From Podospora anserina (Eukaryota): a stretch of 64,000 nucleotides of DNA. This document shows, piece by piece, positions 1-64,000 of the stretch. Each line of letters starts with the position of its first letter. Position 1 is the stretch's first letter. The position numbers and the translations under genes were made by a program. The stretch is from the NCBI GenBank assembly GCA_017654855.1, contig CM030334.1, positions 3,720,001 through 3,784,000 of the forward strand. Direction: 5' to 3'. The notes beneath the pieces were generated by a model, which searched no databases, was not told the DNA's origin, and worked only from the letters and a program-made list of their open reading frames with translations.

Positions 1-329
1 AACTTTTTTTCTAATTACTTTAAATAACCTATAAAATTTATAAAAAATATTTATTTAATAAAGCTACCTCTTTAAAAAACGAATTTACCGTTAACCCTAA
101 TATAGTTTTAATAGGTAACTTAAAGGGTAATAACTACAACTTTAAATCTCTATATAGCGTTAGCCCCCTTTTTTAAACGTTAAATAACTTTAAATATTTA
201 GTAAAATTTTAAATTATAAAGTTTAAATTATTATAGTAAATAAAATATTTATATTAAATTTAACGAAAAAAATATATATAGGTTTATACTTATTTATCGT
301 ATTTACTACTCCGGTTTATTTATACTACT

Positions 330-1756
330 CCGACTAAACGAAGATAGTAACTCTACGGGCTCTAGTAAATCGAGTCGAGGAAGCGAACTAAGAGGTAGCG
401 GGGAGTCTAACGGAGGTAAAGAGCCTAAACGTAGGGGGGAGAACTACTATAGTAGTATTTCTCCCGAATTATCTGCTCTAATCCTCCTACGCTTACCACT
501 AAATAATACCTACGATAACTCGTCTTCTAAAGCCTCTAAGTCCCTAAAATACTTCGTTATAACCGGCAATCCCCTCTCGTTATATATTAATTTAACTTTC
601 ACCGGTTTCTCCGGCTTATAACTAATAATTATATCGAACGTATCTTATAGCTTTAAGTAATCTCCTATTAACCATACGTCCCTCCACTCTTCGGGTTTTA
701 TTTAAAAGAACTTCCGTTCCTAGGGGTCTCTATATATATTATACAGAACAATTATATCCCAAACGTTATAGCGATAGAGATTTTCTTTAGTAACGAAAAT
801 AGGAAAAGATATAGGTAGTTCTTATATACTAATATTAACGGATATAAGGAAATTAATTAAACCCTTAAACTAAAAATTAAAAAGCTTTTAAATACGAGAA
901 GGTACTTTAACTCTTCCGGAATAAAGGTATATATTATTATACTAAAAAAATAATTAATTCTAAAGTATAATTAGAAACTACTATCTTAAACTAAGCCTAC
1001 CTCGTATATAGATTCGCCTTTATTAAATAAAACGATATTACTAAATATACAATCCTTTGCCCAGTATCCAGCTATATTAGTAAAGCCGTGGGTATAACGG
1101 TTATAATTAAAATAATTTATATAGTAAAAAAGCGTCGGGTAAAGTTTAATATTTTTTTCCTAACGCGGTTTAAAACTATCGTACTTTATTTACTAAGGCG
1201 GAAGGACCTAAAATATAGTAACGTCGATATCCTCCTAACTATATAGCTTAGGATAATATATAAATAGAGCCACCGCTATATTATAGATAGAAACGGCAGT
1301 TAGTTCCACCAATCGTATCTTAAATTTTCGAAACCCGATTTTTAAACTTTAATATACTTATATAATCTATCTAAAATATTAATCTTAATTACTATATAAA
1401 TCTCAAATCTTAATCGTAACAAAGTATATACTTTAAAAGAAAAAGAAAGAATAGCCGGGTCGAATCCGTTATATAATTACTTTATTTACTATAGAGTACT
1501 ATCGTAAAGGGTTTCGTACTCTAGTAATAGATAGCTTTTCCCAACAAAATACCCGCGGCTCTCGAAAACTAAGATTATTAATAGAAAACTATTAATAAGC
1601 TATACTATATTTAGCTCTACTAACTCTATTAAAAGGATAATTCGAATCGCTTTAACGAATATATAGTAGTATTTAGGATTAAGGACTTCGATAGAAACCT
1701 CGGAAAGCCTTTTCCTTAATAACGTTTCTTTATTTATTACTAACGATAACCGGTAT
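330..1756 (-). pseudogene. RIP relic of a conserved Sordariomycete hypothetical protein
   Basis: Minus-strand translation gives IRLVELTAVSIYNIAVALF and YTHGFTNIAGYWAKDCIFSNIVLFNKGES. This resembles the L(I/V)EL.AVA.H..A / YP.G.ADV.GYWAE..IFGGV..FDRGE motifs of a fungal hypothetical family, recalled from memory. Confidence 0.6.
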
Positions 1757-2699
1757 GGTAATAGCTATAGTTTTAATTTAATATTATTATTCGATAATTA
1801 ACGAAGGTAGGAAACTTTTTATATATATATAGAATCTTTCTAAATAGAAAATAAAAGTAAAGAAATTAAAAAGAATAAAAAGTAAAGTGCGAGGTAAGTA
1901 TAGCCCTATAAAACATTATTTATAATTAATCCCTATATAACCTTAACCATAAGCTAGCGGCTAACTAAATTATACCGTAACTTTAAAATATCGAGACATC
2001 GCTTCACTAGTATAATAACCGCCGGGCGCGCGGCAAAATATAGATTAAAATTATTATTATTTCGAGTAATACTAATATAATAGTCGCTTCGTATATTATT
2101 AATAATATACGTTAGGATTATATAGTAAAAGCTATAGTAAAATATTAATATCCTTTAATTATAACGATTAGTATATCGAGAGTTCCCGGTTTACTTTCCT
2201 TAAATAAAAGTAATTAATACTAAATATACCGGGTTACTAATTCTTTTAGCGCCTTCTAGCCGAATCGTCCTTCGTCGATAATTTTAAATTTAAATAAGTG
2301 TTTTGACCGGCCGGCCTTATAAAAGCTAACTCTTTTTATTATAGTTTACTATATTAACAGTAAAATATTAAATATTACGGGTAAGGTATATTATATATCT
2401 TTAACGTAAATTAAATATCTATAAGAAAGTAAGACTTACCTTTAACTAACTAAATAAATATCTAATTATATATATTATTTAAATATATTTTTATTATTAA
2501 TAACGAAAATACCTTTCCGCCTATAAACCCTTATTTAAATTAAGCCCTAAATATTTTTTATAAAACAACGGCATCCTTTAAGCTAAAACTTTTATTAATA
2601 TCGTAAGTAAACGACTTAATTACTATTAATAAACGAACGTTCTTATTTTAAAATAATAACGTTTCTACACTTAGTACTATAAATTAAAAGATAAGAATA

Positions 2700-3845
2700 T
2701 TTTAATTTATCGGCGCTACTCCCCGTACGTCCTTATAGGGATAAGCCTAGGACCTTAAAAACTTTTAAATCTTTTTAATACTAATACTTAAAGCCTTAAA
2801 GGAAAAGAGTTTTACGAAATTCCGTACTCTTAGACCGGAAAACTCCCTATTCCGCTATACAGCTTACTATTACCGGCCTAGCCCTTAATATACTTAAATA
2901 TCCCTAAAACATCCGTATACTTAAAATAATCGCTAACTACGTTATTAACGCTAGCCTATATATTCTCGAATTACGTAATATAAAGGAAACTAATATCGAG
3001 GCTATAGTTATAAAATATCTATAAACTATCCGTCGGAACTTCCCTAACCTCGTTATCTCGAACGACTATAATATAACTAATAAAAACGGCCGGACCATTA
3101 AACAGAATTACGTAAATACCTTTAACCTTAAATAAATATATATTATCGAAATTAATAAAACCCTAATAATTAGGATAGGCAACGTATATAAATATATTAT
3201 TATAAACCGCGATATAAAAAAGTATATAGCCCACTTCCGTACGCTCTATCTCCGACTTAGTATTACTATAGCTCACGAGTTGGTCTACGTCTTTACCCTC
3301 TTCCTTAAACGCGTAAAAAACGAGCATACCCCTCTACGTACTACCTACGTAAATAAGGGGGATAAGGAGACTGGCGAGGTAAGACGCTTCTAGGAAGGAT
3401 ACTTTTTCGGCGGGTAGGTCGATATAAAGTTTAACCGGGAAAAGTAGGAAACTATTATACTACGTTTAAATAAAAACTCTAAACGGTAAAGGATTAAGTT
3501 TAGAACTTAAGATAGTCTTTTAAACCGGGACTTTAGCCGCTAATTTAAAAGGGGTATAATAAGATTTATCGATCTCGACTATATTATTCCGGTAGTCGAG
3601 CTTAAATTTAAAGAGTAAAAGTAATAGTAGAACTACCGGAATCAGTTCTCTATAAAGGTAGATATTAAAATAAATAACCTAAAGTAACCGCGAGAATTAA
3701 TAGCGACCTAAGTAATTTAGCTTATATATTAAAATTCTAAAATAACGGTAGGTAAGTTCCCGAACTATACTTTATTTAACTAAGATATTCGTAATTTCGC
3801 TCTTAAACTAAAAACTAAAATTCGTAAAATAAAGGTTTGTAAGAA
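2700..3845 (+). pseudogene. RIP relic of an HExxH (zincin-like) hypothetical protein
   Basis: Near 3230-3425 the sequence reads HFRTLYLRLSITIAHELVYVFTLFL...HTP...GEVRRF*EGYFFGG*VD, which de-RIPs to AHELVH...GE.GRFWE..FGGWV. Confidence 0.55.
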
Positions 3846-4233
3846 ATAATAATTCTTAAATATTCCGGTATACCGTATTAAATAAGTTTAGTATATATAA
3901 ATATTTAGGGAGGGAAAAATAATAATAAATAACGGATAGATTATAATACTAATAGTCTTTATAAATACCTTAATTAATAGTCTCTAGATTTTTATTTTAG
4001 TTTTAGTTAATTAAAAAAATAAATTTATTAAGACTTTATATTGTATAAGTAAAATAATTAAGTCCTAACGTTATATAATAAAGTAAATAAAGACTAGTAA
4101 TAACTATTTTAATATATAAATATTTTTATAAGTCCGGTAAATTACGAGTCGTATAAATAGTTTAAATATTAATAATTATAACTTATATTATATACCGCGG
4201 AACTATCTATCTATATTAGCCAGTTCCTCCGTA

Positions 4234-4599
4234 TATTGGTTTGGGGTGCGGCCACAGGCCTGAGAGTATGAGTAAGGAAGCGGGGCTCTTAGAGGACTTA
4301 GGGGTTCAGGGGTCATGTATATAAGCGGTCTGCTTCGGACATTCTATTTTAGACAGGACATCGACTTTTATTCTTTTCTTCGTATTTTGTGCCTTGCACG
4401 CGTGCAGGCAATTCTGGCCCTCTGATCAGGCCAATCCGGTGCTTATTATGTGGCCTGCGAGCCCATAGTGTCTTTTCTTTGTCCTACGTGAAGTGCGGCC
4501 TGCGAGCGAGTCACTGTCACGCAGGTGTGTTCATTCTGAGACCTGTTGAGGGTATATTTGTGGTGTTGTGGTTGTTTTGTGTGTTTTCTCACCATTTCA
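4234..4599. mobile_element. Probable solo LTR (~365 bp)
   Basis: Sharply bounded island of normal base composition inside RIP DNA. It starts TATTGG (possibly a mutated TGTTGG), ends CCATTTCA and has a TATATAA box near 4317. The flanks gtata/atata could be a degenerate target-site duplication, but the left boundary is ambiguous by 2 nt. Confidence 0.6.
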
Positions 4600-5199
4600 A
4601 TATATAGACCTTAATCCTCTAAATACCTCCGTACTTAGCTCACCTCTACCAAATAGTAAGCGCCTTACCGTCTTACAGCCCCACCGTTTTATTTTAATTA
4701 ATTAATTACTATGGCTTACTATAGTCTTTACTTTACTTTACTATATAGTTGGTTTATAATATATAAACCTCGGCTACCCTCGGCCCTAATAAAGTTACTT
4801 TTAAGACGCATAGATCACTACTTTAAAACCTTTAATCACCGCGCATTAGCCAATACGCTTAGCCACATTAGAGGCTTATATTATTAAACCTTTTCTTTCT
4901 CGTTTCCTTTTCTTTTTTAAATTTAGTATACTCGTAAAGTAACATAGCTAGTTGCAAAACACTACTTTAAAACTATTACATATACTTTATTATTATTCTA
5001 CTTAAAAGCTTAAAAATATAAATTTAATATACCGAAATACCTTTATATTCTATAACCCGTTTTATTTTCGATTTTTATTTTATATTAACGTTTATATATT
5101 TCAGCTTTATTAAAAGACTAAGGGGTATAAATATAGAAAATAAAGAAAGAAATCTTCCTTAGTTTTAATAATATATCTTCTAAAATTAATATTAGATTT

Positions 5200-6350
5200 C
5201 CTTAAAAATAATAGTTTAGATATATAGTTCTAGCAACGTCTCTTACTAACGATATTTCTTATAGTAAAATATAAAGAGAGTTATATATATAATATATACT
5301 ACCGCCCGTCTTATAAGTATCGATCTTTATAACGTTCCTAATAGTAATATTAACTCCGCTAATACCTACTAATAACGGATAAACTAAAGTAACGTTAAGG
5401 AAAGTAAGGTCCATAATAATAAACGGCCCCGAAATATCACTTAGTTTTACCGGCAGGTTTAAGCTCTACTATAACCACTATAATTTATTTAAATTTACGT
5501 AATATAAGTAAAAAATTAAATTAATTAGCGAGGTATATAAATCACTTATTTAACCTAAAGGTTTAATTAATATAATAAACAATAAAAGTATTATATAAGA
5601 AGGAAAATACTAACTAAACGTTCCACCAACGCCGAAATACCTATTACCGTATATACTTAAAGCATTAAAGCTAAAGGACCCTTTAATAACGGCGTTAAAT
5701 TACTTAAAGTCGGGCTAATTTAGTATAAACTATATTTAGTTTATCTCTAAATATATCGACGTAAATAAAGGAGTAAAATCTCTCTTTAAATATTACGGAT
5801 TATATACTAAAAAGCTTTTAGGGCCCAAATAAATTAGGTTATTAATCCCCGTAAAGGGACTATCCACTACACAGCTTCCTCCGGTGCGCCCTAAAATAAG
5901 TAATATCTATAAAGTAAGGTTACTAGGAACCTATAAGCCGTTACCCCCGAACCCTATTACGGGGTCGAAGATAGGCGAGGCAGTAATATCGGCTACGTCG
6001 AGGGTCCAGTCTTAATATAGTTAAACGCCGGTATAACCGCACTCGTTACGGAGCATTTTCTCGTATATAGCTATAAAGAGTCTATATTAGGCGAGGAAGT
6101 GGCCGATATAGTGGACCTATATAGTTTATTAAATATAGGTATAAATTAGATTATTATAGCGGCTAATAATACCGTAACCGGTTAAAGGTAAATTCTCTAA
6201 AGTAAGGGTTAATTTAGCGAATATATATTTAACGGTATTAATATACTTTACTTTTTTAGAAGTAATAAAAGTATACTTTTAGGAATATTAATAAAAATAA
6301 AAAGAAAAGAAAAATATTTTAAATAAAAGTTATTATTCTTTATGGACGAT
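5200..6350 (-). pseudogene. RIP relic of a tyrosinase (di-copper centre protein)
   Basis: Minus strand 6165-5945 reads SRYNNLIYTYI**TI*VHYIGHFLA*YRLFIAIYEKMLRNECGYTGV*LY*DWTLD...SPIFDP. This corresponds to the tyrosinase CuA region (H...FLxWHR...ECGYxGxQPYWDW). Confidence 0.85.
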
Positions 6351-7499
6351 AGGTGTAGGAAGAGTAGATATATATACGGCTAAAGTAATAAAGGTATAAA
6401 TTATAAAGCTTTTAATACCGCTAACTATTTTAAATAAATATTAAAGTAAAAGATACTAATAAAAACGAAGAATAATAGGAAAGAAAGTTTCGAAAAGTAA
6501 CGCTTATAAACCTATTTATCTCTTAATATCTCTTATTACCTCCGGATATCCTTAAAGAGTTTTCCCGTCCTAAAACCTTACTTAATAGGCTTATTAATCT
6601 TACCGTTACTTTAATATTATTTATTTATATAATATTTTTTTTAATATTTTTATTAATACTTTATACTATAGTATAAATAACCTATAGTAATAACTCGGTT
6701 TACCTAATAATATACGTTACCGATATAGTATTAAATATAAAACTATTAATTAATTAGATAGCTTAAAGTTATTTCGAGTTTTTTTAATAAAAATATAATA
6801 GCTTACACTAACGGCTATAGATAATCGTTTTAGTAAGCGAATAGCTCGCTACTATAATATTCCTTAGATACCTATCTAAAGATATATAGGAGTGTAGTAG
6901 AGTATAATGTTTTAAGTGCGGGATTATAAAAGAGACTATAGGGGTCGGGATTTATATAGGTTTTAATACCCTTACTAGCCTTCTATATAAATTTCTAATA
7001 AAAGAGTTTTAAGTATTACTTTATTTCGGTTAAGTTAACGGATATCGATACTAACTATTACTTTAATATACTTACTTTATAGTAACTAAAATAAAAAATA
7101 AATATATTTATAGATAAGCGATATAAATTATTAAAATAATAAATATATATTAATTATAAAAAATAATATATAGTAAGGAAAAATCCTATAAAAACCCCAA
7201 TACCCGTACAAATAAGGTTAGTTAACGGAACTGCTTTTTATTTATCTTAAGACTAAAGTATATAGCTTAATTATTTAGGGGTTAAGAGGAAAGTATTTTC
7301 GCTTTTTTCATTATTATAATTGTAGATTATAAAACTTATTATAACGCTTAACGCTCTTTTCCACTAAAATCTTAATCTCTAAATTATTTTACTTCTAAAA
7401 TCCTACTATCTTCGCCAATTACTACTAGCTACCCGCCGCCGCTACCTAGCTTTTATTATCCTAATACTAAAACTTATTTATATATAAATACCTAAATAT

Positions 7500-8620
7500 T
7501 ATTATTATTCTTTTATATAATTAATATTTACCCTTTATTTATTACTATAGGTCTAGAATATAGTAGAAAAGTAATAATTTATATTAAATTCAGTAATTTA
7601 AAACCGCGTAATACTCTCGTACTATATATAAGTATAATATCGGTATTAAAAAAATAGATATATAATAGATATACCAGGATTACTTATAAGAGCCCTCGTC
7701 TCCTTAATCCTTACCTATATAGCGAAAGGAAATACTTTCTTCGATTCTTAAAGTTAGTAATAATAAACCGTATTCGCGATAAAAACCCGTCGATAGTTAA
7801 CTTAGCCGTTATTTTAAGCTCCTTATCGAGGTCCTAACCTATCTTTAGACCCTTATATCTCTAGCGTACGCTATTTAAAGTATTAACGTTAAGCTCTAAA
7901 TCCTGATCGAGTCTTTAAAGTCGTTAAAGAAATAAAATTAATTTATAATCGATAATACTAAGTATATCCTAGTTCTTAAAGATTCTAAAAAAGTATCGGG
8001 CAACCCGATCTTTATATTTTTAGCTATTAAAATCTATTCGGTTAATTATAAAAAAATATAAACTCGGGCGGCCGCTAAGTCTAACGAGAGCCCTACTACC
8101 CTAACACTTAAAGCTCTTCGGTATACCCGGATCGTAAGGCTAGGAAGTAATAATATTAAGGACCTAAAGCGTACTATAGAGACGTCTCTCAATCTTATTA
8201 ACTAAACCTCTTTAGTTCTAGGCGAATTAATTAAATATATAAAATACGTACCTAACGTACCCTTAAAATACCTTTTAAAATTTTTAATATTAACGAGCTT
8301 AGCGAAAAGCTCTAAATTAACTTAGTAAATATACTCTTGTAAAATTTTATTATTTTCTAAAGTTATCTACGTTATAATCCTACGTTTAATATTAAAAGAA
8401 TAATAAATAACTATTTATCGTTTAGCCTAATTATCAGTCCGACCGACCTATAAACGGTCTATATTTTATCTAATACCCTTAAAAATAAAAGAATAGTATA
8501 TAACGTTATTAAACCGATTTAAAAAGGAGTTTAACTATAAGGAAATACCGAGTATAAGTACGAATTGGGATAGAGATAAATTTATATATTAATAACTATA
8601 TCCATAATAAAAATTATAAA
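7500..8620 (+). pseudogene. Possible RIP relic of an unidentified coding sequence
   Basis: Coding-like stretch with residual CG-containing codons; no family recognised and the strand is tentative. Confidence 0.3.
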
Positions 8621-9209
8621 TAAAAGCGAAAAAGGAAGGGTTAATTTAATAAAAAGTAAATATACTTAGCTTAAAATAGTATATAAAGTTTTAAAATTTT
8701 ATATAAAAATCTTTTATAATAATAATATACTATTAGCGAGAATTCTTTAAATAAAAAATAGTAATATATATTCTCTATAATAATTTTAATAAAAATTAAA
8801 GAGTAGGCCTAAAAACTTCCTATATATATTTTAATAAAATAAAATAAATACTTTAAATTTAATAAAGTTTTTACTATTATATAATACTTCCTACTTTAAC
8901 TATAGGTAAAGGGAAAAGCTTATACCGTTTAAAACGCTACCCCGCGGACTAAAAACGCGGCCGCCACACCAAACATAAAATACCCCACTATTCCCCTACC
9001 TAATAACCTATTACCCGCCCCCGAAGTCTGCGCTATCTTTGCCCCGAAAAGCTAGGCCAATCCCAGATTTACCTCCGCAACCTTCGCCTCTTCTCTCTTA
9101 ACGGTTTTAATTAGCGTTATAATTATCGGGATAGTACTGTAACGTAAAAAATAATTAATTATTAGGCCCTTCGTAATTAATAAATAAATAAAATTAAAGT
9201 AACTTTAAA

Positions 9210-10360
9210 CCGCTATCTAGTATTAAAAATACTCCACCGGAATCTCGTCTAAAATAGTAGTTTCGTCGATAAGTTTATCGATTAGCTCGTTAATTATCTC
9301 GGCCTTAGGGTCGTCTTTATCGAGGGTAAAGGTCTCCTTCTCGAATTCTTTTAGCTTCTCTTTAAAGGTATCGCCGTAAAATAATTTACTATCGGAGGAA
9401 TCCCTATTAATAATATCTTCGATAATTTTTATAAAAATATCTTTATTTTCGTCCTCTTTATTAAAAGAATTACTAAGGATCTCCTCGATAGTATTAATTA
9501 ATTCTTCTTTAAGTTCGGAATTATTATTATTACTAACCTCCGTTAGGGCCTCTACTACGTTACTAATAAACTTATTTTTATTATTTTTAGTAATTTCCTT
9601 AATAATTTCCTTTAGAGCGTTAGTAATCTTAATATTAAATTTAAATTCTTCCTCTTTTATTTAATCTAATACCTCCTCGATAACTTCGTTAATAGTAATT
9701 TCCCGCTTACTAAACTTCTAGGGACGCTAACTCGTTTAACTACCGCCTAAATTTCTAGAGCTAAACTATTTATTCTTATCCGGTAAGTTAATACCCGTTT
9801 AATCCTCGACGAATACCGTTCCCTCTTTAATAGTAAAGTCTTTATTAGTATCTATAAATTAACCGCTAAAGTTATTACTATTATTCTTTCCTTTATTACT
9901 CTTCGACTTTACCCGTACTTCGATTACGCTTCGCTTTTTATTCCTCCTCGTAAAATTAATACTAAAACCGGATCGTAACCTATTAAGTAGCTTAATACTA
10001 GTTTTACCTTCGAAATAACTTAAACTAATATCTTACATAGCGTCGGTAGCCTAATCTTTAAAGTTATAACTACTCGATTTATCCTTAAAGTTTCCTTTAT
10101 TTTCGACGCTAAGTTCGACTTCGACGCCTAGCTCTTTATTATTTTTAAAAAGGTTAGTAAACCGGGTTAATAAACGAAGTTTGATATACTTATTTTCCTA
10201 TTAATAGGCGGTATTACGCTTTATATTTTCCGGTATTAAAATAGGAATAAACCTCCTATTAACTATATAACGGCGATTATTAATTGCGAGGTTAATAATA
10301 AAAACCGTAACGGTAAAGCCTAAAGTAGCGATAAAAGTAATTATATATTTTATTTTAATT
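9210..10360 (-). pseudogene. RIP relic of an acidic secreted protein
   Basis: Hydrophobic signal-like start (ITFIATLGFTVTVFII), several KR dibasic sites (KRN, KRSVIEVR, KREITINEVIEE) and an E/D-rich helical C-terminus. Confidence 0.45.
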
Positions 10361-11249
10361 ATATTTAATTATATATCGATTTACTAGAAATTAAATATAA
10401 AAGAATATAGTTTAAAAATAAGCTTTTTAAAAGCCCGGGAGAGAAAATAGAAAAGTAAAAGACTTACTTATAAGCCTATAAGTAAAAAGCAGATATTCGT
10501 AAAATAGATAAACGAATATTAAAAAAAGAAAAAAGTATTAAAGGACGAAAGTATATATTCTTTAAATTAATTAAACTATATATTCTTACTCGAACCTTAA
10601 CTATAAAACTTCGACGTTAGTTTAAATAACCTTTAAGGACATCCGGATAGACCTAAATAACCTCGAAAGACGGGTCGGCTATAGTAACCAAAATAAACCT
10701 AAATATCGGCGGGACTATCCGATCGATCTAAAAATTCTACGAGCAAAGTATTTAATAACCTACGTAAAGCTAAATAGGTTAAAAATTAAACCGTTTAAAG
10801 GCCCTTTAGACTAATAAACTTAAAAAGTATAAAAACTAAAAACTATCGAACTTAAAGTTTTAAATCGTTGCGGTAAATCTAAATAATACGTAACTATTTA
10901 TTCGGAATTATATTATTAAAGTAAGGTACTTAATAATAGTATTACGGTTTATAAATAACCGCGGGGACCCTCCCGGAGGAATCGGAACTAGGCTACGATA
11001 GTATTCTCCGAAAGTCGGATAATAGATCGAATATTCGGAAGAATATTATGTACGGGCTATATTTCGGATAGGAATATTTACTATTATTAATTTAACGTAT
11101 TTAAAATAAGATAGTATAATTATTAACTATCTCGTAACTTTACTTACCGGAATTTAAAATTAATAACTAATTAACGTTAAAACCCCTCCCTAAATATTAA
11201 TATTACCGCGCGACAAGCTAAATCCCTAACCTTACTAAATATCTTAATA

Positions 11250-12825
11250 AAAACGGTTTAAAGATTATCGGCTATACCTAATTAATATCTTTATTATAAT
11301 AATTTTTTAAATAAATAGTATTAACCTAACCGAAATTATTAATAATAAAACTACCCCCCTTATCCCCTACTATAACTATAATTATAATTACTATTACCGT
11401 ACTTTAACTCTCTTCCCTATCCCTTATAAAAATAAATCTAACCGTATAAACTTTTACCCTTTTTACTTTTTCCTCGTCCTTTAGCGTAGCTCGTCCCTTA
11501 TCTCTAACTTCGTTAACCTCCTCTTCCCCTTCGTTATCGCCGCCTTTATTTCCCGTATCTTCTTCTCCTACTCTTACCCACTATAGACCTTCGCTTTAAA
11601 CTATATAGATATAATCCCCTTTATTAACCTCCTTGGTTTTACCGGATAAAAGTTTGTAAAAAAGATATTTAAGGTTACCGGGATTTTAATTAAAATAATA
11701 TTCGGCTCGATCGTAAAAATTATTTTCTTTATAGTTTTAATTATTAATTATAATAAAAAAGAGGAAGGGGGGAATATAGTCCTTATTATTTAAATAACGA
11801 TTTTAGAAAATATTTTTACTAACCTACTTTTATACTTAAAAATTTACTTTTTTATCGGCAAAATAAAGCATATTAGTTAGAAGTTCTACGCGATTATATT
11901 AAAGGTTAAAAGTAGGTTATTATTTATAGTCGCGTTTAGGCTTTTAATCTTTAGCGCGTTTTACTTTACGCTTAAATCGGAGGTAAAGATAATGGAGATA
12001 GTAATTAGGGAGGAAGTAAAAGTTATTATACCTTTAAAGTATAGTAATAATTTTATATTAAGGAAATTAAAAAATAATATCCTTTAAATTAATAGGGCGA
12101 CGTTTATTATATTAATTTTAAACTTTTTTATATATATTTAGTACTACGTAAGTAATTAATATAATATTTTTAATAAAGTAATCGAGGCGGATAAGCATAG
12201 GGATACCGATCGGGAGGTAGATATAGAGAAACTAAAGTTTACTATTACCGAGGCGGTAATAGTTTTACTTTTATCGTTAGTGTATATTATAGTTTTATTA
12301 ATATTTTTAGTTAATAAAATTAAATATATAGTATATAGCGGAGTACCGGATTAATTTTTAAGTTTAATTTTATTACCGTTAATTAAAAAAGTAGCGGAGT
12401 ATTTAATTATAATCGACGAGGTTTAGGGTAAGTATAGTAATATATATCTATAGTATTTAGTACTAATAATAATAATAGATAGTATAATTAATATTACGCT
12501 ATATTACTACTTAAGACCCTCTATCTAGATAACGCTCTTTAATAGTTTACTAATGGTTATCGTTAAATAAACTTTAGGTAAGCCTATGGATCTTAATTTT
12601 AAGATATTTATAATCGGGTTACTTATTTTATCGATCCTAGTAATAAGCAACTTCTTACGAGATAGGGAGTTTAACTAGCTCGAGGGTACTCTTTTTGTGG
12701 TGAGTGGCTGTTACTAAGATGAATTTTAGCGAGTCTAACATGCATACCAGATCGTCTATGCTATCACAGTAATTGCCTGCTAGTACTATCCTAATCCCGA
12801 CATAGTATCATCCAATAGTCTATAA
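11250..12825 (+). pseudogene. RIP relic of a vacuolar Ca2+/H+ exchanger (VCX1/CAX family)
   Basis: Relic peptides SGVPD*FLSLILLPLIKKVAEYL..IDEV, GKPMDLNFKIF, NFLRDREFN*LEG and YYPNPD match CAX-family motifs (LILLPLVEKAAEH, PMDLNF, SNWLEG). GT-AG introns are still visible. Confidence 0.85.
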
Positions 12826-13089
12826 CAACTGGAACTAATTAACGGAACTGTCGTAAATACTATCGAGGGGTTGAGGCAAGCATTTGCCGGAGTGTAAGAA
12901 GAGTGCGAGGACAAGATTGGATAGACGCAACACCCACTTGCGCAAAGCTGAATTACGACTTGGGCGTTATATCTATCGTGTACATCTGACCCCTCTAACT
13001 CTACATGTTCTTCCCAGTCACGGGAAATGTATTGCCGCTTTTGGACTTGGGTGGGGTCTGTAGTTAGGAGCAGCACTGCCTCTTTTACC

Positions 13090-13485
13090 CTACCCCCCTG
13101 TCAATTTCAGCTTGGAAAAAATGTGTTTAGTATCGAAATGTCCAAATTAGCCAGCTTAGGTTCGAATACCTTCCTAGTTCCTTCGCATCAGCTGCCGCTC
13201 TCGCAGGCTTAGTTACTACAGTCAAATCATCATGGGAGCTGTCTCATATGATAAAGAAGAAATATAAGCAGCGTGTGCTGAAGGATCATGCCAATGAAAC
13301 TTACGCCAGGCTGCGCAGGGCTTTGCGACATGGCAGAATTTCTCAGCAAGGCTACAAATTGTGGAAGAAAAAAAGTCTTGATTGCCGTCTGGGAACAGGA
13401 CTGTATGTTAATACCCAGGATATGGGGTCCAAATCCTATCTACTTACCACAGTATATATGTGCCGCCCTCCTTAACATAAAGTCT
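13090..13485 (+). pseudogene. Truncated inverted paralog of the gene at 27604-28520
   Basis: YLPSSFASAAALAGLVTTVKSSWELSHMIKKKYKQRVLKDHANE, the following intron and an upstream gaaatgtccaaatta motif align to the reverse complement of about 28190-28700. Confidence 0.8.
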
Positions 13486-14019
13486 TACTTGTGCTGGGAT
13501 TAATTGGATGACCTAAAGCTTTGTTTTGGGTAAATGCAGAATAATATTAATTATCTACCTATATTAAATACAACTCATGCATCTAGCTCGATCTTTAAAA
13601 AGTAATTTACATGCCCCCCCGGTAAGAGAAGTTAACCGCAAGAAATTCCCGTTTTTTCGCTCGTACGTTACATGATGGGCACCGGTTATACCTCATTCTC
13701 TCCCAACCGCCAGGACAAGAACCACATAGCACATGAGCTTGAAGTGTTAGCAAAGTTCTGTGTCCGTTAAATATCCACCTCATCACGTACCACACCTCGA
13801 TGTAAAGATCTGATTTCCAACTGTGCATCCATCAAAGCAGACAGAGCAGTCCGTTCCATAAAGACGCAGTGGCATCAGTCTATATACTCTGCCCTGACGA
13901 CAAGTGTGGGGCAGAGAGTGGCATGCGTGACAAGTAAGACATCCGCAAGAAATATATACTATGATCTTGCCGATCTAGGTTCTGTTTTGTATGACAGCTG
14001 AACAGAAATAACATCCAGA

Positions 14020-15746
14020 CAGGTCCTCGACAAACTCGACGTCGAGCGCGAGCGAGGCATAACAGTAAAAGCGCAGACGTGCACCATGATTTACAACTAC
14101 CACGAAGACGGGCTGGATTACCTGTTGCATCTTGTCGACACGCCTGGGCATGTTGATTTCCGTGCGGAGGTTACCAGGTCATATGCCAGTTGTGGCGGGG
14201 CGATCTTGTTGGTGGATGCGAGTCAGGGGGTTCAGGCGCAGACGTTTGCGCAGGGGTTGAGTCTGGTGCCGGTGGTGAGTAAAGTTGATTTGCCTACGGC
14301 GGATGTGGAGAGGGCGTTGGGGCAGATGGAGGACGTGTTTGAGTTGGACTGTAAAGATGCGGTGAGAGTGCGAAGACTGGGGTTGGGATTGCAGAGGTTC
14401 TGCCGGCGGTGTTTGAGAAGGTTAGGCCGCCGGAGGGGGATCCCAAGGGGAATTTGAGGATGATGTTGGTGGATAGGTGGTATGATACTTTTCGCGGGGT
14501 GGTGCTGTTGGTTAGGGTGTTTGATGGGACGGTGAAGGCGGGGGATAGGTTGGTTAGTTTTGCGACGGGGAATGAGTATGTTGTGGGGGAGGTGGGGATA
14601 CAGTATCCTAATGAGGTGCCGCAAAAGGTGTTGAGGGCGGGACAGGTGGGGTATGTTTTTTTTCAATCCGGGGATGAAGAGGATACAGGATGCAAAGATT
14701 GGGGATACGTTTACGACCAAGGGGAAGGAGAGGGAGGTTGAACCGTATCCGAGGTTTGAGGAGCCGAAGCCGATGGTTTTTGTGGCGGCTTTTCCGACGG
14801 ATCAGGGGGATTATGAGAAGCTGAAGGAGAGTATTGGACAGTTGGTGCTGAAGGATAGGAGTATTACGATGCAGAAGGACCACTCGGATACGTTGGGAGT
14901 TGGGTGGAGGTTAGGGCTTTTGGGTAGTTTGCATTGCTCGGTGTTTTAGGATAGGCTGAGGGGGAGGTATGGGGGTGATATTATTATTACGGAGCCGGCG
15001 GTGCCGGTTAAGATTGTGTGGAGTGATGAGAAGGAGGAGATTATTACGAACCCGGCCGAGTTTCCGGATGGGGAGGATCACAGGCTGAAGAGAACGACGT
15101 TGTATGAGCCAATGGTGGCGGCGAAGATTACCCTGCCGGAGGAGTATCTGGGACGAGTGATGGAGTTGTGTGAGAGTGTGAGGAGGGTGCAGAAGAGCGT
15201 CGAGTTCTTTTACGCGACGCAGGTGATTCTCAAGTATGAGTTGCCCACGGCGAGTTTGGTGGATGACCTGTTTGGCAAGTTGAAGGGCGCAACCAAGGGG
15301 TATGCGACGCTGGACTATGAGGATGCCGGGTGGAGGGAGAGCAGTTTGGTGAAGCTGAATCTACTGGTGAATAAGATACCGGTGGATGCGGTGGCGAGAG
15401 TGGTGCATAGCAGCCAGGTGGAGAGGCTGGGGAGGCAGTGGGTGACCAAGTTTAAGGAGCATGTGGATAGGCAGATGTTTGGTGAGTTTTCTCCCCCTCT
15501 TTCTTTCTTGAGGGTATTGCTAACATCGTCGCAGAGGTCATCATCCAAGCTGCGGCTGGCAAGAGAGTCGTTGCAAGAGAAACGTTGAAGCCATTCAGAA
15601 AAGAGGTCCTGGCCAAGCTGCATGCCAGTGATATCGGGCGGAGGAGGAAGCTGCTTGACAAGCAAAAGGCCGGACGTAAAAGGTTGAGGGCGGTGGGCAA
15701 CGTGGTCATTGATCTTTCGGCCTTCCAGAAATTTTTAACAAAGTAG
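14020..15746 (+). pseudogene. GUF1: 5'-truncated pseudogene of mitochondrial translation factor GUF1/LepA (EF4)
   Basis: Motifs [43 protein letters not shown] and KGYATLDYE are present. The P-loop is missing, with a deletion after QAQT, frameshifts near 14370 and 14660, and TAG at 14947. Intron at about 15482-15536; stop at 15744-15746. Confidence 0.92.
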
Positions 15747-15864
15747 TGTATACCATTGTATTCGATCCCGGACGAGCAATCATCGACTTAATGATATTGC
15801 AAATCCAGCAGAACAAGCTATGATCCTCACTGCAGTGGTACGACAACCTCTCTGGGGAAGAACG

Positions 15865-16290
15865 TTTTTTGAACTCTCGGCCGCACTGAAAATAGCCCTG
15901 ACATTCTTCTTCTTGAAGCCAATCTCATTGAACTCGACGAGAAGATGCCGCCTCCCCACGTCGTACGTGAAGTGAACCTACGGTGGTGCACCCCATAGTC
16001 AAGGTCATCTGAATTCTGCAGCAGCTCAAAGATGAAGCGCGAGCTGTTAGTGGTCAGGTTCTCACTCAGTCTGGCACCTCATGTCAATATCGGATCTCTG
16101 TTACCCAAGTGGAGAGGGTTCAAACGCATGTCTTCAGCATCCCCTGGAAGGCCCGGCTCGTAAGGAACCCCGATTCCTCCTGCCACCTCCGGATCCGGAG
16201 GATGTGGTCAATGGCCTCCTGCCGTGAGGCCGGAAGCCTGTCGTCGTCATTCTGATACTCCGGGGTTGAGCGGCGGCCGATGGAAGACAT
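15865..16290 (-). pseudogene. 5' fragment of a sacsin/NO VEIN-like GHKL ATPase gene
   Basis: ATG at 16290. After an intron with a GT>AT donor it reads LSENLTTNSSRFIFELLQNSDD...LLVEFNEIGFKKKNVRAIFSAAESSK, matching the ELLQNADD...NE.GF...N.+AI motif. It has a frameshift, a stop and a truncation. Confidence 0.75.
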
Positions 16291-16903
16291 GATATAATGG
16301 TGGTGGTCAAGTGTCGGTGAAACGAGAGTTGGGGCCCATACCGTAGACTAGAGAGGCACCGATCTATAGTGGATAGATTCTTTGGGATAAATAAAAACAG
16401 CACGTACTAAGTACCTAAGCGTGGCAGGGCCAATTCGAGATAATATGGGATAATACAGAGTGAGGAGCGCGCAGAGAGACTGTGTGTCTGTGTCGTTCAA
16501 AGTCTTGGAATTCGAACCTGTTTCACGAGGTGTGCTCGAACTCCACATGTGAAAATGGAGATGGCATGAGCCACAGCGACAGCCCAACGCGACTGCTGCA
16601 TGTTGACGTGCTGCTAGCCAATCCTGAGGCTTGGCGGGTGGTTGGGCGTCGTTGTAAATAGAGCTGGTTGCGCTGGTAGCTACATCGGTGCAAGCGTCGA
16701 TGGAAATAGAGATCCGAGTGGAAGACGGGCAAGAAAAAGTGAAGGTGGAGATGCATGGAAGCAAGAATGTCATGTTGTTGGAGCATCAAGAATTTGCTGA
16801 TGATTGGATCCGGCTGGGCCCCTGAGTTGGGGTACCTAGGCAAAAGTTGAGCAATAACACAGCTTATGATCAGGTATCAACGCAAATTGTGATACAATCC
16901 ATC

Positions 16904-17022
16904 ACATACGACCACAGGCAGTTGAAAACACGGGATCCCGTCCGCTCTCCCCTAGTTAAGCAATTGACCGCCGGACCAGTACTCAGGTGGGTGACCACTG
17001 GGGAATCCCCGGTGTTGTATGT
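16904..17022 (+). rRNA. 5S rRNA: Dispersed 5S rRNA gene
   Basis: 119 nt ACATACGACCA...GATCCCGTCCGCTCTCCC..AGTTAAGC...AGTACTCAGGTGGGTGACCACTGGGGAATCCCCGGTGTTGTATGT. The ends are complementary and an oligo-T Pol III terminator follows. Confidence 0.96.
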
Positions 17023-17165
17023 TTTAGTTTTTTGCTCTTGGGGGCAGAGCCGAGTGGCAACGTGCCATCCGATGTTGATGAATATCGGAAAAAATAATAT
17101 CGCTTGGTAAAAACTGCAGTGTGCCACCGATTCAAAATTTCAATGTCATGTATTCTTTCGCTCTT

Positions 17166-17825
17166 CTATGCAAAGCCCATGTACTCACACGACCCAAAGG
17201 GATACCCAGGGTCCAAGTTGCTGGCGAAAGCATAGTCGATCATCTGCGCAAACGTGGGATCCCACGAATCGAATATCAAGCTGTCGTTAACCGCCACGAA
17301 GTCACCAGCAGGTGCCTCAACTTGATCGGCGCCGGCAATAGCAAACATGCCCGCACTGGGTTGTCCAATGCCTGAGGCTATTGGAGCATGGAAGCTTCCC
17401 GTGGCTACGGCACTAGTTTCGAGAGGACCGTAGGACACGTTCATCATCGTCGATGAAGGTGATGCCGCATCTAACGTCAGAGGCGAGATCTGTTGGATTG
17501 AGGTATCCGTGGGACCAGACGTGGTTTCAGAACTTGCGCCCTCGTCCGTCTTCTCAATAAGCCACCGAGCACGTGAGTGAAGTTCGATGTTGAATGCTGA
17601 ACCGTTGTCGTTGGTGGTCTTGGGTTTGGACGGTGCACAAGGTGCTCCAGTTGTTCGTGCACGTTCACGAAACAGAGCCTCTCCTCGTTCAAGGTTGCGC
17701 ACCACTGCATCGCCTAACTCACTGTTCAAACGGGCATTGACTCAGATGGGCAAAATCGCTTGATGGCAGCGGCCACACTCAAGAAGTCGGCTTTGCCACG
17801 AACTCGAAACATGGGAAGTTTGGAG
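17166..17825 (-). pseudogene. 3' fragment of a probable fungal transcription factor
   Basis: A helical segment is followed by an S/T-rich linker and an acidic/aromatic tail (FDSWDPTFAQMIDYAF). There is an in-frame TGA upstream and no 5' end. Confidence 0.4.
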
Positions 17826-18785
17826 ACCTGACGGTATGTTTGCGTTTTCCACCTGTCCTAGGCTCCAACAGAAGCTGACTCAATCTTAGAACGGTCTTGG
17901 TCGTCGTTACCGCATGCGTGTTCACGTTGGCTTCGCCCTCATCATCGCAGGATGGCTCGCCTCCGTGTTGGTAGTCTTCATTGGCTGCATTCCCTTCCAC
18001 AAGTACTGGCAGATTAGCCCCAACCCGGGCAATAGCTGCCAACCCGCCGTGGCTGGCCTTATCGTCTGGTCTTCTTTCGCCGCGAATATCGCATCTGATA
18101 TCTACCTCATCGTCATTCCCCTCCCGCTTCTCTGGGGTTCCAGGCTTCGCCTTGTCAAAAAAATCGGTTCCACTCTCGTCCTGAGCGCCGGTATCTTCCT
18201 CCTTGTCTTCGCCACCCTGAAGAATATCTTCGTCGTAACTGCAAGCAAACCCCCTATTTCCCCTATCCTCCCCAAATCCTGAACCAACGCTCCCATCCAC
18301 AGGACGACATCAACGGCGCCGAACTCGCCGGCACCCGGGGCACCCGCGAGGCCTTCGTAGCTGTCGTCACCACCAACCTCCCCATGGTCTTCCCCCTCTT
18401 CAAGTCCTGGCTCAAGCCCCTCTTCGGCTCCACTTCGCAGCGCACCACCGACAACAAGTACAAGACCCCGGACGGGTTCCGCCCCATCGGCGGCGGCGGT
18501 GGCGACTCCAACTCGCACTCGCAGTTCCGCCGCGGCAACGGCAACAGTTCCAACATCCTGACCAGCGTCACCTTCACCGAGAGCGAGCAGCGAATCGTCA
18601 ACGAAATCAAGATGCAGAACATGAAGACGGAAGTCTCGGGCGGCGGCACAACCCACGTGCACAAGGAGTGCGAAGGGCAGAAGGGCATCGTCGTGCTGAC
18701 CGAGTTTGATGTCAGTGAGGATGCGAGGAGTGTGCAGCACAGTGAGCCTGGGCCGCCGCCGGCAAAACCGAAGGAGGCCTGGTAA
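17826..18785 (+). pseudogene. 3' half of a Pth11-like (rhodopsin-domain) membrane protein
   Basis: Motifs GCIPFHKYWQISPNPGNSCQP, NIASDIYLIVIPLPLLW and REAFVAVVTTNLPMVFPL, with two introns. The N-terminal helices are absent. Confidence 0.8.
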
Positions 18786-19707
18786 ATGATTGAGATAATT
18801 GAGCCTTTTGGATTGAGGGAAAAATAATGATGGGATGCCACGTGGTTTAAGTTACAGGCATGCTTTGATGGCCGGGCTGCCAGGAATTCTTCAGTGCAGG
18901 ATGGGAGCGGTGTTTTTTTTTTTTTTTCTTTTGTCAATTTCCCTTGTGTGTTTTTCTTCTCTTCGTTGACACATATTTTTGTTGTGGTTGCGCTTGAAAC
19001 ACACAGTTTGGTTCATTCTCAGACATGAGCGCGGTTGGTAAGAGTTGGGAGCGGCTTTTCTTTCCACAGTGTTTTATTTTCTGTTTTGGATGGATATACC
19101 CCTTATGGTCACGTTGTTGTTGCTGTTGTTGACAGTCGTTGCGGACCGGACAGAGTGTGTCACGATTATCATGTACCCTCGTGGAGAGGATACCACTTTT
19201 ACCTTGCTTCGATTATCGTCCGATTAGTTAGTCAAATTTGTGTCTTTGTAGTATCTGCCGGTATCCCATCTGCTGTCTTTGAAGTTGGGGCTGAAGGTGA
19301 TGTTGTCGTTCAGGGGGTTGGTGATTCAGGGGTTGCCAGAGCCTCTTCCAAGGCGCATGGAACTTGTCTAAACAATGCTTCTGCTGTCAGCCACATTTGG
19401 GGGGATTTCTGGACGGGTTTTGGGCAGATGAAGTTGTCCCCACACACCAATCTTGGTTGGGCTGACATGCCAAGCTGCTGCGGACCACCATCAAGATTCC
19501 TTGGGAGCTCAGGTGATTCGCAGCAATACAGTAGCGCTACCCACTTGTGAGGCGCAGTGACAGGGTACCTGAGTTTTCAGAGCACCGATAATTCGGTTGA
19601 TAAAAGAGAGCTGCGCCCCTCACGTGTTGGACGCAGTTTCGCGTTTGTCCTACACAGCATCATTGCCTTTGACCTATTGTGCCTTTGGGCACGGTAATTA
19701 CTACAAA

Positions 19708-21618
19708 ATGTCTGATCGATACCATCCACAGGCTATTTTTCTTTCCTTTCTGGCATTGACCCAAGTCACAACTTGTCAAGACATCAACACACAACCTGTG
19801 GCAAAAGTGCTGAAGCTACAATGGACAACCGACCAGACCTCCCCAGGAGATCCGCTTACGCTCGGGACCTTTGGTCCTGATGGGCCGTGGCAAGCCTTGC
19901 CTGGAGTAATGAACAGACATGAATCGACTGCTACAATCAATACAACAGCCGTTTCTGCTCTCTGGCCATCGCCATGGACGAACATATCCGAGGTCATGTG
20001 GAGAAGCTTTGACGTGGCCCTAGAAGCGCAAACAACCTTCTCAACGGGAAGGTACAATCGACTGACCATATCGTCGTCTTATTTCGAGGAAAGCAGGACG
20101 AGCCGTACCGGAGACTGGGTACCGGACTGGGACATGTCCATCCCAGACATTGCGGGCAACTCGGTCAGGTTCTTCCACGTCAAGGCTCCTGTAGCCGCAA
20201 TTCAGTACGCCAGCATCAGCTTTCCAGCAGTGGAAGGATGGTCCTTTGTGGAGGACGACGTAGAGGGTACACTAGCTCTCGCACCTCCAGACAAACCAGG
20301 CTCAGAGAGCATCATTGCTCAGCTCAAGGACTCTGGCGTTGTGGATTGCAACTCGTTCGGATTGCATATGGGGAGTCCGAAGTGGAACCAAAGCGGCAGC
20401 TTCACATTGGGAGGATACGATGCTGCTCGTGTGATGGGCGAGGTAGCCACGTTTGACCTTATGGAAGATATTGACGCTTTCGAATTTGCGTCATGGCAAC
20501 GCTATCTGCCTCGGATCTACTTGATAGACGTCTCGCTTGGGTGGGAAAGAGGTAGCGGACCCTTTCTAAAAGATGAGACATTTCAAGGAAAGACAAAGTC
20601 CGTTTTGGCACCGATCCCTACCAGCTTGAACAGCACCGCACGAAGACAAGGAGACCAACGTGACAACCTTAGGGATAATGTCATGGTGGTGCCTGACCCG
20701 ACATTTCCTTTCCTGTATCTTCCACCTGGCACTTGTGAGAAGGCCGCCAAGCATCTGCCCGTGCACTGGGACGAGGGGCTGAAACTCTGGTTTTGGGATG
20801 ACGAAACATCCCAGAGTAATGATTACCACTATCGCCGCCTTGTCAACTCATCAGCCTACATGAGCTTCACACTACGATCCAACCGCGGCCGCTACCCCGA
20901 ACGGGAAGATTTCCCACCCAGTCAAACAATCACCATCAAGGTCCCCTTCCATCTTCTCGATTTCTACATTGAGCCCCCCCTCGTGTGGAGCGGAGTACAA
21001 CGGCGACGATTTTGGCCGTGCCGGTCAGTCATTCCAACGGAGGGTTACTGGAAACTCGGCCGCGCGTTCCTTCAGGCGGCCTTTCTCGGCGTCAACTACG
21101 ACAAAAACCTGGTGTACCTGGCTCAAGGAATAGGTCCTGATCCCAATCTCCCAAGCGAGTTGACCGTGATTAGACCAGGTGACGAATATATTTCTGGAAA
21201 CCCGAATTTCCTCTATAGAAATGCCGAGGATTATTATCAGACCTGGGCAAGTTATGGGAAAGTTCTTGAGGACCGCAGGCCAGATCAGGGGACACCTAGC
21301 TCGCCGGGCCCGGAGTCGTCACAGACCTCTTCGCTAGGGCGTGGTGGAACGATTGGGCTTACGGTGGGGGCTACGATCGGTGCCCTCTTGGTGTTTTGGT
21401 TAGTGTTTGGCACGACAATTGAGAAACGATGGCGGAAAATAGCGAGGCGAGATGGCGGTGATGCGGGAGCTGGTGTTGAACTTGGGGGATCAGACTCCAC
21501 AGTGACGACACAGGGGCCTGCTCATGATGTTAGGGATGCTGTATCGCCAGGATTGCCCAGGCCACCGACGTATAAAGAGAGGGATCAGAATGAGTCGCCT
21601 CCACCGTATAGGCCTTAA
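19708..21618 (+). CDS. Secreted single-pass membrane protein with a degenerate pepsin (peptidase A1-like) fold
   Basis: Signal peptide, FGPDGPWQA, SFGLHMGS...GSFTLGGYD, PDPTFPFLYLP, LGRAFLQAAFLG, a TM helix and PPxY tails. No canonical DTG motifs. Confidence 0.8.
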   Translation: MSDRYHPQAIFLSFLALTQVTTCQDINTQPVAKVLKLQWTTDQTSPGDPLTLGTFGPDGPWQALPGVMNRHESTATINTTAVSALWPSPWTNISEVMWRSFDVALEAQTTFSTGRYNRLTISSSYFEESRTSRTGDWVPDWDMSIPDIAGNSVRFFHVKAPVAAIQYASISFPAVEGWSFVEDDVEGTLALAPPDKPGSESIIAQLKDSGVVDCNSFGLHMGSPKWNQSGSFTLGGYDAARVMGEVATFDLMEDIDAFEFASWQRYLPRIYLIDVSLGWERGSGPFLKDETFQGKTKSVLAPIPTSLNSTARRQGDQRDNLRDNVMVVPDPTFPFLYLPPGTCEKAAKHLPVHWDEGLKLWFWDDETSQSNDYHYRRLVNSSAYMSFTLRSNRGRYPEREDFPPSQTITIKVPFHLLDFYIEPPLVWSGVQRRRFWPCRSVIPTEGYWKLGRAFLQAAFLGVNYDKNLVYLAQGIGPDPNLPSELTVIRPGDEYISGNPNFLYRNAEDYYQTWASYGKVLEDRRPDQGTPSSPGPESSQTSSLGRGGTIGLTVGATIGALLVFWLVFGTTIEKRWRKIARRDGGDAGAGVELGGSDSTVTTQGPAHDVRDAVSPGLPRPPTYKERDQNESPPPYRP

Positions 21619-22173
21619 GGTGCTAATGGGAAGGGAATATTTTCATCTTGTATATGTCTTGTGAGTTTATTATGGGATAATTTGACTGTAGATATCTCGT
21701 TATCACTCCTTTACCCATCGCACGCGTTCAGGTTGTGATCTAGCCGACTACATCCCCTGAACTTTATGTTGCATGTTTTGTTATCATTTATCGGCTACAA
21801 CCTAGGTACTTACCTTCCCACCTCAATCCGACGATATTGTTACACTTCATGGAAGATATACAATAGCTGAACATGGTGTGAGGCTTGGAGCACACAGAAC
21901 AAGGACCGACATACCGCAGTTGACGCATGGTCTTTTTGCTAGTAAGTTATTCCCAGTATTGGGTAGCGATGCCAAGCGGTTGCGGATCAAAACCACTGCT
22001 TGCGAGGACAAGTCATTGGCAGCGATACGTGAGCTCGGCGTTGGTGAGGCGCAGTCATGAGATGCGGGTTCTAAGCGTTGAAGCAATCGTCAAGAGAGTT
22101 GTGCCGCCCCTCTCACGTGTCAGACGCGTCTGTCCTACACATCACCTTTTCCTCCAAATTGTGTCTTAGGGCA

Positions 22174-23185
22174 ATGCATTACAAGACGTTTTACCACAGC
22201 CCAGAGGTAATTCCAGTAGCCCTGCTTGTTTTGGCTCAGTCAGTACATTGTCAACAAACGACCGACAGCAATGGTAAGGCGACAAAACTTCATTGGACGG
22301 GCCAACGGAACTTTTCTGACGCCCCAAGATACCTTGAACACACCAAGGGCCCATGGGCAGCGCTCTCGGTTCTTTCAGGAACGCATGATTTGTCCGGCCT
22401 CACAAAGGAACAGAGCGTCGTGCCCATTTGGCCGTCTCCATGGACCAACATTTCCGAGATCTGGTGTTCAAATCTGCTTTTCAAAGAGGAGCTCTCAGAT
22501 GCCTACAGGGTCAATAGGTCTTTGATCTTAAAACCATCTTCCTTCAATTGTCCGTATCAAGGTGGCGCCAAACTGCCGAACTGGACCATGTCCATTCCGA
22601 GTGTTGCCATTGGGCCGAACTATGCCGAACTTTTCCACGCCCAGGTCCCGATCATTGCCCTGAATGAGTCAACCCTGTACCTGGAACCTGAGATCACCAT
22701 CCGCTTCACACTCGGTGATATACTAGCTCTTGGACCGTCCAGCGAGCCAGGTATCCGAAGCATTGTTCAGCAACTGAAGGATGCTGGTCGACTTCTCAGC
22801 AGTTCTTTTGGGCTCTACATGGGGAGGCCTGACTGGAAGCTTCCCAGCAAAATGGTTCTCGGGGGCTACGAAAAGTCCTTGATCAACGAGGGGTTTATCA
22901 TGTTTGATGTGATGGACAAGCCCGAGAGCGTTGGAGAAGACTATCTTTTCCGAATTTCCTTGAAGGACGTCAGGCTGGGTTGTTACGACTGGAAAGGTCA
23001 TGTCTTTGACTGGGCCACTACGGAGAGTCCGAACACAAGTGCTGAAGCGTATATTTGAAGGGTCGTCCCGAATGGACCCATCCGCGGAACTGAGCGAGGC
23101 AGGCAACTTAGTCTTCTTATGGAGCGGTTTGAGTGGTACAGTCGTAGGGCTATTAGTTGTATTCAGAACATCTGAATTTGACTGA
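22174..23185 (+). pseudogene. Truncated tandem paralog of the pepsin-fold protein
   Basis: Shares WPSPWTNISE, SFGLYMG and LGGY with 19708-21618. The C-terminal lobe is deleted and a TM remnant lies in another frame (23000-23185). Confidence 0.7.
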
Positions 23186-23319
23186 ACGTTTGTGAAGGTT
23201 TGTTGGCACTAGTAGAACCTGGATTGGTAGAGGTAAATGCGCCCTGCATCTAGCTTCCAAAGTCCTTCGCTTTACGCAATAAAAAATAAAGCACTTATCC
23301 CACCGATGGGATAAAAATA

Positions 23320-24460
23320 ACGAGACATACCAAAGGAAAGAAAAGTAAGTCCATCTACAGCTTCCTATGTCCTACTATAAGGTAAATCCCACTTGAAATC
23401 CACAGGTCGCGGATCTATTCTGGAATTAGCATTCGGAAAGTCTATCCAGCTATAGTTTTATTAGTTAATTAAATTAAAGCGAAAAAATCTACTACACTTA
23501 CCATATACCATTTCGCTTATCCTCGCTCATATCGCATAACGGCGTTAAGGTACCAGTTAGGTTTGCAAAGGTTGTATAAAGCCCCATAATTATAACTACC
23601 GGCCAGAAGTATCGTAACGCATTGGGTGGGCAATAGAATGTTGGGGGCGAGACCTGCCCAAACATACTATTAAAGTACGTAACCCTAGACAAAGCATAGT
23701 TTAGATTAAAATCTTTAAATATTTTATCCTGAATTTTTCCTTTACTAGACGCCCATAGGTTAGCATCTTGAATTTAGGTAATTAAAAAAAATATTAGTTA
23801 ATAGAATTACTTATATAAACTTGCCTACTTCGGACGCTCTTCTGAGACATAAGTATTGGCGACCCCTAGTTGGGCAGCTTTACCGCTAGCGCGACGTTTG
23901 TTAGGGCCCCGGCTGAGAATATACTTACTTGTCCTGGATTCTCCCTCACGGCCCTAACTATAAACTTCCGCTACTGAGCCCTCTACGAAACTCACATTAG
24001 GGTAGCTATAATAACCTTTGGTGGTAAAAGCTTCCTTCGCTACCCTTCTTAGGTCACGAAAGGTAAGATTATTTCCCAATTTCTTATTTATCGTATTTTC
24101 TTTTGCAAACACCCCTTTCCACGGTAACTTACTATAGAGAAGCTTATAATTCTGGAAGGTATACGTTATTTGTAAAAGGGGGTAGTCAGACCCCTTGTAG
24201 ACGGGAATGCAAGAAGACAAGGAGGCAATCTCGAGAGAGGCAAGAGCGTGGAGGCCGGTTTGGAGAGCCTAGGAGTTGGCTATGTCGGAGGCTAGACCGA
24301 GGACGGTATAGTTATAGTATAGGGGAAGGAGTAAAGCGATAAAGGTAGTAGGATTCTAATCGTTATCGAGGATTATTTTTTTTTAGCTAGTGGTTAAGCT
24401 AGTGGGTAATAATAGTAAGCCTATAACGAGGAATAAAAACTAATAACGGGGCTATAATAT
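23320..24460 (-). pseudogene. RIP-damaged secreted inosine/uridine-preferring nucleoside hydrolase
   Basis: Reads KKIILDND*NPTTF, VLGLASDIANS*ALQTGLHALASLEIASLSSCIPVYKGSDYPLL and LPWKGVFAKEN, with stops at W/Q codons. Confidence 0.8.
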
Positions 24461-27400
24461 CGTGATTAAAAACGAAATAAGTATATAGTACTTTTGTTAA
24501 GTTAGGATAATTAAAATAAATATATTTTTTAATATAAAAAATATATTAAGGGAAAGAAGTTAGGTAGTAAGATATTTTTTATTGTAAAACGATAAATACA
24601 AGTGCGATATTAATTTATATATAAGAGCGTAATAAATATTCTTTCGGGGAATAATAAGGTAATTAAAAAAAGAATAACGAAAGTATAATAACGAGTAAAT
24701 TTAAAAAAAGAAATATTTATTTAGGCTAAGTTATAGATAGTTAAATTAGTTTTTTTATTATTTATAATTCTCTTATATATATATAGGGACCGGGCTTAAG
24801 TAATTACCTTCGATAGTATACTATAATAGTTAGCGACGCTAAATATAGAATGTAATACTATTAGTCTATCTAAATATCTATACTATTACTTTTTAAAAAT
24901 TAATTTTATATTAAAAGGCCGGTCTTTTTTAAAAATATAAATCTCGTTAATTAGGATAGTATAGCCTACGTTTATTACGATTGTAATAATAGAAAGATTT
25001 ACCTGCGTAAAGTTAAGCCGCTTAACGTAAATATACTTTTTGGCTAAAATATTATATTAGAGTAACCTAGCGATATAGGCGCTAATAGTTATGCGGAAAG
25101 CCCTATAAATTTACGCTAAAGGCTATATTATAGATCGTAGTATAATATATTTATTCGTTAAAGGGAATCCCCGCCCTATTTACTACCGATTTCCTTTTCT
25201 AATTCACCGATATACTTAAAGGAACTAAATCCTAGATTTTAATTATAAGGCTCTATTATTACTACCTGTATAATAACTATATATATTTCCCCGGATAGCG
25301 CTATTACCCCCCTCTTCTTTTTATTCTACTTTTTACTACTATTCTAGCCACTCTAAATCTGCCTTAATACTTTATTTCTCTTAGACAAGCTTATTTTCGG
25401 GTACTATAAGGACATACCCGCGCTTCCGCCGCTTTTATACGCCTATAATTTTATTACCCGTAATACTATTATTATCGTTATACTACTAATACTTATAGCT
25501 ACAGTAATTACCCCTACTTATAATTAAAGCTTTTAAATACTATAATTTAAGCTCGTAGAATCTATAGTTTAAGCTTTAATTATATCTTTTAAACTAAAGT
25601 CAAATATTATTAGAAAGGTCGTCTCTCTCGGTAATCTTACTTCGGTATTAAAATAGTGGCTAAAGTTTTCCCCACTAAAGTTAACTTCCTTTTAAAATAA
25701 TGAGGGGTAAATTACTATTATTATAGTTTATATAAATATAAGGGCCTTGATATAGGGTTTAAAGCTGCTAGTAGTCGCTAGTATAATTTATTAAATAAAG
25801 TTACTTAGCGTACCTAGGCTACGAAGTAATTAGTAAGAGTTTTTCCTTTTCTTGTTTTATATAGTTACTAAAATACTTTAGTTCCTATAAGTAATTAAAA
25901 AAGTCGTATAACAAATCTTCCTAATCTACTTATCCGAAATATCGAATAATAATAAAAGTCTCTATAAAATTTATTTTATTTTTTAAATCTAGAGATTTAA
26001 TTTAACTTTTATTAAGAATAATCTATAATACTTATTTCCGTAAATTAGTTTATCCTTAAGACTAGACTTATATTTAAGGGCTAGTTATATAAATTGCTTT
26101 ATCTATGTTACTCTTTTTATTAAACTTCTCGGATTTAAAATCTTAGGTTTATATTCGCTAAATTATAATTATATCGCTCTAAAAGACTAAGCCGGAAATA
26201 ATTCGATTAATTAAACCGCTTTTATATTTAAATTACTTTATAAGTATTTCTAATATAGGTTAAGCTATTAAAAAAAAAAGTTAATATAGTTGCCTATCGA
26301 AATCTAGAGTTTAACCCTTTAAACTTTTTTAGTTTACTCCTTTACTTTAGTGTTTAATAGTTATATCGTTTTAAAGAAATAAAACTAAGTTTACTAAAAA
26401 TATTAGTATATTCGTTACTAAGCCTAAGTGATTCTGGCAGGCAGGTATATATAATCCTAAAATCTACTTTCTAGAAGGGAACACCTATATTTATAAAGTC
26501 TTAAAGATATCCCTCTCTCTAAACAATATAAAGTTTTATCTCTATTACTCCCACCATACTTATTTACCCCTTTTACTATACGCCTCTCTACCCTCCTCCT
26601 CGCTTCCCTAACTAGCCTAATTACCGTAAACTTCGACCTTTACCTAAACTATTAAGTCTTTAGCGTCGATAGCGGCGCCCACTTCTTCCACGGCTAGTAT
26701 ATCTTCGATAACGACCTTAGTATTAACGATATTCGTTCTTTCTCCCCTTTTTATATCCCACCTCTTTTTATAATTAATTACCCCCTCCTTTTAGATCTTC
26801 GCTTACGGCCCTTACCTTTTTTAAGACGACGTTTCTGGCCGTATAACCGGCGTGCGATATATTGGTAGCGGCTACTACGGTAGTGCCGCTATTAATATTA
26901 ACGTTTTCGAGATGTATTTTAGTAATAATCCCCTTTACTATTAAAGTAAGTCCCCTTTCCCCTCCTCTTTTTCCCCTTTTACTTTATTTAGAAACCTCTA
27001 ACTAATAATATCCCCCCCCCCCTTAAAACTATTTATAAAAATAGAAGCTACCTCTATAAAATATATAACCTTAACGGTAAAACTTACGGGGAGTATATCT
27101 TTTTTCCCGGTATTAACTTCCACCATTCGAGGTTCGTCGAGACCCGGAGCGGCGTCCGTAAGTTTCGCTGTTTAACGCAGTTTACTGCTACGTAGATTAG
27201 GGCTGTAGATAGGTAAGTAGGGAAATTTCTACCTCTTTACTAAGAGAGGGAGTAATGCTTTAGTGAATCTAAGTTTAGGAATACTACGGGTAGATAATTA
27301 TTATTTCTAAAAATTAAATTAATAGTAGAGGTAAATATAGATTTTAACCTTAAAAGCTTTTACTATACTATACCTTGGAGTCCCGCACGCTACACTTTAT

Positions 27401-27600
27401 ATTATTTCGATTACTATAGCTCAATCTAGCTCGATACCCGCATTTCACTCAATATCCAGGCCATCCAAGTTTTATATATATATTATATAAATATTTATAT
27501 CTCATAACTAAAAGTTATTATAATATAACTAAAAACTGCCTCCCACATTAATATACAGCCCAAAGGAAGCTAAAACAAAGAAATCCGCAACCAATTACAT
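24460..27600. other. Second RIP-mutated AT-rich block
   Basis: TpA-rich and CpA-depleted. The 24.9-26.4 kb part could not be assigned to a family. Confidence 0.85.
26578..27216 (+). pseudogene. RIP relic of a small secreted Cys-containing protein
   Basis: ATA (from ATG) RLSTLLLASLTSLITVNFDLY...DDVSGRITGVR...FEMYFSNNPLYY*...GVRKFRCLTQFTAT*IRAVDR*, with two introns. Confidence 0.7.
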
Positions 27601-27603
27601 ATT

Positions 27604-28520
27604 CTAAAAAAGATCGCCTTCCAAATAAACGCCCATTATCCATAACTCTTCTTCAACTCGCTTCGCTTCGCTTGCTTGGTTCAAATGGTCGCTCAAGTCA
27701 TCGTTGTCGTCGTAGCGCCAGGTATCCCGAGGAGGCTCAACAAGCGCCACCTCCCGTGGGCGAGCGTCGACGATTACTGTGGGCGGACCCCTGGATGTGA
27801 GAGAGGTGTCATATGACGTGGTTGTGCCATATGAAGTGGTGTCGTACGAGGTAGTCGTGTAGGACCGTGCCGGGGACTGCTCGCGAATCGTGGTTGTCTT
27901 GACCACCTCGACAGGAGGGGCTGGTGCGGGCGCGGGCTAGGCGTTGATGATGATAGGACCGTTACCGGCTGGGGCCGGTGGGTGTTGATGGTGGTAGTGC
28001 ACGGCAGGGGGAGGAGCCGTGGTATAGTACTCGACAATCTCTATTCGACGTTCCTCAATGATATCACCAGCGCTGGATCGCGGGGCTATAATCTCTAACT
28101 CGCCTGGGAATATTACTTTTTCGTCCGGGTAGGGGAGTAATGGGGCGGGCGTAGTCTTCTTATAATTATCGCTTAGCTTTAGTAAGTCGTCAATACTTTA
28201 TATTAAGCAGGGCGGCACCTAGATACTATGGTAAGCAGACGGATTTAGACTCTATATTTTGGGTATGTTAACGTACGGTCCTGTACCCAGACCGCAACCA
28301 AGACTTTTTTCTTCCAGTAGTTAAAGCTTTGGTGAGAAATTCTGCCATCTCGCAAAGCCCTGCGAAGCCTGTTGTTGATTTTATTGGTATGATCCTTCAG
28401 CACACGCTACTCGTATTTCTTCTTAATTATACGAGATAGCTCCCATGATGATTTAACTGCAGTCACTAAGCCCGCAAGAGTGGCAGCAGATGCCAAGGAA
28501 CTAGGAAGATATGACGCTAT
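27604..28520 (-). pseudogene. Disrupted gene: short helical N-terminus plus T/S/R-rich C-terminus
   Basis: ATA start, ASYLPSSLASAATLAGLVTAVKSSWELSRIIKKKYE*RVLKDH, one intron and frameshifts. The C-terminus reads TTIREQSPARSYTTTSYDT...VIVDARPREV. Confidence 0.6.
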
Positions 28521-29558
28521 ATGCGAAAAAGTAAGGTGTTAGCTATGTAAAATGGAACTGTGGGTAAGTTGGGGAGTTAGTTAAGACCAGTAGCTGTTTT
28601 ATATAAGGATTCGCCTGGACTTTTATTCACAAATTGTTCGAACTGAAATTGTTAATTTGGACATTTCTGAAATCCAATATTAAGCTGACAGGGCCAGGGT
28701 GGCCTCGCTCGGTACCGAAACCCAGTCCCTCAACACACCCCACCCAAATCGGCAACGGATTTCCCTCGACCAGGAAGAACAGAGGAGAGGCAGAGATCGT
28801 CCAACAAAAATTTGAAACACCTTGATGGATGTGGATTGTTTATGTGAGGGCCATCTATCATCCATATTCCCGGTGGTTAGCGGGGTCATTCAGGGATAAG
28901 TATCATTCAACAACGCCATGTCAGCTTTGACAAAGCAACGGAGTAAACAACCCCATAGTTTCTCAAATCGCCCGTGCCAAGAAGGGGGTGGATGACACGT
29001 CGGGAGTGGGCGCGGGCAGCAAACTCGCACGACAATGGAAACTGCCAATAGGCGAAAAAGCGTGATGAGTGCCTGTGATAATAGGGTTGTAGTTAATGGG
29101 GGTAAGGAGAAAAGCCATAAGTGGTTGGTGATGAGTATGCTTGGCCTGCAAGGATGGTTGAGCCTCACTGAAACATATTACAGCAGGCCCTCTCCAACGC
29201 TGCCTAGGCCTAGGAACCCGGTATATAGCTGTGATGCGCCATGATCAACAGGATTGCATGCTGTGCATAGAGCGATTACTAGAAAATAATAGCCGCAAGT
29301 TTATTGGAATGATCTGCTGTTAAATGCCACTGAACAGTGAAAAGGGGGCCGCCTTAACTCGCCGCAGACCCACCTTATAACTGCCAAGGATCCATTTGCC
29401 CCGAAGACGGTGCATCTGGCGGGCGAACTAAATGCCCCGTCCTTGACGGTTGAATCAAGGTCAACCATATCTGAATGGCTTCTGCCCCGCTAAGAAGATT
29501 AGATTAGATCCTGTAGAATACAAACATTACAAAAAATATACTAAACATTGTCGCCAAT

Positions 29559-30355
29559 ATAACGGCCGAGCAGCAGATTCTTAAGATCAAGCTTATGCGT
29601 ATCGCGCATGTGTACTATACCCATACCGATCTCGATAAAGCACGCGAGTTTTTAGCTAACTTCGGCTTTACAGTAACGGACGATAGAGGTAACAAAGTAT
29701 ACTACAAAGGTTACGGCACCGAGCCTTTCGTATACAGTACTACCAAAGGCGCGGAAAATGAGTTTAGTGGTGCCGGCTTCGTTGTTAAGTCTATGGCGGA
29801 CTTAGAGTTAGCCGCTAAGACTCTTCCTAAGGCGACTCCCGTCCACGACTCGGATACGCCTAGTGGCGGCAAGCGTATAACATTTAGAGATCCTGTGGAT
29901 GACTTCCCCTTTTACCTAGTGTATAGGAAAACCCCCGTCGAGAAGTCAGCGTACCTGCCCGAGCTAAAGTACAACTTTCCCGAGAATAAATACCGGGCCG
30001 TCAATAAGACATAGCGGTTCAAGAAGGCACTAGCGGCCGTCCATAAGTTGGGTTATGTCGGGTGCTGCGTGATTAACTTCGTTAAGTCGTTCGAGTTCTA
30101 TACTACTCGGTTTAACCTTAAGCCCAGCGATATTATCCACGAGCCGAACGGAAAGGACGTGTCTACTTTCTTGTATCTGGATAGAGGGATAGAGTAGGTC
30201 GATCATTATACTTGGTTCTTCTTTAAGGGTTAGTATCCTTCCCTAAATCTCGTTAGTGGCAAAATATGTGACTGCCCATTGACTTTAGGACCTAAATATT
30301 TCGTCCACTACTTTAGTTTCGAGGTACACGATTTCGATGTCCAGTCGTTGGGCCA
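29559..30355 (+). pseudogene. RIP-damaged, 3'-truncated VOC/glyoxalase-fold extradiol dioxygenase (trihydroxytoluene oxygenase-like)
   Basis: RIAHVYYTHTDLDKAREFL..FG, T*RFKKALAAVHKLG and FEVHDFDVQSLG are followed by an abrupt end. The start is ATA and there is a CAG>TAG stop at 30012. Confidence 0.85.
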
Positions 30356-31366
30356 GGTTACCGGGAACTTGGGCATCTGAGCTTCTGTTTGAACACATTT
30401 AAATTAGCTTCATCTTGTGGCGAAGACTTTTCATTGTTACTGGTGATTCGATTAATTTGAAGGCAGACTAAGTGATAGATATCACAGAGCGACAATCGCC
30501 TTGCCAGTGCTGTTTCTATGACGGAAGCGCAAGAAGTCGATCAACAAAAAGATAGGAAGGAGTTAAACACAAATGCAATACATTGAAAACAAAGACTTAC
30601 CCATCTTTGCAGGCGTTGGTTTAATTCGTGGTGATGTCGACGCGGTAATTGGATGTTGCGACCTCTTGTAGGTAGTCAAGCATGCGGCGTGTTTAGTGAA
30701 AATTCCAAAGGCAGATGGGGAATTTTGTAGTCAGAATTTGCTCTGGCCAGGAGGGTACACGTCACTCAATTTGGAAGGCCGGTTGGTGAGTTGGGACCCT
30801 CATCGTGGGAAGGGGCAGCCGGGCTCCTTCCTCATTACTGAGCTTTAACAATGATATTGTCCGACTGCCCGAATAACAGGCAGGAGGAGAAGAGGAAAGA
30901 CATGATATAGTATATTTATGATACCTTTTTCTTGGGATATCTTGATGAAAACCGAAACTAACGAGAGAATCATGAAGGGAATAATACAAGTCAGGGATTA
31001 TGGTATAGGGTATCACATGGAGGTTTTAAGCTCTTAACCTTGACCCATTCATGACAGTGGGAGTAAGAAGTGAGGTTAACCCTGACTGTGACCTGCATCG
31101 CGACCATGAGTAATAACTCCGACTTCTCACTTGTGGTCACCCCAGAAAACGATAACATCCAGTGATCATGTCAGAGGGCCTCCCTCTGTTGCTTGGAGTA
31201 TAACGAGTAAAGCACTGTACTGTTAAGTTGACTCCACCAACATGGAACGCAAACGTAAGTCAATCAATCATTGGCTACTGCTTCGTTCCGTTGTCATTGC
31301 CACCCGTCGCGACAGCGTCCGCCTCTGGCCCCAATCGAAAGAGAACCAGCTGTTGTCAAAGCCTCC

Positions 31367-33206
31367 TCACTCATCCGATACCCGCAAGTTCATCTGCCTG
31401 ATTTCCACCACATTTCTCTCACCTGGTCTGCCTTCGGGCACAGACTCCAGTTCTACCCCAGGCTGTGCCTGTGTTCCACGACTTCTTTCCACTCCCAACA
31501 CCACCTCCTTGTGTTCCTGGCTCAACCTTTGCCCTCGAACCAGCAAAGTGAGAACGGTGGCAAGGCCAGCAAACGCGACATACTGTGCACTCGTCAGCTA
31601 AGTATTTCTCAAAGACCAATACCCAAAGATAGACCCACCATAATCCAAACCAACCTCAGCGACTCAAAATACGCGGCCCTCACAACCATCTGTTCTTCCT
31701 CGACATGCAGCCCAATCCTCTCAATACTCCCAGCCGCCTCTCCACCCCTAAACCAACCCGCGATGTCCTCTCCCAATTTCTCAACCAACCCACCGTTCCT
31801 CCCATCCATCCCATTCTGAAAAATAACACCTCCCACGACAACCGACACCGCAGTCGCCATCGACCTCGCAAACCCCATCGCCGCAATCACCGCCGCCGTA
31901 TCCAGCTCGCTCGCTGCCGCCTGAGCAGCCAGAATCGGGCCCTTGATGTTCAAACCCACCCCCCACCCCAGCCAAAATCTCGTACCCGAACAACTTCCCG
32001 AGGTTGTCTCGCTCTTCAAAGTCGAGACTGACGAATAATCCAACCCCAATCATGAGGAACACTTGCGCGGCGTACATGACAGGGAGATACCTCCCCGTCT
32101 TCTGGATAGCCACGCCAGTAAAAGCCGCCGACAGCGAGCATGACACGATCAATGGGACAAGGTGGACTCCTGATGTTAGCGCGTTGGCTCCGAGGACAGA
32201 CTGGGAGTAGAGGGGGAGGTAGTAGGCCAGTCCGATGAAGACGAACGAGTCGAAGGAAAAAACGCCGTACGCAGCGATGGTGGAGAGATTGGGGAATAGC
32301 CTTGCGGGGAATATGGGATTGGGTGCCAACTTCCACTCATTGATAAAGAAGAGGAGCAGACTCAGGACGCCAAAGACGATGAGGTTGATGACTGTAAGTG
32401 AGGACCAGGCCAGGACTACATTTCCAAAGTCGAGGGCGAGAAGGATCATGAGGGCGCTACCGATAGTTAGAAGGGATCCGGACCAGTCGAGGGCTTTGAG
32501 TCCCGTCATGGTGGGGGTCTTGGGCGGTGATGAAAGGGGAAGGAAGAAGAGGATGGTGAGGAACACCAGCAGGCCGATGGGAACTGTGGGCTTATTAGAT
32601 TCCCGTTTTTTTGATAACGAAGAGAGAAAACTGACTATTGATCCAAAAGCACTACCTCCAGCTCAGCCTCGTGCTTAAAACACCACCGATCACCGGCCCG
32701 ATCGCACTCCCCAACGCCCACACCCCGCTAGTTACCGCAAGATATAACCCCCTGTCCCTCAAGCTGAACGAGTCATAAATGATGACATTCACTATCATCC
32801 CTATCCCGCTCGCGCCGACACCTTGCCACGCTCTCCCGATGATTAACGAGTGTATATTCGGTGCTAGGGCACAGAGCAGGCTGGTAAAGAAGAATATAGC
32901 CTGCGACAAGAGTATGATGGGCTTGCGGCTAAATGTGTTAGAGACTGCGCCCGAGGTGGGTGTGCTGGCTGTATGGGCGAGGATGAAGGAGGAACCGATC
33001 CAGATGTAGCCTTATGGGGAGGCAAAGTCGGCCACGATCGAAGGAATAGAGGGGGTTAGGATTGTCAAGTCGAGAGATGACAACAGGACGGAAAGGCAGA
33101 GCGGTGTTAGCAGGAGAGTGATGTCGCGTTTGGACCTGGAAGACTGAGGTGGGCTGTCATCTTGAGGTGTTCCATCGGGACTGGTGGGAAGCGGGATTGG
33201 TTTCAT
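31367..33206 (-). pseudogene. MFS drug:H+ antiporter (DHA2-like) pseudogene
   Basis: Motifs LSSLDLTILTPSIPSI, GRAWQGVG, GPVIGG and LDWSG. There is an in-frame TAA at 33012-33014 (SP*GYIWIGS) and a frameshift near 31960. Confidence 0.85.
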
Positions 33207-33572
33207 GGTTAGAAGTGATATTGGTGATAGGCTCACGTGCGACCACGGTGATGGTTTGTGTCTGGGTTACCATCCTGGATATACAATATAGTCTGCGAGT
33301 CAAGAGAAATGATACATTGAATTCAAAGAGCAGAAAGCGTGGAAGTTGAGTGTGGGATGAAGTCAATATAAAGTTTTTGATTACGGAATGCTCGGAGGTA
33401 CGTACCTCCGACACCCCTGTCGCCTTTGTCCGAAGAACACAAACCCAGCTGCCTGGTAGAGTATTGGGTAGCAATGGGATCCGAGAGATCGCATATCGAT
33501 GGCCGAGCACCAAAAAGTCCAAAGCACTTCATTGTTCAGTTTGGTGACTTCAAACTACCTCTGCTGACCAGA

Positions 33573-34167
33573 TCATATCGTCGAATGATTCTGCTCGTAA
33601 CCAGCTCCAGCGTACTTTGTCTTCACCTTCTCCTCCCCATCTTTCAACCTCCCAAAAACATCAAACACCACACCCCACCTCACCAAGTTCAATAACGCCG
33701 ACGCCAGTACCCCTCCCCAAACCAGATCGTTCCACTTCCCAAATTCCCAAAACGCCTCAGGTCCCAAACCCTTGTAGACGGACCAAATGTGGCCGTAATC
33801 CGCCAACGCGACCACGGTGCAGTACCCCTTTACCACGAATCTGTCCTTGCTGAAGCAGCAGACGACAGCCAAGCCGGCGAGGAGGAGGAAGACGTTGATG
33901 AGCTGAAGGGTGACGATCTCGGCCTGCGGAGAGAAATCGGGGGGCTGGGTGGTCTTGCTGGTGTAGAGCAGGTCAGGCGGAAGTTGGCGGTTGAAGTAGC
34001 TGTAGGCGCCAAAGCTGATTATGGCGACGCGATAGGCTTCGAGGCTGTGTAATTTGTCAGTGGTTTGGGCTATAGAAGCGGTTGGGGGGTTGGGTAACGA
34101 ACAGCAGCAGAGGCTCAATCACGCCAAGGACGACGAGGGGGAAGGTTGGGAGGATTGAGCGTGTTAT
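33573..34167 (-). pseudogene. Small multi-pass membrane protein, start codon apparently ATG>ATA
   Basis: (I)TRSILPTFPLVVLGVIEPLLL, an intron, then QLINVFLLLAGLAVVCC...VALADYGHIW. This resembles a common fungal four-TM family. Confidence 0.6.
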
Positions 34168-34612
34168 TTTTGTGGTGGGCGCTACGACGGTGAAAAATGT
34201 GAGATAGGGCAAACAGGGCGGCAGCGACAACGGAGAGAGCTGTTACATAAAACACAATGGCGGAATCTTCAACGGCTGTTTGTTGGTTGGGAAGGAGCAG
34301 GCTTGTGTCACATGATTTTCGTGAATGCGGGTTGGCTGTTGGGACGATGCAGTTGTTGCTCGCATGCAGTTAGGGTTGTCTGGGTTGGGGTTCCAACAAA
34401 TCAGGAGTGACCCCTTAACTGTGGATACGATTCTCCCCACGGGTTTGTTTACTTTTGCCTTCCCTGGCAACAGCGATAAGGTCCAACCCTATCCTTGCCG
34501 CCGACGGTTGCACTTCCTGATCCGGCTGATCTCGTATCCTGGCATAAATTGTGCAGAGCTTGCTGAGTAGCGTTCGGTATGGAAAATGACAAATACGGTA
34601 TTTCAAGGCCTC

Positions 34613-35091
34613 GGCCGGGACACTCAGCCAAAACTCCTGAAGACACTCAGACTAACCATAACCGGCAACTACCCCCACAAGAGACTTCAAACATCGGTTT
34701 TCGTTGAAAACACTGCAAAAAAGCAGGTCCCAAAATGCAAGGCCACTCTTCCACAACTGCGAGCAGTTTTCTAACCGACCTAGCCCTACATTAAATAAGT
34801 GATGAAGGCCTTGAACTATAGAAAGCTATATATATCAATACACCAATGCCCTCTCTTTGCAACTCTGGAAAATATAATCTATAAGCCTTAGCCGCGGGGA
34901 GGATCTAGTGTAGAGACTGTCAAGGACTTCGCAGTAGACTATATACATAGCAAAGGCGTGTTTTTACCTATGTTTTAAGGTTTTTGGTATGTTCGAACAC
35001 TCTACCGCAGTCTGAACTGACCGTTGTGGGGCCCTTTACCAGATATAGTTAGCTGAGTGTCTTCAGGGACTTTGCTTGAGTGTCCCTAGCC
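34613..35091. mobile_element. MITE-like element with ~48 bp imperfect terminal inverted repeats
   Basis: Left arm GGCCGGGACACTCAGCCAAAACTCCTGAAGACACTCAGACTAACCATA versus reverse complement of the right arm GGCTAGGGACACTCAAGCAAAGTCCCTGAAGACACTCAGCTAACTATA. The interior is non-coding. Confidence 0.7.
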
Positions 35092-36275
35092 GGGCTCGCG
35101 CGAGATTCAGCGACCGGGGACCTCTAAAGCCCGTAGGCTATGACGGTGGTTAAGTCCACAGTGGTCGAGACAGGGACCACATATCTCCCATTGTTGTTTA
35201 TCGATTAGTTGAGAATCATTTACCCCTATTAGTCCCTTCTCATCCCATTCTGCTAATTCGTTCATTTGACCCGAGACCGCCACAGGGTGTCCCCGTCCGT
35301 GCATCGTAAGGTCGACGGGATCGGGGCCCGGCGATGGCATCCGGTTCTTCCCCGTGGTGGTGATCCTGGTATAATCGACAAAGCGGAGGAGTCGGCTCCA
35401 GAACTCATTCTCCACAGTCAGCCCAGCCAAGCACCACTCCCAGAAAGAAGCCCAGGCCCTTTATGGGCGTCGATTCCGTATGTGAACCGCTCTTTCGGGA
35501 GCTTGAAACTTACCTGTAGATCAGTTGCAACCTCGAGACCCCCAACTCATCCCCAGAAACACGGCAGCCGCCATGCAGGAACCTTTCTCGATATCCGCTC
35601 CATAGAACATGATAACCACCGCTCTCGAGACAGCTCGCAAGGCTAACGAGAATCTGGCACTGTTTCACCACCGCCTTTCCAAACTGAAGCAAGCCTTAGG
35701 GCTTGGTACTTCTACCGCTGCTTATTTTAGAACCCTCCATCGAAAAAAAGCTTGACCTAGACCCTCGTTCGCAACCTTCTCGCTAAGCACGTCGCTTACT
35801 TGGAGCGATGTGACCAGAAATGGCGCAGGATCGAACCGGGATCGGTGATTGAAGGAATTCACCGCTTAAGCGCCATGGCAAAAAGTAAAACTCAGCAATA
35901 GGGTTCGGTATATACATAAAATCTGGGAAAATCCTGTATTTGTATTGGGGGTCCTGAATACCGTCTTTTCCGTCTAGACAGCTAACCCGATTGGGAAAGG
36001 ATCCTGGGAGTGGGGCAGGTAAAAATGCTGCTTTTTCTAGAAAAGTGCTGACCTGGGCCGTGCTTTTTAATAGACTACCTAGCTTAGCACTGTCTAATAC
36101 CGTCCGGGCCTGACTGTGTATGTAAAAGACCTAGCCGGGCTTATCTCGCGCCATCAAAAGCGGAGCGGCTCCCAAGAACGACCGGCAACGGGTTCCCGGC
36201 TTCTCTCTTGTTTGATTCAACGACGACTGAGCAAACCGCAAGCCGCCCAAATCCAAGTCCCACAACAGACAAAAA

Positions 36276-37314
36276 ATGTCTGAAGCAATAACCAACCAAG
36301 CAAGAGAGATCCTCGGCGATCTCACCACGACCTTCACAGCTCCCGAACCCTGCTGGACACCAGCCCACCACCTCGACCTCAACGTCGGCTGGCTAGGCCA
36401 GACATGCGGACCGACAGACGTCCAAGAACGCCATCTGCTGGCCCCCGACGACAACAGGCGCCCCAAGAACGAACTCAGCCTTCTTCAGTTGGGGATTCTA
36501 CTCGCCCGGCCTCGAGTACCCGGTAGGCTATCACTCCGCATGCACCGCCAGCGCCACCTCCCAGGGCTGGCGTCTCCAGTTCAGGATAGAGGCTGACGAG
36601 ACTTTTGTCGGCTGCTGTCCATCCGGCTTCGCCTGCCACAACCAAAACGGCCAAACCTGCATCTCCAATGCCCGAACAGCCACTATTTCGACGTACCAAT
36701 GCGAAAGCGGGAGCCAGATCAACCTCGCACCCATGACCCTCCCCAATCCAACAAGGTCTCAGGCGTACATCTACGCGCCCATGATCCAGCTCGCGTGGAA
36801 GCCCTCGGACCTCCCGCCGTCCCAGAGACCAATCGTTACGTCAGCCCCTGACGAGCCCTCCGGCGGCGGCGGCGGCGGCTTGTCGACTGGAGCGATAGTC
36901 GGTGTGGCGGTTGGCGCTGCGGCGGTGGTCATCGCTATCGTAATTGGCACCTTTTTACTGTGGAGGATGAAGCGTCGCGGGGTTGCCCGCGCTGGGCCCG
37001 ACTCAAAGATGGAGGACGCCCCCACGGGACCGAGTACGCCTTCGCCTGGATATCCCACCACCGTGACCGAAGAACAGACAAAGTACTATTACTCTGGCCA
37101 ACCCAATCAGCAGTGGCACCCGGGGATGAAGGAACCCCAGGTCACGCCATACGAACTGGGACAGTCACATGCGCCGGTCGAACTGAGTGGTGCTCGGTGG
37201 GATATAGATGGCAGGGTGGAGGCCCCCGGCCCTGAGATCAGACCGACAGAGCTAGAGACCCCGCAAGGGACTCCGCCAGCCGGGAAGCCTGCTGTGCTGC
37301 ATCGATCGGAATGA
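36276..37314 (+). pseudogene. Frameshifted Cys-rich single-pass membrane protein
   Basis: LTTTFTAPEPC...WLGQTC, a frameshift near 36427, then CWPP...FYSPGLEYPVGY..AC...VGCCPSGFAC, IYAPMIQLAW and the TM segment GLSTGAIVGVAVG. Confidence 0.7.
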
Positions 37315-37515
37315 TTGGGGATAAGCTGGATGAGAGGACAGAGTGGAGGGATCACATTGAGCAGAGGTAATCCTTGGATACCTTCTCGTAAATCCCCCGG
37401 TATCAACGTTGCGTACATATTTATTTGGTAATAGCAAAGAGATGACTTTCTTTTCCTCATCCCGAATTTCTTATAGATTTCGAGTTGCACAGATAAACTC
37501 CGTAAGCAGGAAAGA

Positions 37516-40500
37516 TTATGGTAGCTCTGCCCGATTCCCGTCTGTTCCCGTCCTCGCTGGGTACAGCGCTTCCGACCCTGCAGCCAGGGTTCCATCGTCT
37601 CTCACGACAGGCCTTGGATAGGGATAATATGTGGATGTCGTCCCACTCATCGCACTGACACCTGATGAGGTGTACGTTGACATGATGCTGCTTGGTAGCG
37701 GGGGCGAAACCCTCATACTGGAAGGGGGTGATACCAATGCGTCCGACGGCGAGGCAGGGCCGCCATAGTTCGATGGGGTGTATCCGCTGTAGTATTGGGA
37801 GTCTGGCGGTGAGATGGGGGCAGGGGTGTATGGGCTCAAATATGATGGCACCAGCCCCTGGGAAGGCGCCGGTGGTCGGTACGGGAGAAATCGATGAAGA
37901 ATGGGGACTTGTTGCTGTTGGTTGCGCGAATCAGTAAGGGGATTAGGCGACGGTTGAAAATACGGCGCTGGACGTGTCGACTCTCGTTCATCGTAGTATT
38001 CTTGGTTCCCCAAGTCGTGTTCTCCGTCTGCGGTTTTGAGGATTTGTGGGATTGCGGGTGGTGGTCTGGAAGGGGAAGGTGGCGGCCTCACTGGTGGCGA
38101 TGGAGACGGGTTTGGCGCAGTTAACCCTTCTCTTTGGTCTACATACTGCTCGTTTGTCCTGCTGCGCGTGTCGTCGGGCAGTTCGGTCACATTTCCTTGT
38201 CCGACATTGAGAGGCATGGCTGAGCTAGCGAGATATGTTACGCGCTGATACTCAGCATTCTCTGTATCGATAGCCATGGTGAGCAGATCCAAGATGCGTT
38301 TGCGCTGCTCGGCGGTGGCGGTCGAAGCAAAGGAGAAACTGGAAAGCGTGCCGAGATTGGTGGCTCGCGCTCCATTTCCAAGCAGGCTGGCGACAGCCTG
38401 GGAATGGCCTGCAAAAGCTGCTCGCCTTAGGGGGTCCCAACCTTGTGCATCAACCTCACGCACAGCGCCTCCATGTTGAAGCAGCGCCTGTATCACTTGG
38501 ACGTGGCCACCACTGGCTGCCAGACACATCGGTGCATCCGTAGCCCCCTTGACCATGGCGCCACTGGTGAGTAGGAAGTTGGCAATCTCTGCATGCCCGT
38601 CTTGACACGCGATGGCGAGAGGTCTGATCGCCTTGTTGTCTAACGAGTCGACATGAGCACCACGGGCGACCAGGGCCCTGGCTGTCCTGAGGTTTCCCGT
38701 GCGGACAGCAATGTGCAATGGTGTTTCGCCGGTCATGTTCTGCACATTACAGCCTGCCCCTGCGTTGAGAAGGAGCGCTACTTCACTGTGTGTTGCATAC
38801 TGACATGCATAATGTAGGGGTCGATTGCCCTCAAGGCACTCAGCTTCGAGGGATGCCCCTGCCCTGACCAGCTTCTCAATGACCCCGAAGCTCCTGCCCA
38901 TAGCGGCAACATGAAGCGGGGAGCGGCCGTTAATGCTTCGAGCATCTAGCTCCGTCTTCTTATTAGCGATCAGAAGTCCGACCGCCTCTTCGTGACTGTT
39001 GTAGCTAGCCCAGTGCAACGGGGTGAAGTCACCAGCACTTCGTGTCCTCGGGGATGCCTTGTGCTGGAGAAGCAAATCCATCACGGTCTTGAGGCCTGCT
39101 CTTGCGGCTGTTGCAAGAGGCGTGAGGCTCTCCTCTTCCTGGGCCTCGAGGTCGGCTTTGGCGTTGAGAAGAGTCCCAACCACAGCGATACGGCCAGAGA
39201 TGCATGCAGAATGAAGTGGAGTTCTCATATGTGAGTCTTTCGCATCCTTGTTGGCGCCTAGTTGGAGCAGAAGTTTGGCAATCTCATCATCACCCGCCTC
39301 GCTGGCTGCATGAAGTGGTGTTTTTTGGGCCTCATCACGAGAGTCGACCATGGCTCGCAGCTTGGCCAGGAAGCGAATGGCATCGAGCTGCCCATGATCG
39401 CAGGCAATCCTCAGGGGCGTTTTTCCGTGGGGGCCACGGACATTAATGTCCGCCTCTCGGTCAAGAAGCGTCGCCATGACGTGGCAATGGCCATTAGCAG
39501 CTGCCAGATGGAGGGGCGAAAGCTTTCGTTTGTCCTCGGAGTGTATGTTGGCCCCTTCTGCAATCAACAGCTCGACAACATCGTTGTGGCCGCAGTGACA
39601 GGCGACGGCGAGAGGGGTTCTTCCGGTTCCCTTGTGAGGGTGGTCCAGATCCGCCCTCCTCCGAATCAGCGAGGTCATTTCCACATGGTCACCCCGTTGA
39701 GCCGCAACAATCGGCTTCGGTGGTGGATGGTTACCGTCGGACTGGAGGTACATATCTGTGGCTACGAGCTCGCCGGGGAATCGGATACTTAATTGAGACT
39801 TTGGCGACATTGTCGCGGCCTCCTTGTTAGCGCGGGAGCTGCTGCTACTTGATAGTCTTAATCGACCAAATCGCTGGCGAATGGTGGAAGGTGGTGACTT
39901 GGACAGAGTCTCGGCCGACAGTGATGTGGTAGAAGAGACGGCTTTCCCAAGGGAGAAGAAGCCGCTCGTGTTGGAGCTCTTGTCGCTAGCAGGGGACACC
40001 GGCGAGGAAGCTGGACTGTATGGCAACATCTCGAATGGCATGGGCCGTTGCCACGTGGGGTCTCGGGAATCCGGGTAACTGTTCTCATGGCTGCGACTCG
40101 GGGGTCTGACGTGGATGCCGAACAGGGGAACAGTGTCGGGAGTGCTTTCTGGGAAGCTATCAATCCTGCCCAACCTTAAGGATGGCACGGGTGCCGCTTC
40201 GGTTCCGGCAATAGTTGAGCGTTCGGTATCCCTGACTGTGGACTGCTCTCGGACCGTGCTGGTGTCTTCGCGGATCTGTTGGAAAATCTGGCGCGCCGCG
40301 GTTTGTCGGAGGAGGCTATTTTGTTCTGAGAGGCTCTGGCTGTGGCATCGTCCGTCAGCTTGTGTCAGTATGCGGCGCGCAATTGAAACCGAAAGGCCTA
40401 CCAGTATGCTGCATTGAGGAGTACCTGAAGCGCCAAGATTTGTGAATCAAGACGCTGTTCGTGTTCCTTGATCGTCGAGTCGATGAAGAGCTGTTTGAGG

Positions 40501-40823
40501 CGGGACACAACCGAGTCTCCCAGTAACCCCGCCACGTCCTGGTCCAGCGCTTCGATAAACACCTGGCATCCCTCCATGGCCACCCCCAAGCTATCCCGCA
40601 TCTCGTCACCATTAGGGCTTGTGGATGCATTCAACTCGGCCCAGTCCTTGACCTGCGCCAGCGCGGCCCTCACTGTCGATAACTTTGCGATCAGGAGCTG
40701 GAGCGACCGTGCGCCCTCGGACCATCGCTGCTTCAGGGAATGGAGGTTGGTGGTGACGCGGGTGATGACAGACACAATCTCAGTACATGCCGCAACGGCG
40801 CCAAGAATCGAAAGGGGCTCCAT
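37516..40823 (-). CDS. HeLo-like N-terminal domain plus long ankyrin-repeat protein (~1081 aa, 2 exons)
   Basis: Exon 1 (40823-40402) begins MEPLSILGAVAACTEIV. The GT-AG intron 40401-40340 joins in frame to the 890 aa ORF, which has roughly 14 TPLH-type ankyrin repeats and a Pro/Ser-rich tail. Confidence 0.85.
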
Positions 40824-41728
40824 GGTCGAGCTTTAAAGAACATCGGCAGAAAAGGAGGACCGCACTTAGCAACAAACGAGTGGGAGCGGAGGGGGAAAAG
40901 ACAAGAATCAGGTGGACGAGGCTCGGTGATCATCCATTGGACTCTCCATGGAATTAACCGCCCTCAGCCGCAGCAGCAGAAGGTGGGGTGATAGCGCTGG
41001 GCACGGGATTTGGCAACCACGACATCTGCACTGTGACATTGGGGGTCAGGGGTGCTCAGCCTTGTCTCGGTTCCGTCGGGTTGGCTCACTCTGCAAGGGG
41101 CTCTTGGATCCACTACTTCATACTCTCTGGTTGCCGCCTCGATAGATTGAAAGGACGAGTGTGACCTTTTTCTGAGAGAACAAGAACTGGCATTTGAGAT
41201 ACTAGCCAATGGAATCGCAAGCACAGGATGATGGCTTGAGGTAGGGTGTAGGCAAGGCAGATTTAACATCGGATCAGGAAACTCGGTAAGAGCTGAATGC
41301 ACCAGTTGGGATATGCCGATTACATAGGTACTATCTGTCATACCACACAATTCTTCTTGTTTCCGTTTCCACAGTAATCCTTCTTCGAAAGACAACAATG
41401 CTTATTCTTTATCCCGAACCCCTCTTAATTCTCCTCATAATCATAAAGGCTTCTTCTCATCCTTCACCAACTGTCTTGGACGCTTATAAAGGCCATTGCC
41501 CACTCAGGCTGTCGCCTACCTGCTACCCATCGCCACTAAAACCTGGTCTCTTCAGACGCAGCCCAGGTATTATAAGAAGATTTCCCGTACTTTCTCTTGT
41601 ACAACACCGACAGCTTTAATATGAACTGCAATTAGCCGCACTATCAGTGGAGGAATAATTACTATTTACCTCGTTATCTTCTCTTTCCCTTCAACTCTTC
41701 AACTGCAATTTGAAATCTCCATCCTCTC

Positions 41729-42379
41729 TCATACAACCCCCCTCTCAACCGGCAAACAGTCCCCAATCCCTTCCCCCCTTTCACAACCTGCCGGACACTC
41801 ACCCCCAGCACACTGCCACCCAAACTGCCTCTTACTTTCCTCCCTCCCCACTCCCCCAAGTACCACCTCCGGATCCTTATCCCTCATCCCAACTCCACTC
41901 CCAATAACCTCTTCGCTGCCAATGCCCAACTGTCCCCATCCCAGCTCTATCAGCTCTTTGATGGAAACCCCATAGATATACTCCCTAAGCCCCGCCCACC
42001 TCACCGCAGCAGCACACATAGGGCAGCTTTCCGCGTTGGTGTATAGCGTTAGTTGCTTGAACGCCGCGAGTGACTCGGCGGGTGTCATGTTGTACGCAGA
42101 CGACACAAAAAGTGAGGAGCAATTGCTTATAGCTGCCATCTCGCCGTGAAGAGTTGGATTACCCGTGCGAGAGTTTTGGTTGGCGCCTGTGCAGATCAGA
42201 GTTCCTTGGGGGTTGCCGGTGGTGTGGTTGACGATAACACTGCCAAAGGCGGCGAAGGGGCAGGGATGGGAGAGGGCGAGGGTGTTGGCTTGGTGGATCC
42301 AGTATTCACGGACTGATAGGGGGATGGTATTGTTGTGGCATTTTGGGGGATTGGGTGTTGATATGAACACGGCGTCCAT
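41729..42379 (-). CDS. Cytidine/guanine deaminase-fold (Zn-dependent, TadA-like) protein, native 5' end probably lost
   Basis: PFAAFGSVIV, NPTLHGEMAAI and LYTNAESCPMCAAAVRWAG give the HxE...CxxC motif. A signal-peptide remnant SLVLLLSTATAL lies immediately upstream in frame. Confidence 0.8.
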   Translation of the reverse strand: MDAVFISTPNPPKCHNNTIPLSVREYWIHQANTLALSHPCPFAAFGSVIVNHTTGNPQGTLICTGANQNSRTGNPTLHGEMAAISNCSSLFVSSAYNMTPAESLAAFKQLTLYTNAESCPMCAAAVRWAGLREYIYGVSIKELIELGWGQLGIGSEEVIGSGVGMRDKDPEVVLGGVGREESKRQFGWQCAGGECPAGCERGEGIGDCLPVERGVV

Positions 42380-42419
42380 GAGTGCCGTAGCTGTTGAGAG
42401 AAGCAGCACCAGTGAGGCC

Positions 42420-42725
42420 GACCAGGTTGGTGGTCCCTTGCTCAAACGTCTGGGTAGCCACGAACCCGCCAAACACCAGCGGCACAATAATGAGCACTTC
42501 TGGCTGTGCAATGCTCCCGCGCAGGGTAATGACGACAAGAGCCCCCAAGACGGCGCACTGAAAGCAGATGGTGGTGGTTTGGATCGAGACCGCTTCTTCC
42601 GGGAGCGCGATGCCGGCAACCAAAGTTACAATCCACTGGCAATACGTCCCAGTCCGAGTGCCGATGCCGTACAAGTCCTGTGTGGCTAGGATCTGACAGG
42701 AAATAGAAGTGGAATTATCTCCCAT
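42420..42725 (-). pseudogene. 5' fragment of a fungal membrane protein gene fused out of frame to the deaminase
   Basis: MGDNSTSISCQILATQDLYGIGTRTGTYCQW plus hydrophobic helices resembles the DxYGIGxRxxxYxQW family. The frame runs into unrelated sequence. Confidence 0.55.
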
Positions 42726-42909
42726 AATTATTTTTCGGCGAGTATGAAGTTAGGTAAGGTAGACAGCCCCCTGGTCTTACTACCAAGAAAATAGATCATT
42801 CGAGGGTCATTCGAGGTTCCGTCGCTCTATTATTGACAGGTATTAAGAGACAACTATATTTTAATATTGAAATTGATAAGCACTTTCCGGGAAAAAGCAA
42901 CAGGAGGGG

Positions 42910-44016
42910 TTAACAACTGTGGTTTAAGGGATTTGGGCATGAGTAAAATACGCCTTTTGGCATATTAGCGGGGTTCACTCGACTTTCGGCCCAGTCGGGG
43001 TTGTCTGCAGCGACCTGGCTGAGCCTGTCTTCCCGCCACAACGGGGGCGCTTGCCATCGGCGGGAGGAACCACGTTGCTCAAAGTCGACCAGCACAATGT
43101 TGTCGTTCTCGTCTATGACTATGTTATCGGGCCGTAGAGCCGAATGAAAGGATTTTGCGGGGCCATAGAGATGTCCAAGGGCCAAGATGATTTGCCGGAT
43201 CCATTTTATCTTGGTTTGCAGGAGGAGAGGATGGTAAACGGCCGGCTCGGACTGGTTTGTTGTGAGCCACTCAAGAAGGGATCCGCCAGGCAAATACCTG
43301 AGTATGAAACCGCACACAATTGGTTGCTCAGCACCTGAGACCCGGCGAGTGACAATGTACTGCGGTCGGCTCATGATGTTGGGATGCGGGGGCATCCGCA
43401 GGAGCTCACGCATCTCATGATACATGCTAGCGACGACCCTAATGACACTCTTGAAGATAACCACTTCACCGCTGGGTAGCAAGACTTCTGAGATAGAGTT
43501 GTGGAGGCGACGTCTAGACCGTAGGACGTCGAAATCGATCAGTGGGGGTAGCTCCGAGCTCGCAATGTAGGGCTTCCAGAGCTCCGTTAGCCGTGACATA
43601 GGAAGGTATCGCTTATGGAGTTCGTAGTTGGGCGCAAGCCATATTCCGGCGGCGTCGCCCGTCATACCGTTGGTGTCATCAAGCCGGAATCTCGACCCGA
43701 TAGTCACGCCCTGGAGAACATGCCTAAGGTCCAACCTCATGCTCCATTTATTGAGACGAGACAAAATGTCTTTGGCAATCTCTCGTATCTCTCTTTCCTC
43801 GATGCCCGAGTTTTTGCTATCCGATGCCGTGGTCAGAGTCCGGGCGTAGTGGCTGTTTGGCTCTAGATAGCATGTTAGGTGGTAGGCCGGGTACTGGAGC
43901 CTGCTTTGCACTGGCGAAACATAAATATTGGGGACGACGTCAGTGTCGAACTTTTCGAGCCACCAACTACTCAATGGAGACTTAGAGACGTCACGAAGGA
44001 TTGCATCCACTGTCAT
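42910..44016 (-). pseudogene. Protein-kinase-like gene, truncated, catalytic Asp replaced
   Basis: Motifs VIFKS, YHEMRELL, HPNI, FHSALRPDNIV and VLVDFEQRG. The ORF ends before a complete C-lobe. Confidence 0.65.
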
Positions 44017-44937
44017 GGCGACGGTCTTCGTGCGCGAGGAAGAGGCAGTGAAGAGGATATTTTTTTGTCCGATAGTAGGTGATAGTGGTTGGGTGGTGGA
44101 AGCAGTGGAGATGATTTATTCGTTGGAGAAGCGGAGTCGAAGGGAAGTTTTATAGAGGCCACGGCAGCTCTCATGTCAACCCACTGGCAAGCCATAACCT
44201 CACCATTGTTTGACAATAGATATACCTTGACGTATCCATAGTTTGCTGCTACTGGAAACGATAGGCTAATTTCCAACGCCACAGTCACATTTTCTTTCGG
44301 ATAATACTGAAAATAACATGAACAGTAAGGAGGGTAGGGTGCGACTTGTTATTGCGACACCCCATAAGCGAGTCCGGAAACAGCAAAATATTTCCCTCGA
44401 TTGGAGAGAACACACCTCGGGCAGCTGTATTAGAAACGCCACACGGGAGGGAGCGGCTGCATCCCGCAGGGTAAATCCTGATGACCAAATCTCCAAACAA
44501 GGACACCAGGAATATCAGGTAATTCAAAAGTCTGGCTTTCAGTGTTCCAGTCTTGCGCAAAAGATAGGCTCATCAGGCATCTTTTGCCTTCGATGCAGTG
44601 AGGCCCGCCGCCAACACAGCCCGAGACGCAGCACAACAAGCAATGTGATTCGTTGTGTTCAAATGGCGGTCGTCCTCGTTGGCCAAAGTGAGGCTTTGCG
44701 GGGCCGTTGACCGGGTCGCACAAAGCGGGATACAGCAAGTGGCATCATGGACCTATGAAAACAGGCATGCTATCCGTGTGCAAACAGAAGGGTATGCCTC
44801 CGGGTTTGAGGAGGAAGGAGGACGACGGGGCTTTTGATATCTTAGGGTAACCCCTTGAACATGACTGTGATCTTTTCTCCCAAAGTTCTGCACACAACTC
44901 TATCCATCCTCTTCATCCCACCTTTGTTGAATCAACC

Positions 44938-47900
44938 ATGGCGTCAACCGACAACTCAGTAAGAGCCAATCGCCTGCGCACGCTCTTTCGAGAGACCGTT
45001 GCTGGGACTCGACCTATCAGGACTCCCCAGAGTGCCCAGCTATTCCTCGAGGCCGTTCGAGGTCAAGAGAACCCCAGTGCTTGCGTCGAAACTATCGTTG
45101 GGAGCACTGCCGGTGTTGACTCTGTCAGGGACTCGGTCCGAGCCGATTTGTCGTTGCGCTTCATGATTGCCAGTACGCTTCCATTCCTGCAGTACCTGTC
45201 CCATCCTGGCATCAAAGTTCTAGCCGACGGGCAGCTGTTGCGGCACGTCCTTTTGGCCATTGCGCAGCCTCCGACCGTATGGAATGCTCTGGTCAAGTTC
45301 TTCAAAAACCACGAGATCCCTGATGCCAGTCTCTGCGGCTTCGCTTGGCTGGCTCTTGAGCTTGCGCTTCTCCCACCCACCACCAACGTGAATGTGATTG
45401 ATGATGTGAGGGCCATCTCTGAATCCAAGGGACTCCTCAAGTCAGAGGGCCATGTGACGCGCGAGTATGGCTACCTGATTCAAAAGGTGTTGCGCATTCG
45501 GGGCTCGCCTGAGGAAGGTCTTGTCGGGAATGCGGGACCCGGAGGGCGACACGACAATGACCTGGCCGACTTTCGAAGAATTAGCATCTATCCCACGACT
45601 GACGAGTTCCTGTCGACTCAGCTCCCGTTCTACCAGACGGCGGTTGATGTGCGCGAGACTGACCTGGAGAAGCGACCGAGTGTACATCTCGACAACCAGT
45701 TTCGCCTGCTGCGAGAGGACATGCTGGCCGAGCTGAGGGAAGACCTGCAGGTGGCCATGGGCAGCAAAAAGGGCGGCAACAATCGGAGGTCGTTCATGCT
45801 CGGCCGACTGGATCCAGTGGGAATTGACGTGGGCAACTTGCAGCCGAAGGGAAAAGCCAAACCATGCACCCTTTTGATCAGGTGCTTTGAAGGGTTGCAC
45901 TTTCTCGAAAAGATGAAGCCCGAGGAGCGGAAGAAGTACCTCAAGGACGAAACAAATCTCCTCCGCCACCAAGCATTTGGTGTCCTCTGTCGCGACAAGG
46001 AGATCTTTGGCTTTGCTTTTGTCGACCGCGACGTCGACAACCTCGCCAAGTCACCTCCCATCGTTTCACTGCAGTTTACCGACGAAAATGGTCTTCGCAA
46101 TGCCATCCTCGCTCTCACCCTGCCCAGACGCGAGTTTGTGCAGTTCATCTTGGTCGGCACCCCAGTCTTTGCCTACGAACCCGTTCTGTTGGGCCTCCAA
46201 CGATCCGCCGACATGCCTCTCATGGACCTGCTGGTCAACCCCGCGCTCATAGCAGCATCTGACTTCAGCATCCCCCCCAAGCTACGGCCTTTGGTGGCCC
46301 AGCTTGTTGAGGACAGTAGACATCTCGCCGGCGAGGGCACTGTGGACCTTGACACCCCAACCGGCACCATCTCGATTGACAAGTCCCAGCTGGTGGCCCT
46401 CATGACCTCTTTGACCAAGCCTGTGAGTCTCGTGCAAGGCCCTCCAGGTACAGGAAAATCCTTCATCGGCGCTCAGATTGCCCGTTGTTTGCACAAGGCG
46501 GGCTTGAGGATTCTCGTTCTCAGCTACACAAATCATGCCCTGGACCAGTTCATGGAGGATCTTCTCGATGTTGGAATTCCTGACACCGCCATGGTCCGTA
46601 TCGGCTCCAAGGCGAAGTGCACAGACAGGACCAGCGCCCTTCTTCTTTCTGCGCAACAGGGCAGTTATAGACGCAGCCGGGATGGTTGGGCTATTGTCGA
46701 CGATCTCAGGCAAAAAGCAGCCAAGCTGGCCACAGAACTCCAGCAAATGCTACAGAGTTATTTACATTCACCATTTCGTTGGCAGGAGATTTCAGAATAC
46801 CTAGAGTTTTCGGATCCGGATGCCCACTTCTTGCAGGCTCTTCAAGTTCCCGAGGGCGAAGATGGGTGGCGGCGGACCGGCCAAAAAGGCAAGGAAATCG
46901 AGGAAGACTATCTGTTCAAGCTGTGGATGGCTGGCCAAGGCCCTGGCATCTTCAAGAATAACATCCCCAACATTTCCCGTGGAGTCTGGAAGATGCCTCA
47001 CCCGATCCGACTGAGCCATATTGAGAGATGGACCAAGGCCATGGCTGAAGAACGACTACACACGTTGCAGGAGGTAGCACGCCAGTATGGAGATCTTCAG
47101 AGAGACTTGGAGATCCAGTTCAGTCAGTCTGATAACCAGATCGTGCGTCAAAAAAGCATCATCGGTTGCACCACTACCGGCGCTGCCAAACATATTCGTT
47201 TGATCCGTGCTGCTAAACCAGATGTCATTCTGGTGGAAGAGGCCGGAGAGATCCTTGAGAGCCACATTCTGACGGCACTCTCACCCACCGTCAAGCAGCT
47301 TGTTCTCATCGGTGATCACAAGCAGCTGCGGCCCAAGATCAACAACTATGCATTATCAGTTGAGAGAGGTGACGGATTCGACCTGAATCGATCTCTTTTT
47401 GAGAGGCTGATCCTTCAGGGAGCCAAGCACGCCACTCTTCAGAAACAGCACCGCATGATTCCAGAGATTTCCTGCTTCGCCCGCGAGCTCACATACCCCG
47501 AGCTTCTCGACGGCCCCAAGACAAGCGGCCGCGAACGCATTCGTGGGTTGCAGAATAGAGTTGTGTTTCTGAGCCACACGAAGCCGGAAGACATCGACAG
47601 AGCGGTCAAGGACCGCCGCGACCCGGGTGCGAAAGAGAGCAAAAAGAACCAGTTTGAAGCCGAGATGGTCTTGCGTTGTGTCAAGTATTTCGGACAGCAG
47701 GGCTACAGCTCCAACCAGATCGTCGTCTTGACTCCCTATCTGGGTCAGCTGCGTGTTTTGCGAGACGTCTTCTCCAAGAACAAGCATGATCTTGAAATTA
47801 GCGAGATGGATAAAGCTGAGTTGATCAGAGCCGGATTGATCTCAGAGGCCGCCGCCAAGGTTGACAAGAAGCCTGTCCGGATATCGACCATTGGTGAGAG

Positions 47901-50900
47901 CATCTTGACATACACCCACAGAAATATTGCAAAAGAGACTAACACTTGACGACCACAGACAACTACCAAGGAGAGGAAAGTGATATCGTTATTGCTTCCC
48001 TCACGCGTAGCAACAGCTCTGGTGATGTCGGTTTCATGTCTGCCCCGGAGAGACTCAACGTTCTGATCACACGAGCCCGCAACTGCCTTGTTCTTATCGG
48101 AAACATGGACACCTTCAAGCAGAGCAAAAAGGGTAGAGCGGCCTGGGCTCCTTTTTTTGAGCTTCTGAACAAGAACGGCAATCTTTACGACGGACTTCCA
48201 GTCCAGTGCGAAAAGCACCCATCGACTCTGGCATTGTTGAAGGAGCCTGTTGATTTTGACAAGTATTGCCCCGACGGGGGGTGCACTGAGCTTTGGTATG
48301 TTGTGGCCCCGAACGTTTCTTTTTTTTCAAAACAGTGGCAGGGCCACTGTTCAGCATATCCTCTTTCCAGCATTGGGGCTTGGCACTCGGTGTAACATTG
48401 TTTTCTTTTCTCTTCTTTTTCTTTTTTCTTTTCCTTTTACTTTTCTTTTTTCTTTTCCTTTCGTGTTTTCTCTTTTCTCCTTTTCCCCCCCTCTTCTTGG
48501 TCTCGTTTTTTGGTCTTTTCCCTTTCTTTTTTTTTTCTTGCGTATTATCATCACCACCATGTTGTGGCCCCTTGGCTTCTAGTCTCTATTGCAGCTCTAT
48601 TATTCTGTTCACAAGGTGCAGGGCTAACTGGATTCTACACAGTGATACACTCCTCAAATGTGGCGTTCACAAATGTCGATCTCGCTGCCACCGCGTTGAC
48701 GACCACTCCAGGACGGAGTGCAATCAACTTATCAGCCGAGTTTGCGCCAGACAGCACAAGGTGAAAGTGCGATGTGGGAGGCAGAATGAGGGATGTGTCA
48801 ACTGGTATGTTTTCTTCCTCCACGCGTCCATTGGTGATTACGTTACGCGTTGGAAACTCCAACTAACACAGTAGCAGCATCAAAGAGGATAAGGAAATGG
48901 AGCGCAAGGCCAAGAGAGATTTGAAGCTGGAGGAAGAACGCAGAGCACGCGAGGAGGAGTACGCACGCACCTTGAAAGAGATCCAAGACGAAATTGAACA
49001 TCAGAGGCGCGTCAACAAGTACCATGCCGAGGAAAGGAACCGGAGCGAGACCATTGAACAGCAAAAGGCAGACCTCGAAGCGTTGAAAGAGGCCGAAATC
49101 AAGCTCCGTCAACAGAACAAGCAACGTGCAGAGGCGCAAGCCCGATCAAAGGATACAGCCACTTCCAAGAGCACCAAGAAAACGTCAGCCAAGTCTTCCG
49201 AGGAGTGGACAAGTGAGTCAAAGGCAGAATGGGAATTTCTGAAGCAGTCGGAGCCAGGGACTTACAGCAAGGCACTTGATGAGCTGATGGCCATGATCGG
49301 GCTGGAGGATGTCAAGCAAGAATTTTTGAACATCAAGTCAAAGGTTGATACGGCCTTGCGGCAAGATGTATCACTGGCCAAGGAGAGATTCAGCTGCTCC
49401 ATGCTGGGGAACCCCGGAACTGGTAAGTCACCCATGCTATCTCACTCTTCGGGTCTAATCTCTCTCTCTCTCTAGGAAAAACCACTGTGGCCCGTCTGTA
49501 CGCAGAGTTTCTCACGGAGCTTTGCGTCATTCCGGGCAACTGTTTCGAGGAGAAGACCGGTGCAGGCCTGGCGAACATTGGTGTTTCTGGTTGTACCAAG
49601 CTGATTGATGGAATCCTCAACACCGGCGGCGGTGTTCTTTTCATTGATGAGGCATACCAACTCACGTCCGGCAATAATCCTGGTGGCGCCGCTGTTCTCG
49701 ACTACCTTCTGGCTGAAGTCGAGAACCAGAGAGGCAAGATTGTCTTTGTCCTGGCTGGTTACAGCAAGCAGATGGAGAGCTTCTTTGCACACAACCCTGG
49801 ACTGCCAAGCCGATTCCCAGTCGATATGACTTTTGCCGATTACACCGATGATGAACTTTTGAGAATACTCGAGCTCAAGATCAACCACAAGTACAACGGT
49901 GCGATGGACTGCGCCGATGGCCTACGTGGGCTCTACTGTCGGATTGTGAGCCGGCGTATCGGGCGAGGACGGGGTAAGGAAGGATTCGGCAACGCGCGCG
50001 CTGTTGAAAACATGCTGGATATCATCTCGAGGCGCCAAGCCAATCGTTTACGACGTGAGAGGAAAAAAGGTGCCAAACCAAACGACCTTTTCTTCACTAA
50101 AGAAGACCTTATCGGTCCGGAGCCTGCGGAGGCTTTGACCAATTGCGCCGCCTGGAAAGAGCTTCAACGGTTGATTGGCCTTCAGTCTGTCAAGGATGCT
50201 GTTCGTTCGCTTGTCGACAGTATTCAACAGAACTATGTGCGAGAACTGGAGGAGAAGCCACCTATCGAATACTCTCTCAACAAGGTTTTTATGGGAAATC
50301 CTGGCACGGGCAAGACGACTGTGGCGAAGTTGTATGGGGCTATTTTGGTGAAACTCGGTTTGCTCTCCAAAGGCGAAGGTATGTATTCTGTCTTTTGGTC
50401 TCTGCGGGCTTGGAATCTTTGAGTAACCACTTCAACTGTTCTGGGCGAGAAGCTAATTGTCAACAGTTGTGGTAAAGAACCCGTCAGACTTTGTTGGAGG
50501 TGCTCTGGGCCAATCAGAACAGCAGACCAAGGGAATTTTGACGGCAACTGTTGGAAAGGTCTTGGTCATTGACGAAGCCTATGGTCTTTACGGAGGAGGC
50601 AGCCACGGCTCAGTCTCGGACCCCTACAAAACCGCTGTCATCGATACCATTGTGGCTGAGGTGCAGAGCGTCCCCGGCGATGACCGCTGCGTCCTGCTTC
50701 TGGGCTACAAGGATCAGATGGAGACAATGTTCCAGAACGTTAACCCTGGACTGAGCCGGCGGTTCCCCATTGCTTCTGGGTTCAACTTTGAGGACTTCTC
50801 GGACGAGGACGTTCGCAAAATCTTTGACCTCAAGCTCAAGAAGGCGGCATACCAAGCCACTCCCCAAGCCGTTGCTGTTGCCATGGAGATGATCAAGAGG

Positions 50901-52451
50901 GCTCGCAATCGACCCAACTTTGGAAATGCTGGCGAAATCGACATCCTGCTCGATGCAGCCAAGGCTCGCCACCAAAGACGTCTCAGCAGAGGCCAGGCGA
51001 AATCGGATAGTCTCTTCGAGGCCGTGGACTTTGATGAGAATTTCGACCGTGCAGACAAGTCGACTGCCAGCGTAAAGCAGTTATTTGAGGGCACAGTTGG
51101 GTGTGAGGAGACTGTGAGGCTTCTCGAGGGATACCAGGAAACAGTCCGCACGCTCAAGTCGCTTGATATGGACCCCAAGGAGAACATCCCATTCAACTTT
51201 CTCTTCCGAGGTCCACCTGGCACTGGCAAAACGACGACCGCGAAGAAGATGGGCAAGGTATTTTACGACATGGGATTCCTGTCAACTGCAGAAGTGGTGG
51301 AGTGCTCTGCTACTGACCTCATCGGACAATATGTCGGCCAGACGGGACCCAAGGTGCAACAGCTCTTGGACAAGGCTCTTGGGAAGGTGCTGTTTGTGGA
51401 TGAGGCGTATCGTCTCGCCGAGGGACATTTTGCCAAGGAAGCCATGGACGAACTGGTGGATTCCGTCACCAAGGACCGCTACGTCAAGAAGCTGATCATC
51501 ATTCTGGCGGGCTACGAAAAGGACATCAACCGCTTGATGTCCGTCAACTCGGGCCTCACCTCGCGCTTCCCAGCTGTGATTAATTTCCGATCGCTGACCG
51601 CCGATGAGTGTCTGAAACTTCTCTGCGAATTGCTCGGAAAGCAAAGGATGGGGCTCAAGAGCAGAGACAAGGATTTTGATCTCACATGCCTTGTTGCAGC
51701 AACGGCTACCTTCAGGCGGGAGGTCATCGCCTACTTTACCCACCTCGCCGCCCAAGACAACTGGGCCAGCGCGCGCGATGTTCAGAGTGTGTCCAGGGCC
51801 ATTTTCAACAGGATGTTGACAGACAAGACCGGGCTTGCCAGTGGCCGTCTGGTGCTGACCGAGGTCGTCGTGACTACCGAGCTGCGGACCATGCTGAATG
51901 AGCGGTCTTCTCGAAGCAACTTTGATGCGCCAAAGATCGACATCCAGGAGATACTCCGTCGATCGCAAGCCCCGCCGCCGCAGGGACTTTCTCATCGACC
52001 GGCTACCCGTACCACCACTGCCAATGAGATTCAGCAGACAAAGGTTGCAGCAGAACCGGTTGTTGAGGACAAAGAAGAAGAGCCACCCACTGTTCCCGAG
52101 ATCAGCACAACGGACCCAAACAACAAAGACTCTTGGATCAAGCGAGACGCAGGTGTCAGTGATGCGGTCTGGGAACAGCTTCAGCGGGATCGTCGGGCGG
52201 AGGAGGAGCGTGAGGACGAATACAGGCAGCTGTTGGAGGCCAAGGAGAAAGCGACTGAGGAGGCGAGGGAGAGGATTGTGGCCAGGTTGTTGGCGGAGGA
52301 AGCTAGAAGAAGGAAGGAGGAGACAATCAAGGAAAATTTGAAGGCCATGGGCGTTTGCCCTGTTGGGTACCCGTGGATTAAGCAAGATACGGGGTACAGG
52401 TGTGCCGGAGGGTCGCACTTTATTGGGAATGTTGATTTGGGAAATGTGTGA
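44938..52451 (+). CDS. ZNFX1-like SF1 (Upf1/NAM7) helicase + NFX1-type Zn region + coiled coil + three CbbX/SpoVK-type AAA+ domains (~2300 aa, 6 exons)
   Basis: GRHDND..DFR.I.I.PT, then helicase motifs GPPGTGKS, VEEAGE, GDHKQL, QHRM, TIDNYQGEE and RLNVLITRAR. A CGVHKCRSRCH segment follows, then three G(N/P)PGTGKT plus (I/V)DEAY sets. Introns at about 47894-47958, 48296-48642, 48805-48876, 49423-49475 and 50379-50466. Confidence 0.9.
48398..48540. repeat. Polypyrimidine (T/C) low-complexity tract inside intron 2 of the helicase gene
   Basis: Runs of TTTTC(C) repeated over about 140 bp. Confidence 0.8.
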
Positions 52452-52639
52452 GGTTCCGGTGTTCACGCTGTACTCTGTATGATGCTGGCAATTTGTGACA
52501 CAAATAGGAACACCACTTACACCGCTCAATGGCAACAGCCACTGCTTGATCAGGGTCGTGGATTAAGTACATCGTTAGGTATTTCTATCTACCTACCTAA
52601 TTACGTACTCTACACAAGAGAAATAATAGATAAGCTGAG

Positions 52640-52762
52640 ATAGGAACTTTTCTAGTTCAGATAGAGTTAGGATAGGAACTTTTATAGCTCGGATAAATTA
52701 AAAATAGGAGGCTTTATAGCTTAGCTAAAGCTAGGATAGGAGTTTTATCGCTTGGATAGAGT
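52640..52762. repeat. Degenerate 32-bp tandem repeat, about 4 copies
   Basis: Units start with ATAGGA at 52640, 52672, 52704 and 52736; approximate consensus ATAGGAACTTTTATAGCTCGGATAGAGTTAGG. Confidence 0.8.
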
Positions 52763-52889
52763 CCTATTGAAGTTTGGATTTATAATTAAAAAAACGGTAG
52801 GAAGAAAGTTATTGCGTAATCTTGTTAAACCAGATCGTCCTTTACTCTACTTCAAGTTTCCTGCCATTACCTCCTCGGAAACCTTGACC

Positions 52890-53395
52890 AAGGCTTCGTT
52901 GTCAGAGGTGCCGTGGTTACTAGTTTTGGACAACGTGGACGATCCGAAGCTTATTGGTTCCTACCTCCCTTCAACAGACTCGGGCTCTATCCTCATGGCC
53001 GTCAGAAATACGTCGACACATTTCACGCCAGCAAAATAGACTTGGGTTGTTCAGCCGCTCGGTAGGGAGGAGAGCCCTACGCTTTTAATGAGTCAGCTTG
53101 CCCTCGACGAGGCGATCACCAGCCGAGCGGAGGAAGATACCAAGGCAGCAGGCGAAATTTTCAAAGAGCTTTGCGGCTTTCGTTTGGCTATAACTCAAGT
53201 CGCCGGATTCGTCACCAACGCAAATTGTAGCCTGGTTGAGATGGTGACGATGTTCAAGAGTTTGTTTGATGTGAAGGCCATCCTTCAGAACCAGCAGGGA
53301 CCCGTCGATGCCTTGTAGCACGAGCACACCCTATCCAACGTCTGGGATGTCACGTTTTCGAGGCTCAAACAGCCAGTCAGAGATCTGCTTGGAGA
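52890..53395 (+). pseudogene. Internal fragment of an NB-ARC (NLR) gene
   Basis: One frame reads WLLVLDNVDD...GSILMAVRN...*...ELCGFRLAITQVAGFV...*HEHTLSNVWDVTFSRL (Walker B, sensor, GxPLA-like, WHD). It has two TAG stops and no P-loop. Confidence 0.8.
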
Positions 53396-54542
53396 CGTGG
53401 TGGAATGTAACCACCGGCGCATGCCGTGGTATTCGGTCGAGAACCCTTCAATCACCTACGCATATGGCGGCACGGAGAAAATTGTAACTAAGCTTGTAGT
53501 TAAGTTGTATTGCAGAAATCCAAAAGGGCCGGTTGGTGTAGTGAAGCTATGGTGTTGGACCCGTGATAATGGTGAAGATATGGGAAGAAGCGATGAAACA
53601 GAGGGATCAGAACGTCTCCCCATCTGACCTTTCTATCATCAATCACTCCTCATCCCAATAGATTGTGCCTACCTTGTAACCACGCTCAAACACGCCCGTT
53701 TCGAATTCTCATCACGCTGGTCATATCTCAAACTCCATCGCTCCACAAAGGTTCTCATGTACTACATCATTTCCATAGAGGTTCTCAACCATCTGCATCA
53801 AGGTTCTCATACACCCATGCTTAAAGCAAGGCACTATGCATCCCCCTTGCGGACTCGACTTCTTCACCATCCATCATCAACAACAACAACCTCAACCACT
53901 AATCCTCACAAGGTTCAACACAGTACTCAACCCTCCCAACCCATTAACATGAGCGAGAACAACCCCCTCTCCCAAGACCCTCAGTCCCCCTCCTAGCCCT
54001 ACAAAGGCGAAGATCACCATTTCTGCCTCCAGCACCGATGTCCTGTCAAGCACTACCACAGCTCGTGACGAGGACGCCTCCGAGTCCGACTCCGGTTACG
54101 GGAGCTTCCCGGATTTCAAATGCAACGACGGAAACAAACCTAAAACCCCAGCTGTCGCGGCTTGGGAGGATAGTTCCGGCAACACACGACGTTAATGACC
54201 CAGCCGCGGCGTGGCACTGGAGCCATTGCCCACTGTGATATTGGTCCCAGCTGTAGGGTCTAGAATGGCGGGATGTCGACAGCGTTGGAAGAGAAACTCC
54301 AGAAAAAAAAGAAAGAAAAAACCGTGGTGATTTACATTGCATGATGTTATGGAGCCGAGCTTGGGGGTTCACCGAGTTGAGCTGGCTGTCTGGAATATGT
54401 AGTAGATATTAGTGCAGCTATGCGAAGGACGTTTTCCCAAGGTAGCAATCCAAGATTTTGTTCTTTTAACATTGTGAGACCAGCCATAGTGACACCCCGA
54501 CACGCTGACAAATTTTCCTCCCCGAAAGGTTGCAAAGACGCC

Positions 54543-57500
54543 CTAAACATTATTATCAGACCCCCGAACTGTAAGCCCTGCAGGGCTTCCACTTCCATCG
54601 TCCCCGTTCAGCTGGCTTCCGTTCATGTCTTGCGCAGATCTGTTATCTCTCTCTTCATGATGTGACACTCTTGGATGGGCGCTAGTCGATCCACCAGCGT
54701 TGGGTGGCGTGTCGCGAGGCCATGTGCTCACTCGAAGACGCGGGGACTTATCCCGTCGCCGTTTATCCCAGGACCGTCGACCCGCGGTATTGCGTCGCTG
54801 CTCCTGTCCCATTTCTGTGAAGAAGTGAACAGTTTGTATTCCATTCCCATTGGCATGCCTGGTAGGTTTCCCCTGATCTTTGTCCTCATCTTGGGAGTCC
54901 TTTCCGTCCCTGCCTTTCTTTCCCTTCCCATCCTCTTTCTGCTTCTTCTTTTGACTTCGTTGGTTCCGACGCAGCTTCTTCGCCCTCCTCACCTCTTCCT
55001 TCATGTCCTGCACCATTTTCTCCGTTTTCTGCATCATCGAAGTCGAGCACCACTCGTCACTAAAGGTGAGCCAGAATCGATAGAGACCGGAGTATATAAG
55101 CACCGAGGTGGTGAACAGTTTGAACAGAGACCATATGAAGGCGCGAAGGAGGTTGGAAAAGGCAATGACTACGGAAAGGAAAATGACGCCAAAGGAAATG
55201 GGCACTGCCGTAGGTTAGGCCGGGAAACTACAGAATAATCCGGGGAGGACTTTGAGGGGATCTTACAAATGAACTTTAGTTGCTCCCATACACTCCATGG
55301 ATTATCGCTGCCGCCAAATTCGTAATTGTTCATGCCAAATATCGAGGCAATAAATGACAAGGGGAGCTATTGCCGCAGTTAGCCAGAGCGTTTCCTTAGT
55401 TGCCATAGCTCAAGTGTCACGAGTTGCAGTTACTTACAAAGATAATAGTGATGACAGTAAACATCATGATAGCCCGCCCCTGGCGAACTGCCTCTTCGGC
55501 TTGCTTGACCGATTCCCATGCCTGAACGACACTTGCCTGTTGTTGCTTGAGAGACAGAAGATCGGTGACCTGACCTCGGAATTAGTGACTTGTATGGCGG
55601 TGTAGTAGCTGGTCAAACTCACACTTTGGGCCGTACTCTCAGCCCCCTTCTTCAGCCCCTCAAGCTCATCAAGTCGATCGTCCACTTCGGCAAGAAGTTC
55701 TTGAGACTGCATTCGAAACCACAGAAGCTGGTCGCGCTTCTCCTCCATTTTGATATACTTTTCCATGTTCTCAGTGGTACTGTGTGCCCTTCTTGACGTC
55801 CCTCGGTCATGTTGGACAGCGCCTTCCTTCCACCGGCCGTCGGGATCGAGAATGTGCTCTACATGCTTGCAAAATCGTTTGATCACCTCTCTCTGCTTCT
55901 TGTGAACATGAATCATGATGTCGAGCTCATCAATGATGTCCTTGACCTCTCTTTGCAGCTTCCCTTCTGGGTGAATGTCCAAGAGGGGCACGTGCAGGTC
56001 AGATGAGTCGATGTACTTGGATCTCGAGCGGTAGATTTTGGATGCCTTTTGTGTCCAATGCCAGACATGTTGGAAGGATATCGTGTGTTGATTCGTCTTG
56101 CAACACGTCTAAGTAAAAGAAGCCCGCCAAGAGTCTCAAGAGGACGAACTTACCACATTACCAATAGCTTCTGAAAAGATGTCCATCACCTGTGGTTGGC
56201 TGTCCTGCGACAGTATTAGCTGAAATCACTCAAAGATTGCTGAAGGAAAACAAACCTCAGTCTTGGTTCGATCAAAGAAGGTGTTGCAACATTCGTCGAG
56301 GATGATCAGAGCCAAGTCATACACCGACCTGACCTGATTCTTGCGGGCAAACTTCAGCCTTTGACGAATAGACTTGTGCACCCCCGAAAGATCCTGCTTG
56401 TTGAACCCGTAGCGCTTGGGAAATGAGGTGATAATTGTCTTCTCGTCCAAAACCCACATCCAGAGCTGATCGACCATCACGAGCTGAGAAATTTTGCGAA
56501 TGTCACTCCGGCAGTGCTCGCAGCCATGTTTATCCGTCTTGTCCCAGTGGTCAGTCCACTTCAGTGTGACGTCGACATTGTCGTTATCCGAGCTTTGATG
56601 GAATACTCCCTTGAGCCGGCTCCATGGACCGGACTCTGTTGTAGTTGGCTGTGGCTCGAGTCGGTGACAAAAATCCAGATTCATATTTGTTCCCCGATAG
56701 ACAACCTGGTCCCTGTCTCGGACCTTGGTGGTCTTCAAGGTCCAGTAGTAGGACTGATCAAGCGTTCGGCGGGGGTGAAGAGGTGGATCATGGTACAGAT
56801 ACTTCTCCAGCATTCGTTGGTCTCGATAAGTAGATATGGCTTCGTAGAGTCTTGCCGCGTCAATCAGGTACTGTCCGAGAGGATTGTTGATCTTGAGCCT
56901 GCCATTGTCATCTATTTCAATCCGCTGTTTGCTTCTACCGACAGAAACAAGTCTGTTCATCAAATCAGCCAGATCGTTCACACCTTGTGACGGGGCCGTC
57001 GAGCGCTTCTGGTCGCCGCTCTGAGTCGTCTTTTCATCGTTTTGATCTCTGTTATCTGTGTGTAATATGCGCTTCGCACCCGGCTCCAAGTCCTTCCTCT
57101 GTTCTATGCGTGTCTTGCGTTTCTCGTAGGCGATGTTTTCGTTTCTTCTGCGCTGCTGCTCCGACTCGATATCAATCATCTTCGCCATCTTGTTTCTCAT
57201 TCTGTCGGTATCCCAGTGTAGATAGGGCATCTGTGTCGAGACATAGGGTCAGTGATACTCGAGCAGAGGTGTGGAGAGTTTGGTTGACGGACGAAGAGGA
57301 CTATATTCTTTGGATTATCTTCAATTTCGGTAACCTCTGCAGCAATGTCAGGTTGACTTTTCTTGGGTTTCGGATGATTGTCATCACATACCAGACGATA
57401 TTCTCTCACAGAGAGGTCTCATATGTCTCGCATGCACAACACCACTTCGAGCTCCATGTTGCTGACCACGCCAAAACTGAGGCCTCAGAAGCATCTGAGT

Positions 57501-58891
57501 GTGTGTCTTGACAGATCGATCCCTTGATGCGTTGCTGAGGTCAATGTTGAGATGGCTTTCACCATAGTATCTAGCTATCGCTTTCTAGGATTGGCATAAG
57601 TCAATGTTCATTCATCAATAAAAGGGAAAGCAGACTGTACCTCGACCCACTATGTACCGGGTTAGCATCTCAGAACAACGCACTTTAGCAGCGGTTAATT
57701 AGGACAACTCACGTGCATGTTGTTGGACGGCAGATGGAAATATCGTATTCTTGTAGGGTCGTCGACCTTGATAACATCCCTAGCAAGAATACTAGGCCCC
57801 GGTGCGGGAGATGACTCCGAATCTCCGTCTGCACCAAGAACAATGTTCATAGCTAGACGCTGGTCCGGAAATCTACCCTTGAATCTTGGATCTTGAAGTT
57901 CCTCCTCGTAAGGTTCGAGATACTGAACATGCGAGCTCTGTGTTGGTGAAAAAGTCGGTGCTCGGCTAGTTGTGCCGTTGTGAAAGGTCTCCCGTGTTGG
58001 TGACGACGTTAGTGTCCTTGAGCGAGAATCCGTGGTGGGTACTGCGTTTAGTGCTGTAGATGTCCAGTCCTCGGCTTTCTTGCGTGTGTACTGAATGAGG
58101 TATGCGTTTACATCTCGCTCGAGATCGTACTCTGCTGATTTGGAATCGGTTGCCGGTGTGCTTTTGCGAATGCGTTCCACTATCTTTCCGACCTCTTCCC
58201 GTCCGGGCTCTGGTCTTGATTCGGGGTCAACATTAGGGAGCCGTGCTGCTGTACTAGGTGGATTCTCGGCGATTGGTCTATTGCGCTTCCATGCTTGAAC
58301 CTTCTCCAAGCCGGCCAGATATGACGTTGATCCCCTCCAGTTCTTCCCACTTTCTTCAACACAAGTCACAAAGTGATCAGTTCTCGTGATGTTCGTTGAT
58401 TCCTGCAAGCAGGGCCCGCTTGGTACTGTTCCCTTGACAGCCTGTCGAAGGATGTCGGTTCTTCTGTACTGAGCTTCAATTGCGACAGCGGTGCTCTCGA
58501 TCGTCTTATCTCTACGCTGTTTTGCGGCTCGTGTAATCTCATCGTCTGGACGCTTTCCATTTTCGGGGAGCGATTTCAGATACTCCTTCTCAAGGAGGAA
58601 CTCATGCTGCCAGATAGGGCTGTTGTCGGGGTCAAGAAAGTAACTGGCACGGTCTGCGATGTTGATGCATCCAAAATAATGCTTGGTGTGATCTCTGATA
58701 GCCTCTGGAGGGTGGTCCTCGGAAGAAAAGCATGTCGGGGGTGCGGATTCGGAGTCAAAAGCGCGTGTGACCGAGTGATGCCCCGGCTTTAGGACACCGG
58801 GATTCTGGCTCCTTGCTTTGGGGGCCCGACGCTGGTAATGCTGGTGTAAATGTCGAGATGCCATCGTGGTCTGCCAGTTGTCTCGAGTCAT
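54543..58891 (-). CDS. Large fungal CorA-like (GMN motif) membrane protein, multi-exon
   Basis: Motifs YFHLPSNNM, MPYLHWDTD, LHPRRTLDQSYY, VMVDQLWMW, EVKDIIDEL and SFIASIFGMN, with two C-terminal TM helices and several GT-AG introns. Confidence 0.8.
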
Positions 58892-60341
58892 AGGGCTGAG
58901 TAGATCTCTCTCCAGGGGAGCGACCGGTTCTATATAAGGAGGTCCGCTGTACCGAGGCCGACATATTTGCCCGCTGGCTCCGACAGGTTATATGGACGAG
59001 GCTCTGGATAAGCCGCTTGACGATCGGTGAAGTGATGGTGAATCACGGGATTGCGCAAGAAGTTCATGTTCGTAAATGGAACCCTGCATGTCCCAACATC
59101 CCGGGCTGAGTGTAGCGGCCAATCGTGCGGGCACCTTCATGACACAGCTGGGCATATTGGGTGATGGCGGCGGCGTAGCTTCTGCAGTTCGTCCAAACTA
59201 GCAATTGGCCAATAATCTCACTGATGCTCCCAGCCGTGTCACAAAAGGAGAGGCGATGGTGTGGTTGCACTCAGGGGAAGAGGGTGTTGTCGACGAGGCT
59301 CCGGAGAGACTCCAAAACCGGATAACAATTCAAACATGGAAACACGGTGACGAGAGTGTTACCAGAAACAGAAATGCGAATTGGGGGCTGAAGTCAACGG
59401 ATCTTGATGGATGGCATGGCGAGGCTCGCAGTTGCCGTCTGCTGTCAGGCAGCCCCTCCATCCCCCGCCCGTTGTAAATTCTTATCTGCCCCTCACTTCA
59501 CACATTAATTCACGAATCAATCGATCTTGATTTTTCCCCAAGATCTATCACAGCTTTTACTGTCCCACCCCGGCTATAGTAGCTCTTTGCTTGGGCCAAT
59601 GTGCGATTTCTTCACCATAGCATTTATGATAGTCAATCTCGGCCTGCATGACTCCTACCTTAGCTTTCTGTTTTTACGATCCTGCCCGTCTTCTTATTTT
59701 GAATAACTCTCAGATCATACCGGGTATCTTACCTAGGAAATTACCGTTTTCTGGGCTATTTATTGTACAGGAGCCTTGCTGGTTCTGACGTTGAAGAAGC
59801 CCTGACGGGAATCAGGCTCATCTCATGCATAACTATATCCATGGCTCCAACAGGCATTAGATGAGTGTGCACAATACTCCCCACAGGTATTAATTGTTCC
59901 TGATAACTGTGGGAAACGAAGAGTGAACAAACGTTCGGTGATTGAGTCGCAATCCACCAAAGCTTAGAAGTTGCCCCTGAGCTAACGATATGCAGTTCCT
60001 GACACGATCCCAACCGGGGCGGGGAAGCTCTTCGGATCAAGATACGTCATGCATTCAGCTTTGACGGCCTCGGAGGGCGAAGACATGATCACATAAGAGC
60101 TGATTCCCTCTTTTCTTTCTCCAAGGGGATTTTGACTCGTTCTCGGAGGATTTGACATAATTGAGAGGAAATGGTACAACGATTGGTGGCTCGACGTGCC
60201 AACGCGACCCTTTTGCCTGCTCCCCGTTGCACCGCAAGAGTCAACCCATTTACTGGCCCTGCTGTTGTGTTTGCGTGTCACCAACCGCAAGCCCGAACCA
60301 TCAAATCCACGGCTGTGTCCAAAGGCGTGGTGTCGAACACG

Positions 60342-61492
60342 ATGCAGAAATTGGGGGTAGGTCTTCGCATGCCTACCTACACTGAAGAAGGGAGACTGAC
60401 AGAGCTAAACGTACAGGATACGCTCGCCGAAAACTTCGGCGGAGCATTCACGAAGCTCGGCTCCCGACAATTCAAGCTCGATGATTGCCCTGATCTGACC
60501 GAAAAGGTGGGTGTTGTGACGGGAGGCAGCCAAGGGATTGGGTTCGGCGTGGCATATACCCTCCTCAAGCACAACATCAGTAAGCTCTACATAATTTCCG
60601 TCAACAAGGAGGTCTTTGAGGGTGCCAAAGCCGTCATCTCCGATGAACTGGGACAAGACAAGGCTGCCCGGATGGTCTGGATGAAGTGTGACCTTGTAAG
60701 TTGTCCCTTTGCTCCGGTGTTGACACTCACTGAGAAGAAACAACATAGAGCGACTGGCGGCGGGTCAAAGAAGTAGCCGAGATGATCAAGCGCGACAATA
60801 ACCGGCTCGACATCCTCGTCAACAACTCGGGTCGAGGCATCATGTCAGCCGAGCTCACCTCATATGGAGTCGACAGGCACATGGCAGTCAACCACATGGG
60901 CCACGTCGTCCTCACATCCCATCTGCTACCCTTGATGCAAAAGACGGCCGAGGAAGGAAACATTGTGAGAATCAGCAACCAGAGCTCCAATCTGCATACC
61001 GGTGCTCCCAAGGACACCAAGTTCGCTTCGCTGGACGAGATCAACCAGGACGTCGGACCCAATGCGCAGTACGGAAGGAGCAAGCTGGCGGGGATACTCT
61101 ACTCGCGATACTTCAACCGCAAGGTAACGCAAAATGGGCACCCAAATGTGCTCATGAACGCTACACACCCAGGCTTCGTGAGCACCAAGCAGAGTAGGGA
61201 GGATATTCTCGAGCCGTATCCCTTGGGTGGGTACGTGATGAAGTACGGCATAGAACCGATTAAGAAGGACCAGTTTGAGGGAGCCGTGCCTACCGTGTTC
61301 TGCGCAACCAAGATCAAGGATTCAGGCCAGTATATCTGCCCGCCTTGCATCCCTGAAGAGGGCAGCCCAATGTCGCAAGATGATGAGCTGGCGGATAGAT
61401 TGATGGAGTTGACGAGGAATATCATCACTGAGAAGACGAGAGTGGACTCGGTGGAGAGAGGATGTCCAATGGATGATGTTGTTGTACATTAA
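60342..61492 (+). CDS. Short-chain dehydrogenase/reductase (retinol dehydrogenase-like)
   Basis: Motifs TGGSQGIG, LDILVNNSG, YGRSK and HPGFV, with two introns. The start codon is uncertain. Confidence 0.88.
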
Positions 61493-62869
61493 TGGTCGGT
61501 TTTCGGGCGTTGAGCAGCCCCTTTTACCCCTGAGTTCAAGTCAGACCAAGATCTTCAATCAGCAACGACAGCCAAGCAGCGAAGGCGGGGGCACAAAACT
61601 GCACCATGCAGGCCATAAGGGGATATCAACCACCAACGAAAGCGGCGTAGACAAGAGGTCTCAAACGGAAGAATTTATTTGATGCTAGTTATTGGTGAAA
61701 GACGTTGCTGCATATGCATTCGAGGAAACTCAATGGTAACACACTGCTCGACATCCCAGAACGAAACAATGTTCATTTGTCGATGATGATGATGTGCCGA
61801 GCTCTGACCGCCTCCAGCAGCCTGAGTGGGGTTGTATTCGGAACCAGCTTCCAGCACACTGGAACCGAGTGATGGTTGTTCTGATTGGCCGGTATTTGAA
61901 ACGGTCCCTGCCGAGAAAGTTTGCGAAGGAGGGGTCACAGCCCGAAGCCTGTCCTGCTCAGCCCTATGATGGAATTGAGATGATGGGAGAGGTGGGATCA
62001 GAAGAAGGGCCATTGGTGTCGAATCCTATCCTCAGGAGCCGGTACTCCGTGTGGGTGGTGAACCGCAATTGGAGATGTGAGGTGAGCAGTGGGGGGTGGA
62101 ATGGGCTCAACGTCAAAGCTGCGGTTCAAGGTGTCACCCTGCAGTGACCCACTGGTGCCTGCACGCCACATCCAACGCTAAGCCAGAACAAGCACAATCC
62201 CTAAAGTCCCTGGAATTCATTGGCTCTGCCCCACGCCAATGGAACAGCAATTGACTTTGACTTTCATCCTTCCTGCCCGCCATTGCTTCTTCTTGCAACA
62301 AATCCTTTATTTTTTTGTTGTTGTTTTTTGCTACTTCTCTGTAAATCCCCGTTGCCCTCGGACAATCTCTTCTCCTTTTTCCTCTGACTCATTGTTGCAT
62401 CACGGCTGGTCCTGTCTCTCGCTGATCTCGAATACCTCATCGATTGGCCGCTCCGTCGTTCCTCGTTCCTCGTTCCCCGTCTTGCGTCCTTCGTGCCACC
62501 GCCATTGTTTCCTAGCCATCGCGACTTGCTCATTCCTCAAAGTTCCGAGACACAGTCGCACCAATCTCACTTTTCCTCATGACTTGAAGGCTTCTTGGGG
62601 GTCCAACGGCCGCGATTGCCACCCCTTTGCAAAGAGGTCAGGGGATTCGATAAAGCCTGGTTCTGGTTGTGACGTTGGAAACAGAACACATACCGGCATC
62701 ATCCTGGGGACTACTTACCCCTTCCTTTATATCGAACTGACTGGTCACCTTTGTGAGGTACGAAACGCGAGGGCTTCGGCCGTTTGTCGCCCCTCGCACC
62801 CAGCTGACATCGGCAATCGACCCACCCCAGCCCTGGTACCCAAAACAGCTTCGTTTGTGTCTGCCCAAC

Positions 62870-64000
62870 ATGAATGGCCATGGCACACAAGGCCACTTGG
62901 ATGATCCAGCTCGGGTCCCTTCTTCTCCTCGTCCCAAGGCAGGCTCCCGAACCAGCTCCAGTTCCTCTTCAACAGCGCAAACAACTTCCACACACTCTCA
63001 CCGATACCACCATAGCCGTTGCGGCGAACGAGCAAAATCGCACTTGTCGCGAGAGCTTTCCGACGGCACGAGTCTTGCCGTAACTCCAATGTCTGCCTTG
63101 TTGCAAGAGAGATTGGAGCGCGAGCGGAGGGTTGAGAGCGAGCGCGCGTCAAGTAGGACAAGCAATGATCTCTTTCGTTCTACCGTCGACAACCGAGCGA
63201 TCCGCAGCCCGTCCCCCGCAGACAGTCGTCCAATCTCGAGCCAAAGCTCAGATTCGGCTAGGAAGAAGGGCCTGGGAGTCAAGGAGATGGAACAGACTCT
63301 TTCGAATCTCCACAAGCAGAACTTTGACCTGAAGCTTGAGCTTTACCATCGGCGGGAAAGGCAGACGGTGTTGGAGGAGAGCTTGGAAAGGTTGGAGCTC
63401 CAAAAGGCCGAGACGGACAAGATGAATGACAGGCTTGTTCACGAGCTGGAGAAAAGGGACAAGGCAGTTGAAGAAGCTGTCAGCATGATTGTGGTTTTGG
63501 AAGCCCGGGTTGAGCAGTTGCTCAGGGAGCGAGAGATGGTCCGCCAAGTCGAGGTCCAAGGATTGCCAGGCGCGGAGGCAACATCAAAACACAAGGTCCT
63601 TCTGCCATCTGGGTCCGACGAGGTTAAGACCCTCAATCGAATGCCCAGTTTTGTCTCTGAGCACAGTGAGAGCACCGAAAACCTTCGAAATGTGTATCTG
63701 GGGGCCCGTGGCAACGTGTCCAGTCTCCCAACCATGCCCGAAGCCACCCCTGAGACAATCCGTGGGAGTTTCAGACTTGACAGTCCAACGTTGAGCATTT
63801 TGAGTGAAAGTTCTTTTGTGAGCGTATATGGTCGGACCAAGTCTCCAGACGCACCATCGCCTAAGGAAGAGAGTCCTTCACTCATGGACACGTCTTGCAT
63901 GCAGCGCATGCTTGCTCTGGAATCACCAACCAGAGTCAGAAGTGCCACCCCCAAGAACCGTCCCAGCACAGCCCGCGCCATCTCGAATGAATATACGCAT
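62870..64000 (+). CDS. Centrosomin motif 1 (Cnn_1N; Mto1/ApsB-type MTOC) coiled-coil protein, runs off window
   Basis: Open frame from ATG 62870 containing LGVKEMEQTLSNLHKQNFDLKLELYHRRERQ, followed by a coiled coil. No stop before the window end. Confidence 0.8.
   Translation, partial: MNGHGTQGHLDDPARVPSSPRPKAGSRTSSSSSSTAQTTSTHSHRYHHSRCGERAKSHLSRELSDGTSLAVTPMSALLQERLERERRVESERASSRTSNDLFRSTVDNRAIRSPSPADSRPISSQSSDSARKKGLGVKEMEQTLSNLHKQNFDLKLELYHRRERQTVLEESLERLELQKAETDKMNDRLVHELEKRDKAVEEAVSMIVVLEARVEQLLREREMVRQVEVQGLPGAEATSKHKVLLPSGSDEVKTLNRMPSFVSEHSESTENLRNVYLGARGNVSSLPTMPEATPETIRGSFRLDSPTLSILSESSFVSVYGRTKSPDAPSPKEESPSLMDTSCMQRMLALESPTRVRSATPKNRPSTARAISNEYTH

Follow-up and report, generated by a model that had tools for sequence, protein, structure and literature searches.

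A Podospora gene predicted to join a ZNFX1-type RNA helicase and three CbbX-type AAA+ modules in one polypeptide

The window, a stretch of 64,000 nucleotides of Podospora DNA, contains at 44938-52451 (+) a single six-exon gene that is real and expressed and is the orthologue of Podospora anserina PODANS_3_11530. Its product is best read as one polypeptide in which a 5'-3' SF1 RNA helicase of the ZNFX1 family is followed by three CbbX-type AAA+ modules, and which may act as an RNA-coupled remodelling machine in silencing or surveillance. The probability of this reading is put at roughly 0.5, and a role in defence is possible.

The gene model was built by hand and then corrected with assembled contigs of four sequencing runs (X1, X5, X7 and X8), whose "RNA" label is a guess and whose origin from RNA is indicated by the removal of introns in the contigs. 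The ORF opens at 44851, after a stop codon at 44848-50, its earliest ATG is the one at 44938, and the gene's stop codon occupies 52449-52451; both bounds had been proposed by the first-pass annotation and are confirmed. All five introns (65, 347, 73, 53 and 88 nt) have GT..AG borders and are skipped in contigs of three, two, three, three and four of the four runs, respectively. Intron 3 offers three in-frame tandem AG acceptors, ending at 48871, 48874 and 48877, of which the contigs use the last. One contig of 4,855 nt, X1 record 3, bridges every one of the five joints between its ends at 47078 and 52555 and comprises the helicase core, all three AAA modules and sequence beyond the stop codon, in line with the original proposal of one spliced gene rather than separate helicase and AAA transcripts. 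The whole mRNA is covered by X1 records 2 and 3 together, which overlap by 6 nt, and not by any single contig. The coding sequence translates into 2,295 aa with no internal stops, and 45 of 2,296 aligned columns differ from the P. pseudopauciseta protein QC763_311530 (P0001). The gene had also been described as intact among decayed neighbours; its ORF is indeed intact, but to either side the adjoining 15 kb have normal composition and long ORFs. RIP-like AT-rich tracts lie only at 1-14 kb and 24-28 kb of the window, and the region from 28 to 64 kb is of normal composition, with long ORFs that include an ankyrin protein and a deaminase.

Table 1. Features of the gene and its predicted protein, in positions of the window.
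Feature	Position	Strand	Evidence
5' UTR, minimum extent	44865..44937	+	X1 record 2 begins at 44865
Exon 1 (aa 1-985 + 1 nt): N-terminal helical domain, GRHDND, beta-barrel, helicase motifs I to V	44938..47893	+	
N-terminal all-helical domain, aa 1-190, ten helices	44938..45507	+	AlphaFold model, pLDDT mostly >90
GRHDND motif, aa 203-208	45544..45561	+	invariant in 28/28 aligned orthologues
Beta-barrel region, aa 287-405, at the position of ZNFX1 insertion 1B	45796..46152	+	modelled strands
SF1B Upf1-like helicase core, aa 481-1050, split by intron 1	46378..48152	+	Pfam, orthologue alignment, ZNFX1 matches
Intron 1, 65 nt, GT..AG	47894..47958	+	skipped in X1, X5, X8 contigs
Exon 2: end of RecA2 (motifs V, VI), start of Cys/His stalk	47959..48295	+	
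Cys/His stalk, aa 1069-1152, across introns 2 and 3	48207..48878	+	16 conserved Cys/His positions
Intron 2, 347 nt, GT..AG, pyrimidine-rich low-complexity	48296..48642	+	skipped in X1, X7 contigs
Exon 3	48643..48804	+	contig-supported
Intron 3, 73 nt	48805..48877	+	skipped in X1, X5, X7 contigs
Exon 4: charged helix, Ser/Thr/Lys-rich linker, start of AAA1 to mid Walker A	48878..49422	+	
Highly charged helix-like segment, 95 aa	48879..49163	+	composition and periodicity script
AAA+ module 1 and lid	49275..50155	+	Pfam AAA, AAA_lid_6; NCBIfam SpoVK/CbbX/EccA
Intron 4, 53 nt, within AAA1 Walker A codons	49423..49475	+	skipped in X1, X5, X8 contigs
Exon 5	49476..50378	+	contig-supported
AAA+ module 2 and lid	50156..51080	+	Pfam, motif alignment; aligned to CbbX 151-261
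Intron 5, 88 nt	50379..50466	+	skipped in contigs of 4/4 runs
Exon 6, including stop 52449-52451	50467..52451	+	contig-supported
AAA+ module 3 and lid	51081..51935	+	Pfam, CbbX alignment, Foldseek, model pLDDT ~90
Poorly conserved linker	51936..52136	+	pLDDT <50 at exon-6 residues 505-555; invariant columns 0/67
Conserved RDAGVSD..WEQLQRD motif and helical hairpin	52137..52346	+	orthologue alignment, exon-6 model
C-terminal Cys/His tail, G.CP.GY.WIKQ..GYRC.GGSHF	52347..52448	+	7/34 columns invariant
3' UTR, minimum extent	52452..52714	+	contig ends: X1 52555, X7 52714, X8 52712

The N-terminal helical domain has no Pfam match at E<=10 and lies outside every PDB match in the VIA structural comparison. 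Variants of the GRHDND motif that follows it occur in 33 of 40 wider relatives, PARP- and RZ-bearing ones among them, and the pre-helicase region (aa 208-560) aligns with ZNFX1 416-772. Two Pfam matches, AAA_11 (E 5e-30) and AAA_12 (E 2.9e-19), correspond to the two halves of an SF1 helicase and, together with the invariant GRHDND motif, bear out the complete Upf1-like helicase that had been noticed at first. The core has GPPGTGKS as motif I, the deviant VEEAGE as motif II, and motifs III to VI as well, with the motifs invariant in the orthologue alignment; a helical insertion lies at ~aa 561-740. The suggested kinship with ZNFX1 likewise finds support, since the best PDB sequence match is human ZNFX1 (9q9z, E 1.2e-57, vs 9e-23 for UPF1), which is also the top match in Foldseek (E 5e-27) and in VIA (Z 27.9, 555 aligned residues, 29% identity, with a lead of only ~2-3 Z over other SF1B helicases). 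Sequence and model comparisons therefore support placing the predicted helicase beside ZNFX1 and not among the other SF1 helicases. The ZNFX1-domain model PF25396 finds nothing in the protein at E<=10.

Directly after the helicase, the Cys/His columns of the stalk are invariant or nearly so in the orthologue alignment. Its description as NFX1-like holds in part: the first knuckle aligns with ZNFX1 residues 1340-1376, and with ZNFX1 alone, but the Pfam zf-NF-X1 model scores 12.3 bits, under its cut-off of 22.7. The neighbouring 95-aa segment had been taken for a coiled coil. It contains 50 charged and 15 hydrophobic residues and neither Pro nor Gly, the periodicity script found no distinct 3.5-residue (heptad) signal in it, and it resembles a single charged helix more than a coiled coil.

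All three AAA modules match Pfam AAA and AAA_lid_6 (AAA3: Pfam AAA E 7.7e-19) and keep Walker A (GxPGTGKTT), Walker B (DEAY) and the arginine motif NPGLxSRF, as expected from the three intact Walker pairs reported initially, with pairwise identities of 24-35%. The individual motifs are GNPGTGKTT, FIDEAY, NPGLPSRF and lid GNAR in AAA1; GNPGTGKTT, VIDEAY, NPGLSRRF and lid GNAG in AAA2, where the sensor-2 Arg is thus replaced; and GPPGTGKTT, FVDEAY, NSGLTSRF and lid ASAR in AAA3. Matches of this part include CbbX (E 3.7e-33) and EccA1 (E 2.9e-28), the NCBIfam models SpoVK, CbbX and EccA match at E 1e-37 to 2e-64 with scores far under their equivalog cut-offs, and CbbX is the top Foldseek match of AAA3 (TM 0.66-0.69). 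These comparisons support an assignment of the modules to the classic-clade CbbX/SpoVK/EccA type, as the first-pass annotation had it. The AAA3 pore loop GQYVGQT and Walker B align opposite GQYIGHT and Walker B of CbbX; AAA3 is the only module of the three with such a CbbX-like aromatic pore loop, the corresponding position in AAA1 being without an aromatic residue. Because of this restriction, and because AAA2 lacks the sensor-2 Arg, the modules may serve in regulation or assembly rather than in unfolding.

Beyond AAA3, the exon-6 model predicts a hairpin of two helices (residues 565-594 and 597-627, pLDDT ~90) and renders the Cys/His tail as a small three-stranded sheet (strands 636-653). 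The tail had been overlooked in the initial inspection. It is present in Basidiomycota and Orbilia orthologues and has no Pfam match at E<=10, the RZ model (PF20173) included.

Helicase and AAA Pfam domains occur together in all 120 of the long homologues listed, most of them ~2,200-2,400 aa in length, from Sordario-, Leotio-, Eurotio-, Dothideo- and Lecanoromycetes, and the same architecture is found in Orbilia, Scleroderma, Atractiella and Phanerochaete. The ~2,300-aa architecture is kept across the Pezizomycotina and extends to Basidiomycota; in each AAA module and in the RecA parts, 20-28% of the columns are invariant, against 0-6% in the linkers. Orthologue names in the databases are all automatic ("stage V sporulation protein K", "AAA family ATPase", "hypothetical protein"). 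Each species of the P. anserina complex has one orthologue, with a common locus number and in the same 90% cluster; Sordaria has two adjoining paralogues. Judged from these alignments, the pattern appears unlike that of a strain-variable defence gene, yet conserved sensors such as ZNFX1 exist. In other eukaryotes, the ZNFX1-type helicase chassis carries PARP, an RZ finger or no extra module: among 29 lower-ranked representatives scanned, four have PARP, one an RZ finger, one CCCH and six AAA, and 16 are without an extra Pfam domain.

The N. crassa homologue XP_958936.2 (P0392; 2,307 aa, annotated as "stage V sporulation protein K"), which is 60% identical over exon 1, is probably NCU09357, an equation made by matching names and descriptions only. 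NCU09357 is described as an uncharacterised possible paralogue of SAD-3 (PMC5384783). It is upregulated in late conidiation under ADA-6 (PMC6468284), where it shares its regulation with con-6, con-8, con-10 and eas and is ADA-6-dependent. It also appears, beside QDE-2 and an RdRP, in a list of faster-evolving ESTs associated with sex, with a dN/dS of 0.349 (PMC3571971); these expression and dN/dS figures are for Neurospora, not Podospora. A literature search for functional studies of the protein or its orthologues gave only mentions of NCU09357 as uncharacterised, in agreement with the earlier statement that none was known.

Judging from its relatives, the helicase half would, like ZNFX1 and UPF1, engage single-stranded RNA, the AAA+ half would oligomerise into a ring, as stacked rings of a hexamer or as a pseudo-hexamer, and the AAA3 pore loop would pull on a polypeptide in the fashion of CbbX. 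The latter pulls on the tail of the Rubisco large subunit. Together, these activities would allow the machine to strip or remodel proteins on particular RNAs. Given the paralogy with SAD-3 and Hrr1, its most likely setting would be RNA silencing or RNA surveillance, in a pathway active in sexual tissues and in those that form spores; a strain-variable immune receptor is less likely than this.

It is possible, if a good deal less probable, that the protein is a developmental housekeeping factor that remodels RNPs or protein complexes, is required in conidiation, ascospore formation or dormancy, and takes no part in silencing or defence. The co-regulation of NCU09357 with conidiation genes and its need for ADA-6, its occurrence in sexual-tissue ESTs (PMC3571971), and the broad conservation with strong constraint on all modules are consistent with such a role. 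The expression data are, however, correlative and come from the probable orthologue only, and the nearest characterised relatives (ZNFX1, ZNFX-1, Hrr1, SAD-3 and RnhA) all act in RNA silencing or sensing. Several yeast lineages, moreover, are without an orthologue of the SAD-3/Hrr1 family, which is not the AAA-fused family, according to PMC5384783; this too speaks against housekeeping.

A dedicated innate-immune sensor-effector, in which detection of viral or other non-self RNA by the helicase would switch on the AAA+ trio for an antiviral or cell-death response, much as in animal ZNFX1 or RNF213, is rather unlikely. The architecture and catalytic residues are kept from Orbilia to Basidiomycota, the P. 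anserina complex holds a single orthologue per species, what is known of the expression of NCU09357, the probable Neurospora orthologue, concerns development, and the tail is not matched by the Pfam RZ model. Conversely, ZNFX1, the closest relative with a solved structure, is an antiviral helicase induced by interferon, the C-terminal modules of the helicase chassis are swapped among eukaryotes in a way typical of immune proteins, the Sordaria paralogues adjoin each other, and NCU09357 has an elevated dN/dS on one branch (PMC3571971). The match of the Mokosh defence helicase MkoA (PADLOC, E 1.4e-42) points in the same direction but covers aa 479-951 only, the generic Upf1-like core.

Finally, the databases hold many helicase-only entries of 980-1,100 aa and AAA-only entries of ~660 aa, which could suggest that a helicase gene adjoins a separate triple-AAA gene and that their fusion arose as an artefact of annotation or assembly. 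This is scarcely credible given the spliced contig joining the helicase core to the 3' UTR, a reading frame unbroken across six exons and ~2,300-aa models that recur in many independently annotated genomes. The short entries correspond in length to exon 1 and exon 6, and many of them derive from metagenome or run assemblies, so they are probably intron-blind gene calls.

Among known systems, human ZNFX1 shares with the Podospora protein an SF1B core and a deviant VEEA Walker B, and its C-terminus consists of a long stalk of NFX1 fingers followed by Miz and RZ-finger E3 ligase domains (9q9z; bioRxiv 10.1101/2025.10.14.682297). The two proteins also have in common a homologous pre-helicase region with a beta-barrel, a large RecA1 insertion and a Cys/His knuckle directly after RecA2. 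Unlike ZNFX1, the Podospora protein has a short stalk, no RZ match and a C-terminal half made of three AAA+ modules. The RNAi and meiotic-silencing helicases S. pombe Hrr1, N. crassa SAD-3 and Mucor RnhA belong to the same superfamily as the Podospora helicase, but are 999-1,231 aa long and without AAA+ modules; NCU09357 falls outside their cluster in the tree of PMC5384783.

The AAA + AAA_lid_6 module is shared with CbbX, the red-type Rubisco activase, with mycobacterial EccA1 and with Bacillus SpoVK, and the alignment of CbbX with AAA3 is at residue level over Walker A, the GQY[VI]G pore loop and Walker B. These are, however, single-module proteins of ~290-560 aa, whereas Podospora has three diverged copies behind a helicase in one chain. 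RNF213 is a giant with ATPase modules and a Cys/His C-terminal element, as is the Podospora protein, and has the RZ finger in common with ZNFX1. Its core consists of six modules of the dynein-like AAA type, against the CbbX-type modules of Podospora, where the Pfam AAA_5 match is weak (E 0.0067) and no RING or RZ domain was detected; the analogy with RNF213 drawn initially is therefore loose. MkoA, a bacterial anti-phage helicase, has the Upf1-like SF1 core but is without the GRHDND region, the Cys/His stalk and the AAA trio. The same architecture, with no difference in kind, is found in NCU09357/XP_958936.2 and PODANS_3_11530.

The helicase–AAA gene was read as a series of long open frames, which were connected via five GT..AG introns into a six-exon model and then checked against assembled contigs (see table). 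These contigs stem from four public runs of four studies and were aligned to window positions 44300–53000; the RNA label of the runs is a guess, and reliance was placed on intron-less contigs only. A 4,855-nt contig of run X1 extends from position 47078, within the helicase core, to 52555, beyond the stop codon, and crosses all five joints; it shares 6 nt with a second X1 contig (44865–47083). The spliced coding sequence comprises 2,295 aa and has no internal stop. Because the contigs skip all introns and the coding sequence is continuous, one message carries both the helicase and the AAA modules, as the first-pass annotation had proposed, and not in the separate transcripts that it had named as the counter-case. 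An artefactual joining of two neighbouring genes was set aside, as the spliced contig bridges the helicase core to a point past the stop codon.

Compared with the window, the runs carry an in-frame GGA insertion at 50591, in a glycine run after the Walker B motif of the second AAA module, as well as five substitutions (49120, 50541, 50678, 50681, and 51095) which amount to K1233R, T1660A, and three synonymous changes. The best protein match of the gene product is Podospora pseudopauciseta QC763_311530 (98% identity), and the same 90% cluster contains PODANS_3_11530 of P. anserina S mat+ together with the orthologues of P. comata, P. pseudocomata, P. bellae-mahoneyi, and P. pseudoanserina. At the end of intron 3 lie three tandem AG acceptors, all in frame (48871, 48874, and 48877). 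The contigs of three runs and the P. pseudopauciseta protein use the last of them; splicing to either of the others would lengthen the protein by one or two Ser. Intron 2 is long (347 nt vs. 53–88 nt in the other four introns) and largely T/C-rich and of low complexity, and its stretch 48395–48567 was treated as a repeat during contig alignment.

Coordinates of the helicase–AAA gene, its introns, and the surrounding features in the window
Feature	Position	Strand	Evidence
Helicase–AAA gene, open frames	44851–52451	+	ORF reading
Intron 1	47894–47958	+	spliced out in contigs of 3/4 runs
Intron 2	48296–48642	+	spliced out in contigs of 2/4 runs
Intron 3	48805–48877	+	spliced out in contigs of 3/4 runs
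Intron 4	49423–49475	+	spliced out in contigs of 3/4 runs
Intron 5	50379–50466	+	spliced out in contigs of 4/4 runs
AT-rich tracts	1–14000, 24000–28000		GC 0.26–0.37; almost without long ORFs
EF-G/LepA C-terminus ORF	14950–15585	+	Pfam
Aspartyl protease ORF	19573–21615	+	Pfam, weak
MFS transporter ORF	31784–32662	-	Pfam, below cut-off
DUF7704 ORF	33576–34118	-	Pfam
Ankyrin-repeat ORF, 976 aa	37519–40446	-	Ank_2 E 8.7e-84; N-terminal 246 aa without Pfam match
Cytidine/deoxycytidylate deaminase-like ORF	41732–42625	-	E 7e-13
Kinase-like ORF	42913–44115	-	27.5 bits vs. Pfam cut-off 31.7; divergent, ~820 bp upstream of the helicase–AAA gene
Short-chain dehydrogenase ORF	60749–61489	+	Pfam
Centrosomin motif 1 ORF	62741–64000	+	Pfam

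Exons 1 and 2 match the Pfam families AAA_11 (5e-30) and AAA_12 (2.9e-19 and 1.9e-15), each representing one half of an SF1 helicase, and the SF1B motifs I–VI are present and invariant in 28 of 28 orthologues, which bears out the proposed complete Upf1-like helicase. The structural model of exon 1, computed from an alignment (A3) of 38 sequences, reaches a mean pLDDT of 85 and a pTM of 0.78. It exhibits an all-helical N-terminal domain (aa 4–188), followed by a low-confidence loop containing the GRHDND motif, a long helix, a beta-barrel (aa 287–405), and two RecA lobes that bear a helical insertion (about aa 581–737); for the N-terminal 480 aa, Pfam returned chance-level matches only (E≤10). 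Among SF1B helicases, this half of the protein is closest to human ZNFX1 by both sequence and fold. In a phmmer search of the PDB, the cryo-EM structure of human ZNFX1 (9q9z chain A) matches at E 1.2e-57 in two stretches including the pre-helicase region, as compared to 9e-23 for UPF1. The same structure ranks first in Foldseek (E 5e-27) and in VIA-align (Z 27.9, rmsd 5.0, 555 aligned residues, 29% identity), where Ighmbp2 (26.3) and Upf1 (25.3) follow within 2–3 Z. Residues 208–560 align to ZNFX1 416–772, with VEEAG opposite VEEAA. The deviant VEEA Walker B has been described for ZNFX1 in a preprint (bioRxiv 10.1101/2025.10.14.682297), and this unusual motif is common to both proteins. The GRHDND-type motif of human ZNFX1 itself falls just beyond the printed alignment, and the comparison of this motif rests on an RZ-bearing relative (P0341) with GGRHNND at this site. 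Together with the pre-helicase homology and the shared VEEA, it agrees with the earlier description of a ZNFX1-type helicase with a GRHDND motif, and the assignment to the ZNFX1 family is supported.

The stalk following RecA2 contains 16 Cys/His positions conserved across 28 aligned orthologues. Beyond the helicase, exon 2 aligns solely with ZNFX1, via its first Cys/His knuckle (ZNFX1 1340–1376); exon 3 alone has no match in the PDB, and neither the Pfam ZNFX1-domain model nor the RZ-finger model matches (E≤10). The segment had been called NFX1-like; the first knuckle and the Cys/His positions may point that way, whereas the Pfam zf-NF-X1 model scores below threshold (12.3 bits vs. a cut-off of 22.7). 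The proposed coiled coil appears doubtful: the corresponding charged segment (95 aa, 53% charged) is free of Pro and Gly, but no clear heptad periodicity is evident in it.

In the AAA half, exons 5 and 6 match Pfam AAA and AAA_lid_6, and the three modules (AAA1–AAA3) share 24–35% pairwise identity. Walker A, Walker B, a LAGY strand, and an NPGLxSRF arginine motif are found in each of them, so that the three intact Walker A/B pairs of the first description are all present. The lid sensor-2 reads GNAR in AAA1, GNAG in AAA2, where Gly replaces Arg, and ASAR in AAA3. An aromatic pore loop (YVG) occurs only in AAA3, where GQYVGQT lies opposite GQYIGHT of CbbX, and the full catalytic set of Walker A/B, arginine motif, sensor 2, and aromatic pore loop is complete only in this module. 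By its AAA core with AAA_lid_6 and its best matches (CbbX, SpoVK, and EccA), this half is of the CbbX/SpoVK/EccA type, in agreement with the initial CbbX-type label. NCBIfam equivalog scores of 128–217 bits stay far below the cut-offs of 423–467 for all three families, and the AAA half is thus a relative, not a member, of these families. A single chain combines a ZNFX1-type helicase with three AAA+ sites, all of which look catalytically competent.

An analogy with the multi-AAA core of the immune sensor RNF213 had also been drawn and is not borne out. The dynein-like AAA family AAA_5 yields E 0.0067 with no stretch passing, no RING family matches any exon (E≤0.01), and the last 116 aa have no match to the RZ finger (PF20173, E≤10) and otherwise chance-level Pfam matches only. 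These last residues include a C-terminal tail, absent from the initial description, with the pattern G.CP.GY.WIKQ..GYRC.GGSHF, invariant or nearly so in 28 aligned orthologues and also present in those of Orbilia, Scleroderma, Atractiella, and Phanerochaete. In the model of exon 6 (mean pLDDT 84), the C-terminal end comprises a disordered linker, then a helical hairpin modelled with confidence, and finally a small sheet whose three strands are built from the last 30 residues. No profile identified the tail as an RZ finger, and an HMM built from the fungal tails fails to match the RZ region of P0341, to which the likeness is limited to the two ends (CP.G.P ... C..GGS.H), with three of six Cys/His missing. 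A search with the tail region retrieved 207 proteins (E≤0.01); the 120 listed are nearly all AAA proteins of last-exon size (~660 aa) from the same family, with none showing the tail in another protein context, and the Protein Atlas gave no usable match.

The gene had been described as intact among mostly decayed neighbors. This contrast is no feature of the locus, since the surrounding 36 kb have normal composition and long ORFs, and RIP-like sequence occurs only in the two AT-rich tracts. Their indices (TpA/ApT 1.2–1.5; (CpA+TpG)/(ApC+GpT) 0.09–0.86) are of RIP type, and the tracts are probably RIP-mutated repeats. The EF-G/LepA, aspartyl protease, MFS transporter, DUF7704, short-chain dehydrogenase, and centrosomin motif 1 ORFs look like ordinary genes, and the Pfam content of the flanking ORFs gives no hint of a functional cluster.

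Of 8,000 candidates scored in a search for longer homologues, 664 proteins matched at E≤0.001. Among the 120 listed, nearly all measure 2,000–2,400 aa; all 120 carry both helicase and AAA Pfam domains, and they derive from Sordariomycetes, Leotiomycetes, Eurotiomycetes, Dothideomycetes, and Lecanoromycetes; further named cluster members belong to Orbilia oligospora, Fusarium graminearum (FGSG_02130), and the basidiomycetes Scleroderma, Atractiella, and Phanerochaete. On these sequence comparisons, the architecture is preserved intact in both Pezizomycotina and Basidiomycota. Across 28 orthologues, 20–28% of columns are invariant in the RecA parts and in each AAA module, as opposed to 0–6% in linkers, which places all four ATPase sites under constraint. 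Matches at "near" length were mostly proteins of ~1,000 aa, about as long as exon 1; many stem from metagenome or run assemblies and are probably first-exon gene calls, and no sequence named Hrr1 or SAD-3 was among them. Sordaria macrospora has two full-length neighboring paralogues, SMAC_08696 (P0021) and SMAC_08698 (P0042), which share a contig and differ by two in locus number, suggesting a tandem duplication in Sordariaceae. Neurospora species contain two types (P0016 and P0036) whose C-terminal regions are nearly identical, which may reflect gene conversion.

An exhaustive profile-free search identified 2,119 representative clusters (E≤1e-30). In a Pfam scan of 29 lower-ranked representatives, AAA modules accompany the helicase in six, a PARP catalytic domain in four, an RZ finger in one, and an N-terminal CCCH finger in one; 16 have nothing further, and one combines a double helicase and the Pfam ZNFX1 domain. 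The PARP domain is C-terminal, with one such protein from the choanoflagellate Didymoeca costata and one bearing an N-terminal SAM domain. The relatives P0321, P0333, P0338, P0339, P0341, and P0345 combine the GRHDND-plus-helicase chassis with PARP, RZ finger, or CCCH. In a helicase tree of 40 representatives (P0359, with two helicase cores, omitted), the ten Pezizomycotina entries form one clade (support 100/99), and the AAA label requires at least four changes on well-supported branches. Four AAA-bearing relatives lie outside the fungal clade. With this number of changes and a midpoint root in place of an outgroup, the tree gives neither a single origin of the AAA trio nor a direction of module exchange.

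Fusions of this kind had been said to exist as automated annotations of unstudied function, and such entries were indeed found, among them the N. crassa orthologue XP_958936.2, which NCBI lists as "stage V sporulation protein K". Literature searches found no functional study of a ZNFX1-like helicase with an AAA trio, no paper mentioning CbbX together with ZNFX1, no paper naming Pa_3_11530, PODANS_3_11530, SMAC_08696, SMAC_08698, CHGG_10653, or NEUTE1DRAFT_146869, and no occurrence of FGSG_02130 (Fusarium) or AOL_s00080g228 (Orbilia). The protein is new as an architectural variant of the ZNFX1 helicase family, present in databases yet unstudied. XP_958936.2 was equated with NCU09357 by name and description alone. 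Under the same sporulation-protein name, NCU09357 shows an ADA-6-dependent rise in late conidiation (PMC6468284; echoed in PMC11708020). As "ATPase, DNA/RNA helicase" with a dN/dS of 0.349, it is listed among the faster-evolving sex-associated genes, beside QDE-2, an RdRP, and the other paralogue NCU05861 (PMC3571971). In PMC5384783, it lies outside the Hrr1/SAD-3/RnhA cluster of a helicase tree, and the fungal ZNFX1 relatives Hrr1 and SAD-3 are presented as core RNA-silencing factors.

Extrapolating from the families involved, the helicase would bind and move along RNA and the AAA+ part would assemble into a ring, either a stacked-tier hexamer or a dimeric pseudo-hexamer, in which AAA3 may thread polypeptide, so that proteins on selected RNAs would be stripped or remodelled. 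Paralogy with silencing helicases and developmental expression point to a role in RNA silencing or surveillance, to which we assign a probability of roughly 0.5. The late-conidiation rise would also suit a purely developmental remodeller, a reading that seems less likely. Less likely again is a dedicated antiviral or non-self sensor, as first proposed, for which the diversity of output modules on the helicase chassis is the best argument, namely for an immune-like family. Least probable, and speculative, is a broader scheme in which ZNFX1-like helicases would be an ancient eukaryotic RNA-sensing chassis with repeatedly swapped outputs: animals would have received an RZ/Miz E3, choanoflagellates and others PARP, and fungi the CbbX-type AAA+ trio. 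The fungal protein would then be a functional counterpart of ZNFX1/RNF213-type immunity, its unfoldase ring being switched on by RNA to destroy or remodel RNPs of viruses or transposons, and the CP.GY...C.GGSH tail would be a shortened RZ-finger relic.

Finding the substrate and the RNAs would add a missing component of fungal RNA silencing, surveillance, or antiviral biology, and would reveal how sensing by a helicase is linked to a mechanical effector. The system also offers a tractable model for the ZNFX1 family, with the Neurospora orthologue as a knockout candidate and good genetics in Podospora. Regarding known systems, MkoA of the Mokosh defense system (PADLOC, which gives no cut-off) matches at E 1.4e-42, confined to the generic SF1 core (aa 479–951), and the operon context is not applicable. 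Hrr1, SAD-3, and RnhA are proteins of ~1,000–1,200 aa with no extra enzymatic domains, in contrast to the 2,295 aa and three AAA modules of the Podospora protein. The recent structural preprint (bioRxiv 10.1101/2025.10.14.682297) presents ZNFX1 as a protein that joins an RNA helicase to ubiquitin ligase domains. Whereas animal ZNFX1/ZNFX-1 carries a C-terminal RZ-finger and Miz E3 module, of which the fungal protein lacks a recognizable RZ finger, the ZNFX1-type chassis is joined here to another kind of output, namely three classic AAA+ motor modules.
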